DNA from: an uncultured Gammaproteobacteria bacterium
GTDB lineage: Bacteria; Patescibacteriota; Patescibacteriia; UBA9934; GWF2-40-263
Assembly (NCBI GenBank): GCA_964538435.1
Contig: CAZIDX010000001.1
Span: 64,393-128,392, forward strand
Reading direction: 5' to 3'
Length of the DNA: 64,000 nucleotides
The position numbers and the translations under genes were made by a program. The stretch's first letter is position 1. Each line of letters starts with the position of its first letter. Positions 1-64,000 of this stretch are shown here, piece after piece. The notes below the pieces were generated by a model, which saw nothing but the letters and a program-made list of their open reading frames with translations, was not told where the DNA came from and did no database searches.

Positions 1-13
1 TGGAAGCGTTGTC

Positions 14-1063
14 ATGCATACAGGTGCAGACCTTCCTAGCATCACCTTTCACAAGGTCGATGCAGCCGGGCACAAGACCCCAACCCGCATTCTGCTTGCC
101 GGCTCGCACTCCGCGCTCGTGTGGGGATGTGCAGAAGGCAGTATGCGGCCAGGGATCTGGCTCCTTCTTCCTCAACTGGCCAACAAGGTCGCAGAGCTCG
201 ACAAGCTCGCAGCGATCCATGGTGGGCCCAACGGAGGTGTGTTCTCAGGAACAAGCCGAGACAACCCAGAGCAGATCACATTCATCAACCGTCGTGGTTG
301 CTGGATGGTTCAGCCAAGCGCACAGGTCACCGCCCTTCAGGATGGAAGCCTGCTTGTGCTCGAGACGCTTGGTGACGGTACCTACGCCTATCGCGTAAGC
401 CCAGCTGGTGTGATCTCAGAGTTCACCATTGCCCCAGCAGGCAAGGAAGAACGGATCATCCAACTTCTGAGCCTCCAAGGTCGGTTCGTCCTGGCAGGGC
501 GCTCCGAGTACGGTTCATGGCTTCGTGAGTTCGGCAAGGGTGCCCAGGACGACACAGTCGATTCTGGTGTTCTCCACGGCGAGATCGAAGCCGCCTGGAA
601 TGCCCCTGGTGAGCAATCTATCGCCCTCCTGGTGCGTGTGCGAACCCCCGATGGGATGCTGCGCAGACTCCAGCTGGGAGATCAGGTTGTGTACGAAGGT
701 TCGTTCACCATGAACCACGAGGATGTCTTCTGGGCACCCTCAGGCAAGCACTTCGCTGCTGTCATTTCCGAAGGGGGTGATGGTACGCGGCATGGCAAGC
801 AACGCGTGGTGACAACCAAGCAGGTTCGCGAGATCTCTGCTGGGAAAACCGTGCGCAGTCTGCTCATCTCCGACAAGGGGGTGATCACGGCCATGATCCT
901 CTCAGACGGCCTCGCAGACCATCCGATCATCGGAATGCGGCCACATGACGCTGTCCCACATGCCTGGAATCTGCATCAAGATCCAGACGGGGCCATCGTC
1001 TACAACACGGTGATGGCATCGTATGTGATGCGATGGGAGGACAACTACGACCTCAAGCGGTAG
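14..1063 (+). CDS. hypothetical protein in a GC-rich island; the start may lie upstream of the window
   Basis: A 349 aa ORF with ATG at 14. Local GC is about 60%, against about 45% for neighbouring genes. I recognise no motif. Confidence 0.45.
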   Translation: MHTGADLPSITFHKVDAAGHKTPTRILLAGSHSALVWGCAEGSMRPGIWLLLPQLANKVAELDKLAAIHGGPNGGVFSGTSRDNPEQITFINRRGCWMVQPSAQVTALQDGSLLVLETLGDGTYAYRVSPAGVISEFTIAPAGKEERIIQLLSLQGRFVLAGRSEYGSWLREFGKGAQDDTVDSGVLHGEIEAAWNAPGEQSIALLVRVRTPDGMLRRLQLGDQVVYEGSFTMNHEDVFWAPSGKHFAAVISEGGDGTRHGKQRVVTTKQVREISAGKTVRSLLISDKGVITAMILSDGLADHPIIGMRPHDAVPHAWNLHQDPDGAIVYNTVMASYVMRWEDNYDLKR

Positions 1064-1133
1064 GGAATACGAGTACCTAACCGCTTTTCTAATACCTTGA
1101 AAAATTCGTGAAAACTGCTATTCTACAGCTGTT

Positions 1134-2495
1134 ATGCAAAAGATGTGTAAGCACATTCATCTGGTTGGAATCGGTGGAATCGGCATGTCCGCACTTGCAA
1201 AATGGTTCTTGCATGCAGACTCCTGTGTGTCAGGTTCAGATCTTGTTGATTCACAGATCATGCAAGATCTCAAGGAGCGTGGAATGACGATCACCATCGG
1301 GCACGAGGCTCAAAATGTCCCAGAGGGCACCGAGCTTCTTGTTTACTCTCCAGCTGTTCCAGAAGACAATCCTGAGCGTCTCAGAGCGCGTGAACTAGGC
1401 GCACGAGAGCGATCCTACCCAGAAATGCTTGGAGAGATCTCTGAGCACTACTCAACCATCGTTGTCACAGGCACAAATGGAAAGAGCACAACCACAGCCA
1501 TGCTGGGAAAGATTCTTGTAGATGCTGGTTATGATCCAACGGTTCTTGTGGGTTCACTTGTCCCTGATTTTAACGATGGAAATTTGCGGCTTGGCAACAG
1601 CCGATTTTTTGTTGTTGAAGGTTGTGAGTACAGAGCACACATGCTCCACCTAGATCCAGAAATGATCGTGCTAACAAACATTGAAGAAGATCATTTAGAT
1701 TTTTACCGCGATATTGATCACATCAAAGACACCTTCCAGGAATTTGTAAACAAACTCAAGGCAAAAGGATCTGTGATTCACAGTGTCTCAGATAAATACT
1801 CAATGGAACTTGAGTACCCTCGTGGAGCAAGTTACGGAAAAGAAAATGACGCCGAGTATGTTGTGGGAGAGCGTAGAATCAAAGAAGGCCTACAATCATT
1901 CATGATGTCATTTGTTCAAGACGGTCACTATATTCATGAAGTGGATCTGCCAATCCCAGGTGAGTTCAATATGATGAACGCAGCCGCAGCCATTGCCGCA
2001 GCCATGGAGCTAGGGGTGCCATTTGAGATGTGTCAACAGTCGCTCGCAAACTTCCATGGCATCTGGAGGCGTTTTGAACGCGTGGGAACATTCCAGGGTG
2101 CAGAAGTTGTCTCTGATTACGGTCATCACCCAACAGCCATCAAAGGAACAATTGAATCAGCAAGAGAGTTCTTCCCAGACAAGCGTGTCGTGCTCTGCTT
2201 TGAGCCGCACCAACACAATCGCACAAATGAACTCTTTGATCGATTTGTGGATGTGATTGGACTTGCAGATCAAACGATCGTGACCGAGATTTATGATGTT
2301 GCAGGACGAAACGAAGATCACGACGTAAGCTCAAAGGATTTGGTCAAGGCTGTAGCACAGAGTCATGTGGTGTATGTAAGCGACCACGTCCAGGCAGAGG
2401 AAAAACTCAAAGAAATTCTTACAAAAGATGACGTGTTGGTTGTGATGGGGGCAGGGGATATTGATAATCTGGCCAGAAAACTAGTAAATCTATGA
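1134..2495 (+). CDS. murC: UDP-N-acetylmuramate--L-alanine ligase
   Basis: N-terminal HLVGIGGIGMSALA and the Mur ligase P-loop VTGTNGKSTTTAML. Length 453 aa. Confidence 0.9.
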   Translation: MQKMCKHIHLVGIGGIGMSALAKWFLHADSCVSGSDLVDSQIMQDLKERGMTITIGHEAQNVPEGTELLVYSPAVPEDNPERLRARELGARERSYPEMLGEISEHYSTIVVTGTNGKSTTTAMLGKILVDAGYDPTVLVGSLVPDFNDGNLRLGNSRFFVVEGCEYRAHMLHLDPEMIVLTNIEEDHLDFYRDIDHIKDTFQEFVNKLKAKGSVIHSVSDKYSMELEYPRGASYGKENDAEYVVGERRIKEGLQSFMMSFVQDGHYIHEVDLPIPGEFNMMNAAAAIAAAMELGVPFEMCQQSLANFHGIWRRFERVGTFQGAEVVSDYGHHPTAIKGTIESAREFFPDKRVVLCFEPHQHNRTNELFDRFVDVIGLADQTIVTEIYDVAGRNEDHDVSSKDLVKAVAQSHVVYVSDHVQAEEKLKEILTKDDVLVVMGAGDIDNLARKLVNL

Positions 2496-3451
2496 CCATT
2501 AAGCAGCAACTTGAAAGCAGCGTTGGTTCTCGGTTCAAAGAAGACGAACCGCTTTCAAAGCATGTAAATTTTCGCATTGGAGGCCCAGCAAAATACTTTG
2601 TCGAAGTGCGGTCAGTTGACGAGCTAACAGCTGTGCTCGATGTAGCAAACAAAGAGATGCAGAAGTTTTTTGTCTTTGGAGGAGGATCAAACATGCTGGT
2701 AAATGATCAAGGGTTTGACGGAATCGCAATCAAAATTGGAATGCGCTCATACGAGATTCGAGGAAAAGAAGTTCGGGCAGAGTCTGGTGTGCTCTCGTCA
2801 GCTCTGGCGCGCGCAACAGCCAACCATGGGCTCAAAGGTCTCTCCTGGATGATCACACTCCCAGGAACAATCGGTGGGGCCGTGCGTGGCAATGCAGGCT
2901 GCTTTGGCGGTGAAACAAAAGATTCTATTACAAGCGTTGAGGTTCTGCGTGATGGCAAGGTCAAAACACTTGATCGCCACCAAATCGAGTTTGGCTACCG
3001 CGACTCAATGTTCAAGCACAATGAAGACATCATCCTCGCAGCATCCTTTAAGCTTAAAAACGGAGATGTGACCGAGCTTAAAGCAGAACTGGACGATCAA
3101 CTCATGCGTCGAAAAAAAGCACAACCCTTTGATGCAGGTTCAGCCGGATGCATGTTCAAAAACGCAGCTGTGACCGAAGAAGATTTGCAACGCTTATCCA
3201 AAAAACTCGATATACCATCAGAGATGAGTGCAAGCCGGCAGCTATCTGTCGGCTGGCTCATCGACCAGCTTGATCTCAAGGGCAAGGCCGTCGGTGATGC
3301 TCAAGTCTCAGGTGTGCACGGAAATTTCCTTGTGAACAGAGGTGCAGCAACAGCTGACCAGATTGTGCAGCTCATTGCACTTATCAAGACCAGAGCAAGA
3401 GATGAATATGGTATTCTATTAGAGGAGGAAGTGCAGTACATAGGCTTCTAG
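2492..3451 (+). CDS. murB: UDP-N-acetylenolpyruvoylglucosamine reductase
   Basis: FAD-binding signature FRIGGPAKYFVEV...GGGSNMLV. It overlaps the murC stop by 4 nt (ATGA). Confidence 0.88.
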   Translation: MTIKQQLESSVGSRFKEDEPLSKHVNFRIGGPAKYFVEVRSVDELTAVLDVANKEMQKFFVFGGGSNMLVNDQGFDGIAIKIGMRSYEIRGKEVRAESGVLSSALARATANHGLKGLSWMITLPGTIGGAVRGNAGCFGGETKDSITSVEVLRDGKVKTLDRHQIEFGYRDSMFKHNEDIILAASFKLKNGDVTELKAELDDQLMRRKKAQPFDAGSAGCMFKNAAVTEEDLQRLSKKLDIPSEMSASRQLSVGWLIDQLDLKGKAVGDAQVSGVHGNFLVNRGAATADQIVQLIALIKTRARDEYGILLEEEVQYIGF

Positions 3452-3486
3452 GTCTGCACTAATTATTCACTTGATTTGATACATTT

Positions 3487-3834
3487 ATGCGCATCATCCA
3501 AATGAAGGGGACAAACATGGATCTCACTGACGCTATCAAAAACCACATAGAAAGCAGAGTAGATAGCCTTAGAAAATTGTGCGCAGAGTTTGACCCAGCA
3601 GACGAGCTCAGAGTTGAAGTAGGAAAATCTACAAAAGCCCATGCAAAAGGCCCGTATTTCAGAGCAGAGTTCCAGCTCCATGTGCCAGGCAAGGACATGC
3701 GGGCTGTAGAAGAGGGAGAAGATCTCTACGTGACCATCGACCGCGTCCGCGACTCAATCAAGCGACAACTCACAGACTACAAGAATCTTCTCAAGGACAA
3801 AGCCCAACGCGGCGGACGTCCAGGAAAGGAATAA
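3487..3834 (+). CDS. hpf: ribosome hibernation promoting factor (short HPF/RaiA family)
   Basis: The N-terminus MRIIQMKGTNMDLTDAIKNHIESRV aligns with the HPF beta1-alpha1 segment (MNIQITGKNIEVTDALRDYVEEKL). Length 115 aa. Confidence 0.75.
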   Translation: MRIIQMKGTNMDLTDAIKNHIESRVDSLRKLCAEFDPADELRVEVGKSTKAHAKGPYFRAEFQLHVPGKDMRAVEEGEDLYVTIDRVRDSIKRQLTDYKNLLKDKAQRGGRPGKE

Positions 3835-3835
3835 A

Positions 3836-3867
3836 TTGAAAAAGGCAGGCAATGACCTGTCTTTTTG
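3836..3867 (+). terminator. putative rho-independent terminator after hpf
   Basis: The sequence aaggcagg-caatga-cctgtctt (one G-U wobble) is followed by a T-run. Confidence 0.4.
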
Positions 3868-3915
3868 ATTGAAAGACTTGATTTTTACTCGATTACAGGC
3901 CATAATGCGCTCCGT

Positions 3916-6678
3916 ATGAGCAAAGTGTTAAAACTCCTTTTTGGAGACCCAAATAAGAAAATGTTGGCCAATCTGCAGGTGGATGTAGACAAGATCAACG
4001 CGCTTGAAAGCAAGTTTGAAGGCTTTTCAGACGACGATCTCAAGGCCAAAACGGTTGAGTATAAGAAACGTCTCAAAGAAGGAGAGACGATTGATGACTT
4101 TGTGCACGAGGCTTTTGCTGTTGTGCGCGAAGCTGCAAAGCGGACCCTTGGACAACGTCACTATGATGTGCAGCTCATTGGTGGGCTTGCATTGCATCGA
4201 GGACAGATTGCTGAGATGAGAACAGGTGAGGGAAAAACGTTGACCTCCACCCTTGCGCTTTACACAAACGCACTGGACGGCCGTGGCTGTCATTTGATTA
4301 CAGTGAACGATTACTTGGCTCGCCGTGACACCGTATGGATGGGGCAGGTTTTTCATTTCCTCGGACTCTCAACAGCATGTATCCAGCAGCAAGGCGGATT
4401 CCTCTACGACCCAGCGTTTGAGCACGCAAACCAGACTGATGCCGAAGCTGCAGCTGCAGACTCGTTTCATATCCGCGAAGATTTCCTTCGCCCAGTCGAG
4501 CGAGACGAGGCCTACAACGCAGACATCACCTACGGAACCAACAACCAGTTTGGGTTCGACTACTTGCGCGACAACATGGCACCAACTGTGAAGGAAACCG
4601 TGATGCGCGAGCTCAACTACGCCATCATCGACGAAATCGACTCAATCCTCATCGACGAGGCGCGCACACCACTTATCATTTCTGCTCCTGCTGAAAAGTC
4701 CGGCGAGCTTTATGCTCGTTTCTCACAGATTGTACAGGGGCTTACAGAAAACGAGCACTTCAATGTTGACGAAAAAATGCGCACTTCAACGCTCACGGAC
4801 GCTGGGATCGAAAGGATCGAACAAGAGCTCGGGATTGCTAATCTCTACGCGGTTGAGCAAGGAATCTACCAGCGCTACGCTGACACAGCTCTTCGCGCGC
4901 ACGCAAACTACGAGCGTGACGTGCATTATGTTGTACAAGACGGTCAGGTCATGATCGTGGATGAGTTCACAGGTCGTCTTATGCCAGGACGGCGGTTCTC
5001 TGAAGGGATCCACCAGGCCATTGAGGCAAAAGAGGGTGTTGAGATCAAGCGAGAGAGTCAGACGCTGGCGACCATCACATTCCAAAACCTCTTCCGAATG
5101 TACAACAAACTTTCTGGTATGACAGGTACGGCCGCAACAGAAGCAGAAGAGTTTGCAAGCATTTACAATCTAGAAGTCGTTGAAATCCCAACAAACAAGC
5201 CAATCGCGCGACTAGATCGCGGCGACAAGGTTTTCAAAAACGAGCGAGGGAAGTACATGGCGCTCGTAAACGAGGTAAAGCAGCTTCAGGAAAAAGGACA
5301 GCCAGTACTTATTGGTACAGCCTCAGTTGAGAAAAACGAGATGGTGCACGTGCTGCTCACAAAAGCCGGGGTTAAGCACGAGGTGCTCAATGCGAAAAAC
5401 CACGCGCGCGAGGCAGAAATCATTGCTCAAGCTGGAGCAAAGGGTGCGATCACAGTAGCAACCAACATGGCGGGTCGCGGAGTAGACATCAAACTTGGTG
5501 GAAATCCAGGCACAAAAGAATCAGAAGAAGAAATCAAGAAACTCGGTGGACTCTTTGTGATTGGTACTGAACGTCATGACTCGCGCCGAATCGACAATCA
5601 GCTCCGTGGGCGTTCTGGTCGACAAGGAGACCCAGGTGAAACCCAGTTCTATCTCTCAATGGAAGACGGTCTCATGCGCATCTTTGGATCAGATCGTGCA
5701 AAGGGAATGATGGATAAGCTCGGGATTCCAGATGAAATGCCAATCGAAAACAAGATGATCACAGGATCAATCGAAAAGGCTCAGACTCGAGTTGAGGGGC
5801 ATCACTTTGACGCACGTAAACACCTGCTCGAGTACGACGATGTGCTCAACAAGCATCGTGAGGTTATCTACGCCCGCCGTCAGGAGATTATGGAGCGTTT
5901 TGACCAGGACCCAGAAACACTCCGGCAGCGCGTGCTCGACATCATCGAAGGAGAGATGGAGCAGGTTGTCCTCTTCCACACAAGCCCAACCGAGGCCCCT
6001 GTTCATCTTGAGGGCGAGACAAAAGAAGACGAGAAAAAGCACGACTGGAACATCGAGGAAATCATCGAGACAGCACAAACCGTCATCTTCCTCACAGACG
6101 AAAACAAAGAAGAAATCCGCAATCTCGGTCTCGAAGCCGCTGAAAACAAGCTTGACGTAGCTGTTGGTCGCACAAAGATCATTGAAAAGGTTATGGAGTT
6201 TGTAAACGAAAACTACGACAAGCTCGACAACATCTTCTCAGATCGAGCTGACGTACAAAACATCGAGCGCGGAGTCGTCCTCCGAGCAATCGACATGCTC
6301 TGGGTCGACCACCTAGCAGCCATGCGCGCACTCAGAACAGGAATCGGTCTGCAAAGCTACGGACAGCGCGACCCGCTCATTGCATACAAAAAAGAAGGAT
6401 TCAACATCTTCCAGAACCTCCTAGGATCAATCAACCACGAGATCACACACAGCTTCTTCAAGTACGCAAAGCACGCAGTTGACGTAAAAGTACAAAAAGA
6501 ACTCAACTCCTCACTCCTCACCCGAGCCGGAGTCCAAATGTCAGGCGCAAGAAAAACCTCAGACCAAAAACAGCGCCAAGCAAGCACAGGAGGAGCAGGG
6601 AAAGCCGCGCCAAAAGTAGGTCGCAACGAGCCATGCCCATGCGGATCAGGAAAGAAGTATAAGAAATGTCATGGGTGA
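3916..6678 (+). CDS. secA: preprotein translocase ATPase SecA
   Basis: The [17 protein letters not shown] start is typical of SecA, and the C-terminus has the zinc finger [15 protein letters not shown] prefer ATG at 3916 over the ORF-track TTG at 3865. It is preceded by TTGATT-17-CATAAT. Confidence 0.9.
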
Positions 6679-6696
6679 TTATCCACAAAACTGATA

Positions 6697-6728
6697 TTGA
6701 CACCACCTAAGACACATGCTGCAATAAT
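6697..6728 (+). promoter_or_regulatory. candidate promoter for the four-helix-bundle gene
   Basis: TTGACA at 6697-6702 with a weak -10 (TGCAAT/AATAAT) about 17-20 nt downstream. This TTGACA is what the ORF track used as a TTG start. Confidence 0.25.
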
Positions 6729-6762
6729 TACACAATCCCCTAATTCGGGGATTTTGTTTTAT

Positions 6763-6791
6763 ATAGGTCCAATAGGACCCTCAAGACCTAT
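6763..6791 (+). repeat. 29 bp palindromic motif, copy 1 (ataggtccaataggaccctcaagacctat), overlapping the start codon
   Basis: The outer arms ataggtc/gacctat are exact reverse complements. A second copy at 7142-7170 matches at 23 of 29 positions. Confidence 0.6.
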
Positions 6792-7332
6792 GGAGGATAA
6801 GCTAATTACAAATCAAGGTGGATATCGCAATCTAAAGTCATTTCAGAGCGCAACGATTGTTTATGATTTTACTGTACATTTTTGCGAAAAGTATATTTCA
6901 GATTGGAGAATGAAAGATCAAATGATCCATGCAGCAAGATCAGGTCGACAGAACATCGCAGAGGGATGTCAGGTGTCAGGAACATCAAAAAAGAGTGAGA
7001 TGAAGCTGGTGAATGTTGCTCGTGGAAGTTTGGAGGAGTTGTTGTTAGATTACGAAGATTATTTAAGGCAGAGAGGGGTTGAGCAGTGGAAAAAGGATTG
7101 TGATGACGCACAGAATGTGCGCTCACTCGCATATGTGGAAAATAGGTCATATAGGACCTATTCGACCTATCTATCAGACCCGTCCAAAGCTGCAAACACA
7201 GCAATCTGCCTAATTAAACAATCAACCTATTTACTTGACCGACAGTTGGGTGCGCTCCAAAAAACATTCCTTCAAGATGGTGGATTTACTGAAAGGTTGT
7301 ATAATTATCGTAAGCAAAGTAGAGGTTTTTAG
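6790..7332 (+). CDS. four helix bundle protein (TIGR02436; 23S rRNA intervening-sequence protein family)
   Basis: Family signature EKYisdwrmkDQMIHAARSgrQNIAEGcqv...KSEMKLVNVARGSLEELLLDYED. In-frame ATG at 6790. It has its own promoter-like box and a terminator. Confidence 0.75.
   Translation: MEDKLITNQGGYRNLKSFQSATIVYDFTVHFCEKYISDWRMKDQMIHAARSGRQNIAEGCQVSGTSKKSEMKLVNVARGSLEELLLDYEDYLRQRGVEQWKKDCDDAQNVRSLAYVENRSYRTYSTYLSDPSKAANTAICLIKQSTYLLDRQLGALQKTFLQDGGFTERLYNYRKQSRGF
7142..7170 (+). repeat. 29 bp palindromic motif, copy 2 (ataggtcatataggacctattcgacctat), inside the same CDS
   Basis: Same arm structure as copy 1. It encodes NRSYRTYSTY. Confidence 0.6.
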
Positions 7333-7352
7333 ACCTTCTGTGGAAGGTTTTT
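7333..7352 (+). terminator. rho-independent terminator
   Basis: accttc-tgtg-gaaggt followed by TTTT, immediately after the TAG stop. Confidence 0.5.
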
Positions 7353-7403
7353 CATCGACAAAGATGATAAGCTTACATAATAAGAGTTAAACGAAACTAA
7401 TCT

Positions 7404-7769
7404 ATGAACCCAGAAGAAAGAGAGAGATGGGCACCAAAGTTTGAATACAAAGTCGGTGAACTCGACACTGATTCAATAAAGGCCGAAATGGAAGCCCAAG
7501 ACTTCCGCTGGGACTATGTTGAAGCTGCAGTCGATTACCTCAGCAAGCCTGACGAAATCGCAAAGAACATGGGAAACTTCATTGATCTTGACCCAAATGA
7601 AGAAGAGAGGCTCATGTCTGCAATCCATCAGAAGATTGAGTGGCACACAAAAAACTATGTTGCTGGTAACAACCAAGAAGCCATCGGTGTTTACAGTAGT
7701 CCTAGTTGGGAGGTGACTCAGTTCGTTGGAGATAAAATCCGAGAGAAACTAACGTTTACAAATTTATGA
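7404..7769 (+). CDS. hypothetical protein
   Basis: 121 aa acidic ORF with no motif I recognise. Its stop overlaps the next gene's ATG. Confidence 0.45.
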   Translation: MNPEERERWAPKFEYKVGELDTDSIKAEMEAQDFRWDYVEAAVDYLSKPDEIAKNMGNFIDLDPNEEERLMSAIHQKIEWHTKNYVAGNNQEAIGVYSSPSWEVTQFVGDKIREKLTFTNL

Positions 7770-8452
7770 GCAAAGTAATTCTTATCACCGGAGGGAGTTC
7801 AGGGCTTGGGAAGGAGACAGCTAAGCTGCTTGTTCCAGACAACAAAGTTATTATCCTCTCCCATATCGAAGAAGAAGCAAAGCCGGCAGCCGAAGAGCTC
7901 GGTTGCGACTATGTGGTTGCAAACGTGACTGATGCAGAGCAGGTTGAAAAAGCAGTGGCAGAGGTTGTGGAAAAGCACGGCTCACTCGATGTTCTCATCA
8001 ACTGCGCAGGAATCTGGGAAGAGGGTCAACTTGAAGACTGCTCACCAGAGCGACTCAAGCTTGTTGTTGACATCAACCTCAACGGAACCATGCTCATGTG
8101 CCGCGCCGCGCTCCCGCAGATGAAAAAGCAAAAAGCAGGAATGATCTTTAACATCATCTCCCAAGCTGGACTCGGAGTAAAAGGCGATCGCACCGTGTAC
8201 TACGCATCAAAGTGGGGAGTCCGAGGCTTCACTGGCTGTCTTCAAAAAGACGTGCAAGCAGATGGTGTGCGCGTGACCGCTGTGTATCCTGGTGTGATGG
8301 ACACCGGCCTTTTTGACACCTCTGGTCACTCGCGAGACCTTTCAGAGGCTCTCGATCCAACAGAGACAGCAAAGACTATGGCATTTGTTATAGGTCTGGG
8401 AGAAAACACTCACGTAGGCGAGATCGGGCTTCGATCAATCACTGAGATCTAA
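7766..8452 (+). CDS. SDR family oxidoreductase
   Basis: Rossmann fold motif ITGGSSGLGKETA and the catalytic YYASKWG (YxxxK). Confidence 0.85.
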   Translation: MSKVILITGGSSGLGKETAKLLVPDNKVIILSHIEEEAKPAAEELGCDYVVANVTDAEQVEKAVAEVVEKHGSLDVLINCAGIWEEGQLEDCSPERLKLVVDINLNGTMLMCRAALPQMKKQKAGMIFNIISQAGLGVKGDRTVYYASKWGVRGFTGCLQKDVQADGVRVTAVYPGVMDTGLFDTSGHSRDLSEALDPTETAKTMAFVIGLGENTHVGEIGLRSITEI

Positions 8453-8453
8453 C

Positions 8454-8825
8454 ATGAGTCACTATCACAAAGACGCACTCGTAATATGGGGCATACTGGC
8501 AGTATTGGGGGTGGTCGGTTTTGGTTATGTGTTCGGCTGGGAGAATCCAATCTACCCAATCCTGCTCGCTACAAACCTAGCAACCTTTCTCGTAATGGGC
8601 TTTGACAAACTCCAGTCCACTACAGGAGGTCAACGCACTCCAGAGGTCGTTTTCTACGCAATGACCCTCCTCGGCGGCTCAGCAGGTATGCTTGCGGGCA
8701 TGTATCTCTTCCGTCACAAAACCCACAAAATCTCATTCCAGTTCTTTGTCGGCCTCATGATCCTCATTCAAGTCGGACTTCTGCTCTGGCTAGGACCAGA
8801 CGATCTGCTCATACTCCTAACATAA
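8454..8825 (+). CDS. DUF1294 membrane protein
   Basis: GFDKLQS...GGSAGMLAGMYLFRHKTHK matches the DUF1294 pattern. About 3 TM segments. Confidence 0.65.
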   Translation: MSHYHKDALVIWGILAVLGVVGFGYVFGWENPIYPILLATNLATFLVMGFDKLQSTTGGQRTPEVVFYAMTLLGGSAGMLAGMYLFRHKTHKISFQFFVGLMILIQVGLLLWLGPDDLLILLT

Positions 8826-8856
8826 CGAACTCTCACACAAAAAAAGGTGATTCTTT

Positions 8857-8878
8857 TTCGTAGGTACGAACAAAAATT
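8857..8878 (+). repeat. short repeated motif ttcgtaGGtacgaacaaaaatt (second copy at 29222-29243)
   Basis: The two copies match at 19-20 of 22 positions; the centre flips GG/CC. Both lie just 3' of plus-strand stop codons. Confidence 0.5.
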
Positions 8879-8911
8879 GCACACCCTCTCGAGCTCTTTA
8901 TGAGAGCAAAA

Positions 8912-8948
8912 TAAAAAAGTGAGCACCTTTGTGGTCACTTTTTTTTTG
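8912..8948. terminator. putative bidirectional terminator between convergent genes
   Basis: An A-run, then the hairpin aagtga..tcactt, then a T9 run. Confidence 0.45.
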
Positions 8949-8949
8949 A

Positions 8950-11900
8950 CTAGATTGCGTGCTCTGCTATGTATTCTTTCAGAGCATTTGCCATCTTCTC
9001 GTATCCTTCACCTGTCATGTTATCGATGAAGTTGTCGTGTGTGCCAGACTTAAGATCTATTCCTGGGTCAATGATTGGATACGCCGCACGGAATTCACTA
9101 AACGGCATCAGATCCTCGCCATTACTGAATGCGGTTTCCACAAAACTCTGTGCGGCAGTAAGAAAATCTCCACCATTTGAGAGAATCCAGTTCTCTACAC
9201 CAATCCCTCCAAGACCGCCCTGGCCATAGTCACCCTTTTTGTAGCAACCAGCTTCAGTAAGTGTCATTTTTGCAAACACAACATTTGTTACCGTCCTCTC
9301 AAAAGCTTCTTCCCCATACTTCTCGCGAATGACATTGAGTCGATCTTGCACACCAAAATGAGATGAGTATTCTTCGTGCTCAGACTTTTGAACGAATGCA
9401 ATATCGATCCCCACAGGAATATCCAAACCTGGAACCGAAATGTCTCCAAAACGGAGTTGAATATCATGGGATCCGTTATCTGTTCCACCCAGAGCCTCCA
9501 GTTTTACGATAAACGCATCAAGAAGCTCGTCTCTGCGAGCGTAATCTGCAGGATCAAGTCGGATTGCAAAGTCAAAGTCATAGTCCTTAGGTCGGTTTGT
9601 AAAGCGAGTGGATGACCCAGTCTCATGCAACTCCGCACCCGCTATAGTGGCTTCGTGATCCACCCTCCATTCAATTCCAAGGGATGTGAACGTATCTGCC
9701 ACAAGTGCACGCACAGTCTCACAAGCAACCCTTGTTGCTTCCTTGTCTTCTTGCTTTGCTCTAAGCAATTCCTCAACAGCGTTGTTGTGAAATTCATCTG
9801 CCTCTGCTCGTGCAAGATCAAATTCAGGCCCATTCAGACTCTCAATACCTGCAAGAAACTTCTCACGCATCTGGTCATATTGCTCAGGTGTAAACAAGAG
9901 CTCTCCATCAAGGTTTATGATCGGCATGTACCAACCATTCGTAGCAACATCAATTTGTAGACTCTGAAGATGGCTTTGATCAAATTCATCACCAAGCACC
10001 ACGGCATCAAACTCAGAAGAGGGGAGACCTACAGTCACACCCGTATGCCTTTCAGTTCCTTTTGTTGGCACCATTGAACCGTCGCGCCTAAGAGAGGTAA
10101 GTTGATCTGAAACCAGGAGCTCATATTTTCCTTCTCGTTTGCGAGCCTCTCTTCCAAACAAAGGCATCTGCTCACCATCATCACTTGTGCGGATAAACTG
10201 ACCTCTGTCCCTGCTGTAGAAGTACACAGGTCCATAGCCCTGAACCCACTCTTCTGCTTCACGAAGATCAGATCGAACTTCAACAAAGTCAGTATTAAAC
10301 GGGGTCATATCATTCTCGCTAGATGCTCCAAGAAACTCCATTGAAACAGAACCTCCTCTCAACACATTTCTGAAGAACTGCTCGTTAACCCCTTTAAACT
10401 GGTCTCCGCTCTGAGGCGTAAATTCACCTGAGCGAATTTCTTCTGCTAAAGCCCTACCACGCTCGTTAGCACCTGCCTTCACCTGATCCATCCGATCAAG
10501 AACTTGATCGACCGATTCATACCCAACAGGCTTTGCAAACATTTCCTCGTACCTATCAACCAAACTCTGCCCCTCTTTAACCTGCATGCTCTCCAAAAGT
10601 TGCTTGAAGGTTGTGGCAAGGCCTTCCTCATTCATTGTAAATGGTTCTTCGTCAATTTTTCCAAGCATGGACACCTCATGAGCTGTAGACATCTTTTCGC
10701 AGAAACGAGAAAACCTCTTCTGTTCCTCTTCATTCATGCCCTCAAGTCCGACTTGTTCAAATTTTTGAATAACATCCCGAGCATCTCGTATACTTTCAAG
10801 ATAGGTTCTTAGAGAGTCGTTGTTTGATTCAATATTTACACGTGTGAGCTCTCGATAAGCAACCATTCTCATGCCCCTGGTGCTCACATCTTCAAGTGAA
10901 ACAACGGGGCCATCATCAAGACGTCTATCTAGAGTGCTCTGATCACGAAGATAGATTATTTCAAAGACTTTCAGGTGTTTTCCAAACTCAGGAAGATTGT
11001 TGCGAACAAAAATTGCTTCAATCTCTTCAACAGTCTCAAGGGGTTTTTCTGTTCTGTGAATAGCTGCTATGACAGAGTCTTTTACCTTTTGAAGTGAAGC
11101 CGAAGGTGATTGTTCAATTCGTGCATAAGCTTCAAAAAGATCAGGTCGAACACCCTCAGCCTCAAAGTGCTCACGATGAAACATGATCTGCTGGAATCGG
11201 CCTTTCTCTAGCGCGGAATCTATAAGCGCGTTGTAATCAATCTTCACCCCAGCTTGATCAAAGAGCCCTCCATATCCAAGAAGCACCTCTGTCCCAGCCT
11301 TCTGAGTAAGGGAATCAGCAAGCGCCTGCACTCCAACTTGATCTATGAAATCAGCATGATACTTCAAAAGTTGAGTGAATGCATACACACCATCACTTGT
11401 TGTTGGGTCTACATGCACCTTCACCGTCTCAACGATCTGCTGAACATCATCTTTAGATAATTCAAAGTTTGGACCTTGAAAAGCATTCTTCTCCACAAGA
11501 ATCCCAATCAGTTCTGTGTGAGTATCGATCCTTCCTATCAGAAGATCTTTAATTTGATTGCGCAATTCCGGATCAAGCAGCTCAAGAAAATCTGGATCAA
11601 TTATTCGTTGAACCTCTTTCACATTTCCATACTCAGCAGCTGTAAGTGCATAACGCTGTCTTGTTTCCGGATTCAGATCAACAGCATCAAAAGTGTGCAT
11701 TTCATACACAAGTGTGACTTCATCTTGTTCAAGAAGTCTCTGCGCAAACTCATCAGCTCTTTCCCCGGAGAAGGTGGCCAAGTAAAACGGCTCTCTGGTT
11801 AACATCCATGCTCTGCTGTCCCTGAACTTATCTCGGTCAAGCCACTCAGCTCCCTCAACATCTGCATGGTCTTTCAGTTTCAATACAATATCTGCAGTGT

Positions 11901-13170
11901 CACCTGCTGATAATTCTCGAAATTGGATCATTTTTTGAACGTTTTCAAGAAGAGGAGGACCAACTTCTGGAATTGCAAGAGCTTCTGGTTTTGATTCACA
12001 AAAGGCAATAGCGAAAGCCTTGATATGTTCTTTTGTCCTCAGTGCTGATGTCTTGAGAACAAGAGGGTTTCCATGTGAAAGAGCGATCTGCACTTCATCT
12101 TCAAGAGTGATGCTTGCCGGTCGCACGGATGATTCGTAGATATAAAGAGAGTTGATTGGAGCATCCTCCTCGGCAACAGCAGCAAGTTCATTCAAAGCGT
12201 TTATTCTTGTTTCTCTATCAAAGTCAGCATTCGTTCCAAGCATAAGAATCAACCCGGGAAGACCATGCTCAAATGCAGATGTTGCGAGCATTTCTTTTTG
12301 CTGCGCACTCATCTTTACATCACGGCCACGGTCGTCATAGACAGCTTCTCTCAATTCGTCTGGGCTCAATGCCATAAGCTTCTCAAGCATGCTCTGCCTT
12401 GCCTCATCAGAAGCATGTTCAAATACAACAGGATTGAGAAAATCGCCCTTCTCACCAATCCATTCTCCCTTTTCATTGTCAAAACAAAGCGCAGCTTTCA
12501 ATTCGCTTTGAAGAGCGGTCCTTCCTACGAACACATGATCAAGACGAAGTTTCGATGCGCAAAATTCACGCATGCCCGATGCAAGAGGATCGCCTTGATC
12601 CATGTCAACCACACGTTTGAAAAATCGTTCCTGCTGATCTGATGTGAGCGCAAGACCGTCAAAGTGATGTCTTACTTGGGGAAGATTGTGGTCCACCAAA
12701 GTATCAATAAGCTTATCGTGAGTCTCAGGCGTTAAAGCGTTTCCATCAATCAAGCTTAAAAACTCGCCTGCACTGCTTGGATCCTTGGCAATGGCATCAA
12801 CAAACATCTTGACTTGCTTGTAGTCAGGCTTCTCTCCAGACACAGACAATCTGTGTGCAATCTTCTTTGGATCACCAAGCCCGATTGTTTCCAGCATCTG
12901 GTCCATTGCTTCTTCGGCTCTCTGCGCAAGACTAGCGAGCTTCTCTCGCAGTGTCTCGTCAGGTTCCTCTCCAAGGTTTTCTGCTATCTCAGATGTCATC
13001 TGTTCTCCGCTTGCAACAAAATCTTCCACATGGCCTTCAGCCTGCTCTGCAAGTTCACCAGGGACTGGCTCATACCGATCATCCAGCTCCTCATTAGACA
13101 ATGGTTCAGACTCAGCACCTGCTTTCTGGTTGTCGCGTTTGTCCTCTCTATTCATTGTCATATTCCTCAT
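8950..13170 (-). CDS. giant 1406 aa protein with a C-terminal Pol-beta-superfamily nucleotidyltransferase-like motif
   Basis: Long uninterrupted ORF with an acidic N-terminus and no signal peptide. Near the C-terminus, GSSTRFTNRPKDYDFDFAI fits hG[GS]x9-13DhDh, and GIDIAFV about 55 aa downstream fits the third acidic strand. Confidence 0.7.
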   Translation of the reverse strand: MRNMTMNREDKRDNQKAGAESEPLSNEELDDRYEPVPGELAEQAEGHVEDFVASGEQMTSEIAENLGEEPDETLREKLASLAQRAEEAMDQMLETIGLGDPKKIAHRLSVSGEKPDYKQVKMFVDAIAKDPSSAGEFLSLIDGNALTPETHDKLIDTLVDHNLPQVRHHFDGLALTSDQQERFFKRVVDMDQGDPLASGMREFCASKLRLDHVFVGRTALQSELKAALCFDNEKGEWIGEKGDFLNPVVFEHASDEARQSMLEKLMALSPDELREAVYDDRGRDVKMSAQQKEMLATSAFEHGLPGLILMLGTNADFDRETRINALNELAAVAEEDAPINSLYIYESSVRPASITLEDEVQIALSHGNPLVLKTSALRTKEHIKAFAIAFCESKPEALAIPEVGPPLLENVQKMIQFRELSAGDTADIVLKLKDHADVEGAEWLDRDKFRDSRAWMLTREPFYLATFSGERADEFAQRLLEQDEVTLVYEMHTFDAVDLNPETRQRYALTAAEYGNVKEVQRIIDPDFLELLDPELRNQIKDLLIGRIDTHTELIGILVEKNAFQGPNFELSKDDVQQIVETVKVHVDPTTSDGVYAFTQLLKYHADFIDQVGVQALADSLTQKAGTEVLLGYGGLFDQAGVKIDYNALIDSALEKGRFQQIMFHREHFEAEGVRPDLFEAYARIEQSPSASLQKVKDSVIAAIHRTEKPLETVEEIEAIFVRNNLPEFGKHLKVFEIIYLRDQSTLDRRLDDGPVVSLEDVSTRGMRMVAYRELTRVNIESNNDSLRTYLESIRDARDVIQKFEQVGLEGMNEEEQKRFSRFCEKMSTAHEVSMLGKIDEEPFTMNEEGLATTFKQLLESMQVKEGQSLVDRYEEMFAKPVGYESVDQVLDRMDQVKAGANERGRALAEEIRSGEFTPQSGDQFKGVNEQFFRNVLRGGSVSMEFLGASSENDMTPFNTDFVEVRSDLREAEEWVQGYGPVYFYSRDRGQFIRTSDDGEQMPLFGREARKREGKYELLVSDQLTSLRRDGSMVPTKGTERHTGVTVGLPSSEFDAVVLGDEFDQSHLQSLQIDVATNGWYMPIINLDGELLFTPEQYDQMREKFLAGIESLNGPEFDLARAEADEFHNNAVEELLRAKQEDKEATRVACETVRALVADTFTSLGIEWRVDHEATIAGAELHETGSSTRFTNRPKDYDFDFAIRLDPADYARRDELLDAFIVKLEALGGTDNGSHDIQLRFGDISVPGLDIPVGIDIAFVQKSEHEEYSSHFGVQDRLNVIREKYGEEAFERTVTNVVFAKMTLTEAGCYKKGDYGQGGLGGIGVENWILSNGGDFLTAAQSFVETAFSNGEDLMPFSEFRAAYPIIDPGIDLKSGTHDNFIDNMTGEGYEKMANALKEYIAEHAI

Positions 13171-13318
13171 CGGTTAACATGCATTTCACTTTTCGGGCAG
13201 CAACATCACTAATGCGCCTTTCAAACATAGAAAGCGCCTTGAGCTGCTCGTGCTTCAGTTCTTTCATGGTCGCTTGAAACTCATCCCAAGCCTCTTGGAT
13301 TTCTTTTTGTGTAGCCAT
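13148..13318 (-). CDS. possible 56 aa helical protein overlapping the start of the giant gene
   Basis: ATG at 13318. Product MATQKEIQEAWDEFQATMKELKHEQLKALSMFERRISDVAARKVKCMLTDEEYDNE. It overlaps the giant ORF start by 23 nt. TAAAAT lies about 12 nt upstream. It is below the ORF-track length cutoff. Confidence 0.35.
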   Translation of the reverse strand: MATQKEIQEAWDEFQATMKELKHEQLKALSMFERRISDVAARKVKCMLTDEEYDNE

Positions 13319-13385
13319 ATTATTGCTTCAATTTTACACGAAAACACACCAAAATAGAAACACCCGTCAGGTCAAAACCGACGGG

Positions 13386-14699
13386 CTAGTTGGGGAGACG
13401 AATCTGGGCGACCAGACCGTCTGAGACAAGCTCGAGATCCATTGGACCCTTCCTTAGAAGCGCCAGGAGCCGGGCGTGTTGTTCGTCGCGAAGTCCGATG
13501 AGGACACAGTTATGGATCAGTTCCTGCTCGGCCTTAATGTTGTCGATCCTGCGCTGGATGGCACTGTGTGAGCTGTTACGCGTGATCGCGTTACACGTGA
13601 TCTGGCCCACTGCACCAAGACGGTAAAGAGTCAGCATCTGCATCGGGCCCCAATCCAAGTGAGGTTGCTCTTCCCATACAAAGATCGAAGTACCGTTCAG
13701 GAACGCTTCGTCAACATCCAGGTCGATCTCATCATCAACTGACGACTGCATCCACGTGCTCATGAGCCACTGGTTCTCAGTAGACGAGAGAATGCGTGCC
13801 TGACCCTTGTGTACAAAAGCACCGCTGATGGCTGCACTTGTTGCAATGAGGGTTGCATTCGATGACTCTGGCATTTCCTCGCGCATCTGCATGCGCCCAG
13901 GAGTTGGTCGGATCTGCACCAAGTGCCAATCATCAGGCTGATCAGGGTGAATCACGAGTTCGAGCTGAACACCGAACTTGGATCCGATCCCATTCTCAAT
14001 CACACGAGGAAGTTCTTGCGCAAGATCGGACCAGGGCAGGGTAACAGGATTCTCAACCAGCACCTCACCTCGTTGGAGCTCGACAAGAGTATTCCCATCT
14101 GTGTCCAGTACGGTAGTAGGCCCCTCATGATCCATGGTTGCACTTGTAAACTTTCGGATACCGCTCGGGCAAAATTCTCGTCCGCAGGAAATACGGACGA
14201 CAACCTGCTCGAGGATATCGCTCCATGCGATATCAACCACCACCCCAACACCCGTCACATGCTGTTGCAGTACGATGGGGATGCGGGCATGGATCGATTC
14301 GATGAGCTGGCCGCGCAGATTCGGAATCTTAACCTTGTGGGAAGGGTGAACGCCGCTGTCAGCCGAGAGCCAGTCTTCGTCATGTGCACTGCTGCGCACA
14401 ATGAGAACTTCGTTTTGGTCCTGCGCCCACGGGATACCAGCAATGAACTGGCCCATGTCCTGATGCATGACTTCAGAAAGTTGGATCCAACGCCACTTGG
14501 GCACCGAGATCTTGTCAGAGAGTCGCGCAATTCGCTTGCACAGCTCCAGTCCAAATGCTTTGCCCCCACCTGTCATCAGCGTAGTGACAAGCTGTAGATG
14601 ATCATCTGGATCCAGATGCTCAAATGCAGGATCCATCACAACAGCGCCTGCGCGCCGGTGGCCGTAAACCCAGCCACATGGGTCGAACTTCTTGTTCAT
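13386..14699 (-). CDS. PEP-utilising enzyme N-terminal (PPDK_N, ATP-grasp-like) domain protein; GC-rich
   Basis: TGGGKAFGLEL (GGKxxNL-like) and LIVRSSAHDEDWLSADSG (VRSSAxxED..SxAG) match the PPDK_N family. No His/PEP domain follows. Confidence 0.55.
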   Translation of the reverse strand: MNKKFDPCGWVYGHRRAGAVVMDPAFEHLDPDDHLQLVTTLMTGGGKAFGLELCKRIARLSDKISVPKWRWIQLSEVMHQDMGQFIAGIPWAQDQNEVLIVRSSAHDEDWLSADSGVHPSHKVKIPNLRGQLIESIHARIPIVLQQHVTGVGVVVDIAWSDILEQVVVRISCGREFCPSGIRKFTSATMDHEGPTTVLDTDGNTLVELQRGEVLVENPVTLPWSDLAQELPRVIENGIGSKFGVQLELVIHPDQPDDWHLVQIRPTPGRMQMREEMPESSNATLIATSAAISGAFVHKGQARILSSTENQWLMSTWMQSSVDDEIDLDVDEAFLNGTSIFVWEEQPHLDWGPMQMLTLYRLGAVGQITCNAITRNSSHSAIQRRIDNIKAEQELIHNCVLIGLRDEQHARLLALLRKGPMDLELVSDGLVAQIRLPN

Positions 14700-14830
14700 T
14701 TGTCCCTCCAGAGAACAATACTCCTAAATTCTAAGGTTTTTGTCAATTATTCAATACATATATGCACTTGCGAATAAGCACAAAATCCCTTACACTGTGG
14801 CCGTTATTCGCATCAGAAACATGATTTTGT

Positions 14831-16885
14831 ATGCAAACTTGGAAAGTGAAGAAAAAGAACGAAAAAAAGCCAAAGAAGACAACAGGCGTGAAAATCGCCG
14901 CAATTTTACTTCTTTTGTCTACATTCGTTTTCGCGGGATATGACTTCCCGGGTGTATGGAATGGAGCAGCTCACTCTGTTGAGTCAGCAACAGGTTGGCT
15001 TCCACCAACACTAGAGGAGGAGGATTTCCGGCTCGGTCTTGATCTGCAAGGTGGAACACATCTCATCTATGAAGCAGACATGGCAGAGATCCCGGAAGAC
15101 GATCGTCTTGAAGCCCTTGAGGGAGTAAAGGATGTTATTGAGCGTCGTGTGAACGCGTTTGGTGTGTCTGAGCCTGTTGTGCAAACAACAACCACAGGTG
15201 GCACCTATCGTGTCATCATCGAACTCGCTGGAGTTCTTGATGTAAACGAGGCTATCTCACTTATTGGTGAGACCCCAGTACTTGAGTTCAAAGAGCCGGG
15301 TCAAGAGCTTGAACGTGATCCAACAGAAGAAGAATTAGCTCAAGTGGAAACAGCAAACGAAACCGAACGTGCAGATGCACAAGCTGTGCTTAGTCGCGCG
15401 CTGGCATACGAAGATTTTGATGCACTCGTGAGCGAGTTTAGTATCGAAGTTGACAAAGAGGAGCGAAAAGGTGTGATTGAAGGAATCACAGGAGACTCCC
15501 ACTTCTCTGATTTTCTGATTCTCGCAGAAGAGAACTACATGTGGGACGGACAGGTTCACAGTAGTCTGCATGAGACTGAAGATGGTATTAACATTTTCAA
15601 GCTGGTTGAAACAACCGAGCAGGCTCAAATGGAGCTTTCTCACATTTTGGTTTGTTACGAAGGGGCAATAGGATGTGAAACCGGACTTCCACAAATCGAA
15701 GCTCACACACAGATGAGTAGTCTCAAAGATGAGCTTACGGTTGAGAACTTTGCTGAAAAAGCCATGGAGTATTCAACCGGTCCTTCAGGGCCGATTGGAG
15801 GATCTCTTGGCTGGGCATCAGCTGACATGTTCGTAACACCATTTGCTGTTGCAGCAACCGCGCTCGAAGTTGGTGGGATCTCAGACGTGATTGAGACAGA
15901 ATTTGGTTACCACATCATCTACAAAACATCAGAGCGATCTACGCCGGCATACACAATTCAGCGAATCGTAATGCCGCTTACAGATATCTATGACGTGATC
16001 CCAGAAGTTTCACCATGGGAGAACACCGAGCTTTCTGGAAAGTACCTTGAGCGTGCTGGTGTGGAATTTGATATGAACACAGGAATGCCATACGTGGCAC
16101 TCAACTTTAACAGCGAAGGTGGAGACTTGTTTGGGGAGCTGACAGAAGCGCATGTTGGAGAGCCAATTGCGATCTTCCTCGATGGACAACCAATCTCAAC
16201 ACCAACAGTTCAGCAGGCAATCTACGGAGGAAAGGCGATTATCACTGGAGATTTCACAGTAGACGAGGCAAAGCTCTTGGCTCAGCGTCTAAACGCAGGT
16301 GCGCTTCCAGTTCCTGTAAACCTGCTCTCACAACAGACAATTGGACCAACACTGGGTGCCATCTCACTTGAAAAGAGCATCAATGCAGCGCTATTTGGCT
16401 TCCTGCTCGTGGCAATCTACATGGTTGCCATGTACCGACTTCCAGGCCTAGTTGCTGTTGCTGCGCTCCTCATGTTCGCATTCCTCAACATGGCTGCGTA
16501 CCGACTCTTTGATGTGACAATCACACTGGCTGGAATCGCTGGACTTGTTCTTTCACTCGGAATTGCTGTTGATGCAAACGTGCTCATTATCGAGCGTCTC
16601 AAAGAAGAGTTTGCCTCAGGTCGAGATTTTGTCTCATCACTTGACGAAGCTTTTGCTCGCGCCTGGACAGCTATTCGAGACGGAAACATCACAACACTCA
16701 TTGCTGCTGGAGTTCTATACTGGTTTAGCTCAAGCTTTATCCGAGGGTTCGCACTCACGCTATCAATTGGTGTGATCCTCTCAATGTTCACAGCAATTAC
16801 GGTTACACGCGTATACCTCAAATCCCTCTTGGATTGGAAGGCAATTCGCAAACCAGCCTTATTCGGGTTAAAGAAACGAGACTAA
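14831..16885 (+). CDS. secD: protein translocase subunit SecD with a PrsA/PpiC-type parvulin domain inserted in its periplasmic head
   Basis: SecD motifs LGLDLQGGTHLIYEAD and the C-terminal part of P1 are present. Residues about 266-366 read SHILVCYEG...GGSLGWASADMFVTPFAVAATALEVGGISDVIETEFGYHIIYK, a parvulin signature. Confidence 0.88.
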   Translation: MQTWKVKKKNEKKPKKTTGVKIAAILLLLSTFVFAGYDFPGVWNGAAHSVESATGWLPPTLEEEDFRLGLDLQGGTHLIYEADMAEIPEDDRLEALEGVKDVIERRVNAFGVSEPVVQTTTTGGTYRVIIELAGVLDVNEAISLIGETPVLEFKEPGQELERDPTEEELAQVETANETERADAQAVLSRALAYEDFDALVSEFSIEVDKEERKGVIEGITGDSHFSDFLILAEENYMWDGQVHSSLHETEDGINIFKLVETTEQAQMELSHILVCYEGAIGCETGLPQIEAHTQMSSLKDELTVENFAEKAMEYSTGPSGPIGGSLGWASADMFVTPFAVAATALEVGGISDVIETEFGYHIIYKTSERSTPAYTIQRIVMPLTDIYDVIPEVSPWENTELSGKYLERAGVEFDMNTGMPYVALNFNSEGGDLFGELTEAHVGEPIAIFLDGQPISTPTVQQAIYGGKAIITGDFTVDEAKLLAQRLNAGALPVPVNLLSQQTIGPTLGAISLEKSINAALFGFLLVAIYMVAMYRLPGLVAVAALLMFAFLNMAAYRLFDVTITLAGIAGLVLSLGIAVDANVLIIERLKEEFASGRDFVSSLDEAFARAWTAIRDGNITTLIAAGVLYWFSSSFIRGFALTLSIGVILSMFTAITVTRVYLKSLLDWKAIRKPALFGLKKRD

Positions 16886-16886
16886 T

Positions 16887-17777
16887 ATGCGTATGAACAT
16901 CGTAGAAAACCGCAAAAAGTGGTTCGTTCTATCAGGCGTCTTCGTTGCTGGAAGCATCATTGTTGTCACGCTGCTAGGACTCAGATTCGGAATCGACTTT
17001 ACTGGCGGAAGCTTGCTCGAGGTTGAATTTGAAGCCGCACCAGTTGTTGATGAGGTTCGAAGCACGCTAGCATCAGCGGGGTATACAGACGTAGCCGTGC
17101 AGACAACGGGAGAGCATGGTGTCATTATTCGAACAGACAGTCTTTCAGAAGACGAGCATCAAACAATCCTCACATCGCTTTCAGAGGCGCATGGAGAAGT
17201 TGAGGAGATGCGTTTTGACTCCATTGGGCCAGTGATCGGTGACGAGCTTCGCAGAACTGCGCTCATGGGGGTGGCACTCACACTGCTTCTCATCGGACTC
17301 TATGTCGCATGGGCATTCCGCAAGGTTACTGAACCTGTTGCTTCGTGGAAGTATGGAGCCCTCACAATCATGACAGCATTCCATGACGTAATCATCACGG
17401 TTGGTGCGTTCTCTCTCCTTGGTTACTTCTTTGGGTGGGAGATTGGGACAGCCTTCGTGGCGGCAACGCTAACCATTCTAGGTTACTCAATCAACGACAC
17501 AGTTGTAGTTTTTGACAGGACGCGAGAAAACCTCCTTCGCCGTGCCGCAGATACATTCGAAGACACCGTTGAAATGAGCATCAAGGAAACACTCATGCGC
17601 TCACTCAACACATCTGTCACCACATTACTTGCGCTAGCTGCGATCTTCCTTTTCGGAGGTGATAGCACGCAACCCTTCGCACTCGCGCTCATAATTGGAA
17701 TCGCGATCGGTACCTACTCGTCACTATTTCTGGCAAGTCCAGCTCTGGTCGAGTGGGAGCTCGCAGGCAAAAAATAA
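16887..17777 (+). CDS. secF: protein translocase subunit SecF
   Basis: 296 aa polytopic membrane protein directly after secD, with a typical SecF core. Confidence 0.88.
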   Translation: MRMNIVENRKKWFVLSGVFVAGSIIVVTLLGLRFGIDFTGGSLLEVEFEAAPVVDEVRSTLASAGYTDVAVQTTGEHGVIIRTDSLSEDEHQTILTSLSEAHGEVEEMRFDSIGPVIGDELRRTALMGVALTLLLIGLYVAWAFRKVTEPVASWKYGALTIMTAFHDVIITVGAFSLLGYFFGWEIGTAFVAATLTILGYSINDTVVVFDRTRENLLRRAADTFEDTVEMSIKETLMRSLNTSVTTLLALAAIFLFGGDSTQPFALALIIGIAIGTYSSLFLASPALVEWELAGKK

Positions 17778-17786
17778 TATCTGGAT

Positions 17787-17814
17787 AAAAAACTGGGTTT
17801 CGACCCAGTTTTTT
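17787..17814 (+). terminator. rho-independent terminator after secF
   Basis: ctgggt-ttcg-acccag followed by TTTTTT. Confidence 0.6.
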
Positions 17815-17837
17815 GATATACTTGTCTTATCAATCCC

Positions 17838-19577
17838 ATGCCTATGATTCCATTGTTGGGTATTCCGATTGTATCGGATGCAACAGGAACAGCTGCCGCA
17901 GCAACATCATACTTCGCACAACCTATCGATGCGATTCTTTTTGATATCCTGATCTGGTTTGGTTGGATCCCGATTGCAGTCACGCTTGTCTGGGGCTTCA
18001 CGCTGGTTTGGCTTGGTTACAGACAGGCTGGGCATGTGGCCAGGCTTAAGTACATGGTGCTTGCTATCGATGTTCCTGCAATGACAGAGCAGTCACCAAA
18101 GGCACTTGAGAACCTTTTTGCATCTCTGTACGCATGTAAGTCTTCGATCACATTCAAAGAAAAATGGCTCTACGGAAAATTAAATCCAAATTTTTCATTT
18201 GAGATTGTTTCCACAGAAGGCTATATCCAATTTCTAATCAGGTTCCAAACACGATTCCGAGATGTTATTGAAGCTGGTATCTACGCACACTATCCTGATG
18301 CAGAGATCACAGAAGTTGAGGACTACACTGAACAATTTCCAAAAACCTTTCCAAACGAAACACATGAAATGTGGGGAGGGGAAATTACGTTTGACAAACC
18401 GTCCATGTACCCACTTCGGACCTATGTTGATTTTGAAGATCGGTTGTCTGCAGAACTAAAAGACCCCTTGGCCTACATGCTCGAGCAAATGGCAAAAATG
18501 AAAGCAGGGGAGCATTTTTGGATTCAGATTATTGTCCAACCTTCAACAAATAGCTGGAAGGATGCAGGTGTGAATCACGTTAAGGCTATTTACGGGGATG
18601 TCCCAAAGCCAAAAAAGAGCAAGATTGCTGCTGGAGCCGAATCGCTCATGTCTTGGCCAAACGAGCTTCTTAAAGAAGGTATAGATGTAGATTTAAGCGG
18701 ACTGCTGTTTGGTGATGCAGCAAACGGAGAAGAAGACCCTTGGAAAGTTTTCAAGCTGACATTGCCCCAAATCGAGGAGGCAAAAGCCATTTTACAAAAA
18801 TCAACAAAGGTTGGGCACGGAGTAAAAATCCGCATTCTTTACGTTGCAAAGCACAACTCCTATGTAAAGATTGAGCGCACAGCAATGGTAAAGGGGATCA
18901 TGAACCAGTACGCACACCTCAACTTCAATCGTTTTGGTCTGCATATTGCTTCAGTTCCAAAAGATGATTATTTCTGGATGAAATGGAGCTATACAAAACG
19001 CCAAAACACACTCATGAAGGCATATTGCTCACGCTCATGGGGAATTGGCGCACACAACATGTGGATGAACGTTGAGGAATTGGCAACGCTTTGGCATTTC
19101 CCTGCGGTCCACATTAAAGCACCGCTCGTTAAGAAGGCAGAGGCCAAGCGTGCCGAGCCTCCGGTTGGTCTTCCCATCACAGATCTAGAAGACACACTTC
19201 CTGGATACAAACCCACCACAGCAGACGAGGGGTTGGATCTGCCTGGGGCTGGGCAAGATCAGCAAGAATATTCAGCCGGCATTGCCACAGCTGATTCAGT
19301 GATGGGTGAGCCGCCTGTGGATCTCCCAGGAGCGAGTCTAGAGGATGGTCCGTTGCCAGAAACACTTCCTTCAACAATCGCACCAACAAGCACAGAGCAA
19401 CCAGAACCTGAAACAACAATCGATATCCCAGAGCCACCTGAACCAGAACCTGAAAAAGACCCTCTTGCATTTGAAGAAAGCGTACTCCCTGAGGTAAAGG
19501 CTCCGACCGACAAAGAAAGCCAAGAAGAACTCAAGGACGATGATGAAACATTTGTCCCACCAAACCTTCCAGTATGA
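17838..19577 (+). CDS. membrane-anchored protein with an acidic, Pro-rich C-terminus; partner of the downstream T4CP-like ATPase
   Basis: One or two N-terminal TM helices, then a roughly 480 aa soluble region. The C-terminal region is Pro-, Glu- and Asp-rich. Its stop overlaps the next ATG. Confidence 0.55.
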   Translation: MPMIPLLGIPIVSDATGTAAAATSYFAQPIDAILFDILIWFGWIPIAVTLVWGFTLVWLGYRQAGHVARLKYMVLAIDVPAMTEQSPKALENLFASLYACKSSITFKEKWLYGKLNPNFSFEIVSTEGYIQFLIRFQTRFRDVIEAGIYAHYPDAEITEVEDYTEQFPKTFPNETHEMWGGEITFDKPSMYPLRTYVDFEDRLSAELKDPLAYMLEQMAKMKAGEHFWIQIIVQPSTNSWKDAGVNHVKAIYGDVPKPKKSKIAAGAESLMSWPNELLKEGIDVDLSGLLFGDAANGEEDPWKVFKLTLPQIEEAKAILQKSTKVGHGVKIRILYVAKHNSYVKIERTAMVKGIMNQYAHLNFNRFGLHIASVPKDDYFWMKWSYTKRQNTLMKAYCSRSWGIGAHNMWMNVEELATLWHFPAVHIKAPLVKKAEAKRAEPPVGLPITDLEDTLPGYKPTTADEGLDLPGAGQDQQEYSAGIATADSVMGEPPVDLPGASLEDGPLPETLPSTIAPTSTEQPEPETTIDIPEPPEPEPEKDPLAFEESVLPEVKAPTDKESQEELKDDDETFVPPNLPV

Positions 19578-21769
19578 CAATGCATCACGACCATGAGAAC
19601 GAGGTGACGTATTTTGGAAAGACCAACTTCCGCAATCAGCTCACCAAGTTCGGAATCAAAACCGACGATAGGCGTAGGCATATCTACGTGATCGGAAAGA
19701 CCGGTATGGGTAAGACGACATTGATGGAAAACTTCATCTTGTCTGATATCTATGCGGGTCATGGTTGTTGTTATGTTGATCCTCACGGAGACACTGCAGA
19801 AAAACTTATTGACTTCATTCCAAGCTGGCGCATCAATGACGTAGTGTATTTCAACCCAGCTGATTTAGAATATCCTGTAGGATTTAATATTCTCGAAGCT
19901 GTTACAGAAAGGCATAAGCACTTAGTTGCTTCTGGAATGATGGCAGTGTTCGCCAAGATTTGGGAAGGAATGTGGTCATCGCGAATGGAATACATTCTCA
20001 ACAACACTATCCTTGCGCTCCTGGACAATCCAGGCCAAACAATGCTTGGAATCAACCGAATGATGTCTGATGCGGAATTTAGAAAGCGAATGGTTGGAAA
20101 CATTAAAGATCCGGTTGTAAAACAATTCTGGGTAAAGGAGTTCGCTAGCTGGTCAGAGAAATACGCCACAGAAGCCACAGCCGCCATTCAAAACAAGATC
20201 GGTCAGTTCTTGTCTGCGGGTGTGATCCGAAACGTGGTTGCGCAGGTTAAGTCCACAATCGACATCCGTGACATCATGGATTCTGAAAAGATTTTCATCA
20301 TCAACCTGTCAAAAGGGCGTATTGGTGAAGATAACTCCAGGCTCCTGGGTGGGTTGCTTATTACAAAAATTCAGCTCGCAGCCATGGAGCGTGTGGATGT
20401 ACCAGAAAAGGAGCGCAAAGACTTTTATCTCTACGTGGATGAGTTCCAAAACTTTGCTGTTGAATCTTTTGCGTCCATTTTGTCTGAGGCGCGTAAGTAT
20501 CGCCTTTGCCTAACCATGGCTCACCAGTACATTGCTCAGCTCACAGAAGAAGTTCGCGATGCTGTGTTTGGTAACGTTGGAACCATTCTTGCCTTTCGTG
20601 TTGGAGCAGCAGATGCCATGTACATGGAAACCGAGTTTACACCTAGGTTTCTGCCAGAAGACATTATCAATCTTCCAAAATTCAACATCTACCTCAAACT
20701 ATTGATTGATGGTGTGACAAGCCAGCCGTTTTCAGCGGTCACGCTCCCGCCAATTGCTCAAGTAACACACTCATCAGAAAAGGTGATTAGAATTGGACGT
20801 GAGCGCTATGCTGAGCCTCGTGCACACATTGAAAAGAATGTTCTCGATTGGAGCGGGCTTGGAAAACAAACGGATGAAGAGATGTATGCAGAAGCTGCAG
20901 AGAAAAAGAAAGCAGCAAAGAGCGCAAACAAACCTCGGCACGAATACAACTGCACACGCTGCAACACAGACATTGTGCTTCCGGTAGAGCTAGATCGTTC
21001 TCGTGCTATTTACTGTGACGACTGCATCACCATTGTTCGTGAGGAGCGAAAGAACAACAAAAAAGGAAAGAAAGGCAAGTCTGCTGACAAGCCAAAGCCG
21101 CCAAAGCCTTCAGAGGGCCAGGTGGTTGAAGCAAAGCCAGAAGAACCATCAATTAGTTTGAAAAAGCTGGAGACCAAGCCAGCAAAAGAAGACCGTCCTA
21201 AGCTAAAGGTTGTCCTTCCTGCAGAGATTAAAGAGCGAGAAGAAAAAGCAAAAGAAAAGGCAAGAGCTGAGAAGGAAAAACCAAAACCACCAAAACAAGA
21301 AAAAGCTCCAGAGCCAGAGAAGAAGCCAGAAGCTCCAAAACAACCAAAGCCCGAGCACAAAAAAGAAGACAAACCAAAAGAAGAAGAAACGGTCGGTCTA
21401 AAAAAGCTAGAGGAAAAACCAAAGAAACCGGTTCAGGAGGATCGGCCAAAATACAAAGTGATTCCTCCAAAGAAAAAAGAAGAACAAAAACCGAAGACAG
21501 AGGAGCAACCAAAACAAGAGGATCCAAAACCTCAAGATGCTCCAAAAAAGAAAAAGAGAAAGAGACGAAGGAAAAAGAAGCCTGGTCAAAACCCTGAGCA
21601 GCCGAAAAAAAACGAAAACAAACCTGAACCTCCAAAAGCAGACAAGCAGGACAAGCCAGAACAGGATAAAACCAAGCGGCCGCCAACACCAAAGCAGTTT
21701 CAAAAGCAAAAAACAGAAGATCACGTAAGCGGCAAGCTCAAACCTGGACAAAGCATCCAGTTTGATTAA
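19574..21769 (+). CDS. type IV coupling protein-like ATPase (TraD/TrwB/VirD4 family), soluble, with a zinc ribbon and a basic repetitive tail
   Basis: Walker A VIGKTGMGKTT, YVDPHGD, Walker B FYLYVDEFQNF, and ARKYRLCLTMAHQYIAQL. Zinc ribbon CTRCNT..CDDC. About 230 aa of K/E/P-rich tail. No N-terminal TM. Confidence 0.7.
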   Translation: MTMHHDHENEVTYFGKTNFRNQLTKFGIKTDDRRRHIYVIGKTGMGKTTLMENFILSDIYAGHGCCYVDPHGDTAEKLIDFIPSWRINDVVYFNPADLEYPVGFNILEAVTERHKHLVASGMMAVFAKIWEGMWSSRMEYILNNTILALLDNPGQTMLGINRMMSDAEFRKRMVGNIKDPVVKQFWVKEFASWSEKYATEATAAIQNKIGQFLSAGVIRNVVAQVKSTIDIRDIMDSEKIFIINLSKGRIGEDNSRLLGGLLITKIQLAAMERVDVPEKERKDFYLYVDEFQNFAVESFASILSEARKYRLCLTMAHQYIAQLTEEVRDAVFGNVGTILAFRVGAADAMYMETEFTPRFLPEDIINLPKFNIYLKLLIDGVTSQPFSAVTLPPIAQVTHSSEKVIRIGRERYAEPRAHIEKNVLDWSGLGKQTDEEMYAEAAEKKKAAKSANKPRHEYNCTRCNTDIVLPVELDRSRAIYCDDCITIVREERKNNKKGKKGKSADKPKPPKPSEGQVVEAKPEEPSISLKKLETKPAKEDRPKLKVVLPAEIKEREEKAKEKARAEKEKPKPPKQEKAPEPEKKPEAPKQPKPEHKKEDKPKEEETVGLKKLEEKPKKPVQEDRPKYKVIPPKKKEEQKPKTEEQPKQEDPKPQDAPKKKKRKRRRKKKPGQNPEQPKKNENKPEPPKADKQDKPEQDKTKRPPTPKQFQKQKTEDHVSGKLKPGQSIQFD

Positions 21770-21780
21770 GAATCCAATTC

Positions 21781-22545
21781 ATGGACCTCATTCAAGCCCT
21801 GACGTTGGGGCTCGTACAAGGTGTAACAGAATTCCTCCCGATCTCAAGTTCGGGATTCTTAATTTTGGTGCCAGAAATATTTGGTTGGGAGGTGCAAAGC
21901 CTGGCATTTGACGCCTGGCTCCATCTAGCAACTCTTGCAGCGGTTGTGTTCGCACTATTGCCAGAGGTAAAACTGATTTTCACAAACAAAAAATGGAACA
22001 AGGTTGGTTACTGGGTCGCGCTCGCTACCGTTCCAGTGGTAATTGTTGGTTTTCTCGCCAGCGATCTCATCGAAGCCTCAACTCGATCGCTACAAGTTGT
22101 TGCCTGGTCATTTATTATCTGGGGAGTCGTGCTTTACCTTGCAGATCGTTTTTCCAGGCTCCATCAAAAAGACCTCACAGCCGTAGGGTGGAAACGCTCG
22201 CTCATGATTGGTCTAGCTCAGGTAATTGCACTCATTCCAGGAACCTCACGCTCAGGAATCACCATCACAGCCGGCCTTCTCTCAGGTCTAAAACGAGAGC
22301 AAGCAGCAAGGTTCTCGTTTCTGCTTGGCATCCCAACCATTGCAGCAGCTGGAGCATTGAAGTTTCTGGATGTCTTTCAGCAGGGGGTGGCAATCAGTAT
22401 CCTCCCAATCATTGTTGGTGCTGCAGCTGCGTTTTTCACAGCATTCCTTACGATCAAGGTCCTGCTTGCGTTCCTAAAGCGCTACACATTTTCAGAGCTG
22501 GCGGTCTTCCGGATACTCCTTGGTCTTCTCCTTCTTGTTCTGTAA
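21781..22545 (+). CDS. uppP: undecaprenyl-diphosphatase
   Basis: GVTEFLPISSSGFLIL at the N-terminus and a later GTSRSG motif. Polytopic, 254 aa. Confidence 0.88.
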   Translation: MDLIQALTLGLVQGVTEFLPISSSGFLILVPEIFGWEVQSLAFDAWLHLATLAAVVFALLPEVKLIFTNKKWNKVGYWVALATVPVVIVGFLASDLIEASTRSLQVVAWSFIIWGVVLYLADRFSRLHQKDLTAVGWKRSLMIGLAQVIALIPGTSRSGITITAGLLSGLKREQAARFSFLLGIPTIAAAGALKFLDVFQQGVAISILPIIVGAAAAFFTAFLTIKVLLAFLKRYTFSELAVFRILLGLLLLVL

Positions 22546-22569
22546 ACCGCGGACCACCGCGGTTTTTTG
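22545..22569 (+). terminator. rho-independent terminator after uppP
   Basis: accgcgg-acca-ccgcggt followed by TTTTTT. Confidence 0.65.
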
Positions 22570-22596
22570 TTTAAATATTCACCAACTCTTCCGCCC

Positions 22597-22720
22597 ACCT
22601 CGTCATCCTGACCCCGCCGAAGGCGGTAGGAAGGATCCCATACTAAGCAAGAAAACCTTCAATGAGCAGCTTTAAGGTCTTCCTGAAGGGAATCCTTCGC
22701 TCCGCTCAGGATGACGAGGT
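22597..22720. other. roughly 125 nt imperfect inverted-repeat element; candidate structured RNA or MITE-like element
   Basis: Perfect 15 bp outer arms acctcgtcatcctga / tcaggatgacgaggt. Nested inner pairings gcgg..gaagga..tccc / ggga..tccttc..ccgc. It lies between the uppP terminator and the HD-domain gene. Confidence 0.35.
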
Positions 22721-22776
22721 TAGGTGATGGTAAGTTTAGATGACAACGGAAGAGAAAAATTGTAAAGTTTTGATCT

Positions 22777-24075
22777 ATGGCAAAATTTGAACTTCGTGAC
22801 CCTATTCACTCACGCATTGCATTCTCGCATTTCGAGCGATCCATCATTGATCATCGCTATGTGCAGCGGCTCAGATTCATCTCTCAGCTTGGCTTTTTGC
22901 AGTCGCTTGTCTACCCAGGTGCTCTCCACGACCGCTTTACACATTCACTCGGCGCCATGCATGTTGCAGGCCGATTGTTTGCGCGCGTTGTCTCTGACTC
23001 AAGTGTTCTCAAAGAGCGGCTGAGTCAAGATGAGGTTGAAGCACTGCGTGTGCGTATTCGAATGGCTGGACTGCTCCACGACATCGGTCACGGGCCATTC
23101 TCCCATGCCTCTGAAGTACTTTTCCCGAATCTGAACGAACTGCCAATGGACTGGTCATGGTGGAAGACAGGTCCTGCTGACCGCCAGGCCGTGCACGAAG
23201 ATTACAGCGTCCTCCTCATTAACCAAATGGCAAAGGAGGGTGTTCTCAAGCCTGATTTCGCGCAAGATGTCTGTTCTCTCATGCACAGCGATATTGAGCC
23301 GTCAGAGTGGTTTTTAGAGCTCATAGAGCGTCTCCCAAGCCTGCAAAGAGCGCTCAAAGGTTTGATTTCTGGCGAAGTGGATGCTGACCGCATGGACTAC
23401 CTGCTTCGAGACTCATATTACTGCGGAGTCGCATACGGAACATTCGACATCGACTGGCTCATTTCCTCAATCGGGGTGGGGGAGAAGGAGAATGGATCGC
23501 TTGTATTCACAATCTCAGAAAACGGAGTCCGTGCATTCGAAGACCTCCTGCTTGCGCGTTACCACATGATCGACCAGGTGTACTTTCACAAAACCAAATC
23601 TGGTTTCACACACTATCTTGAGCAAGCGATTAAGAATGAGATCGAGCTTACTATTCCAATCGATCCAGAAGAGTATGCCGCCCTTCGAGACGGGGTTGTG
23701 ATTGAGAAGCTCTTTGAAGCCGCAAAAGATGAGAAAAACTATTTTTCACACCACCTCATGAACCGCATCGCAGCCAAGCGCATCCTCAGGTTCAGGGATC
23801 TGGACGAAAAAGACATGGACGAGTTAGAGAAACTTAAACAGACCTGCAACGAGAAAAATATTCGCTGGTTCACGCACTCTGTTGCAAACGAACTCTCACA
23901 TCTAGGTGAGATTCCGCGAGAAAAGGCGCTCATCTATGTGCGCAAGAAAACACTCAGCGGCTACGAACTCATCCCAATGTTTGAGTACTCAGACCTCCTG
24001 CAAAAATACAATGAAAAACTTCGCTTCACAGACTTCTTTGTCCACCGCGAAGATTTTGATAAATTTTCCAAATAG
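22777..24075 (+). CDS. HD-domain dNTP triphosphohydrolase-like protein (dGTPase family)
   Basis: FTHSLGAMHVAGRL, LLHDIGHGPFSHASE and DADRMDYLLRDSYYCG are the three dGTPase/HD signatures. Confidence 0.8.
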   Translation: MAKFELRDPIHSRIAFSHFERSIIDHRYVQRLRFISQLGFLQSLVYPGALHDRFTHSLGAMHVAGRLFARVVSDSSVLKERLSQDEVEALRVRIRMAGLLHDIGHGPFSHASEVLFPNLNELPMDWSWWKTGPADRQAVHEDYSVLLINQMAKEGVLKPDFAQDVCSLMHSDIEPSEWFLELIERLPSLQRALKGLISGEVDADRMDYLLRDSYYCGVAYGTFDIDWLISSIGVGEKENGSLVFTISENGVRAFEDLLLARYHMIDQVYFHKTKSGFTHYLEQAIKNEIELTIPIDPEEYAALRDGVVIEKLFEAAKDEKNYFSHHLMNRIAAKRILRFRDLDEKDMDELEKLKQTCNEKNIRWFTHSVANELSHLGEIPREKALIYVRKKTLSGYELIPMFEYSDLLQKYNEKLRFTDFFVHREDFDKFSK

Positions 24076-24110
24076 AAAGAGTCCCGTTTCAGGGACTCGT
24101 GCGTTGCGCT

Positions 24111-24458
24111 CTAGGCGCGGATCTCTGCTGACTCGTGCGCTCGCAGCTGGATTAGATCCAGCGACAACTCCTCGTCTTCCTCGGCCTGCGGGATCTGGCA
24201 GACCTCGGTGCGGATCCTGAGGATGTCCAGGACAGCGCAGAGCTGGTCTGCTTCCTGACCTTCGCTGATCACCACCATGTCGAAGTCGTACGCGCAGTTG
24301 CGATCGACGAGCATGCGCAGACCATCGCGCATGTGACGGTGCCACCGGATGTCAGGCTTCATACCTTCAGGCATGCAGCCTGCGATCTGGTGCATGAGCT
24401 TGGTCTCTCGGTCCTTGTTCTTCTCGATGAGAAGAATGAAGAATTCCCTCTGCAGCAT
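24111..24458 (-). CDS. small GC-rich hypothetical protein; weak receiver-domain-like pattern
   Basis: 115 aa ORF with ATG at 24458. ILLIE..D.....YDFDMVV faintly resembles a CheY-like fold. Confidence 0.3.
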   Translation of the reverse strand: MLQREFFILLIEKNKDRETKLMHQIAGCMPEGMKPDIRWHRHMRDGLRMLVDRNCAYDFDMVVISEGQEADQLCAVLDILRIRTEVCQIPQAEEDEELSLDLIQLRAHESAEIRA

Positions 24459-24538
24459 GTGGCCTCTCTTGTGGTTGCAGGGACGGAAAAACTCTAACTG
24501 ATTGACAAAAAACCGTCAAACCCATAGATTACCTCGCT

Positions 24539-25618
24539 ATGTTAAAGAAAAAAGTTCTCCTTGGAATGTCAGGTGGTGTGGACTCCTCAGTGTCTGCTGC
24601 TTTGCTTTTGGAAGCTGGGTACGAGGTGATCGGTGCCTTCATGAAAAACTGGTCCGGATCAGTATGTGCGCCAGCAGGCGCAAACCCTGATGCAGTCGGA
24701 GAAGAGTTTGAGGAATGCGGATGGAAAGATGAGCGACGCGACGCAGCACGCGTAGCAGCAAAACTCGGAATTACGTTCGTAACATTCGACTTTGAAGAAG
24801 ATTACAGGCGCGACGTCGTTGAAAACATGTTTAAAGAGTTTGAGGCCGGCCGCACACCGAATCCTGACGTCATGTGCAACAAGTTCATCAAGTTCAAGCG
24901 CTTTATGCAGGAGGCCGACAGACTCGACTGTGAGTACGTGGCAACAGGACACTACGCCCAGAACATCAATGGACGCCTCACAGCCGGCGCTGACAAAAAC
25001 AAAGATCAAACCTACTTCCTCTGGGCAGTAAACCCAGAAGTTGTGCCTCGCATTCTGTTCCCGATCGGTAACATGGACAAACCAGACGTACGCAAGAAAG
25101 CAGAAGAACTGAGTCTCACCGTAGCAGACAAAAAGGACAGCGTAGGCATCTGCTTCGTAGGCGAAGTCGACATGCGTGAGTTCCTCCAAGCCCGCCTTCC
25201 AAAAGACCCAGGCAACGTTGTCACAACAGAAGGCGACATCCTAGGAACCCACGAAGGAATCAACTTCTACACCATAGGACAACGCCACGGCCTAAACATC
25301 GGTGGAGGGACCCCGTACTATGTCGTAGAAAAACGACCAGAAACAAAAGAGCTCGTAGTCACAAGCAACTTCCACCCTTCGCTCTTCAAGAGCGAGCTCA
25401 CAGCAAAGGATCTCAACTGGTTCGAGAGAGTAAGCACTCCAAGAAACTGCTTATGCCGCATCCGCTACAGACAACCACTACAAGAATGCACAATCACCTC
25501 GATCTCAGACACACAGGTCACAGTCGAGTTTAAAGAACCGCAACGAGCCATCACTCCAGGACAATCAATCGTGTTTTACGACGGCGAAACAGTAATCGGA
25601 GGAGGAATAATCGAATAG
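24539..25618 (+). CDS. mnmA: tRNA-specific 2-thiouridylase
   Basis: PP-loop LLGMSGGVDSSVSAALL. The candidate promoter is TTGACA-17-TAGATT. Confidence 0.9.
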   Translation: MLKKKVLLGMSGGVDSSVSAALLLEAGYEVIGAFMKNWSGSVCAPAGANPDAVGEEFEECGWKDERRDAARVAAKLGITFVTFDFEEDYRRDVVENMFKEFEAGRTPNPDVMCNKFIKFKRFMQEADRLDCEYVATGHYAQNINGRLTAGADKNKDQTYFLWAVNPEVVPRILFPIGNMDKPDVRKKAEELSLTVADKKDSVGICFVGEVDMREFLQARLPKDPGNVVTTEGDILGTHEGINFYTIGQRHGLNIGGGTPYYVVEKRPETKELVVTSNFHPSLFKSELTAKDLNWFERVSTPRNCLCRIRYRQPLQECTITSISDTQVTVEFKEPQRAITPGQSIVFYDGETVIGGGIIE

Positions 25619-25619
25619 T

Positions 25620-26597
25620 ATGAAATTCAACAAAACAATAATGATCTGCATACTTGTTGCTGCTGGTGTCGTCATGGCTGGATCAGTAGATGCGGCATAT
25701 CACAAATTTTCAGCAGATGAAGTAAATGTCTGTAACGCACCACAAGAATGGAGTTCAATCTGGACGGATGACTATGTGTGCTACACAGTAAAATCAGGAG
25801 ACACGCTCTGGGGAATCTCAGAAAGATTTTACGGTGACGGAGCTCAGTGGAAAACACTCGCAGTGAATGTAATGGCTAGATCAAATAAACATGTCACAGA
25901 ATATTTATCAGATCCACGACTCCTACAAATCGGGACAAAGATCGTATTTAACAACCGCTTGATCGAACCGTATCCAGGTTACGCTCTCGTATATGGAGAT
26001 GTAGCTCAAAATCCAGAAACAGGTGAACTGTTAACCATCTCAGGCTCAGGCACCCGACCAGGTGGGCTTGTGATTCACTCAGGAGACGAGCTCTACGACG
26101 GTCCATACCCATACATTTGGCGCATGCGCATGAGTCCGGATCGTTCAATGCTTACATATTTTGTAGACACAAAACCATCTCGACAGAGTGGATGTCCAAA
26201 CAACTATCACGGGTACCAGCTCGTTCTTAACAAAGTTGCAAACGAACACTACAGCTGCGGAAGAGATTTCAAACTCTTTTCATTCAGCCCAAACAACAAC
26301 CACTACATCCTACGCAACAACACTGGCTCTGATCCGGAAAAGTTCATCGTGCTCTCAGACCTGGGCAACAGCCAGGAATACGACTATATTGACGAACTTC
26401 AATGGATCAACGATGATACATTTGTTTACCGCGCTCAAATTGATGATGTCTGGCGTGTGGTTGTAAACAATGAAGAGTGGGGTGTACATGAATACCTCAG
26501 AGACATAAAGGAACGAGAAGGTGATGGGGGAGTCTGGAGCTACGAAGTCAGAAATGCTGACGGGAGCTACTACAAAGAAATCTTGCACCAGAAATAA
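25620..26597 (+). CDS. secreted or membrane LysM-domain protein
   Basis: N-terminal hydrophobic segment. LysM signature YTVKSGDTLWGISERFYGDGAQWKTLA. Confidence 0.65.
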   Translation: MKFNKTIMICILVAAGVVMAGSVDAAYHKFSADEVNVCNAPQEWSSIWTDDYVCYTVKSGDTLWGISERFYGDGAQWKTLAVNVMARSNKHVTEYLSDPRLLQIGTKIVFNNRLIEPYPGYALVYGDVAQNPETGELLTISGSGTRPGGLVIHSGDELYDGPYPYIWRMRMSPDRSMLTYFVDTKPSRQSGCPNNYHGYQLVLNKVANEHYSCGRDFKLFSFSPNNNHYILRNNTGSDPEKFIVLSDLGNSQEYDYIDELQWINDDTFVYRAQIDDVWRVVVNNEEWGVHEYLRDIKEREGDGGVWSYEVRNADGSYYKEILHQK

Positions 26598-26610
26598 ACA
26601 AACCAATTAG

Positions 26611-26636
26611 AAAAGAGACCTTTCAGGGTCTCTTTT
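26611..26636. terminator. bidirectional rho-independent terminator
   Basis: aaaa-gagacc-tttca-gggtctc-tttt between convergent genes. Confidence 0.55.
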
Positions 26637-26644
26637 ACGTTCGT

Positions 26645-27418
26645 CTAGCCACCGAGACGGGTTCGCCCCATCTCGACCAGATCAGCGAGTGTGGCGAGGT
26701 CGTCATCGAATAGCACCATGGTGAGCTTCTCCCACATGTGGCCGAGCTGGCCCTCGCGGAAGGCAGCGACCTTCTTGTCGACCTCACCCGGAGGGATGAT
26801 CAGGACATTGAATCCGTCCGGATGCATCATGTTCGTGTCGAAGATGGTGTCGCCGATGCTCAACACTTGCTCAGGATGAAGGTCAGAGAGCTCGCGCCAA
26901 CGTGCTGCAGCCAGCGCCTTGGTCATGGGCAGGACCAAGTTCATGTTGCAGGCCTTGACCCGCATCTGTTCATCCACACCCAGACGAATGGCGGCCACAG
27001 GGCACGCCACATCGTAGCGCTCCTGCCAGCCACGAATCATCTGCTCGATGCCGAAGCTGCAGATCAGTGCAGGGCCTACCGTATCCATGAGCTCGTACGC
27101 ACCCTCTCGAGGTGCCAGCTCAGCACCAGCCTTGATCACGTCTGCAATGAGGACACCGTCCTTTTCCGCTCGCATGATCGGCAGAAGGGCCAGTGCCGCA
27201 TCGACGGCAGCGATGTTCTCCTCCATGATCGCACCCAGCAGCCAGTCCTCATTCTCCAGATCGTCCGGGGCATTGCCGTTGTTGCGAGTCGTGTGGTACC
27301 AGTCGATGGCCTCCTTGCCGAGCCGCTTGGACTCGTCAGACATGAGCGCCTCGAACGCCCGCCACTGACTGTCCGTGATCAGGGTGCCACAAAAGTCGTA
27401 CACACCGCCACGGACCAT
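26645..27418 (-). CDS. HAD-superfamily hydrolase-like protein; GC-rich
   Basis: Motif I-like VYDFCGTLIT near the N-terminus, with Cys replacing the second Asp. Motif IV-like IGDTIFD. I prefer the internal ATG at 27418 over the ORF-track start at 27658, which overlaps the neighbouring gene. Confidence 0.45.
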   Translation of the reverse strand: MVRGGVYDFCGTLITDSQWRAFEALMSDESKRLGKEAIDWYHTTRNNGNAPDDLENEDWLLGAIMEENIAAVDAALALLPIMRAEKDGVLIADVIKAGAELAPREGAYELMDTVGPALICSFGIEQMIRGWQERYDVACPVAAIRLGVDEQMRVKACNMNLVLPMTKALAAARWRELSDLHPEQVLSIGDTIFDTNMMHPDGFNVLIIPPGEVDKKVAAFREGQLGHMWEKLTMVLFDDDLATLADLVEMGRTRLGG

Positions 27419-27611
27419 GCCCGCGAAGTCAAAGAGGTCTGGGGTCGGAACCCGAGAAATGATCTGCGGGACACCTGAATCGATCAGGGTAAGAGCGTCG
27501 TACAGGTTCGTGACGTGGGAGATGGGAAAGTGCACAGTTCCTCCTGTGATCCACAGGGATCGAAAAAGCCGTCTGTTGACGGCCTTGATCTTATCAATAT
27601 TGGTATTTGTG

Positions 27612-28202
27612 TCAATTTGCTTGCGCCCAATCGTAAAACTCAGCAGCAGAACTCGCATTCAAATCAGCGTCAATCGTTGAATATCCAGGATTATGTCCTT
27701 CCGTGATCTCAATAGGCACAGGAAGAAGCATGTATTCATTGGAAAATTTAAGTGTTGTCTGCACGGAACCTTCGATTGGAATCACATGCACAGACTCAAG
27801 AAAATTGTAGTTCACAACAGAAGCAGAGCCATTTTCAACAACGTTTTCAGTCTGATTCGTAGTTATCCACACCGGCGTACCTCCAGCCTCAACCACGATT
27901 CGTCCGCGAATAATCCGAATCGTCGGCCCATCCTCGCTCAAATCCTCAAGCTCCAGACGAGTATTTTCCGCTAGATACACATGAATATCTTCTCCAATCT
28001 TTAGCTCAAGCCAAGTATAGGCCGTGTCAACATACGCTCCGCGCTTAAACTCACTGCCAATCTGATAATCAGAAGCTCCATCAATCTGCATCACAACAAC
28101 ATCCAGCCGAGGTTCAACAACAAAGCGTTGCACGATGAGAAGTCCAAAAATAATAGCAATGATCAATCCTGACAGAACAATGGGTAAATGTTTTTTGGTC
28201 AT
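27612..28202 (-). CDS. membrane-anchored hypothetical protein
   Basis: MTKKHLPIVLSGLIIAIIFGLLIV is a single TM anchor. The first ATG is at 28202; the ORF track used a TTG. Confidence 0.5.
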   Translation of the reverse strand: MTKKHLPIVLSGLIIAIIFGLLIVQRFVVEPRLDVVVMQIDGASDYQIGSEFKRGAYVDTAYTWLELKIGEDIHVYLAENTRLELEDLSEDGPTIRIIRGRIVVEAGGTPVWITTNQTENVVENGSASVVNYNFLESVHVIPIEGSVQTTLKFSNEYMLLPVPIEITEGHNPGYSTIDADLNASSAAEFYDWAQAN

Positions 28203-28252
28203 ATGCAATCCAGGTTATGATAAGATTGTAACGTAGAAATCAAAGCTTGCCT

Positions 28253-29212
28253 ATGAAAAACATCCTAACCCTCAGCCTGCTGTGCCTAATCGTTTTTGCC
28301 GGCATTGGCTGCACACAAACCTCATCACTCTCGGCTGAAGAGGCTGCAAGCGCACTTTCACTTCAAACAGGCGCAGAGATTATCGTTCGCCCAACCGTTT
28401 TTGGTGTTGGCGGAGCAATCGTTGAGTGGCTTGGGAGTGAAGAAAACGAATGGGAGGTTGATCTAACAAGTTGGTCCACAGCTGCCTCAGTCACCCTGAG
28501 CTGGTCTGTTACCTCCGAGGTTGAAACAGACGCATCAAAAGCAGCCATCTACGCCTACGAGCAGGAATATGCAGAAACCCCAATCGGAGTTGAGATCCCA
28601 GATCCACCTGAACCGCAATACGAAGAAGTTGTGAAAAGCGGCTCACTCGCAAGCGAATCACTCTCAAACGCACAGCGCCTCACACTCCCTGAGTATTGGC
28701 CAGAAGGCGATGCGGGCGTGCAAGACTCATCACTCATTTGGCTTTCTGCCGATCAATACAACGAACTCGTAAATACACGCGCTACATCAATCAGTCTAGG
28801 TCTCTTTGACGAGTCAGTCATGCAAGCAGAAAACGCAGCAGAGACCATGCAAAACCTCGTTGATCAGTTTAAAGGCTTGTTTCCAGGATCAGAGGAGGGG
28901 GGTGATACAGAAGAGACAACTGATGCTTTGCTAGATATTACAACCGTCAACGCCGATGGTGACTGGGGGACCTACACACTCACGGTTAACAATGTTCGCA
29001 CTAAAGTCCGCACCATCGAAGCCGAAAATAAGTTTGCGACCTACACCATTCTTGCCAACCCAAACAATCCAATCATTCTAGAGATAAAACTCAGTCCATT
29101 AGCCCAAGGAACTGTTCAAGCCTTCAACCCAACAAACATAGCTAGTAGTTTCTCAGGGTATGAGATCATAAAGATAAACTCAGTCGTAAGCGAAGAAACG
29201 GAATCGATATAA
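28253..29212 (+). CDS. lipoprotein, hypothetical
   Basis: MKNILTLSLLCLIVFAGIGC is a signal peptide plus lipobox. The mature protein is Asp-, Glu-, Ser- and Thr-rich. Confidence 0.6.
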   Translation: MKNILTLSLLCLIVFAGIGCTQTSSLSAEEAASALSLQTGAEIIVRPTVFGVGGAIVEWLGSEENEWEVDLTSWSTAASVTLSWSVTSEVETDASKAAIYAYEQEYAETPIGVEIPDPPEPQYEEVVKSGSLASESLSNAQRLTLPEYWPEGDAGVQDSSLIWLSADQYNELVNTRATSISLGLFDESVMQAENAAETMQNLVDQFKGLFPGSEEGGDTEETTDALLDITTVNADGDWGTYTLTVNNVRTKVRTIEAENKFATYTILANPNNPIILEIKLSPLAQGTVQAFNPTNIASSFSGYEIIKINSVVSEETESI

Positions 29213-29221
29213 TGAATTCAC

Positions 29222-29243
29222 TTCGTACCTACGAACAAAATTC
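29222..29243 (+). repeat. second copy of the short motif ttcgtaCCtacgaacaaaattc
   Basis: Matches 8857-8878. Confidence 0.5.
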
Positions 29244-29302
29244 AGATACAAAAAAACGGCACAGTAGACAGCCCGCCCTGATCGTAGTATCGGGGTTTTG
29301 TA

Positions 29303-29330
29303 ATTGAAAACACCGTCCGTAGACGGTGCC
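29303..29330 (-). terminator. rho-independent terminator for paralog A (minus strand)
   Basis: caccgtc-cgta-gacggtg. On the minus strand it is followed by TTTT. Confidence 0.45.
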
Positions 29331-29347
29331 GTTGCCGACGTGTTCGG

Positions 29348-29827
29348 CTAGCCCATGGCGATCAGGGCGCTTGGTTGCATGAGTAGGAGCTCCGCAACGG
29401 TCATGCCGTGCTTTCGCCAGTGCTCTGCAGCCTCGAATGAGAGGCCGCCATCTTCCTCGTCAGCCAGGAAGATCTCATCGTGCAGCGGTTCCCAGTCTTG
29501 AAGCTGGCTGATGAGGTCGAGCTGCCCGCACAGGCGCCTGAACTCGGCATCCAGGAGCATCTCCATGTGGTTGTGATCCTCAGTGCTGCAGAGCTGCCTG
29601 AGCCAGTCATTCCTGATGGAAACCACCACCTCACGCCGCAGGAACACAAGCGTGCGTCCATCCAGCGGAAGTCTCTGGTGCGTTTCCGTCAGCTGACAGA
29701 GCCTGTTGCAGAATTGCCTCCAAGCATCCCGCGTCTCAGGTGCGATGAAGTTCACAAATCGAGGGTCATCAGCAAGTCTCTCCCAGACCCGCTCGCCAGT
29801 CAAAGTATCGGTGTCCACTACGACCAC
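29348..29827 (-). CDS. GC-rich hypothetical protein, paralog A of a tandem pair
   Basis: Shares (T/D)LL(T/S)GE..WE.L near the N-terminus and W...G(M/N)MT(V/I)..LLL(M/I)QPS at the C-terminus with the neighbouring gene. I prefer the GTG at 29827, which follows a perfect AAGGAG SD; the ORF-track TTG is at 29875. Confidence 0.5.
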   Translation of the reverse strand: MVVVDTDTLTGERVWERLADDPRFVNFIAPETRDAWRQFCNRLCQLTETHQRLPLDGRTLVFLRREVVVSIRNDWLRQLCSTEDHNHMEMLLDAEFRRLCGQLDLISQLQDWEPLHDEIFLADEEDGGLSFEAAEHWRKHGMTVAELLLMQPSALIAMG

Positions 29828-29911
29828 CCCTTTCTCCTTGTCAAGATTTTTAACATGACACACAGTCCACGTCAATAAGAAAACACCGCCGCAAGACAGT
29901 GTTCGTTGATC

Positions 29912-30439
29912 CTATCGGATCGGAATCAGGAACAGGCTTGGCTGGATCAGGAGCAGGTCCCGGATGGTCATGTTTCCTTGCTCCCATCTCTGCATTGCCA
30001 CAGACGAGAAACTTCCTCCACCTGGGCATTTCAGGAAGTAGCGCAGGTTATCCTCATCGAGGTCAAGCATGTCTCTGTGGTTCGTGAGTGCATCATGAAG
30101 CACATTCGCTTGCGAAATCAGAGCCATACAACCAATCTCGAGAGTAGTTACGTGATATGCCCTAGCTGCTATCTTGTCGACCTCATCAGGCAGATGTGGG
30201 TGCAGGTAGCACCTGGGAATCCATTCGCCCTCGATCAAGAACATGAGTGCAGCGTGCTTTGTCTTGATAAAACTCTCTGCACTAATACTGCTCGACAGGT
30301 GAGGAGCAAAAGTTGAGGCGATTGCATCACACAACGCCACCCAAGCTTCTTTGTTGGGCTCAGGAAACATAGATTGGAAGAGCTCTTCTTCCCGAAGTGC
30401 TTCCCAAAGCTGTTCGCCACTGAGCAGGTCAGTAGTCAT
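29912..30439 (-). CDS. GC-rich hypothetical protein, paralog B of a tandem pair
   Basis: Homologous to paralog A. The internal ATG at 30439 gives an N-terminus (MTTDLLSGEQLWEAL) that aligns with A. Confidence 0.5.
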   Translation of the reverse strand: MTTDLLSGEQLWEALREEELFQSMFPEPNKEAWVALCDAIASTFAPHLSSSISAESFIKTKHAALMFLIEGEWIPRCYLHPHLPDEVDKIAARAYHVTTLEIGCMALISQANVLHDALTNHRDMLDLDEDNLRYFLKCPGGGSFSSVAMQRWEQGNMTIRDLLLIQPSLFLIPIR

Positions 30440-30530
30440 GCGCGTCCCTTCTGCGTGCCTCCACGCGTTCTGAACGTTTTGCCACAGACAAAGCAAGCTG
30501 TCAATACACCCCACCCCACCAGCAACCAAA

Positions 30531-30625
30531 AAAGATTAAACAAAAATACAACCCATTGTTGGTGGTAGCCCATGCGATATAGGCTGCCCGGTTCCGACAA
30601 TGGGTTGTATTTTTGTTTAATCTTT
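30531..30625. repeat. perfect 29 bp inverted repeat with a 37 nt spacer; likely era terminator and boundary of the GC-rich island
   Basis: aaagattaaacaaaaatacaacccattgt ... acaatgggttgtatttttgtttaatcttt. On the minus strand the hairpin is followed by TTTTTTGG. Confidence 0.55.
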
Positions 30626-30636
30626 GAGGACGCATC

Positions 30637-31485
30637 TTATTCAAACCGAACCATCCAATGTGGATCAACTTCCACTTCCATATCCAAGAAAACTTTCGCT
30701 TGCATCACAAGCTCGAGTTCTTTGCGCGTGCTTTGCCCAATCTCTTTGATTCCACGACCACCTTGCCCAATAATCATTCGCTTGTACCGGTCATCAGTGG
30801 TGAAGATCGTGGCAGCAATGTACATCATGCCATTCTCACGCTTCTCAACCTCAGAAACTTCCACATGCGTAGTGTACGGAACCTCCTGGCGCAACCGGAG
30901 GAACAGCTTCTCTCGAATGAGCTCTGCAAGCCAGAACTTGTTCGGCATGCTTGTGAGTTGGCCTTCTGGGTAGTACGCCTCGCCCTCAGGGAGCAGCTCT
31001 AGGATGGTATCAATAAGTTTCAATGTGTTTGTGCCGCGAAGAGCTGAGACTTCAACAACATGATCAAAGTCCTCACCAAGATCTCTGTAGAAATCAATAA
31101 AAGGTTTCTTTTGAAGGTCGATCTTATTGATGACCAAAATCTTTGGGCATTTCACGTCCTTAATCATGCGGATCACAGATTTTTCTTCATCTCCAATGTC
31201 TCGAGTGGGATCGACAATGTACGCAATCACATCAACATCAACAAGAGATGCCTTCACAGCGTCAGAGAGCCTCTTTGAAAGCAGATCTTTAGCACCTTTC
31301 AGCACTCCTGGAGTGTCCACAAAAACAATCTGACCCTCTTCTCGAGAAAGAATTCCTTGAATAGGCAGGCGAGTTGTTTGCGGCTTTGGAGTTGTAATGG
31401 CGACCTTTGAGCCGACCATTGTATTCATGAGCGTGGACTTTCCAACATTAGATCGTCCAATCATGACAGCGAATCCTGATTTCAT
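30637..31485 (-). CDS. era: GTPase Era
   Basis: G1 motif GRSNVGKSTLMN and a C-terminal KH domain. Length 282 aa. Confidence 0.9.
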   Translation of the reverse strand: MKSGFAVMIGRSNVGKSTLMNTMVGSKVAITTPKPQTTRLPIQGILSREEGQIVFVDTPGVLKGAKDLLSKRLSDAVKASLVDVDVIAYIVDPTRDIGDEEKSVIRMIKDVKCPKILVINKIDLQKKPFIDFYRDLGEDFDHVVEVSALRGTNTLKLIDTILELLPEGEAYYPEGQLTSMPNKFWLAELIREKLFLRLRQEVPYTTHVEVSEVEKRENGMMYIAATIFTTDDRYKRMIIGQGGRGIKEIGQSTRKELELVMQAKVFLDMEVEVDPHWMVRFE

Positions 31486-31496
31486 AGAAATTGAGG

Positions 31497-32642
31497 TTAT
31501 CGGCGCACTAAATGTGCAACCAGCTCAACATGCGGAGTGTGCGGGAACATATCAATCGCACGCATGTTGTTAATTTGATAAAGCTTTTGTAATTCTACCA
31601 TCTCCCGAGCAAAGTTTTTGTAGTTACACGAAACATAAACAATCTCCACTGGCGCAGCATCCATGACATCCTTGAGTGCACGGTCGTGCATCCCGCTTCG
31701 AGGTGGGTCCAGGATCACAATGTCTGCATCAAACTGCTTCCAATCAAAATCTTCAGTCTTGGCTGAGTGGTATTCAGCGTCAACACCATTCGCCTTTGCA
31801 TTCTTCTTTGCATCAGCAATCGCATCTTCTACAAGCTCTACGCCAATCGTTTTCTTTGCACGCCCAGCCAGAGCGATCGAGAAGAATCCAGTTCCGCAAA
31901 AGAGATCAAGTAAGGTTTTCACAGAAAGATCTCCGCAAAACTCATCAACCGTATCAAGAAGGAGCTCAGCGCCATCAGGATTGGTTTGAAAGAAAGCATT
32001 CGGGCTAATCCGATACGTAGAACCACCAATGGTTTCATGAATCACACCATCGCCATGGATAGTCTCGAGAATATCACCAAAAGAAACGTCTCCAACTGTA
32101 CTGTTCTGCGACCAAATGAGCGTGCTCACACCTGTCTGTTCCACAAGCTTTGCAAGTTCACCTCGCAGCAAAGTCTCTTCGTCTGAGTTTGCAGGAACAC
32201 TGGTTACAATATTGAGCATCGCTTCGCCGCCTCGCGCGGTTCTGATCACTGCATAACGCAGAAGACCATGATGTGCTTTACGATCGAAAAACGAAAGACC
32301 AGCTTCCTGAGTCCATGCACGAACCACATGAAAGATCCTTTCGATTTCCTCACTGCCTAAAAAGCAGGTGTGTCCATCAATAACCTTCCACCACTTTCCC
32401 TTCATCCGCATTCCAACTCGTCCTTCAAAATCAATGACAAAGTCCATGCGATTACGGTAGTGTGCTCTCACAGGAGAGGGGAGAATGCTCTCACATTTCA
32501 AATCAAGCTCTTTGAGAGCAAAAGATCCATTAATATCCGAAAGCTTTTGCTGAAGTTGCTTCTCATACGGGATATGAGACCAGCTGCAAGAGCCGCAGAT
32601 TTCTTTGTTTGGGCAGAGTGTTTGCATAAATCGTCCGAACAC
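31497..32642 (-). CDS. rlmD: 23S rRNA (uracil-5-)-methyltransferase RlmD/RumA family
   Basis: N-terminal TRAM-like region. SAM-binding DLFCGTGFFSIALA. Catalytic VYVSCN. Confidence 0.8.
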   Translation of the reverse strand: MFGRFMQTLCPNKEICGSCSWSHIPYEKQLQQKLSDINGSFALKELDLKCESILPSPVRAHYRNRMDFVIDFEGRVGMRMKGKWWKVIDGHTCFLGSEEIERIFHVVRAWTQEAGLSFFDRKAHHGLLRYAVIRTARGGEAMLNIVTSVPANSDEETLLRGELAKLVEQTGVSTLIWSQNSTVGDVSFGDILETIHGDGVIHETIGGSTYRISPNAFFQTNPDGAELLLDTVDEFCGDLSVKTLLDLFCGTGFFSIALAGRAKKTIGVELVEDAIADAKKNAKANGVDAEYHSAKTEDFDWKQFDADIVILDPPRSGMHDRALKDVMDAAPVEIVYVSCNYKNFAREMVELQKLYQINNMRAIDMFPHTPHVELVAHLVRR

Positions 32643-32670
32643 TACCGTATTTTTGCTAAAATATCAAGGT

Positions 32671-33120
32671 ATGATTGTAATCGCTCACAATATCCGCTCG
32701 CTCCACAACGTCGGCTCCATCTTTCGTAGTGCAAACGCCTTTGGGGTTGAGAAGCTCTTCCTCACTGGCTACACCGGCGCTCCACCAAGAAAAGAGATTG
32801 CAAAGGTTTCTCTTAAGGCCGAGCACACGCTACCTTGGGAGTCGGTTGAGGATGTGGATGCCGTTATCAAAACACTCAAAAAGGATGGTTACAAGATTCT
32901 TGCGCTCGACAATGTTCCAGGGGCAGAACCTCTTGGCACTCCAATCGATAATCAGAAATTAGTGCTCATTTTGGGAAACGAGGTCGAGGGAACCGACGAG
33001 CAAACAAGAAGGTTGTGTGACAGGATTGTATTTATCCCCACCAAGGGTCACAAAAAGTCCCTAAACGTGTCTGTTGCAACAGGGGTTGCACTGTTTGCTC
33101 TCACTTCAGATTCGCGCTAA
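32671..33120 (+). CDS. SpoU/TrmH-family RNA 2'-O-methyltransferase
   Basis: MIVIAHNIRSLHNVGSIFRSANAFGV and the later LILGNEVEG motif. Confidence 0.75.
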   Translation: MIVIAHNIRSLHNVGSIFRSANAFGVEKLFLTGYTGAPPRKEIAKVSLKAEHTLPWESVEDVDAVIKTLKKDGYKILALDNVPGAEPLGTPIDNQKLVLILGNEVEGTDEQTRRLCDRIVFIPTKGHKKSLNVSVATGVALFALTSDSR

Positions 33121-33131
33121 AATAAGGCTAT

Positions 33132-33854
33132 ATGCTCAGCATTGTGATCCCCACCCTTGACGAGGAAGAAGCCCTTCCCGTCCTTCTTGAATCTATAAAG
33201 CGACAGACACTGCAGCCAGATGAAGTCATCGTGGCAGATGGTCCGTCAAAAGACAGCACAAAGGAGATTGCAAAGTCGTTTGGAGCGACGATTGTTGAAG
33301 GTGGAACAGTGGTGCAGGGAAGAAACAACGGTGCAGCACATGCAAGCACAGAGCTCATTCTCTTTTTGGATGCAGATGTAGAATTGCGCGACCCAGAATT
33401 TCTGGAAAAGTCAGTGAAAGAGATGACAAAGAGAAAACTTGATCTCGCAACCTGTGATGTGTTTCCGCTCTCAGACCGTTACATCGACCACTTCTTGCAT
33501 AAAGCCTACAACGTCTACTCACGTGCATGGGGTTCGGTCTTCCCACATGCACCTGGATTTTGCATGTTTGTGCGTAAAGAAGCACACGACAAGATAGATG
33601 GATTTGATAGTGAGATTCCATTCTGTGAAGATCATGAGTACGCACAAAGGCTCGGTAAGGTCGGAAAGTTTGGAATCCTCAAGAGCACAAAGATCCCTGT
33701 ATCAATCCGCCGCATGGATCGTGACGGAAGGATCAATATCGCAGTGAAGTATCTGCTAGCGGAGCTTCATATAGCGTTTATCGGACCAATTAAGCACAAC
33801 CGATTCAATTACACATTTGGTCACAAAAAGGAAAAAGACAAACATGGGAATTGA
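33132..33854 (+). CDS. glycosyltransferase family 2
   Basis: LSIVIPTLDEEEAL and LDADVEL (DxD). Confidence 0.8.
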   Translation: MLSIVIPTLDEEEALPVLLESIKRQTLQPDEVIVADGPSKDSTKEIAKSFGATIVEGGTVVQGRNNGAAHASTELILFLDADVELRDPEFLEKSVKEMTKRKLDLATCDVFPLSDRYIDHFLHKAYNVYSRAWGSVFPHAPGFCMFVRKEAHDKIDGFDSEIPFCEDHEYAQRLGKVGKFGILKSTKIPVSIRRMDRDGRINIAVKYLLAELHIAFIGPIKHNRFNYTFGHKKEKDKHGN

Positions 33855-34761
33855 TTCCGTGAAAGCAAAACAAATCGCCTGGCATAATATCAGCAAAGTG
33901 TCAGAGCGCGACCTGGAGGAACTGCAGGGGGATTTTCGTTTCCATCATCTTGACTACGACGACATTCGCTCTGAAACACCGATCTCAAAGATGGATCCGT
34001 ATAAGCACTACATCTTTTTTGTGTTTCACATCCCAACACTCAAAAACGAGAAAAAGCATGTTCACGGGGAAGAGCTTTATATCTTCCTTCACAAGGATGG
34101 GATCGTAACGCTCTCGCACTGGCCAATCTCAGCACTTGATGCATTTTTTGAGCGCATGAACAAAAGCGCAAAGTTCAGAAACTCCATCATGAGCAAAGGC
34201 CCAGCCTACCTCATGTACCGCATTCTCATGGAGGTGTTCCGCAATGCACTCTCTATCGTAGGCACGCTCACAACAGAGGTAACTCGACTAGAAGAAGCGA
34301 TCGAGTCGCGCCATGAAAAAACGGTCACGGTTGACCTGGCACATGTAAGACGAAATGTGCTCTTCATGCGACATATCATTGATCCGCAAAGGCGCATGCT
34401 CACCAGTCTCATGAGCACAAAGAGGGTCTTCATCAAGGAAGACAACCTGCTCTACTTTGATGACCTGCAAGACGTTCTCGACACCATCTGGCTCACTGCT
34501 GACAACCTCAAGTTGATCATTGACGGACTATTTGATGTAAACGAAGCATTGCTTTCTCACAAGACAAACGAGATCATCACATTGCTCACTATTTTGTCAG
34601 CCTCGCTCATGCTCCCAACCTTGATTGCTGGATTCTACGGCATGAATGTGCCATGGCTGCCATTTGCAAACAGTGCACCCTTTATCACATTCCTGTACGG
34701 AATTGGATTTATTGGCATGGCAATCGTTGTGGTAGCAATCGTAAAAAGGCGAGATTGGTAG
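33844..34761 (+). CDS. corA: magnesium/cobalt transporter CorA
   Basis: YGMNVPWLP (GMN motif) precedes the last TM. ATG at 33844 is chosen inside the longer ORF. Confidence 0.85.
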   Translation: MGIDSVKAKQIAWHNISKVSERDLEELQGDFRFHHLDYDDIRSETPISKMDPYKHYIFFVFHIPTLKNEKKHVHGEELYIFLHKDGIVTLSHWPISALDAFFERMNKSAKFRNSIMSKGPAYLMYRILMEVFRNALSIVGTLTTEVTRLEEAIESRHEKTVTVDLAHVRRNVLFMRHIIDPQRRMLTSLMSTKRVFIKEDNLLYFDDLQDVLDTIWLTADNLKLIIDGLFDVNEALLSHKTNEIITLLTILSASLMLPTLIAGFYGMNVPWLPFANSAPFITFLYGIGFIGMAIVVVAIVKRRDW

Positions 34762-34762
34762 T

Positions 34763-35323
34763 ATGCAAATTCCCATTGTTGTCCAACATCGTCACGTACA
34801 TCTATCTGAAGCTGACAGGAAAGCTCTTTTTGGTGATGTTGAACTGACCCCTGTTCGTTCAATCAATCAAAAGGGGCAGGTTGTATACGCACAAACCGTT
34901 CAAGTCGTTGGTCCCAATGGAAGATTTGAACACGTAAGCGTGCTGGGACCAGACCGCACTGAAACCCAGGTTGAACTGTCCGCAAGTGATGCGTTTGCAC
35001 TAGGTATTAAAACAAGTACAAGAATCTCAGGAGACGTTACTCGATCTGGCTCCTGCAAACTCATCGGTCCAGCCGGTGAAGTGCTCTCAAAAAGTTCAGT
35101 CATTATTCCTGTGAGGCACTTGCACTGCGCTCCGCAAACAGCAGAGCACCTCGGACTGTCTCATCACGACATTATTTCACTCGCAGTAAAGGAAATCGGA
35201 AACGCAACAATTGATCAGGTTGTCGTGCGAGTTCATCCAACATATACGTTGGAATTTCATCTAACAAAAGATGAAGCGGCAGAGCACTGGATTCACTCTG
35301 GTGACTCAGCAAACATTGTATGA
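34763..35323 (+). CDS. pduL: phosphate propanoyl/acetyl-transferase, PduL-like
   Basis: Two PduL repeats with [16 protein letters not shown] and [20 protein letters not shown]. Confidence 0.65.
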
Positions 35324-36612
35324 AGCGAATTCTCATCACACTCATGCTGCTCGTTGCGCCATTTGCAGCGCATGCAGGAGCTGACCTGAGTATCAATCAA
35401 AACGACGTGCGTTTCTCCACTGAATCACTGATTGCAGGAGACACGGTACGTATTTACGCGTCGATATACAACGTTGGAGACCAAGACGTGTCAGGTTACG
35501 TCACGTTCTTCCAAGGATCAGTATCGATTGGTGACTCTCAAGTAATCTCTGTGCTCTCAGGAGGAAATGCAGAAGAGGTTTACGTAGATTTTGTTGTGCC
35601 CTCAAGCTCATTCAATCTCAGAGCTGAGATTCGCGGAACTGATCCTGAAGATGTGAATCCCGACAACAATACAACAGTTACCGCAATGTACGAACCAGTT
35701 TTTGATGATGATCGAGACGGAGTAGCCAATGATGCTGACAACTGCCCAGCCACAGCAAATGCAGACCAACTTGATAGTGACGGAGATGGTCTGGGTGATG
35801 CATGCGACGACGATGATGACAACGATGGCTTGGCAGACAGTGTTGAAGATGAGCTTGGAACAGACACAACAAATCCTGACACAGACGAAGACGGCACAGA
35901 CGACCCAGATGACGCTTATCCAACCGACCCCACACGTACTCAAATCATCCCTGACCCAGAACCAGAGCCAGAACCAGAACCTGTTGAAGAGAAAGTGACC
36001 GAAGACTCACTGCTGAGCAAGCTTGCAGAAGAGGTTGCAGACGATCTACGGGAGTCTGGTTTGGTTGGTGAAGAGGTCGTAGATGAGCCTGAGGACGAGT
36101 CTGGAATTGAGAATGTGAAAATCACACTCTCACCAAATGCTCTGTTTCGTTACGAGCGAAAGCAATGGAACACATTCAATTTTGAAGTGCTTGGCCCTGA
36201 ATCTAATCAGTTCTCTTATGAGTGGGATTTTGGTGACGGCGTAACTTCGTCGAAATTAGAAGTTGAGCATGTTTACCAGGCCGCAGGTGCCTACGAAGCA
36301 ACACTCACAATAACAAGCTCAGACGGCGAGATCTCAGATGAATCAATCACGATCCTTGTTCCATTCTTCACGCTGGAAAACAATCTTGTTCTACTTGCAG
36401 TCATTGGGCTCGGAATTCTAATGATCGTTGGTATTGGCGTGATCGTTTCCATGGTCTTAAATGAGCGAAAGGCAGTGCAAGCGCATATGGCCAAGGAAGC
36501 CGAAGAAGATTGGGATGAAGACGATGAAAGCATTGAACCCAAGCGAGCGCCAAAGAAACCAAAAAAGAAGAAGGCAGTAAAAATCTCTGTAATCGAAGAA
36601 CTCGATGATTAA
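35320..36612 (+). CDS. surface protein: signal peptide, CARDB-like domain, thrombospondin type-3 Ca-binding repeats, PKD domain, TM anchor and basic tail
   Basis: [31 protein letters not shown] (TSP3 repeats). [10 protein letters not shown]...[12 protein letters not shown] (PKD). A C-terminal TM, then [10 protein letters not shown]. Confidence 0.7.
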
Positions 36613-38218
36613 ATTTTTCAATAAAGAGGCAAAGTCGATCGTCGGCGCAGCAACCATCGTCGGCGTTCTTTCTTTTGTAAGCCGAATTGTCGGCCTGATT
36701 CGTGATCGCATTCTAGCTGGGGAATTTGGGGCAGGGGATACACTCGATGTGTATTACGCTGCATTCAAAATCCCAGACTTTTTGTTTAGCTTGATTGTAG
36801 TCGGCGCACTCTCAGCTAGTTTTGTACCGATCTTTATCGATCAGTATCACAAACACATCTCCAAAAAAGCTGCGTGGCAATTTACAAACAACATCATGCA
36901 TGTGCTGGCAATTGCCATGCTTGCCATCGTATTAATCCTCTTCGCGTTTTCTGAGCCTTTCGCTGCTCTTGTTGCACCAGGTTTCCCTGAATACAAACAA
37001 CAGCTCGTTGCGCAGTTTATGCGCATCATGGTTTTCGCACAGCTCATCCTGACAGTTTCAATGGTCTTTGGGTCTGTGCTGCAAAGCATGAAGCGTTTCT
37101 TTTTGTATTCGCTTGCCCCAATTTTCTACAACGTCGGAATTATTATTGGTGCCGTATTCTTTGTTGATTGGATGGGGGCGATTGGGCTTGCTTGGGGGGT
37201 TGTTTTCGGTGCTTTTCTTCACCTGCTGATCCAGCTCATTGGAGTTCGCAACCTTGGTTATGCCTACAAATTCAGTTGTGGCCTCAAAGATGCATGTACA
37301 CGAAAACTCATAAAGCTCACAGGCCCAAGACTGCTCGGCATAGCCACTTCACAAATCCTTTTCTTAATCCTTGCCATTCTTGCCACAACACTTGTTGCTG
37401 GAAGTGTTACAGTGTTCCAGTTTGCTTACAATATTCAGTTCTTTGCAGTTGGAATTGTCGGTATCTCATTTGCTGTTGCGGTCTTTCCAACACTCTCTAC
37501 GCACGCCAGCAAAGAACACATGGAAGATTTTGTTAAGACGCTCTCAACGACGATCAGACAGGTTCTCTTTCTGATGATTCCGCTCATGACACTTTTCCTC
37601 GTGCTTCGCGCACAGATCGTTCGTGTTGTAGTAGGTGCTGGGGCCTTTGATTGGGCTGCGACAATTGCAACAGCTGACACCCTTGCATTCTTTGCACTTA
37701 CATTTATTCCACAAGCGTTAGTATTCATACTTGCACGCGCTTACTTTGCTATTCACGACACGATTACACCACTCACAGCAGCGATCATAGGAGCAGTCGT
37801 AGGAATCATCAGTGCGTTTCTCTTCGTTGATAGCTATGGTGTCATTGGTCTTGGAATGGCGTATTCACTTGCAAGTCTCGTTAACGCATCGATCCTCTGG
37901 GTTTCACTCCGACAGCGCTTGGGAACCCTAGACGAGCTTGGGATTCTGCACGCCTTTTCGAAAATGCTAGCTGCCGGTGTCTTAGGTGCGGTTGTGATGC
38001 AGGTCCTCAAGCCTGTGGCTGTCTCAATCATCTCTCTAGACACCTTCATGGGTGTGTTTACACAAGGATTCCTTGCTGGAGGTTCGGGGCTGCTTGTGTA
38101 CGTTGCAATTTCTCACGCGCTCAAGAGTAAAGAGCTCGAAGGCATTGCTTCTGCCCTGCAACGAAAGGTGCTTAGACGTTCAAGGCCAGAAGAAGCACTT
38201 TCTGAGAACACCAACTAG
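36605..38218 (+). CDS. murJ: lipid II flippase MurJ
   Basis: N-terminal [49 protein letters not shown]. About 14 TM. Length 537 aa. Confidence 0.85.
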
Positions 38219-38253
38219 ACGAGAAGGCCAACTTTTCCTAAGATGCACAAACT

Positions 38254-40140
38254 ATGAAAAGCATTCATGAAATAAGACAATCCTACCTTGATTACTTCAA
38301 AAAACAGGATCACGCCGTGATTCCGTCGGCCTCTTTGTTGCCAGAAAACGACCCAACAACGCTGTTTACAGGGTCTGGGATGCAACCGATTGTTTCATTT
38401 CTTCTTGGAGAAGATCACCCAAAAGGGAATCGACTCACAGATGCACAGAAATGCTTTCGTTCTCAAGATATTGATGAAGTAGGCGACAATAGGCATACAA
38501 CGTTTTTTGAAATGCTGGGAAACTGGTCGCTTGGCGACTACTTCAAGCAAGAACAGATTCCCTGGGTGTTTACCTGGTTAACAGAAGAGGTCGGTCTCAA
38601 TCCTGAAAACATCTACGTAACAACCTTTCGTGGAAATGAGGATCTTGGAATAGAGCGCGACACTGAATCTGTTGAGCTTTGGAAAAAAATGTTTGCAGAA
38701 AAAGGTCTTGATGCAAAAGATATTGATTTTGCAGAGCGTGATGGGATGCAAGGTGGAAGAATCTTTTACTACGATGAAACAAAAAACTGGTGGTCCCGAT
38801 CAGGTACACCAGAAAAGATGCCAGCAGGTGAGCCAGGTGGACCTGACAGTGAAATCTTTTGGGATTTTGGCGAAGATCTGGGGTTGCATGAGAAGTCCGA
38901 GTTTTCAGACCAGCCCTGCCATGTTAATTGCGACTGCGGACGCTTCCTGGAGATTGGAAACAGTGTCTTCATGGAATACATAAAAACGGAAACCGGATTT
39001 GAATCACTGCCAAACAAAAATGTTGATTTTGGAGGCGGGTTGGAGAGAATCACGGCAGCTGCAAACGGCGAGCCAGACATCTTTCTGCTTAATGTGTTTG
39101 AAAAAACACGCACTTCACTTGAGTGGCTCTCAGGAAAACAGTACTCCTCAGAACACCAATTTGCCTTTAGAGTGATCCTCGATCACATCAGAGCCAGCAT
39201 GTTTCTCATTGCTGATGGTGCCATTCCATCAAACAAGGACCAGGGTTACTTCACAAGGCGTCTCATCAGGCGCGCCATTCGTTTTGGTGGGCAATTAGGA
39301 ATTACTGAAAACTTTCTAGATCACATTGCGCCACATCTACTAGATGAGTACGCCGCATGCTATGAAGGAATAGGAGACGCCACCAAGAGAAACCAAATTA
39401 TGGATGAACTAGCTCGCGAGGAAGAAAAATTTCGGAAAACAATCACAAAGGGAGAAAAAGAGTTTGAAAAAATGTTTAAGACAGGAGAGGGGATCTCAGG
39501 AAAGGATGCATTCATCCTTTATTCAACGTACGGGTTCCCGCTTGAGCTAACAGAAGAGATGGTGCAAGAAAAAGGACTTGAGGTGGATCGCGAGGTGTTT
39601 AAGAAAGAGTTTGATCAGCACAAGGAGCTCTCGCGTGCTGGATCAGCTCAAAAATTTACTGGCGGGCTCGCAGACCACTCAAAGGAGACGGTTGCGCTGC
39701 ATACCGCCACTCACCTCATGCATCAAGCATTGAGGAATGTGCTCGGTGAGCATGTAATGCAAAGAGGTTCAAACATCACTCCAAAACGACTTCGATTTGA
39801 TTTCTCTCATCCAGAAAAGATGACAGATGAGCAAAAACAAAAGGTTGAAGAGATTGTAAACACTCAGATTGAAAAAGACTTGCCTGTCACTCAGAAGATG
39901 ATGACGCTCGAAGAAGCTAAATCAGCCGGCGCAATTGGGCTTTTCGAGGACAAATACGCATCATTAGGAGATCAGATCAAAGTATATTTCATTGGGGATG
40001 AGAATGAAGGTAATGTCTTTAGCGTGGAGGTCTGTGGAGGGCCGCATGTAGCCTCCTTAAGCGATCTGGGAACGTTCAAAATCAAAAAAGAAGAATCAGC
40101 CTCTGCTGGAATCAGGAGAATCAAGGCGATTCTTGAATAA
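38254..40140 (+). CDS. alaS: alanine--tRNA ligase, short form lacking the C-Ala domain
   Basis: Class II catalytic core (FTGSGMQP), the editing HxxxH (HTATHLMH) and CGGPHV. Only 628 aa. Confidence 0.85.
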   Translation: MKSIHEIRQSYLDYFKKQDHAVIPSASLLPENDPTTLFTGSGMQPIVSFLLGEDHPKGNRLTDAQKCFRSQDIDEVGDNRHTTFFEMLGNWSLGDYFKQEQIPWVFTWLTEEVGLNPENIYVTTFRGNEDLGIERDTESVELWKKMFAEKGLDAKDIDFAERDGMQGGRIFYYDETKNWWSRSGTPEKMPAGEPGGPDSEIFWDFGEDLGLHEKSEFSDQPCHVNCDCGRFLEIGNSVFMEYIKTETGFESLPNKNVDFGGGLERITAAANGEPDIFLLNVFEKTRTSLEWLSGKQYSSEHQFAFRVILDHIRASMFLIADGAIPSNKDQGYFTRRLIRRAIRFGGQLGITENFLDHIAPHLLDEYAACYEGIGDATKRNQIMDELAREEEKFRKTITKGEKEFEKMFKTGEGISGKDAFILYSTYGFPLELTEEMVQEKGLEVDREVFKKEFDQHKELSRAGSAQKFTGGLADHSKETVALHTATHLMHQALRNVLGEHVMQRGSNITPKRLRFDFSHPEKMTDEQKQKVEEIVNTQIEKDLPVTQKMMTLEEAKSAGAIGLFEDKYASLGDQIKVYFIGDENEGNVFSVEVCGGPHVASLSDLGTFKIKKEESASAGIRRIKAILE

Positions 40141-40196
40141 GAAATCAACTAATTTAAGGCAAAAAAAGACGGATACTCTTATCCACGGCCAAACGC

Positions 40197-40225
40197 TTGA
40201 CATTTACTGCGCACATCAGTAAAAT
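40197..40225 (+). promoter_or_regulatory. sigma70-type promoter for infA-rpmJ-rpsM-rpsK-rpsD-rpoA-rplQ
   Basis: TTGACA (40197-40202), a 17 nt spacer, then TAAAAT (40220-40225). Confidence 0.5.
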
Positions 40226-40295
40226 ACCGGCGCCTCGAAAGTTGAGTATGGCCTTGCTTTTTTCGCTAAAAGATGCTAGTATTCCGTCGATTATT

Positions 40296-40517
40296 ATGAG
40301 CAAAGGCACAAAAGACTTTATCGAGATGAGGGGGACTGTGGAAGAGCTTCTTCCATCTGCGAACTTCAAAATTACACTCGAAAACGGTCAAACTATTATC
40401 GGTCATCTTTCTGGAAAGATGCGCAAATTCAGAATCAGGATTCTTCCAGGTGACCATGTAAAGTTAGAGATCAGTCCATACGACCTAACAAAGGGTCGTG
40501 TCGTCTATCGATATTGA
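40296..40517 (+). CDS. infA: translation initiation factor IF-1
   Basis: [73 protein letters not shown]. The internal ATG at 40296 is chosen. Confidence 0.9.
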
Positions 40518-40556
40518 GATACGTCATCGAAGCGTCTTCGGTGGCGTTTATACATT

Positions 40557-40670
40557 ATGAAAGTACGAGCATCAGCTAAGAAAATTTGTCGCGACTGCAA
40601 AGTGATCCGCCGAAAAGGTAGGGTTCATGTGATTTGCAAGAACCCACGACATAAGCAACGTCAAGGATAA
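40557..40670 (+). CDS. rpmJ: 50S ribosomal protein L36
   Basis: Manual translation gives [37 protein letters not shown]. It is below the ORF-track cutoff. Confidence 0.85.
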
Positions 40671-40673
40671 TCT

Positions 40674-41060
40674 ATGGCACGTATTGCTGGAGTAAATATT
40701 CCATCAAACAAACGAATCGTGATCGCACTCACGTATATTTATGGTGTAGGACCAAAAATCTCTTCAAAGGTTTTGGCCCAAGCACAAGTTGATGAGAACA
40801 TTCGAACAAAAGACCTGAAAGACGATCAAGTAAACGCGATCCGAACAATTTTGGAAAAAACATTCCGCCTCGAAGGTGATCTCAGGCGCGACGTGCTTTC
40901 AAGCATCAAGCGCCACAAAGAAATCGGCTCATACCGAGGAACCCGCCACAGCAAAGGACTTCCTTCACGAGGGCAGCGAACCAAATCAAACTCTCGAACC
41001 GTTCGTGGAAACACCCGGCGAACAGCTGGAAGTGGACGACGAGCACTCACCAAGACCTAA
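40674..41060 (+). CDS. rpsM: 30S ribosomal protein S13
   Basis: MARIAGVNIPSNKRIVIALTYIYGVG. Confidence 0.95.
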   Translation: MARIAGVNIPSNKRIVIALTYIYGVGPKISSKVLAQAQVDENIRTKDLKDDQVNAIRTILEKTFRLEGDLRRDVLSSIKRHKEIGSYRGTRHSKGLPSRGQRTKSNSRTVRGNTRRTAGSGRRALTKT

Positions 41061-41068
41061 TACTCACT

Positions 41069-41464
41069 ATGGCAGCAACGAAGCAAAAATCTCGATCAAA
41101 GAAAAAGGCAATGCGGCAGGTGTCGCAGGGTTGTGCTTATATCCAAGCAACCTACAACAACACCATCGTAACCTTCACTGATTTGAACGGAAACACACTT
41201 GCATGGTCAAGTGCTGGTAACTGTGGATTTAAAGGTCCAAAGAAATCAACACCATATGCTGCAAGCGTAATTGTTAAAGCAGCAGCTGAACGAGTTAAGG
41301 AGTCTGGCCTAAAAGAGCTCAGTGTATTTGTAAAGGGTGTTGGATCAGGACGAGACTCTGCAGTTCGAGCACTCAATGCTAACGGATTCCACGTACTATC
41401 AATCAAAGATGTAACACCGCTTCCGCACAATGGATGCCGTGCACGTAAGCCTCGACGCGTCTAG
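41069..41464 (+). CDS. rpsK: 30S ribosomal protein S11
   Basis: Conserved S11 core (AHIQATYNNTIVTFTD...). Confidence 0.95.
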   Translation: MAATKQKSRSKKKAMRQVSQGCAYIQATYNNTIVTFTDLNGNTLAWSSAGNCGFKGPKKSTPYAASVIVKAAAERVKESGLKELSVFVKGVGSGRDSAVRALNANGFHVLSIKDVTPLPHNGCRARKPRRV

Positions 41465-41466
41465 AT

Positions 41467-42078
41467 ATGGCTAGAATGACCACTCCAATTGTAAAACTGT
41501 CACGACGACTAGGAATTGCTCTCGGAAAAGAGCATGTTGTTCGAAAACGACCATACCCACCAGGGATCCACGGTCCAAAGAACGCCTACCGACGTCGAAT
41601 TTCTGCATACGGCGAGCAGCTTCGAGAGAAGCAGAAAGCTCGTGCAATTTACGGTGTTATGGAGCGACAGTTCCGCAACTATTTTGAAAAAGCAACCCGA
41701 AAAGAAGGGAACACTGGAACAGTGCTCGTGCAAATGCTTGAGCTTCGTTTGGATAACGTTGTTCACCGACTAGGATACGCAAAAACCCGACGAATGGCAC
41801 GACAGATGGTAAACCACGGCTTCTTCCTCGTAAACGGAACAAAGGTTGATATCCCATCATTTTCTGTAAAAATCGGCGACGAGATCACCATAAAAGAATC
41901 AAAGAAAGACTCAAAGCTCGTGAAGGCGATTCCTGAAACAATGAATCAAAACCCACTTCCAAAGTGGTTGTCACGAGACAACAAGACCCTCTCTGGAAAG
42001 ATCACATCGATCCCAGAAGGAGATGATCTTGATCAGCCTTTCGACCCTACGCTCATTGTGGAGTTCTACTCCCGATAA
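41467..42078 (+). CDS. rpsD: 30S ribosomal protein S4
   Basis: MARMTTPIVKLSRRLG... with S4 and S4-domain motifs. Confidence 0.95.
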   Translation: MARMTTPIVKLSRRLGIALGKEHVVRKRPYPPGIHGPKNAYRRRISAYGEQLREKQKARAIYGVMERQFRNYFEKATRKEGNTGTVLVQMLELRLDNVVHRLGYAKTRRMARQMVNHGFFLVNGTKVDIPSFSVKIGDEITIKESKKDSKLVKAIPETMNQNPLPKWLSRDNKTLSGKITSIPEGDDLDQPFDPTLIVEFYSR

Positions 42079-42090
42079 CCTTTTGCGTCT

Positions 42091-42870
42091 ATGGAAAACA
42101 TTCTCCTTCCATCATCAATTCGTTTTGAGGCGTCAGACCGTCCAAACGAAGGCATCCTCATTGTAGAGCCTTGCTTTCACGGATACGGAACAACCCTTGG
42201 AAACGCACTACGACGCGTACTCCTTTCTTCATTGCCTGGAGCAGCCGTTACAGCTGTGAAGATCAAAGGTGTGAACCACGAGTTTCAGCCGATCGAGAAC
42301 ATTAAGGAGGACGCACTCGAGATTATTCTTAATCTCAAATCCCTTCGTTTGAAGGTCTTTAGCGACGAACCAGTTGTTCTTAATCTAACTGCCAGCGGAA
42401 AGAAAACAGTAACAGCAGCAGATATTCAGCCAAATGCTGATGTAGAAGTCGTAAACCCTGAGCTTCCATTGGCTACAATCACAGCAGACGACGGAACAAT
42501 GGACATGCAAATCACGGTAAAGCGCGGACGAGGTTACAGCTCAACAGAAGAACGTGTAAACGAGTCAAATGACCTTGGAACGATCAGTATTGATGCTCTC
42601 TTCTCACCAATCCGAAACGTTGGATACCGAGTAGAAGACACACGTGTTGGAGACATCACTAACTATGATCGCCTAATCATGAACATTGAAACAGATGGAA
42701 CGATCACTCCAGAGGACGCTGTTCATGAGTCAGTTCAAGTATTGATTAACCACTTCAATCTACTTGCTCAAAACCCTGCAGAAACTTTCGAGCCAATGCC
42801 AGGGGTTTCTGAAGAGCCAGTTGTTGAAGATGTATCTACCGAAGAACCCCAGGAGGAAACAGAAGAATAA
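42091..42870 (+). CDS. rpoA: DNA-directed RNA polymerase alpha subunit, N-terminal domain only (no alpha-CTD)
   Basis: The alpha NTD fold is present over 259 aa. It ends in an acidic tail, and rplQ follows immediately. Confidence 0.88.
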   Translation: MENILLPSSIRFEASDRPNEGILIVEPCFHGYGTTLGNALRRVLLSSLPGAAVTAVKIKGVNHEFQPIENIKEDALEIILNLKSLRLKVFSDEPVVLNLTASGKKTVTAADIQPNADVEVVNPELPLATITADDGTMDMQITVKRGRGYSSTEERVNESNDLGTISIDALFSPIRNVGYRVEDTRVGDITNYDRLIMNIETDGTITPEDAVHESVQVLINHFNLLAQNPAETFEPMPGVSEEPVVEDVSTEEPQEETEE

Positions 42871-42873
42871 ACT

Positions 42874-43224
42874 ATGCGTCATCGAAAGAAAGGAAAAATT
42901 CTAGATCGAAAGAAAGCTCCTCGGGAAGCCATGCTTCGCAATCTCGCTTCAAGCATTGTCTTGCATGAACGCGTGAAAACAACAGAAGCTAAGGCAAAGG
43001 CAGTAAAGCCTCTCGTGGAAAAAGCGATCACAACAGCAAAAACCAACTCACTTGCGTCTCGACGAAAGCTGATGAAGTTTTTCTACACAGATCTAGCTGT
43101 AAACAAACTCCTTGAGGTGCTTGGACCACGATACGCAACCCGTCCTGGTGGTTACACCCGAATCGTAAAGATCGGACACCGAAAGAACGATGGGGCTGAT
43201 ATGGTTCAAATTGAACTTGTTTAG
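42874..43224 (+). CDS. rplQ: 50S ribosomal protein L17
   Basis: MRHRKKGKILDRKKAPREAMLRNL. Confidence 0.95.
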   Translation: MRHRKKGKILDRKKAPREAMLRNLASSIVLHERVKTTEAKAKAVKPLVEKAITTAKTNSLASRRKLMKFFYTDLAVNKLLEVLGPRYATRPGGYTRIVKIGHRKNDGADMVQIELV

Positions 43225-43225
43225 T

Positions 43226-43582
43226 ATGGAAATTGCACGAGACATTCACACAATCGACGCTGAAGGAAAAGCACCAGGCCGACTTGCAACTGAGGTGGCC
43301 ACTTTGCTTATCGGAAAGCACAAACCAAGTTTTCAGCCAAACATTGATGCTGGCGACCATGTTCAGGTTATCAATGCTGCAAAAATGAAGATTACTGGCA
43401 AAAAGCTTGAGCAAAAAAAGTATTACCGACACAGTGGTTATGCTGGTGGTCTTAAGACAACAGCCATGAAGGATGTTTGGGAAAGTGACCCAGCAGAGGT
43501 TTTGAGAAAGGCCGTTTCACGCATGCTCCCAAAGAATAAGCAGCGAACCGAGCGCATGAAGCGATTGGTTGTAAAGAGCTAG
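43226..43582 (+). CDS. rplM: 50S ribosomal protein L13
   Basis: The L13 core follows the ATG at 43226, immediately after the L17 stop. Confidence 0.9.
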
Positions 43583-43583
43583 T

Positions 43584-43985
43584 ATGACAGAAGCAAATAC
43601 ATACATTGAAACCGTTGGGCGCCGAAAAGGAGCAGTAGCACGAGTGCGAATGTTCCAGGGTGGAAGCGGAAAAATCACAGTGAATGAGCGAGATTTTAAG
43701 GAATACATCCCAATTGCACTGCTTCAACAGTCAACAATGCTCCCACTAACACTCACATCAACTGATGAAATGTTTGACATCACAGTGCTAGTGAAAGGTG
43801 GTGGTGTCCATGGTCAAGCAGATGCTATTCGAATGGGGATTGCACGCGCGCTCATTGATTTCAACCCAGAATTCCGCGCTGTTTTGAAGAAAAATGGACT
43901 TCTTACACGTGACGCTCGTGTTCGTGAGAGGAAAAAATTCGGAAAGAAATCAGCTCGACGTGCACCACAGTGGTCAAAGCGATAA
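43584..43985 (+). CDS. rpsI: 30S ribosomal protein S9
   Basis: Ends in the typical ...[17 protein letters not shown]. Confidence 0.95.
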
Positions 43986-43996
43986 AATTTTCAAAA

Positions 43997-44027
43997 AACA
44001 CCTTGCAATTGCAGGGTGTTTTTGGTT
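43997..44027 (+). terminator. rho-independent terminator after rpsI
   Basis: aacaccttgcaattgcagggtgtt followed by TTT. Confidence 0.55.
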
Positions 44028-44051
44028 TTCAAACCTCGTTGACGGGCAGGT

Positions 44052-45074
44052 TTGACTATGATTAACTTCATCCACCGGGCTGTTCCGGTGGATGAGGAGA
44101 GAAACATGATAGCTGCCTCAATGGCCGCAAATACGCCGCATCGTCACAGGCTCTCAATCGGCGACCAGGCAAAGCGGGGCGCTATGAACCGGAGAGAGTT
44201 CGCGCTTCCTGAGTCATTGCTGCCCGACGATATCGGTCGTGTTCGACTTATCGGTGGTCCCCATGACATCCCTGCGGCAGTGGGTGTCAGGAGCATCATC
44301 ACACTGCAAGAAGCTGCCATGTCCATGAAGCTGGTGACAGACCACTGGCAGCTTGTTCTGGAGCCCTACGATCCCAATCTGCTCAAGCGATCACTCGCTC
44401 GGGTAAAGCAGATCGGCCCCACAGATCCGCCACCTGCATTTGGTCTCGGCGAGCCACTTCCTGCCACAAGCGACATCACTGACATGATGCAGTTGGCGCA
44501 CAAGGAGCTGTCCCGACTTCGACCTCACTACGAGGGAACCATGCTCCTGGTCGTGTTCTGGCAAGATCGTGATGGGCTGCCACACTTCGACTTCGTCGCA
44601 ACCTCCCTGGACGGACTTCGCCAAAAGCGCATGCGAGCGCTCCGGCACAACGAACGTGTCAAAGCCAGTTCAGCGCCTTTCCCATGGCCGATCCACATGC
44701 CCACGTGGCTTCCTCCTTGGATGGGGGCCGGTGTGCAGATATGGGGTGAGGGCAACTACATCGATGCTCCCATGATCCCACCAACCGACGAGTGGGTCTC
44801 AGGCAACAAGGACGCTCTCACAAAGATCGTGGACAGGCATTTCAAACCTGCTCTCTGGAGTCTTTGGAAAGCAACGTTCGCAGAACCTGAAGTGGCCGCG
44901 AAGCTGGCTAGTCAAGGGTATCGCCTGGAGGAAAGCGACCGAACAAGAATGGGTGGTGAAGAGCTCAGAGAGCTCATGGACTACCGCTCTGCAGACCCCG
45001 CAAACCTCACGGTCATGGGCGATCTGTCCATGCTCGAAGAACTCGCGGCTGACGCAATCAAGCCGCTCACATAG
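44052..45074 (+). CDS. GC-rich hypothetical protein
   Basis: 340 aa, about 60% GC, Pro- and Trp-rich. I recognise no motif. Confidence 0.45.
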   Translation: MTMINFIHRAVPVDEERNMIAASMAANTPHRHRLSIGDQAKRGAMNRREFALPESLLPDDIGRVRLIGGPHDIPAAVGVRSIITLQEAAMSMKLVTDHWQLVLEPYDPNLLKRSLARVKQIGPTDPPPAFGLGEPLPATSDITDMMQLAHKELSRLRPHYEGTMLLVVFWQDRDGLPHFDFVATSLDGLRQKRMRALRHNERVKASSAPFPWPIHMPTWLPPWMGAGVQIWGEGNYIDAPMIPPTDEWVSGNKDALTKIVDRHFKPALWSLWKATFAEPEVAAKLASQGYRLEESDRTRMGGEELRELMDYRSADPANLTVMGDLSMLEELAADAIKPLT

Positions 45075-45100
45075 ATGAGCCTGACAAGCTCATCTTTTCT
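45075..45100 (+). terminator. putative terminator
   Basis: gatgagc-ctgacaa-gctcatc followed by TTTTC. It overlaps the stop codon. Confidence 0.45.
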
Positions 45101-45139
45101 ATTTGAAAAGCCCCAAAAATCAGGTACAATAAGCTCACT

Positions 45140-46573
45140 GTGAGCTCACTTCTAGCAAGAAATACGTTTTATCTAACAACGGCAGCCATCGGACAAAAGG
45201 TTATCGCTTTTGTCTACTTTTTGTTTCTTGCACGAGTCATGCAACCAGAAAGTACAGGAACCTATTTTCTTGTTGTTTCATTCATCATGATTTTCTCTGT
45301 TGTAGCAGACTTTGGCATCACACAGGTCGTCATCAGGGAAATCGCAAAAGCACCTGATCAAGCCAAGCAGCTACTTAAAGGAGCTTTGGGAGCAAAACTG
45401 TTTTTCATGGTTATTGCAGTGTTCGCTGCAAACATTGTCAGCTTGAGTCTGGGTTATGACACTCTTGTAATTCAACTCATTCTGCTGGCTAGCGTAAATC
45501 TGTTCTTTGACGCACTTCATTTATTGTTCTATGGAGCGCTACGCGGAATGCAAAATCTTCAGTATGAGGCTCTGGGTGTGCTCGGTGGGCAAATTGCTTC
45601 AGTGACAGCTGGTGCGCTCGTGCTTTGGTTGTACCCCTCACTTTACCTTCTTGTTATAGCACTCATGCTCACATCATTTGTAAATGTTGCAGTCTCTGCT
45701 ACAAAGGTTGTGCAGAAATTGGGTGCTGGCATACTTTTACCAACATTCGAAGGAGACAGCACAAAGATCTTGCTCAAAACAGCGCTTCCATTTGCGCTCG
45801 CGGCTGTGTTTGTAAAAGTATACTCATACATTGACAGCATATTCATCTCTAAATTTTTGGGCACCGTGGAGCTTGGGTACTACTCTGTTGCCTATAAATT
45901 CACATACGCATTCCAATTCCTGCCAATGGCCTTCATTGCGGCGCTCTATCCTGGAATCAGCGCCAATATCGGCAAGGATGAATTTAGGGTCAACCAAATG
46001 ATGGAAAAGGGGATGTGGTACATGGCGATCCTGGTTATTCCAATTGCATTCGGTTTGTGGGCGATTGCCCCAGAGGCTGTTTTGCTTGCCGGAGACAGCT
46101 ACGCTCCAGCAACACCTGTCCTGCAAATCCTCATCTTTGCTCTCATTCCGTTGTTCCTTGATTTCCCAATCGGCTCACTGCTAAACGCCGCGAACAGACA
46201 ATCAACAAAAACGGCCATCATGGGTGCAACTATGGTGATCAACATTATCCTCAACTTCCTGCTCATCCCAAGAATCGGTCTTATAGGGGCAGCTATTGCT
46301 GCACTTGTGAGTTTCACTTTCTTATTTGGTGCTGGTTACTATTTCATAAACAAAATCATTCCAAGCTTCACTCACACACAGTTTCTAAAAATCCTCAGCC
46401 CAATCGTCTTAAGCGGAGGATGTATGCTTGCTGCAACACTTGTTCTTAAACCTGTTGTCGGTTGGATCACAGTCATTCCAATTTCTGCACTTGTTTATCT
46501 AGCTGCGCTCTGGTTGCTAGGCGCAATAAAGAGCTCGGACGTGCAGCTTGTCAAAAAATTGATTAAACGTTGA
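45140..46573 (+). CDS. polysaccharide biosynthesis flippase (Wzx/MOP family)
   Basis: 477 aa with about 12-14 TM. GTG start. Followed by a glycosyltransferase cluster. Confidence 0.65.
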   Translation: MSSLLARNTFYLTTAAIGQKVIAFVYFLFLARVMQPESTGTYFLVVSFIMIFSVVADFGITQVVIREIAKAPDQAKQLLKGALGAKLFFMVIAVFAANIVSLSLGYDTLVIQLILLASVNLFFDALHLLFYGALRGMQNLQYEALGVLGGQIASVTAGALVLWLYPSLYLLVIALMLTSFVNVAVSATKVVQKLGAGILLPTFEGDSTKILLKTALPFALAAVFVKVYSYIDSIFISKFLGTVELGYYSVAYKFTYAFQFLPMAFIAALYPGISANIGKDEFRVNQMMEKGMWYMAILVIPIAFGLWAIAPEAVLLAGDSYAPATPVLQILIFALIPLFLDFPIGSLLNAANRQSTKTAIMGATMVINIILNFLLIPRIGLIGAAIAALVSFTFLFGAGYYFINKIIPSFTHTQFLKILSPIVLSGGCMLAATLVLKPVVGWITVIPISALVYLAALWLLGAIKSSDVQLVKKLIKR

Positions 46574-46574
46574 T

Positions 46575-47660
46575 ATGGAGGATAATACAAAATTACTGTT
46601 AATAACACCGGACTTTCCACCAAAAAGAGGAGGTGTTGCAACCTATCTCTCCTCTCTTGCACGAGTGTTTTCAAATAACATCACTGTACTCGCTGACATC
46701 GACCCAAACTGGCAATCGTTTGATCAAAACGAACCCTATCCAATCTACCGCATGCCTTTGCTCTACAAAGTCATGTGGCCAAAATGGTGGAAGGTGACGA
46801 GATATCTAAAATCGATCAAAAACGACTACGACACGTTTCTCACAAGCCATGTGCTTCCGTTTGGCAGTGCGGCGATGTTTGCCGGAGTACCTTACATTTT
46901 GTTTGTGCACGGTATGGATATTCGATTGGCAGGAAAGAGTCTGAAAAAGAAAAAACTTGCTAAGCAAGTAATGGTAAAAGCAAAGTTGGTGGTCACAAAC
47001 TCACAAGCGCTTGCCGACGAGATAAACCGAGATTTCGGTGTTGGGGCCCTTGTCGTTCACCCATCTGTTCCAGCAGTTCTCGAAGAACCAGCCGTTGATG
47101 AATACAACGATCATATTATGTTCTTGTCCGTGAGCAGGCTCGTTGAGAGAAAAGGGCACACAAGAGTGCTCAATGCACTAGCATCTCTAAAGCGAAGCGG
47201 TAGGATCCCATCATTCAAGTACCACATTGTCGGAACAGGCCCCATGCAAACAACACTTAAAAGCATGGTTCATGAACTTGGGCTCGATGGCTTTGTGAAG
47301 TTCTACGGCGATGTTTCAGAAGCTCAGCTTCATGTGCTGTATTCAAGCTCTGATGTATTCCTTCTTCCTGTCTCTGATGATCCAGTAGACAAAGAAGGGT
47401 TTGGTCTGGTCTTCCTTGAGGCAGCTCTGCATTCAACACCCTCAATTACATCTAACATCCCAGGCGTAAACGAGGCGGTCATTCACAACCAGACCGGCCT
47501 TCTTGTTAACCCAGACGATCCTGATCAGCTTGCACAGCAGATCCTTCTCCTTGCCACAAATGTCGAGTACAGACACCAGCTAGGCAATGCTGCTCGCAAA
47601 CGAACGATCGAGGAATTCTCTTGCGAAAAACAATTTTCAAAACTCATTCCTTACTTGTGA
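46575..47660 (+). CDS. glycosyltransferase family 4
   Basis: EGFGLVFLEAALHSTPSITSNIPGVNEAV (EX7E). Confidence 0.8.
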   Translation: MEDNTKLLLITPDFPPKRGGVATYLSSLARVFSNNITVLADIDPNWQSFDQNEPYPIYRMPLLYKVMWPKWWKVTRYLKSIKNDYDTFLTSHVLPFGSAAMFAGVPYILFVHGMDIRLAGKSLKKKKLAKQVMVKAKLVVTNSQALADEINRDFGVGALVVHPSVPAVLEEPAVDEYNDHIMFLSVSRLVERKGHTRVLNALASLKRSGRIPSFKYHIVGTGPMQTTLKSMVHELGLDGFVKFYGDVSEAQLHVLYSSSDVFLLPVSDDPVDKEGFGLVFLEAALHSTPSITSNIPGVNEAVIHNQTGLLVNPDDPDQLAQQILLLATNVEYRHQLGNAARKRTIEEFSCEKQFSKLIPYL

Positions 47661-48358
47661 AGATTTCCGTAATCATCCCAACATACCAGCACGCGAAAAC
47701 AATTCTAGATTGTGTAGAGTCTTTGGTTACACAATCAAGAAGTCCAGATGAAATCATTGTGGTTGATGATGGTTCAACCGATGGAACCGAACAGGTTCTG
47801 ACCGATAGTAAAGATCAGATTCAATACATTAGACAAGAAAATGCAGGGCCGCAGTCGGCTCGGATGGCTGGATACAAAAAATCATCAGGCGATCTTTTGC
47901 TCTTTTGTGACGCCGATATCGTTGCACGAGCAAATATGCTAGAAAGGCTTGAAAACGCGCTAAAAACGCATTCTGAGGCCTCATACGCGTATGCTAGCTT
48001 CATGTGGGGCTCAAAACTATTCAAGTGCGGCCCTTTTAATGCGGATAGGCTAAAAAGAATGAATTTCATTCACACCTCAGCACTTATTCGTCGTGAGCAC
48101 TTTCCAGGATTTGATCTTTCAATAAAAAAGTTCCAAGATTGGGATCTGTGGCTCACCATGTTAGAACAGGAGCACAAAGGAGTCTTTGTTAATGAAATTC
48201 TCTACACCATCAGGCAAGAACGCAGTCGATTAAATATCTCAAGCTGGTTACCCTCGTTTGCCTACAAAATACCTTGGAGACTCATTGGATGGAAACCAAA
48301 GCGAATACAAAAATACGAAGAGGCTAGGGAAGTGATCAGAAAAAAACACCATCTATGA
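47657..48358 (+). CDS. glycosyltransferase family 2
   Basis: ISVIIPTYQHAKT and DDGSTDGT. I prefer the GTG at 47657, which overlaps the upstream TGA (GTGA), over the ORF-track start at 47621. Confidence 0.7.
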   Translation: MKISVIIPTYQHAKTILDCVESLVTQSRSPDEIIVVDDGSTDGTEQVLTDSKDQIQYIRQENAGPQSARMAGYKKSSGDLLLFCDADIVARANMLERLENALKTHSEASYAYASFMWGSKLFKCGPFNADRLKRMNFIHTSALIRREHFPGFDLSIKKFQDWDLWLTMLEQEHKGVFVNEILYTIRQERSRLNISSWLPSFAYKIPWRLIGWKPKRIQKYEEAREVIRKKHHL

Positions 48359-49200
48359 TTTCAGTTGTCACAGTCAACTACAAAACAATCGATTACACGC
48401 TCAACATGCTTGAGTCTCTTTTTGAATATCACAGCCATGATGAAATCGAGGTGTTTGTTGTGGAGAACGGCTCATGCGATAACCTGGATGAACTCAAAGG
48501 TCTTTACCCAAGGGTCAACGTTATAGAGTCAGAAACAAATCTGGGTTTTGCTGGGGGTTGCAATCTAGCCATTAAGGAGACAACAGGAGATTACGTTGTC
48601 CTTATCAATCCAGATATTGTATTTACAGGCAATGCACTCTCACGGATTGAACAGAAAATGGATCAAAATCCAGAGGTTGGAATCGGAGGTGTTTCACTAA
48701 AAAATCTCGATGGCTCACAACAAGACTGCGTGTGGTCATTCCCAACACCAATCGATCAACTCCTGCTCCTTCTCAAATGGAATCATGTCTTTCCAAATCT
48801 CAAGCCATTTAGACGGTGGCTCATGAAAGATTTTGACTACCTTTCTTCTACTGATGTGGATCAGGTCATGGGAGCATTCTTTTGCATAAGACGCAAGCTT
48901 ATTGATCAGATCGGTCTCCTCGATGATGGGTTCTTTATTTGGTATGAAGAGGTGGATTATTGCAAGCAGGCTGTTGATGCCGGTTGGCGCGTAAGATATT
49001 TCTCAGACATTTCAGCAAAACACAAGAAGGGGAGCAGCTTTGATCGGGTGCCTACAATCAAAAAACAGGCCGTGCTACGAAAGAGTGTTAGGCGCTATCT
49101 GAAGAAGCACCACGGTATCGCTGTCGGTGCATTCTTCACAATCTGTGAACCTATTTTCTATCTGTTTAGTGTTGTTGCCGCATTGGTAAAGCCCATATGA
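48355..49200 (+). CDS. glycosyltransferase family 2
   Basis: VVTVNYKTIDYT, VVLINPDI and a DxD-like motif. Confidence 0.75.
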   Translation: MISVVTVNYKTIDYTLNMLESLFEYHSHDEIEVFVVENGSCDNLDELKGLYPRVNVIESETNLGFAGGCNLAIKETTGDYVVLINPDIVFTGNALSRIEQKMDQNPEVGIGGVSLKNLDGSQQDCVWSFPTPIDQLLLLLKWNHVFPNLKPFRRWLMKDFDYLSSTDVDQVMGAFFCIRRKLIDQIGLLDDGFFIWYEEVDYCKQAVDAGWRVRYFSDISAKHKKGSSFDRVPTIKKQAVLRKSVRRYLKKHHGIAVGAFFTICEPIFYLFSVVAALVKPI

Positions 49201-50729
49201 TCAAGCAATTTTTTGGAAAACAATTCGTTTCCGGACTTATCGTTATTCTCTGCCTGAATATTGCTGCTGCAATAGGATATTTCTTAGGATTTGATGCTTT
49301 CCTGATTGCTGTGATTGCATGCGCTGCTCTTGGGGTCTCAATGGCAAACATTGAATTTGGAATAAGTCTTGCTCTTCTAGAACTATTTTCCAATGCGCAT
49401 GGGCAGCTGCTCAACATAGAAATCGCAGGATTTTCTGTTTCGCTAAGAATGGTAATTTTTGCAGCTGTAATGCTTGCTTTCATTCTCCAGCTCTTCCAAC
49501 AAAGGCTCAAGTTAGACCTACGGGATAAGCGACTATTCATATTCCTGCCAGCAGCAGCAGCTGTACTCATTGGATTCCTGTTTGGTTTCATAAGGAATGG
49601 ATTTGCCGAAGCTTTCTCAGACGGTAACGCCTACCTTTTTCTGCTTTACCTGCTGCCAATCCTGTCGATAAACTGGACAAACACAAAGAAAAAAATGCTC
49701 ATACAGATTTTGGTTGCGGGAGCCGTGTGGAATATTGCTGTGTCACTTATCACGCTCTACATCTTCTCTCATTTTGGTGAGCATGTTATCTACAACAGCT
49801 ACGTCTTCCTACGCGATCTGCGCATTGCCGAAATCACAGATCTTGGCGGAGGATTTTACAGAGTATTCCAACAATCACAGTTCTTTGTTGTGGCACTCCT
49901 TCTGCCAATACTTGCTCTGCTTACAAAACAAAAGAAGACCCCCGCATTGATCTGGGGGCTATCAAGCGCAGCTCTCAGTGTGGTAATCCTCAGCCTGTCT
50001 CGTTCATTTTGGCTTGGCTTTGCAGTATCACTGATTGCGCTTGCTGTTCTATTGATTGCAGCACGAAAACCTAAGCTCAAAACCATAAGCAAAAACACTC
50101 TTCGTTTCGTAATGTTTTCCATTCTTGGTGCATGTATTGTGATCGCTGTAGCTCTGTTTCCGATCCCCAACCAAAGCCTTAGCAGCTCTGATCTTGCCTT
50201 TGCATTCTCACAACGCGCCAGCTCAAGCGATGATGCAGCAATATCCAGCCGCTGGAACCTACTTGACCCAATGATTGAATCAATAAAATCAAACCCTATT
50301 GAAGGTGCTGGTTTTGGAAGCATTGTTACATTCACAACAGACGATCCGCGCGCACGTGAAATCAATCCGTCTGGAGAGTGGTCAGTGGTTGCCATGGAGT
50401 GGGGATGGTTAGAGATCTGGCTAAAAATGGGTGTGATCGCACCAATTGCATTTGCATACTTGCTTTTCATGACAGCCAAGATGCTTCTTACCGAAAGAAC
50501 TGAGCATCAATGGATGAGTGTCGGCCTTGTCTCAGGTCTTGTCTTTTTGACAGTCACGCACTTCTTCTCACCATACCTGAACCACCCAATTGGTCTTGGA
50601 TTCATTCTATTTTGCATCCCATTCATTCCAGAAAAGAAAATGAAAAAAGCTGCAATTGCAGCTTCTCAGACTGTGAAAAAAATGAAGCAACGATCAATCC
50701 CTGCTGTTGCCTCTAAGACAAATTCATAG
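49197..50729 (+). CDS. O-antigen ligase/polymerase-like membrane protein (Wzy_C-like)
   Basis: 510 aa polytopic protein with a large periplasmic loop, last gene of the polysaccharide locus. Confidence 0.55.
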   Translation: MIKQFFGKQFVSGLIVILCLNIAAAIGYFLGFDAFLIAVIACAALGVSMANIEFGISLALLELFSNAHGQLLNIEIAGFSVSLRMVIFAAVMLAFILQLFQQRLKLDLRDKRLFIFLPAAAAVLIGFLFGFIRNGFAEAFSDGNAYLFLLYLLPILSINWTNTKKKMLIQILVAGAVWNIAVSLITLYIFSHFGEHVIYNSYVFLRDLRIAEITDLGGGFYRVFQQSQFFVVALLLPILALLTKQKKTPALIWGLSSAALSVVILSLSRSFWLGFAVSLIALAVLLIAARKPKLKTISKNTLRFVMFSILGACIVIAVALFPIPNQSLSSSDLAFAFSQRASSSDDAAISSRWNLLDPMIESIKSNPIEGAGFGSIVTFTTDDPRAREINPSGEWSVVAMEWGWLEIWLKMGVIAPIAFAYLLFMTAKMLLTERTEHQWMSVGLVSGLVFLTVTHFFSPYLNHPIGLGFILFCIPFIPEKKMKKAAIAASQTVKKMKQRSIPAVASKTNS

Positions 50730-51659
50730 TTTTGATCCAACAAAGTCCTGATATCCATTCATGAAGGCTTCAGCCTTCATTTTTGGCTTGCCTTCTGGTT
50801 GCAGCTCATGAATCTCAAGAACCCCCTTACCACAACCGACAATTAATGCACCCTCTTCGTTTCTCACACAACCAATCTCTGCCTGAATATCACTGACTGA
50901 CACCTTTAGAAACTTGAGCCTGATCTCACTACCATCATCGCGCTTCCACACACACCATGCAGAGGGCCATGGTGAATATGCACGCATCTTCCTGTAGATT
51001 GATTCAGCCGATTCGTTCCAGTCAATCAGCCCATCGTCTCTGGTCAAAAGTCGCGTGACACTCACATTCTCATCACCTTGAGGAGAAGGTGAAATAGCAC
51101 CCCTGCTATATTCACGAAGGGTTTGAAGTAGAAGGTTTGGCCCAACAGCATGTACTTTCTCAACAAGACTTAGATAGGTCTCACCCTGATCCAAAGTAAT
51201 TGCAGCAGATGAGAGCAAGGGTCCAGTATCCATTCCATCATCCAGCAGCATAATACTCACACCTGTTTGCGCGTCGCCTTGCCGAATAGCCCACTGCATT
51301 GGAGAAGGTCCCCGATACCTGGGGAGCAGGGAAGGGTGAACATTCACACAACCAAGCCGAGGGATATCAAGCACCGCCTGCGGGATAAGTTTTCCGTAGG
51401 CAACCACAACAAACACGTCAGCACCAATAGACTCAAGTCTAGGCTTCACCGCATCAGACTTCAAACTTTTTGGCTGCAAAACAGTAATACTATTTTCCTG
51501 AGCAAGCACCTTCACAGCAGGAGGAATCAAGTTCCTGCCTCGTCCAGACGGCTTGTCAGGCTGGCAAACAACAGCGACGACCTCTGTGTCAGGGTCGTCG
51601 ATAAGTCCTTGCAAAAATGGAGTAGCAAACGCTGGTGTTCCAAAGAAAACGATGTTCAT
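50724..51659 (-). CDS. fmt: methionyl-tRNA formyltransferase
   Basis: MNIVFFGTPAFATPFLQGLI with ATG at 51659, adjacent to the def stop at 51661. Confidence 0.9.
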   Translation of the reverse strand: MNIVFFGTPAFATPFLQGLIDDPDTEVVAVVCQPDKPSGRGRNLIPPAVKVLAQENSITVLQPKSLKSDAVKPRLESIGADVFVVVAYGKLIPQAVLDIPRLGCVNVHPSLLPRYRGPSPMQWAIRQGDAQTGVSIMLLDDGMDTGPLLSSAAITLDQGETYLSLVEKVHAVGPNLLLQTLREYSRGAISPSPQGDENVSVTRLLTRDDGLIDWNESAESIYRKMRAYSPWPSAWCVWKRDDGSEIRLKFLKVSVSDIQAEIGCVRNEEGALIVGCGKGVLEIHELQPEGKPKMKAEAFMNGYQDFVGSKL

Positions 51660-51660
51660 A

Positions 51661-52134
51661 CTACATGCGCGGTGGTGATGTGTACTTCCTAACTTTATCA
51701 ATAAACAAAATGCCGTGAAGATGATCGATTTCGTGTTGAAGGATGATGCTAGACATCCCCTCAGCCTTTACAACAATTTCCTCACCGCTCTCACTAAAGG
51801 CCTCTATCTCTACTGACCGCGGCCTCTTCACAAGACCAAACACATCAGGAACAGACAAACATCCTTCTTCAGATGTAATCTTTCTAAACGATTTCTTAAC
51901 AACCTTTGGATTAATGAACACCTGTGGTTCATTGCCTGTTGCAACAATAATAATCTGTTTGTGAACTCCAATTTGAGGTGCAGCAATACCAATCCCATTC
52001 TCATACCTCATGGTCTCCTTGAGATCCTGGATCAACTCACGAACCTCTCTTGAGTCAATCTCTTCAGGGTGAACAAAATCTGACTTCTTTCGAAGCTCAT
52101 TGTTTGGATCAGTGATTACAGTTCGTGCTGTCAT
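51661..52134 (-). CDS. def: peptide deformylase
   Basis: GIGIAAPQIG, EGCLSVP and HEIDHL. Confidence 0.9.
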   Translation of the reverse strand: MTARTVITDPNNELRKKSDFVHPEEIDSREVRELIQDLKETMRYENGIGIAAPQIGVHKQIIIVATGNEPQVFINPKVVKKSFRKITSEEGCLSVPDVFGLVKRPRSVEIEAFSESGEEIVVKAEGMSSIILQHEIDHLHGILFIDKVRKYTSPPRM

Positions 52135-52149
52135 AGGTTTCCTAGATTC

Positions 52150-53976
52150 TCACAAAAGACCTTGTATGTCAATGATATAGTGGTCTGGCAATTCTGTGAA
52201 GATGGAAATGAGATGCTGTGCAATCTCACGCTGTGTACGCACCTTTAGCACGGGTGAACCCGTCTTTGAGGTGGATTCTGTGACACTGGTATGTTCAACT
52301 GATTGGAGTTTCCTCATGAGGGCATGAATCCCTATATCAGCCTTTCTTGCATCATCTTCCCGATTTTCAATAGTGATAAGAGTCGAAAAAGGAGGAAGGT
52401 CGTAACGTTGCCTTATGAGCAGCTCTTCAGATAAAAGCCGGCTTGAATCTGACAAGAATGAAGAAAAGAAATCAACATGCGACGTTTGAACCATAAAATC
52501 CGATCTCATCGAAAGTGCAACCCCTCTCCAAACACAGGCGTTATGTAAAGCTTTTTCTTTCGCATTCACATGTGTGGAATACAGAGACGTGTCTGCATCA
52601 ACTAACACAACAAGCCCAAACGAACCCGTCTTTAATGCACCATGATCCGTTTCAAGAAAATAGTTAGTGCTAATAAGAATTTGAGATTGAACATCCGAAT
52701 GATCATCCTTAGAAAGAGTCCCAATAGACGCACCTGAATATCTTTCTTGTAAAAGCCTGGCCAAACCCCTAACACCAATAGCTAAATGTTTCAGATCTGT
52801 TCCTTTGCAATAGAAACATTGACGTGGAATAGGGGAGTCTTGCTGACACCTAGCACAATGCATGACATGGTCCAAAGCCTTTGTCTGGCTATTGCACACA
52901 TTACAAACAACCCTTTCACTGCATGACTTGCAGACAAGGCCTGAAGATGCGCCTTTGCGATTCAAGACAAACAACACTCTACTACCAAGCTCCATTTCCC
53001 GTTGCACCTGACCCTCTGCCCGGGAAGAAAGAAAAGCGTTTGATGATTCCTGTCGCTCAATGTTCATATCAACAAGCAAGACAGGTTGCGATGTACTCCA
53101 CTCCAACCGACCTGATTCTGGAAACCTATGAGTATCTATGGCTCGCGGCAAAGCATCAAAAAAATAGATATTAGCTTGTGTGCGTTCATGAAATTCCCAA
53201 AGCATTGAGCGCACGTCAAAACGAGGGTTTCTATCCTGCTGCCTATGATTACTGTCCGAGCTGTTGAAAACAAAATACGAATTTATGCGCGCATCAAGCA
53301 TGAGAGCAGCCGTTTTTGTCCCGATCACAAAAGGGTCTTTCTGCTTTCTGGCTTTTTCATATCGCACAAACCGCTCATTATTCGACTCGTCTCCAGTAAG
53401 AACAATGGGCTTGAATGAGGCGAGCTGCACTTCAAGTAGTCTCGCTTCTCTTACCGTAGGAGCAATCACGCAAACACCACCCTTCTGATGTGTAAGATAG
53501 GCGGCAAGAAGCACTGCCATGCGCCTAAAATCTGGAATCTGAACAATGCACTCACGTTGATTTACAAGACGCTTAAACAATCTCGTCAGAATCTCTGTCT
53601 CATTCTTCGGTAGTGTGATCGGCCTCTGCTTTTCCTGCGGCTCATCATTCTCTTTAGCCTTTCTTTTTGGAGGTGTGGGTATTGCAACGTAAAGAATCGA
53701 TGAGACAGATTGAACAAGCTGCTTTGCAAGATATTCAAAAAAAGAGAGTTCCACCTCCCTTAACGAAATTGCATTGTTAACACCCAGTAGCGGCTGCAGC
53801 CGTATCCCGCGCTCAGGTTTTTCCTTGAGCCGTCTGACAACACCCCAAACCTCTTTTCTCCTCAAGCTTATACTCACCAATGAACCTCGTTTAACACTCA
53901 TCCCATCCGGGATTTTGTAATCAAACGATTTCATTGCACGAGGCATGCGTTGCAAAGGGTAAACTTCAGCGATCAT
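52150..53976 (-). CDS. priA: primosomal protein N' (PriA helicase), short form
   Basis: Helicase motifs and the Cys-rich zinc-binding insert CKSCSERVVCNVCNS...CARCQ. Length 608 aa. Confidence 0.8.
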   Translation of the reverse strand: MIAEVYPLQRMPRAMKSFDYKIPDGMSVKRGSLVSISLRRKEVWGVVRRLKEKPERGIRLQPLLGVNNAISLREVELSFFEYLAKQLVQSVSSILYVAIPTPPKRKAKENDEPQEKQRPITLPKNETEILTRLFKRLVNQRECIVQIPDFRRMAVLLAAYLTHQKGGVCVIAPTVREARLLEVQLASFKPIVLTGDESNNERFVRYEKARKQKDPFVIGTKTAALMLDARINSYFVFNSSDSNHRQQDRNPRFDVRSMLWEFHERTQANIYFFDALPRAIDTHRFPESGRLEWSTSQPVLLVDMNIERQESSNAFLSSRAEGQVQREMELGSRVLFVLNRKGASSGLVCKSCSERVVCNVCNSQTKALDHVMHCARCQQDSPIPRQCFYCKGTDLKHLAIGVRGLARLLQERYSGASIGTLSKDDHSDVQSQILISTNYFLETDHGALKTGSFGLVVLVDADTSLYSTHVNAKEKALHNACVWRGVALSMRSDFMVQTSHVDFFSSFLSDSSRLLSEELLIRQRYDLPPFSTLITIENREDDARKADIGIHALMRKLQSVEHTSVTESTSKTGSPVLKVRTQREIAQHLISIFTELPDHYIIDIQGLL

Positions 53977-54761
53977 AGATGAAACTGTGCTACCAAGTAC
54001 CCAACACCAAACGGAGCTTCATATGACAATAGCTCTGGTCGAAGCTGTTGCTTTTCAAGTATTCCAAACAGGATAACAAGCTGCTCGTACACACAAGCCT
54101 TTGCATTCATTCGCACAGACTCCTCAACGTTTAAAAGCGTTGATCGAGACAGATCTTTTACGGCACGAACAATCTCATCATCAAACGTTTTTGCATCTGG
54201 ATGGAAACCACCAGGCGCATCAGAAATATGACAATGCGCTAAATCACCTGAGGCAATCACGGCAATGCGCTTATTTGTGTGAGCAAAAACATCCTTCAGC
54301 ATCGCACCAAACGCAAGATGATCCTTTGTTGAAAGCCCGCTGTATGAAATGGGTACTACCTGAATATCCTTGAAGTTTGATGCAAGAAGCTCAAGAGGAA
54401 CACCTGATCCAAAATTAAGCTTCTGTGACGAATCAAGGGTTACAGGAACATCCACATCTCGCCCCCTGCGCCTGATGCTTGAGATCAGTTCTCTGTCCGG
54501 TAGAAACGTCTCAGCTGTAGACAGATCCCCAAACTCAGTAAAGTCAGTTTGAAAATAATCACTCAAATTGATTGAAAAAGCATGTTCATGCTGCGTCTCA
54601 TGCGAAGAGATTAATACGATCGTGTCCGGATTCGAAACATAAAGATTCTCAGCAATCTCGTTGATGGCATCAAGGGTCTTCTTCAGTTTTGCCTGGTTGT
54701 CTTTTCCAATAGTCGTAAGCAGAAGCGGGGAATGGGGGACAACACCTGAGAAAACAATCAT
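53973..54761 (-). CDS. LigB/MEMO-type class III extradiol dioxygenase fold protein
   Basis: VVPHSP, LISSHETQHEH and IASGDLAHCHI. Confidence 0.45.
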   Translation of the reverse strand: MIVFSGVVPHSPLLLTTIGKDNQAKLKKTLDAINEIAENLYVSNPDTIVLISSHETQHEHAFSINLSDYFQTDFTEFGDLSTAETFLPDRELISSIRRRGRDVDVPVTLDSSQKLNFGSGVPLELLASNFKDIQVVPISYSGLSTKDHLAFGAMLKDVFAHTNKRIAVIASGDLAHCHISDAPGGFHPDAKTFDDEIVRAVKDLSRSTLLNVEESVRMNAKACVYEQLVILFGILEKQQLRPELLSYEAPFGVGYLVAQFHL

Positions 54762-54762
54762 G

Positions 54763-56181
54763 TCAGTACGCAGTTACATTAATTTCCTCACCTTCGTCCT
54801 GAACAGAGAGAGAGGCGCCCAATGGATGAAGCAGCACTGACCGTTCATTGGTCCACACAACCTGATCAAAGGACCAGCCAAATGTGGCAAAGGTTTCCTC
54901 ATCAGTGATGTGATGCCGATTTCCATCTGAGACTACAAAAATATCAGGTGAGCCTGTAACGGCAATTAAACTACCATCAGCAAACTTAATGTCACCGCCG
55001 TTTTCATAAGAATCAAGATCTTCATCATCAACCTTTACGATCATAAGATCTCCGTACCGATTCTGCAAAATTTCCTTAGAATGAATCGCATACTTCACAC
55101 CATTCTCAGCATACACAATCCCACCAGTTGTCTTGCTCTGTAGCAACGTCCCTTGCGGATACACTGAGTCAACCGAGATCGATTCACCCTCCACATAAAC
55201 AAGCAAGTCATCCCATGTCACATCAACAATCTCATCTGGAGAATATCCAATCGCCCTAAACGCCTCCTGAGAAGTAAACCCACGCCGCTCATCATCAACA
55301 ATCAAGTACACAGCACCAGTAGGCGAGCGAAGCAATGAGTAGTTGGGAAAACTAATAGGATCTCCCTCAGGATACTTCTCAATCTCCGTAGTTGAAGTAG
55401 GGATTACAAGGTTTGCATTGAACCGACTGTAAAACGCAGCCTGAGAGGTGATAGCCCTACGAGCACCGTGCTGAATAAGCCAGACCCCACCAGTAGTCGT
55501 GTCCTGCAAGAGCGAACCATTCAAAAACGTCCGTACAAACCAATCGTTCCAGATGCGAACAAAGTTCTCATTACCATGAAGGTGAGGAGTGTAAGTATAA
55601 AGTGAAGAAGTCGCATAGTTCACAGGCACAACAGTAGTCCCATCAATCTCAATCTCAATCCCAGGCCCAACACCCGTCTCCGTATACCCACGACTCATAA
55701 GGTCAGTAAGATAAGACTCACGAATCCGAGCCGCTGCATAATGCACCTGATTAGCAAACCCCTTAAATTTCTGAATCCGAGGATCATCCATAGAACAATC
55801 ATCACAAACCGCATACCCCATAGCCCAAGCAAGCTGCTTTTCTGTAGGGGAATCATCTTCTACCAAACTCTGCTCACGCTGCAAGAGCACAAGCAAAAAC
55901 TCGCTGCTAATCCCATAACTCTGCGAAGCATTCCAAATAATCTCAGCTGCACTCCTCACAACACCATCCAAATCCACATCCTCATACTCAGCCAAGTACC
56001 CCCGCTCCAAAAACCGCTGAACATCCTCCAGGCTCATAGAACCATAGTCAAGCATCTCCTCATCTGAAACTAAATAATGAGGATTAAAAGTAACATCCTC
56101 ATTAGCAAATACCTCCAACCCTGGCGTAAAAGATCCAAGGATAATTGTGAGCAAAAGAAGCCCAATCGAGAGCTTTTTCAT
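54763..56181 (-). CDS. secreted hypothetical protein
   Basis: MKKLSIGLLLLTIILGSFTPGLEVFA is a signal peptide. Confidence 0.5.
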   Translation of the reverse strand: MKKLSIGLLLLTIILGSFTPGLEVFANEDVTFNPHYLVSDEEMLDYGSMSLEDVQRFLERGYLAEYEDVDLDGVVRSAAEIIWNASQSYGISSEFLLVLLQREQSLVEDDSPTEKQLAWAMGYAVCDDCSMDDPRIQKFKGFANQVHYAAARIRESYLTDLMSRGYTETGVGPGIEIEIDGTTVVPVNYATSSLYTYTPHLHGNENFVRIWNDWFVRTFLNGSLLQDTTTGGVWLIQHGARRAITSQAAFYSRFNANLVIPTSTTEIEKYPEGDPISFPNYSLLRSPTGAVYLIVDDERRGFTSQEAFRAIGYSPDEIVDVTWDDLLVYVEGESISVDSVYPQGTLLQSKTTGGIVYAENGVKYAIHSKEILQNRYGDLMIVKVDDEDLDSYENGGDIKFADGSLIAVTGSPDIFVVSDGNRHHITDEETFATFGWSFDQVVWTNERSVLLHPLGASLSVQDEGEEINVTAY

Positions 56182-56252
56182 ATGGACAAATTATACCTCA
56201 GGGCAGGTCTTCAGTAAACAAAAAAGCAGGCTTACACCTGCTTTTTACATTC

Positions 56253-58901
56253 CTATTTCTTTCCCTTCTTCTCTGTAAACGTAATCTCATCCTTTCTGGC
56301 ACCTATCGCAATCGTTGACCCCTCATGCACCTCACCTCTCACAATCTTCATTGCCAGAGGGTCCAGGATCAAAGTTTGGATCACACGCATGAGCGGTCTT
56401 GCTCCAAAGTTTGGATCAAACCCCTGGTCTGCGAGGATCTGCTTTGCAGCTGGGCTTACGGTCAGCTCAATGTCGCGTTCTTCTTTTAATCGATCAGACA
56501 CCTTTTCAATCTGCAGTTCAACAATGTTTGCGATGTGCTCTCGTGAGAGCGCGTGGAATACCACGACGTCATCGACGCGATTGAGGAACTCAGGTCTGAA
56601 GTGATCCTTGAGCATGTTGCGGACCTGTGCTTCTGTATCCTCGTGTTCATTCATATCAGAGTCTGCAAACCCCATTGAGCTCATCGTTGTGTCAGCACTG
56701 AGAATCATGTCAGAACCAATGTTGCTGGTCATGATGATCACAGTGTTCTTGAAATTCACCTTGCGTCCCTTTGCATCAGTAAGATGCCCTTCATCCAAAA
56801 TCTGCAGGAGCACGTTAAACGTATCAGGATGCGCTTTCTCAATCTCGTCAAACAAGAGTACTGAGTACGGCTTGCGTCGAACAATCTCTGTGAGCTGACC
56901 ACCTTCGTCGTACCCAATGTATCCAGGAGGGGATCCGATCATCTTTGAAACGGCATGCTTTTCCATGTACTCAGACATATCGAGTCGCACCATGGCGGCC
57001 TCGTCGTCAAACATGAACTCAGCAAGTGCGCGAGCAAGCTCGGTCTTTCCTACTCCAGTCGGTCCAAGGAACATAAATGAGCCAATCGGTCGGTTCTTCT
57101 CACCAATACCGGCACGAGAGCGCCTCAGAGCGTTTGAGATCGATACAATAGCCTCTTCCTGCCCAACAACCCTCTTTGCAAGATTGTCTTCCATACAGGC
57201 GAGTTTATCCATCTCAGACTCAAGCATCTTTTTCACTGGAATATGTGTCCATCTTGAAATGATGTTTGCAACGTCTTCCTCTTCAATAACTTCTTTCAAA
57301 AGCCCTCGCTCTTTCTGAAGCTCAACAAGCTCTTCCTGCGCTGCGTAAACAGCCTGCTCCTTTTCGGGAATCATTGAGTAGCGAATCTCAGCAACCTTTT
57401 CAAGATCACCGCGCCGCTCTTCAATCTCTGCCTCAGCACGCAGCTTCTCAATCTCAGAGTTAAGTTCCTGGATCTTAGAAATCTTTTCCTTTTCATTCTG
57501 CCAACGCCCCTCAAGAGCAGAAGTCTTTTCACGAAGATCAGCGATCTGCAATTCAATCTCCTTAAGACGCCCCTTTGAGTGCTTATCATCCTCTTTTTCA
57601 AGAGCCTTTTGCTCAATTTCAAATCGCATCAGATCGCGTTTGAGAAGATCTAGCTCCTCAGGCATTGAGTCAATCTGCATGCGAAGCGCTGCTCCAGCCT
57701 CGTCCACAAGGTCAACAGCCTTGTCTGGCAAGTTCCGATCTGTGATGTATCGATGTGAAAGCTCAGCCGCAGAAACAATCGCAGGGTCGGAAATCCGCAC
57801 ACCATGGTGCACCTCATACTTTTCCTTGATCCCGCGAAGAATCGCGATTGTGTCAGCTACGCTCGGCTCCTCTACAACAACAGGTTGGAACCGACGTTCA
57901 AGAGCAGGATCCTTTTCAATATACTTTTGATATTCTTTCAAAGTCGTAGCACCAATCGCACGCAGCTTCCCACGAGCAAGCGCAGGCTTGAGCATGTTTG
58001 ATGCATCGAGTGAGCCACCTTCGGTTGTTCCAGTTCCAACGAGCGTGTGTAGCTCATCAATGAACATAATCATCTGTCCGTTTGAGTCCTCAATTTCCTT
58101 GATCACTGCCTTCAAACGATCCTCAAACTCACCGCGGTACTTTGTGCCAGCAACCATCGAACCGATATCAAGTGAGATCACAGCCTTGTCAACAAGAGAC
58201 TCAGGAACATCACCAGCAGCAATACGCTGCGCCAGTCCTTCCACAACAGCCGTCTTACCAACACCAGCCTCACCAATGAGAACCGGGTTGTTCTTTGTGC
58301 GCCGAGAGATGACTTGCATCACACGACGAATCTCAGCATCACGACCAATGATCGGATCAAGCTCGCCGTTGCGTGCAGCCTCAGTCAAATCAAAACCATA
58401 CTTCTCAAGCGCTTGGTATCGCGACTCAGGCTCAGGGGAATCAACTTTTTGATTTCCTCTAATCTCTTTAAGCGAATTCATTACCGTCTCCTCAGTCACT
58501 TCGTAACCAAGAAGCAATCGATTGATGGCTTTGTTTGTGAGAAGCCCTAAAAGCAAATGCTCGGTTGAGATGAACTCATCACCAAAAAGTTTTGTCTTTT
58601 TGTGAGCGTTTGAAAGCACAGTTGCCATCTGCTGACTTAAAAACATCTGAGCCACTCCACCAACAGATTTCGCCTTTCCAGTAGAGGGAAGGGAATCAAG
58701 AATGGAATCGACTTCGCCTCGAAGCTCGCTTCGCTTTGGGGTGATCTTGTCAATCACAGCACCAACAACACCGTCGTCTTGTGCAAGCAAAGAAGCTAAA
58801 AGATGAATAGGCTCAAGGGCCTGCTGACCATGCTCCTGAGCAATACTATGTGCACTTTGAAGCGCTTCTTGGGATTTATGTGTAAAGTTATTTGGCATCA
58901 T
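56253..58901 (-). CDS. clpB: ATP-dependent chaperone ClpB
   Basis: Two AAA+ modules, a coiled-coil middle domain and an N-domain. I prefer ATG at 58901 ([15 protein letters not shown]) over the ORF-track GTG at 58922. Confidence 0.9.
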
Positions 58902-58915
58902 AAGAAAAGTGATAA

Positions 58916-58942
58916 TTAGCACTCTCTAGTATAGAGTGCTAA
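58916..58942. promoter_or_regulatory. CIRCE operator (HrcA binding site) in the clpB promoter
   Basis: TTAGCACTC-tctagtata-GAGTGCTAA is a perfect 9-9-9 CIRCE consensus. Confidence 0.7.
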
Positions 58943-58956
58943 AGCGGCTTTGTCAA
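58928..58956 (-). promoter_or_regulatory. sigma70-type promoter for clpB (minus strand)
   Basis: On the minus strand, TTGACA-17-TATACT. The -10 lies inside the CIRCE spacer. Confidence 0.5.
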
Positions 58957-58998
58957 CATTAACCCTGTGGTTTTTCCACAAAATTTGGTAAAATCTGC

Positions 58999-59832
58999 AT
59001 GATCAATGCGATCAAATTTATGCATCACAGAGTTCTTGGAGTAAATATCGATGATTTCTCAGAAACTCAGGTTTTGGATAGAATCAGATCCTGGCTCTCA
59101 GGAGGGGAATCAAGAATCATTGTCACCCCAAATGCTGAATTTGTACTCCAGTCCAGAAAAGACCCACTGTTTCTCAAACGCCTTCAAGAAGCCGACATGG
59201 CCGTTGCTGACAGCGTATCTATCAGATATGCCGTCTCTGCGCTTTCAGACAGACGACTGTCTCACAGATTAACCGGTGTTGATCTTGTCCAAAAAATCGC
59301 AAAGGTCTGCGAGAGTACATCTCATAAAATGCTGCTCCTTGGCGGCGCTCCACAATCCGCTGATAAAGCTGCACTCAAAATAAAGAAACGCCATCCTGAG
59401 CTAAAGATCATCACCTCAAACCCTGGACACATCGATTACGATGGAAAGCAACTGATCATACCAATCGTTGTTCAGGAATTAATTGAGGCAGAACTTCCTG
59501 ACGTGATCGCAGTTGCATTGGGGCAGGGGAAACAAGAAGCCTTCATGGACGCGGTAAAGCGAGGTGGATACGGAGTGAAAGTCATGATTGGAATCGGCGG
59601 TGCATTGGATATGATCTCAGAGCAGAAGCGACGTGCACCAAAATGGATGCGCAGACTAGGCCTGGAGTGGATCTGGCGCGTATTACTCGAACCCAAACGC
59701 ATCAAAAGAATCATCAACGCATCTTTGGTGTTCCCATGCATCATCTGCATTGAAACCATCAAGCAAAGGAGGTTTTTAAAGGCGTGCATGAACGTCTTCC
59801 CAGAAGTTATTAGACAATTACGAGGACTATGA
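58999..59832 (+). CDS. WecB/TagA/CpsF-family glycosyltransferase (GT26)
   Basis: 277 aa with the family core (VTPNAEF...LLGG...). Confidence 0.7.
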   Translation: MINAIKFMHHRVLGVNIDDFSETQVLDRIRSWLSGGESRIIVTPNAEFVLQSRKDPLFLKRLQEADMAVADSVSIRYAVSALSDRRLSHRLTGVDLVQKIAKVCESTSHKMLLLGGAPQSADKAALKIKKRHPELKIITSNPGHIDYDGKQLIIPIVVQELIEAELPDVIAVALGQGKQEAFMDAVKRGGYGVKVMIGIGGALDMISEQKRRAPKWMRRLGLEWIWRVLLEPKRIKRIINASLVFPCIICIETIKQRRFLKACMNVFPEVIRQLRGL

Positions 59833-61280
59833 ATGTAAAAACAAGAATGGCACCATCTCCAACTGGTTACCTCCACGTTGGATCTCTGCGAACAGCTTTA
59901 TACAGTTATCTTTTCGCAAAAAAACACAAGGGGACTTTTCTCCTTCGCATCGAAGACACAGACCGCACCAGATTTGTTGAAGGCGCAATGGAAGGCTTGC
60001 TGACTATCTTTAACGCGGTTGGACTTCCATATGACGAAGGTCCTGCACTAGAAGACGGCAAGGTGATTGATAAAGGCGAAAACGGTCCCTACATCCAATC
60101 GCAAAGAACTGACATTTATCGAGAGCATGCACAAAAACTTCTCGACTCAAAACATGCCTATCATTGCTTTTGCACAAAAGAACGGCTCGATGAAGTTAGG
60201 CAACGCCAACAAGCTGCAAAGCTTCCTACAAAATACGACCGCACTTGTTTAAAGCTGTCTGATGAGGAGGTGAAACAAAAACTGGATGCAGGAGAAGAGC
60301 ATGTTCTTCGACTAAAAATCCCTGAAGGAGAAACCGTTTTCGAAGATGCAATTCGAGGAACAATAAAAATCCCAAGCACCGAAATCGACGATCAGGTACT
60401 CATGAAATCTGATGGGTTCCCAACGTATCACCTAGCAGTGGTTGTTGATGACCACCTCATGAAGGTCACACACATCATACGAGGAGAAGAGTGGATCTCC
60501 TCCGTCCCAAAACACATCCTTCTCTACGAAGCTTTTGATTTTCCAAGACCTGTATATGCACATCTGCCGCTTATCCTAAATCCAGACAAATCCAAACTCT
60601 CAAAACGACAAGGCGATGTGGCTGTTGAGGACTACCTGAAAAAGGGTTACCTGCCTGAAGCTCTCATCAATTTTGTTGCCCTCCTCGGATTCAACCCGTC
60701 TGGAGATCAGGAAATCTATACAGTTGATGAGCTTATCAGTGGCTTTGATCTAAGCAAGATCAACAAGAGCGGAGCTGTCTTTGATGTGACCAAACTCGAC
60801 TGGATGAACGGTCAATACATCAAGGTCGCAGACAATTCAAGGCTTGCAAAGATGCTTGAAGGGAAGGGGATTGAAATCGAGAACGAAAAACTTCTTAAAA
60901 TTATCGAGGTTGAAAAACAGCGGTTGAACGTTGTGTTTGATCTTGTTGAAAAGGTTGCAATGTATCAAAATGACCCTACCTACGAAGAGGGGATTCTCGT
61001 CTGGAAAAAGAGTGATGCTGAAGATGCACTCGCCCAGTTAACCGCCCTCAAAGAACTCCTCACAAAAGCACCAGATCAAACCTTTGAAACAATTGAATTG
61101 ATCGAAGGTGCTGTAAAGGAGTATATTAGTAGCAGCGACCTGCAAAACGGAAACGTACTTTGGCCACTCCGCGTTGCACTTTCTGGATCAAAGAAATCTC
61201 CAAGTCCATTTGAGCTGCTTTGGATTTTCGGAAAAGAAGAAGCTCTAAAACGCATTCAGTCAGCAATAAACACATTATAA
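59829..61280 (+). CDS. gltX: glutamate--tRNA ligase
   Basis: RMAPSPTGYLHVGSLRTALYSYLFAKKHKGTFLLRIEDTD (HIGH region) and KLSKR. Confidence 0.9.
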   Translation: MNVKTRMAPSPTGYLHVGSLRTALYSYLFAKKHKGTFLLRIEDTDRTRFVEGAMEGLLTIFNAVGLPYDEGPALEDGKVIDKGENGPYIQSQRTDIYREHAQKLLDSKHAYHCFCTKERLDEVRQRQQAAKLPTKYDRTCLKLSDEEVKQKLDAGEEHVLRLKIPEGETVFEDAIRGTIKIPSTEIDDQVLMKSDGFPTYHLAVVVDDHLMKVTHIIRGEEWISSVPKHILLYEAFDFPRPVYAHLPLILNPDKSKLSKRQGDVAVEDYLKKGYLPEALINFVALLGFNPSGDQEIYTVDELISGFDLSKINKSGAVFDVTKLDWMNGQYIKVADNSRLAKMLEGKGIEIENEKLLKIIEVEKQRLNVVFDLVEKVAMYQNDPTYEEGILVWKKSDAEDALAQLTALKELLTKAPDQTFETIELIEGAVKEYISSSDLQNGNVLWPLRVALSGSKKSPSPFELLWIFGKEEALKRIQSAINTL

Positions 61281-62473
61281 TGTTAAAAAAGCTTGTCATC
61301 CTTTCGCTCATTATCGCTTGTTCAATGCAGCTAAGCGGTGGGTTTGTCTTTGCTGAAGATATTTCAGATGAAATCAACCAGTTAAATGACAGCATCAACT
61401 CAAAACGAGACAGCATCAATCAGCTAAATAGACAGATCAGTGTTTATCAGCAACAGATCGAGGAAAAGCAAGGCGAAGAGGTTAGTCTTGCTGTTGAGAT
61501 TGATCTTCTTGAAAACAGAGCAGCAAAAACAACACTTGACATCGAAGTAACAAACGAGGAAATCGATCTTGTGAACGCAGAGATCAGCATCATTTCGTCT
61601 GAAATCACCGAACTTCAAACACAACTGGAAAAAGAGCAGGGAATGATTGCTGACGTGCTACAAGAAATCCAAGTTCTCGATAACGACCTTCCTCTGCAAA
61701 CCCTTCTAGGAACAGACTCAATCGCAGAATTATTCGATGAAATTGAACGACTTGAAACAGTAACAAATGACCTCAGCACGGCAGTAGACAGCGCAAAAAC
61801 AGCAAGACTGGATCTTCTTGAAAGCAAACAAATTGAACAAGAAAAACGAGACAGACTCCTTGTGCTCGAAGAAGAGCTGCAAGATGAAATGAATCTTCTA
61901 GAGCAAGAAATCGCCTCAAAAGAACTTCTTGTGCAGGAAGTGCAAGAATCTGAAGCTGAGTTCCAAAACCTGTTGAATCAACTGGAAGAAGAGGAGGCTT
62001 TCATCAATCAGCAAATCACTCTTCTGCAAGCCGAGATTGAAGGAAAACTTAATGCCAATGATGAGATTGGTGACAGCTCGATTCTTTCCTGGCCGGTCAA
62101 CCCAACGATCAGAGGCATTTCAGCGTATTACCACGACCCAACATACCCTTACAGACACCTCTTTGAACACTCAGGAATCGACCTACCAGCCCCAACAGGA
62201 ACCACCATTGAATGTGCTGCACCTGGATATGTTGCATGGGCAAAAACAGGAAGGCTTTACGGAAATTACGTCATGGTCATTCACACAAACGGTGTTGCAA
62301 CTCTCTACGCCCACATGTCCAGAATGGATGTTACGTCAGGTGATTTTGTCACCAGGGGACAGTCGCTAGGAGCCATCGGAAGCACCGGCCTTAGCACAGG
62401 GCCGCATCTTCACTTTGAAGTGAGAAAAAATGGTATCCCAACAAACCCATTGAACTACTTGATGTCATACTAA
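61280..62473 (+). CDS. M23-family peptidoglycan metalloendopeptidase with an N-terminal coiled coil (EnvC/NlpD-like)
   Basis: YAHMSRMDV..G..VTRGQSLGAIGSTGLSTGPHLHFEV. ATG at 61280 overlaps the gltX stop (TAATG). Confidence 0.8.
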   Translation: MLKKLVILSLIIACSMQLSGGFVFAEDISDEINQLNDSINSKRDSINQLNRQISVYQQQIEEKQGEEVSLAVEIDLLENRAAKTTLDIEVTNEEIDLVNAEISIISSEITELQTQLEKEQGMIADVLQEIQVLDNDLPLQTLLGTDSIAELFDEIERLETVTNDLSTAVDSAKTARLDLLESKQIEQEKRDRLLVLEEELQDEMNLLEQEIASKELLVQEVQESEAEFQNLLNQLEEEEAFINQQITLLQAEIEGKLNANDEIGDSSILSWPVNPTIRGISAYYHDPTYPYRHLFEHSGIDLPAPTGTTIECAAPGYVAWAKTGRLYGNYVMVIHTNGVATLYAHMSRMDVTSGDFVTRGQSLGAIGSTGLSTGPHLHFEVRKNGIPTNPLNYLMSY

Positions 62474-62474
62474 T

Positions 62475-62708
62475 ATGTTAGAGTTTATTCTAAAATTTTT
62501 CGGCTGGGCATTCGTCGTCATCCCTTTGGTCGCATTTTTAAGCGTCTCAATTTGGATCCTGAAAGGAACAGCAGGGGACGACCCAGTAATCATGTCGCTT
62601 ATTGCCCTTGGCTTCACAATGTTTATCATAGGAGCAATTCTGCTACTCCTCGTTTACCTCACAGGATTTTTTGAACCATCGACATCAATGGCCTTACTGC
62701 TGGGGTAG
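62475..62708 (+). CDS. small two-TM membrane protein
   Basis: 77 aa, starting 2 nt after the M23 peptidase stop. Confidence 0.4.
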   Translation: MLEFILKFFGWAFVVIPLVAFLSVSIWILKGTAGDDPVIMSLIALGFTMFIIGAILLLLVYLTGFFEPSTSMALLLG

Positions 62709-62729
62709 GGAAGTACCCTTGAAAAATAT

Positions 62730-62756
62730 AAAAACAGAGCATCAACTCTGTTTTTA
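62730..62756. terminator. bidirectional terminator
   Basis: An A-run, then cagag-catcaa-ctctg, then TTTTT. Confidence 0.5.
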
Positions 62757-63246
62757 GTTTGATCAATTTATCAACTCACGCAACCTATAAAACATGCAAC
62801 TACCAATCCAATTTCTTTTTCGAGATTTTCAGACACTAAGCAGGGAAGAGGATCTGAGAACGCCTGCATTATTATTGTGTCGCACAATATATCTTATGCG
62901 ACATTATACGTTTTGCTTTAACACGTTTCATGCCATATTAATGCCTCCACACATACTATATAACGTTTGGTGGCACCTTCTTTTCCATCATCACATCATC
63001 CTACCAAATTTCTCAACCAACGTTTTGGCCCATATTTAAGACTCAAAATTGCTCTCTAACGTTTTCTCATGAGCTGGTACCCATGAGCAAACAAAATCTA
63101 TCTATCGACCTAAACGTGTGGAATCTACAGGTATCCTGATACCTCTCAAAACAGCACAGCGCAATTTTGAAATAGCAAATTCTGCTCTTTTTGACACTTC
63201 CCTCCTTCACCCACCCTATATCTTGCAAACTATTTTACGACACAAT

Positions 63247-63984
63247 CTATTTATAATACACATGCTCTCCAAATCGTAAATCAATATACTCAAGCTCGTC
63301 CACCTCCTTTTCAAGAGATGAGATCAACGACTGCAGTCTAACTGATTGGTCCTCAACACTTGCTGTAGGATCAAACAGAATTGAGTAACCCTGTCTGGTT
63401 TCAACACTCACCCACTTCCCTGCCAGACGATCAAAAATGGTATGAGTGAAATCAATATTCAGTAGCTCAAGGTGTTCATGGAACAAGAATACCCCTTTCA
63501 CCTCTGTATCCGTTAAGACAAAATCTCCGATTTGAGCGTCGATTTCATTTTTGTCTGTAAAAATAGGCAAGTCCCCTATCAGGCTTCCATCACTATCACT
63601 GGATTGAACAATTTCCGCCTCACTTGCTGACAGTTGCCTTACAAGAACCCCCTCAAGGTCAGCCACAAAATACGCCTCCCCTATCACCCAAAGAAGATTT
63701 GCAGTACGCTCTGTGATCGCTAAATGTAAATCGTTTCCAGATGATGAAACAGACACGTCAGCAAAAGTAAACCTCGTTGAAATAGCATTTGAAAGCTCAT
63801 CTGTCTTAAACAAGAACATGTTTGACTTACTCCAAAACAACAAAGCTGAGTCATCAAGATAGTCAGCAATGATTGGCTCAAGTTCTACGGGGTCAATATG
63901 CTCAAGTCCAGAAATCGTAATGTTATTAATGACGAACCGCTGACTACCCAACAAAAAAAGAATCCCAGCAACAAGAAAAGCCAA
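63247..63984 (-). CDS. ftsQ: cell division protein FtsQ/DivIB-like; the 5' end probably lies beyond the window
   Basis: A TM segment (FLVAGILFLLG) followed by a POTRA-like region. The ORF reaches the window edge. Confidence 0.6.
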   Translation of the reverse strand: MAFLVAGILFLLGSQRFVINNITISGLEHIDPVELEPIIADYLDDSALLFWSKSNMFLFKTDELSNAISTRFTFADVSVSSSGNDLHLAITERTANLLWVIGEAYFVADLEGVLVRQLSASEAEIVQSSDSDGSLIGDLPIFTDKNEIDAQIGDFVLTDTEVKGVFLFHEHLELLNIDFTHTIFDRLAGKWVSVETRQGYSILFDPTASVEDQSVRLQSLISSLEKEVDELEYIDLRFGEHVYYK

Positions 63985-64000
63985 ACAACCAACTGCTGCT

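Follow-up and report, generated by a model that had tools for sequence, protein, structure and literature searches.

A Candidatus Uhrbacteria genome carries, between era and a lipoprotein gene, two tandem and strongly diverged genes (paralogs A and B) of a previously undescribed protein family, known to date only from sequences of Uhrbacteria type (CPR). The anatomy of the locus and the history of its insertion are, in our judgement, well established. Our best explanation of the locus as a whole, which we consider probable on balance, is that the genes were added in two steps, that a long hairpin next to era serves as a terminator, and that the proteins have a conflict-type role.

In the small genomes of CPR/Patescibacteria, much of the gene content lacks an assigned function; which of these genes mediate the antagonistic CPR-host relationship is an open question. 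The locus is a cleanly delimited case: a rare Uhrbacteria-type family with a confident predicted fold that matches no solved or viral structure. The family is useful for study in that it moves across very different GC contents, occupies a defined hotspot, forms diverged arrays and fusions, and diverges several-fold faster than neighbouring genes. Should its members be immunity- or effector-type binders, they would provide a handle on epibiont-host conflict in an uncultured lineage; if they are not binders, they would still form a well-documented new domain family suited to structural genomics.

Anatomy and insertion history of the slot next to era

Within the 64 kb stretch of DNA that was analysed (the window), the slot is flanked on the left by era (30637-31485, minus strand; GTPase and KH domains, Pfam MMR_HSR1 and KH_2) and on the right by the lipoprotein gene (28247-29212, plus strand), which encodes a signal peptide and a lipobox-like LVFAGIGC and is followed by a terminator-like hairpin with a T-run (29275-29296, plus strand, consensus scan). 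Both flanks are conserved: the lipoprotein gene is 82% identical to its L086 ortholog, and Era is 91.5% identical to that of L086 and 86% to that of L085, the two closest metagenomic relatives, and 75-79% identical to those of Uhrbacteria MAGs. Between them lie, on the minus strand, paralog B (29912-30439, 175 aa, ATG start, 151 bits against the family HMM) and paralog A (29348-29827, 159 aa, GTG start, 146 bits). The two align at 26% identity over 172 columns (BLASTP, E 2e-12) and share an N-terminal TDxLxGExxWExL block and a C-terminal W..G.MT[VI]..LLL[MI]QPS block. The window holds no tRNA or tmRNA, which rules out tRNA-linked integration.

An earlier sequence-only reading of the window had placed two adjacent minus-strand genes of about 160-175 aa between era and a lipoprotein gene and had taken them for diverged tandem paralogs with common terminal blocks; the gene coordinates, BLASTP and the exact block match all bear this out. 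It had also put both genes at about 60% GC, which is right for A (58.8%) and wrong for B (50.8%) in a window of 46.8% GC. Its view that the composition of A is atypical for the genome holds (GC3 72.5%, against a mean of 46.5 ± 8.5 for the genes of the window; B has 56.2%), as does its remark that the AAGGAG Shine-Dalgarno of A is canonical and locally rare, this hexamer standing ahead of just one gene start among the 54 of the window. Two candidate affiliations were discarded: the match of A to Pfam UPF0231 (E 0.031; 15 bits, where the cut-off is 25) was set aside as noise because it recurs in no other member, and the GC-rich orphan genes of the window, taken as one family, are unrelated by BLASTP.

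Paralog A is a self-contained expression unit. Along the minus strand, a promoter-like site with a TTGAC-type -35 box (29846-29875; TTGACG, 18 nt spacer, AAAAAT; 9 of 12 matches in the consensus scan) is followed by the Shine-Dalgarno (29834-29839, 6 nt ahead of the GTG), the 159 aa ORF and an intrinsic-terminator hairpin (29306-29328; CACCGTC-TACG-GACGGTG, then TTTTC), the Shine-Dalgarno and the hairpin being read directly from the sequence. At the orthologous loci the Shine-Dalgarno is kept in L086 (AAGGAGAAAGGGGTG) and L085 (GAAAGGAGTGG), the terminator hairpin is conserved in both, and the promoter-like stretch is 80% identical to L086 1117-1189. The B unit, like that of A, has a TTGAC box and a terminator: TATTGACA, read from the sequence at 30499-30506 (minus strand), is a possible -35 element, and a terminator-like hairpin with a T-run lies after the gene (29881-29904, minus strand, consensus scan). 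No convincing -10 element accompanies this box, the promoter scan called nothing there, and the Shine-Dalgarno is weak.

In nine Uhrbacteria relatives (L005-L012 and L014, Era 68-79% identical), era is directly followed by an ortholog of the lipoprotein gene, which converges on it, and no family gene lies within 10 kb of era. Relatives without the island thus have era adjoining the lipoprotein gene, as would be expected if the segment were inserted and lineage-specific; this is the comparison that the earlier reading had suggested, and these nine genomes bear it out. L086 and L085 each hold one A-type gene in the slot and no B. Unrelated cargo fills the same slot in L013 and L021, so that we regard it as a hotspot. 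By blastn, window position 30638 corresponds to L086 1093 and position 29888 to L086 1117; the stretch 29889-30637 (~750 nt, comprising B and the hairpin) is therefore extra in the window.

Paralog A has diverged far more than its surroundings. Its closest relatives are the L086 gene (44% identity) and the L085 gene (41%), whereas six syntenic neighbours are 72-92% identical to their L086 counterparts, and its dN of 0.47 is 3-8 times that of the neighbours (0.06-0.16). Its dS is saturated at 4.8, and dN/dS was therefore dropped as a test of positive selection. The acquisition had earlier been thought recent; the A-type gene is, however, shared with two relatives at a synonymous divergence above 1, and the acquisition is therefore not recent. 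High GC does not prove otherwise: a syntenic neighbour gene stays 5-11 GC points above background in six genomes, so that, within this clade, raised GC by itself says little about whether a transfer was recent.

With good confidence we reconstruct a two-step history, defined by three contigs of the clade only (the window, L086 and L085). In an ancestor shared with L086 and L085, an A-type gene was inserted into the terminator gap that separates era from the convergent lipoprotein gene, and the A alleles have since been replaced, or have diverged unusually far. A distantly related B was then added between era and A in the present lineage, where a long perfect hairpin and T-run stand at the position of era's short terminator in relatives.

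The long inverted repeat and the origin of B

The repeat (30531-30625) consists of two arms, 30531-30559 and 30597-30625, that match exactly (29/29) with 37 nt between them, or over 32 nt if one mismatch is allowed. Among the hairpin-type inverted repeats of the window (arms no more than 150 nt apart) none is longer and no other is perfect; no second copy of the arm occurs in the window at ≤3 mismatches, and two matches of the arm were obtained in 0 of 100 shuffles. Folded as RNA, it has a predicted energy of -56.3 kcal/mol (z = -7.4). Arm length, exactness and loop are thus as first described, and the repeat is unique in the window; a search for the arms elsewhere, as had been advised, turned up none in the other loci retrieved and none among 2.9 million viral contigs. 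The repeat had also been seen as bounding the whole island, which it does not: its place is the era-proximal end of the B-bearing extra stretch (~29889-30637). No Rfam family reaches its gathering score on the repeat, and the only models that appear at E <= 1 are of miRNA precursors, which scored 33 and 22 bits (gathering scores 98 and 100) and were dismissed as matching hairpins in general.

We lean towards taking the hairpin as the terminator of era, of lesser importance for the locus and probably an unusual one. On the minus strand it begins 11 nt after the TAA of era and is followed by TTTTTT, and it stands where L086 has its short era terminator and where relatives have ordinary short ones; given this position, the repeat need not be the boundary of a mobile element. 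It would most likely end era transcription and insulate B from era. Usual intrinsic (Rho-independent) terminators have a GC-rich stem of 5-14 bp and a loop of 3-8 nt. The repeat resembles them in being a stable hairpin that comes shortly after a stop codon and leads directly into a U-run, at the terminator position of relatives, and differs in its AT-rich stem of 29-32 bp and its structured loop of 37 nt; the consensus scan did not call it.

A different origin for the 95 nt repeat, as a MITE-like element or the end of an element that delivered B, strikes us as quite improbable. Bacterial MITEs (e.g. Correia/NEMIS) are likewise ~100 nt long and intergenic, can act as terminators, and have terminal inverted repeats of ~26-30 bp, as here the 29 bp arms enclose a short non-coding core of 37 nt; the perfection of the arms suggests recent origin or copying, and the repeat both sits at the era end of the ~750 nt that are extra relative to L086 and far exceeds the terminators of relatives at the same position. 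Against this, the repeat is single-copy in all sequences searched (the 64 kb, the fetched loci and the viral contigs), its ends show no target-site duplication (flanks CCTC/AAAG...CTTT/TTTGG, without a direct repeat), and neither a transposase nor an IntI, integrase or recombinase Pfam family is found among the genes called within ±10 kb, while the distance of 11 nt from the era stop and the T-run look terminator-like. Long palindromes also occur in the era gap of L009, the closest GTDB relative. Integron cassettes offer another comparison, being likewise short single-ORF units of variable content that share one orientation, a unit having beside it an inverted repeat that ranges from imperfect to perfect. 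Their attC sites lie 3' of the ORF and contain R''/L''-L'/R' cores (RYYYAAC ... GTTRRRY) and extrahelical bases; the present repeat is located 5' of B, has perfectly matching arms and lacks such cores (its arms hold ATTAAAC and GTTTAAT, outside the consensus), and none of the other family loci has it, short terminators being all that they show. Family units moreover carry promoter-like boxes and terminators, whereas typical cassettes are promoterless.

B itself need not imply a second acquisition: it could be an in-place tandem duplicate of the A unit (promoter, gene and terminator) that then diverged extremely fast, leaving one acquisition and a local duplication. Over 23 nt, the hairpins that follow A and B share 78% identity, and they have in common a 10-mer, CGGTGTTTTC, that occurs nowhere else in the window, which hints at such a history; a TATTGAC heptamer precedes both genes, 629 nt apart, and within-locus duplication is clear elsewhere in the family (the fused halves of P0035 are 54% identical, the L094 pair 38%). 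Yet TTGAC boxes and hairpin/T-run terminators flank family genes generally, and the shared short motifs may be features of the module. B is nearer to its best relatives, P0004 and P0011 (33%), than to A (26%), just as A is nearer to the L086 and L085 genes; both of these closest relatives have the A-type gene only; and GC3 differs sharply between B (56%) and A. We therefore consider local duplication unlikely and retain the two-step addition.

An undescribed family of small helical proteins

An exhaustive HMM search of 1.84 billion proteins yielded 41 family representatives at E <= 1e-3. Members are acidic, all-helical proteins of ~165 aa (median pI 4.8; A has 4.75), and their sequences show no evident signal peptide or transmembrane segment. 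N- and C-terminal motifs are conserved in the alignment, in which only L162, Q166 and P167 are invariant or nearly so. This lack of catalytic-type invariant residues, together with their acidic, cytoplasmic and all-helical nature, suggests that the proteins are probably binding proteins rather than enzymes. Other searches recovered little: a word-indexed search with B alone returned only B, the same search with a 38-sequence profile returned 3 proteins, and a scan of GTDB genomes with the C-terminal pattern found no relative. The family alignments are too diverse for a further search pattern to be derived from them.

With 38 sequences, AF2 modelled B as ten helices at high confidence (pLDDT 91.6, pTM 0.87), replacing a poor run from A and B alone (pLDDT 57). 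When this model was compared by Foldseek with the PDB and with BFVD, no result improved on E = 2 and TM 0.3, and a sequence-profile search of the PDB gave chance-level matches only (E >= 0.056). For the 38 aligned members, hmmscan against Pfam-A returned five single-member matches, all at E >= 0.006 and none to an Imm family; NCBIfam returned no threshold-passing match, its best toxin-antitoxin family being VapB (E 0.09, 1 of 38 members); and the PADLOC and PHROGs profiles returned single-member matches only (E >= 0.027). By tblastn, neither the 50,697 phage records nor the 72,556 plasmid records gave a match, no member was found in viral collections, and our literature search found no account of the family. 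The assumption that A and B match no housekeeping family is thus upheld by the Pfam, NCBIfam, PADLOC and PHROG profiles; the suggestion of Imm/SUKH-type immunity families is not, as no member matches these or any other model of the four collections.

Copy number ranges from 0 to at least 5. Apart from the L094 pair and the P0035 doublet, L002 has a tandem pair, and L092 combines a fused doublet with four further genes that are 22-30% identical among themselves. The existence of fused doublets suggests that neighbouring paralogs work together as a dimer. The promoter/Shine-Dalgarno/terminator layout recurs around most of 16 family genes examined; at other loci, an (A)TTGAC[AG] box lies upstream of most family genes, after the preceding terminator. 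Across the 11 distinct contexts examined (the window, L085, L086, L002, L088, L091, L092, L094, L095, L096 and L097), no toxin, Rhs, CDI, LXG or WXG gene and no toxin remnant adjoins a family gene, and no toxin, nuclease, secretion or recombinase gene adjoins one consistently.

The family sits in Uhrbacteria or close kin wherever taxonomy can be assigned (L092, L094, L096 and L097 left out): named members are Uhrbacteria, and for L002 and L095 the TrmD sequence is 63-80% identical to that of loci linked to Uhrbacteria. Family genes are GC-rich relative to background in low-GC genomes and compositionally native in contigs of 57%, 62% and 67% GC, the 57% and 67% genomes being Uhrbacteria or close kin and the 62% contig of unassigned taxon. 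As the genes are native in relatives of 57-67% GC, their donor was probably a high-GC Uhrbacteria member and not a host.

Possible functions of the family

Diverged arrays, patchy presence, movement across GC contents and a rate of change that greatly exceeds that of the flanking genes all fit a conflict-type role. From this genomic pattern, the most likely such role of an A/B-type protein would be to neutralise a variable partner, in the manner of an immunity or antagonist protein; that A, B and their kin are immunity-like binders of this kind is a proposal we make tentatively. Known systems provide partial parallels. Small acidic helical antagonists (type II antitoxins, ArdA and Ocr) are similarly small (pI ~4.8), non-enzymatic-looking and fast-evolving; the family differs in that it lacks a partner toxin gene, is not carried by phages or plasmids and shows neither profile nor Foldseek similarity. 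Nor are A and B themselves a type II toxin-antitoxin pair, being mutually paralogous with a terminator-like hairpin and a promoter-like site between them. The family also resembles the orphan immunity-gene arrays and acquired interbacterial defence islands of polymorphic-toxin systems (Zhang et al. 2012, PMC3482391; Ross et al. 2019, as cited in PMC13622651), which share with it tandem arrays of small, cytoplasmic, strongly diverged paralogs (26% identity for A and B, comparable ranges in L092), patchy distribution, horizontal spread, atypical composition and hotspot insertion. The family departs from orphan immunity arrays in that neither sequence nor fold links it to an Imm family described so far, and in having neither a toxin gene or cassette nor a recombinase near its genes, short arrays (2 to at least 5 genes) set among housekeeping genes, and a promoter-like box and terminator for each gene. 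With no toxin gene beside any of the 11 contexts, 'immunity array' can be used as an analogy only.

The sequence-only reading had gone further, seeing an immunity-protein array or a recently acquired cargo from a high-GC donor, possibly a host. In that form, an orphan immunity-gene array recently acquired from a donor such as the epibiont's bacterial host, the idea is very unlikely to be right. Hosts do attack Patescibacteria epibionts with a secreted effector (PMC13622651), so that immunity genes in epibionts would make sense; the genes are diverged tandem paralogs for small, acidic, cytoplasmic proteins in an insertion hotspot, and A has a foreign-looking GC3 and a locally rare Shine-Dalgarno. 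The immunity part of the claim is nonetheless unsupported, as 38 members yield no Imm/SUKH or other profile match and no context has a toxin gene or remnant adjoining. A host donor is not favoured either: assignable members all belong to Uhrbacteria or close kin, including high-GC genomes in which their composition is native, and none occurs in the phage, plasmid or viral collections. The age of the A-type gene, noted above, also speaks against it.

We also entertain, as a long shot, that the family has a new fold and makes up a cassette system peculiar to CPR and exchanged horizontally. Its self-contained units of promoter, Shine-Dalgarno, ORF and terminator would enter terminator gaps between housekeeping genes with no dedicated recombinase, for instance by DNA uptake and flank-guided recombination, and their products would diversify as dimer-forming neutralisers of host or competitor effectors, or effectors delivered to the host with the LLxxQP C-terminus as a recognition tag.

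The neighbours of the family genes may hint at another role, or may be no more than what small CPR genomes mostly contain. They include era (window, L085 and L086), trmD, khpA and ftsJ (L088), rpsP and trmD (L002 and L095), rpsT (L092) and rpsA (L094), as would suit an accessory factor of translation or ribosome biogenesis rather than a conflict protein. We find this very doubtful: such neighbours are expected by chance in ~1 Mb CPR genomes rich in translation genes, the family has no gene at this locus in nine relatives, its copy number varies from none to at least five, and its dN is several times (3-8) that of its neighbours. In favour of such a factor, the family gene of L085 lies 20 nt after era with only a Shine-Dalgarno in between and is probably co-transcribed with it.

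Two genes inserted after era

Two minus-strand genes occupy the gap between era (30637-31485, minus strand) and the convergent lipoprotein gene (28247-29212, plus strand). Gene A (29348-29827) encodes 159 aa from a GTG start 6 nt after an AAGGAG (29834-29839), and gene B (29912-30439) encodes 175 aa from an ATG. We placed the start of A at the GTG because this codon, its Shine-Dalgarno site and the upstream promoter-like box are all kept in the orthologous locus L086, where the alternative longer TTG and ATG starts are not conserved. A and B are paralogs (BLASTP, 26% identity over 172 columns, E 2e-12), and the shared N- and C-terminal blocks by which the sequence-only reading had recognized a tandem pair are as described.

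The Era protein of the window matches those of Candidatus Uhrbacteria MAGs (57-79% identity), identifying the organism as a CPR/Patescibacteria bacterium. In nine relatives (L005-L012 and L014), the convergent lipoprotein gene directly follows era, synteny extends through the rest of the neighbourhood and family members are absent within 10 kb, which supports the insertion proposed earlier. Two much closer relatives from a metagenome scan, L086 and L085 (Era 91.5% and 86% identical to that of the window), each carry a single A-type gene in the gap. By blastn, window positions 30638 and 29888 correspond to L086 positions 1093 and 1117, so that 29889-30637 (~750 nt, comprising a hairpin, B and B's terminator) is extra relative to L086. 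Two further relatives carry different cargo, making the gap an insertion hotspot: L013 holds ~1.8 kb of unrelated sequence with two orphan ORFs (L013 10907-12623) and L021 an ImmA/IrrE-like HExxH protein with a small membrane protein of 105 aa (L021 10857-11708).

B is not a recent copy of A, since their best relatives differ: P0004 and P0011, proteins from other metagenomes, for B (33%), and the L086 and L085 genes for A (44% and 41%). The most economical history has two steps, in which an A-type gene would have entered the gap in the common ancestor of the window genome, L086 and L085, and B would have been added afterwards in the window lineage. The hairpins that follow A and B are 78% alike and have in common a 10-mer unique in the window, as an old duplication in place followed by losses may explain. 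Altogether, we consider the anatomy of the locus and the two-step history, taken jointly, to be very probably correct.

Cassette signals and the inverted repeat

Most of the 16 family genes examined have a common layout: the T-run of the preceding terminator is followed by (A)TTGAC[AG], GGAGG or AAGGAG lies 5-9 nt before the start codon, and a hairpin with a T-run comes after the stop codon. With their own promoter-like box, Shine-Dalgarno site and terminator, the units are autonomous. Gene A of the window carries a promoter-like site (29846-29875, minus strand; TTGACG, 18 nt spacer, AAAAAT) and a terminator (29306-29328, minus strand). B has a TATTGACA box (30499-30506, minus strand) and a weak Shine-Dalgarno site but no convincing -10 element upstream, and it is followed by a terminator-like hairpin (29881-29904, minus strand).

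Family units retain initiation led by a Shine-Dalgarno site, a mode seldom used elsewhere in this genome. The canonical AAGGAG is as rare in the window as first noted, being present before 1 of 54 starts, and cores of only four bases are infrequent too (GGAG, 4 of 54). T occupies position -1, just ahead of the initiation codon, in 33 of 52 window genes (background 25%), often in ...ATCT or ...ACT, a context that suggests lineage-specific initiation independent of Shine-Dalgarno pairing; the starts at 2492, 7404, 22777, 40674 and 48355 are examples from the window.

The perfect 29 bp inverted repeat with a 37 nt loop on the era side of B was confirmed (arms 30531-30559 and 30597-30625, 29/29 match) and, if one mismatch is allowed, reaches 32 nt. 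The window contains no second copy (two matches in 0 of 100 shuffles), and among hairpin-type inverted repeats of the 64 kb, taken as those with arms separated by no more than 150 nt, this is the longest and the sole perfect one; as RNA it reaches -56.3 kcal/mol (z = -7.4). On the minus strand, the era stop codon is followed by 11 nt, the hairpin, TTTTTT, a G-rich spacer and B's TATTGACA box. In L086 a conventional terminator (AAAACCGGC...GCCGGTTTTTT) stands at the same position, with A's TATTGACG box immediately after it, and the terminators of L007, L008, L012 and L017 are of the ordinary short, bidirectional kind. This position and the terminators of relatives indicate that the inverted repeat replaces the era terminator. 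Elaborate hairpins at the era 3' site are not unique to the window, since long palindromes are clustered there in the closest GTDB relative, L009.

The hairpin most likely acts in termination and insulation before a co-directional gene, a terminator role being somewhat favoured. It is unusual in its size, AT-rich stem and perfection, and it may have originated from a MITE-like element or as an artefact at the junction of the insertion; a mobile element is nevertheless opposed by its single copy, by the lack of a target-site duplication or a nearby transposase, and by the absence of relatives of the repeat in any sequence searched. Rfam returned only sub-threshold matches, to miRNA-precursor hairpins. 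In L009 the palindromes number three, adjacent to one another (L009 10853-10980) in a 155 nt gap after era and including 43 nt arms with 84% complementarity. Elsewhere in the window, the intergenic region that separates bacA from the HD-domain gene contains a second, imperfect and GC-rich inverted repeat (22597-22720), whose 27 nt arms show 81% complementarity across a 70 nt interval.

A divergent protein family from Uhrbacteria-type sequences

When 1.84 billion representatives were searched exhaustively with a profile, 41 proteins were recovered at E <= 1e-3, nearly all of 153-205 aa and two of them fused doublets (372 and 386 aa). One long match, P0020 (344 aa), was an unrelated repeat protein and was excluded from the alignment. 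The family reads TGExxWxAL..DPxF at the N-terminus and W(R)xGxLT[IV]xxLLxxQPxAL at the C-terminus, and conservation is complete, or almost complete, only at L162, Q166 and P167, a pattern that does not look like that of an active site. The proteins are acidic (median pI 4.8; A 4.75, B 4.94), and no signal peptide or membrane segment was seen in them. Members have no common profile match in Pfam, NCBIfam, PADLOC, PHROG or PDB sequences, tblastn found no match in phage and plasmid collections, and viral contigs contained no relative. Named members come from Candidatus Uhrbacteria (NQV90550.1 and OGL97334.1), and A and B belong to a rare family that has so far been found in Uhrbacteria-type sequences only. 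Orphan families restricted to one lineage are frequent among CPR genomes. The most fitting description of the locus is that of a new and uncharacterised protein family whose genes behave like variable accessory cassettes.

The A slot is hypervariable and diverges well beyond neighbouring genes. Between the window and L086, A is 44% identical, versus 91.5% for Era, 90% for MnmA, 89% for the HD-domain protein, 82% for the lipoprotein, and 76% and 72% for neighbours of 198 and 337 aa. The dN of A is 0.47 (neighbours 0.06-0.16) and its dS 4.8, which is saturated (neighbours 1.0-1.5). Outside the core of A, alignment still reaches 75-80%, both in the upstream stretch with the promoter and Shine-Dalgarno site and at the 3' end with the terminator. 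Either unusually fast evolution of the coding core or a recombinational allele swap through the conserved flanks would account for this divergence.

At other loci the family occurs as a tandem pair (L002, 26% identical), as two members (L094, 38%), as a fused doublet with four more genes in a row (L092, 22-30%, cut by the contig end) or as single genes (L088, L091, L095, L096 and L097), and no neighbour gene recurs across these contexts. The L092 array (2857-6456, Logan SRR25018341), the largest seen, adjoins holA and rpsT. The high-GC contigs L002 and L095 are probably of the Uhrbacteria lineage too, their TrmD being 63-80% identical to that of an Uhrbacteria-linked contig.

A composition of about 60% GC, first ascribed to both genes, holds for A (58.8%; GC3 72.5%) but not for B (50.8%; GC3 56.2%), against 46.8% for the window and a mean GC3 of 46.5 ± 8.5 for its genes. 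Family genes match their background in contigs of 57%, 62% and 67% GC and exceed it in low-GC genomes, as in L091 (61.5% vs 42.8%) and L092 (array 56.5% vs flank 43.3%). Such a pattern is consistent with a spread out of high-GC into low-GC Uhrbacteria and gradual amelioration thereafter, with B (51% GC) then further along than A; being native in high-GC contigs, the family gives a composition pattern that does not point to a host as donor. Elevated GC in this clade is not by itself proof of recent transfer, given the 337 aa orphan at 26645-27658, whose GC excess is gene-specific, persistent and not explained by recent transfer. This gene lies 5-11 GC points above its surroundings everywhere examined, with syntenic homologs in six relatives (L005, L008, L010, L013, L014 and L086) and none in L006, L007 and L011. 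It is one of four further GC-rich ORFs (14-1063, 13386-14699, 26645-27658 and 44052-45074; GC 54-59%, GC3 59-72%), which have no Pfam domain and no relation to one another or to A and B; a GGAGG site precedes that at 13386-14699.

Possible function and other features of the window

The family proteins are predicted to be binders, not enzymes, because they lack conserved catalytic residues and are acidic and helical. From the fused doublets, by a Rosetta-stone argument, we infer that neighbouring paralogs act together as a dimer. The family may serve in a conflict-type role, for example neutralising a variable toxin or invader protein, and an immunity-like function is a tentative proposal that we hold rather doubtful. 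The locus pattern resembles that of orphan immunity arrays, but there is no profile match and no adjacent toxin; the resemblance to integron cassettes is looser, and the locus lacks attC cores and an integrase. As the testable defining features are absent, the locus should be filed under neither. Patescibacteria epibionts are attacked by hosts with an Esx-secreted effector (preprint, PMC13622651), a plausible selective setting for a conflict role, although nothing here links the two. With its clean hotspot, arrays and fusions, confident model without structural match and movement across a wide GC range, the family is a reasonable target for follow-up.

Elsewhere in the window, an ORF at 6697-7332 has a match (E 6e-9) to PF05635, the family of the '23S rRNA-intervening sequence protein', despite the absence of an rRNA gene from the window, and a 1406 aa ORF (8950-13170) is devoid of Pfam domains. 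A coupling protein of the VirD4/TrwB type (731 aa) adjoins a 579 aa membrane protein without known domain (17838-21769), and the two suggest that an apparatus for type IV secretion or DNA transfer lies close to the locus.
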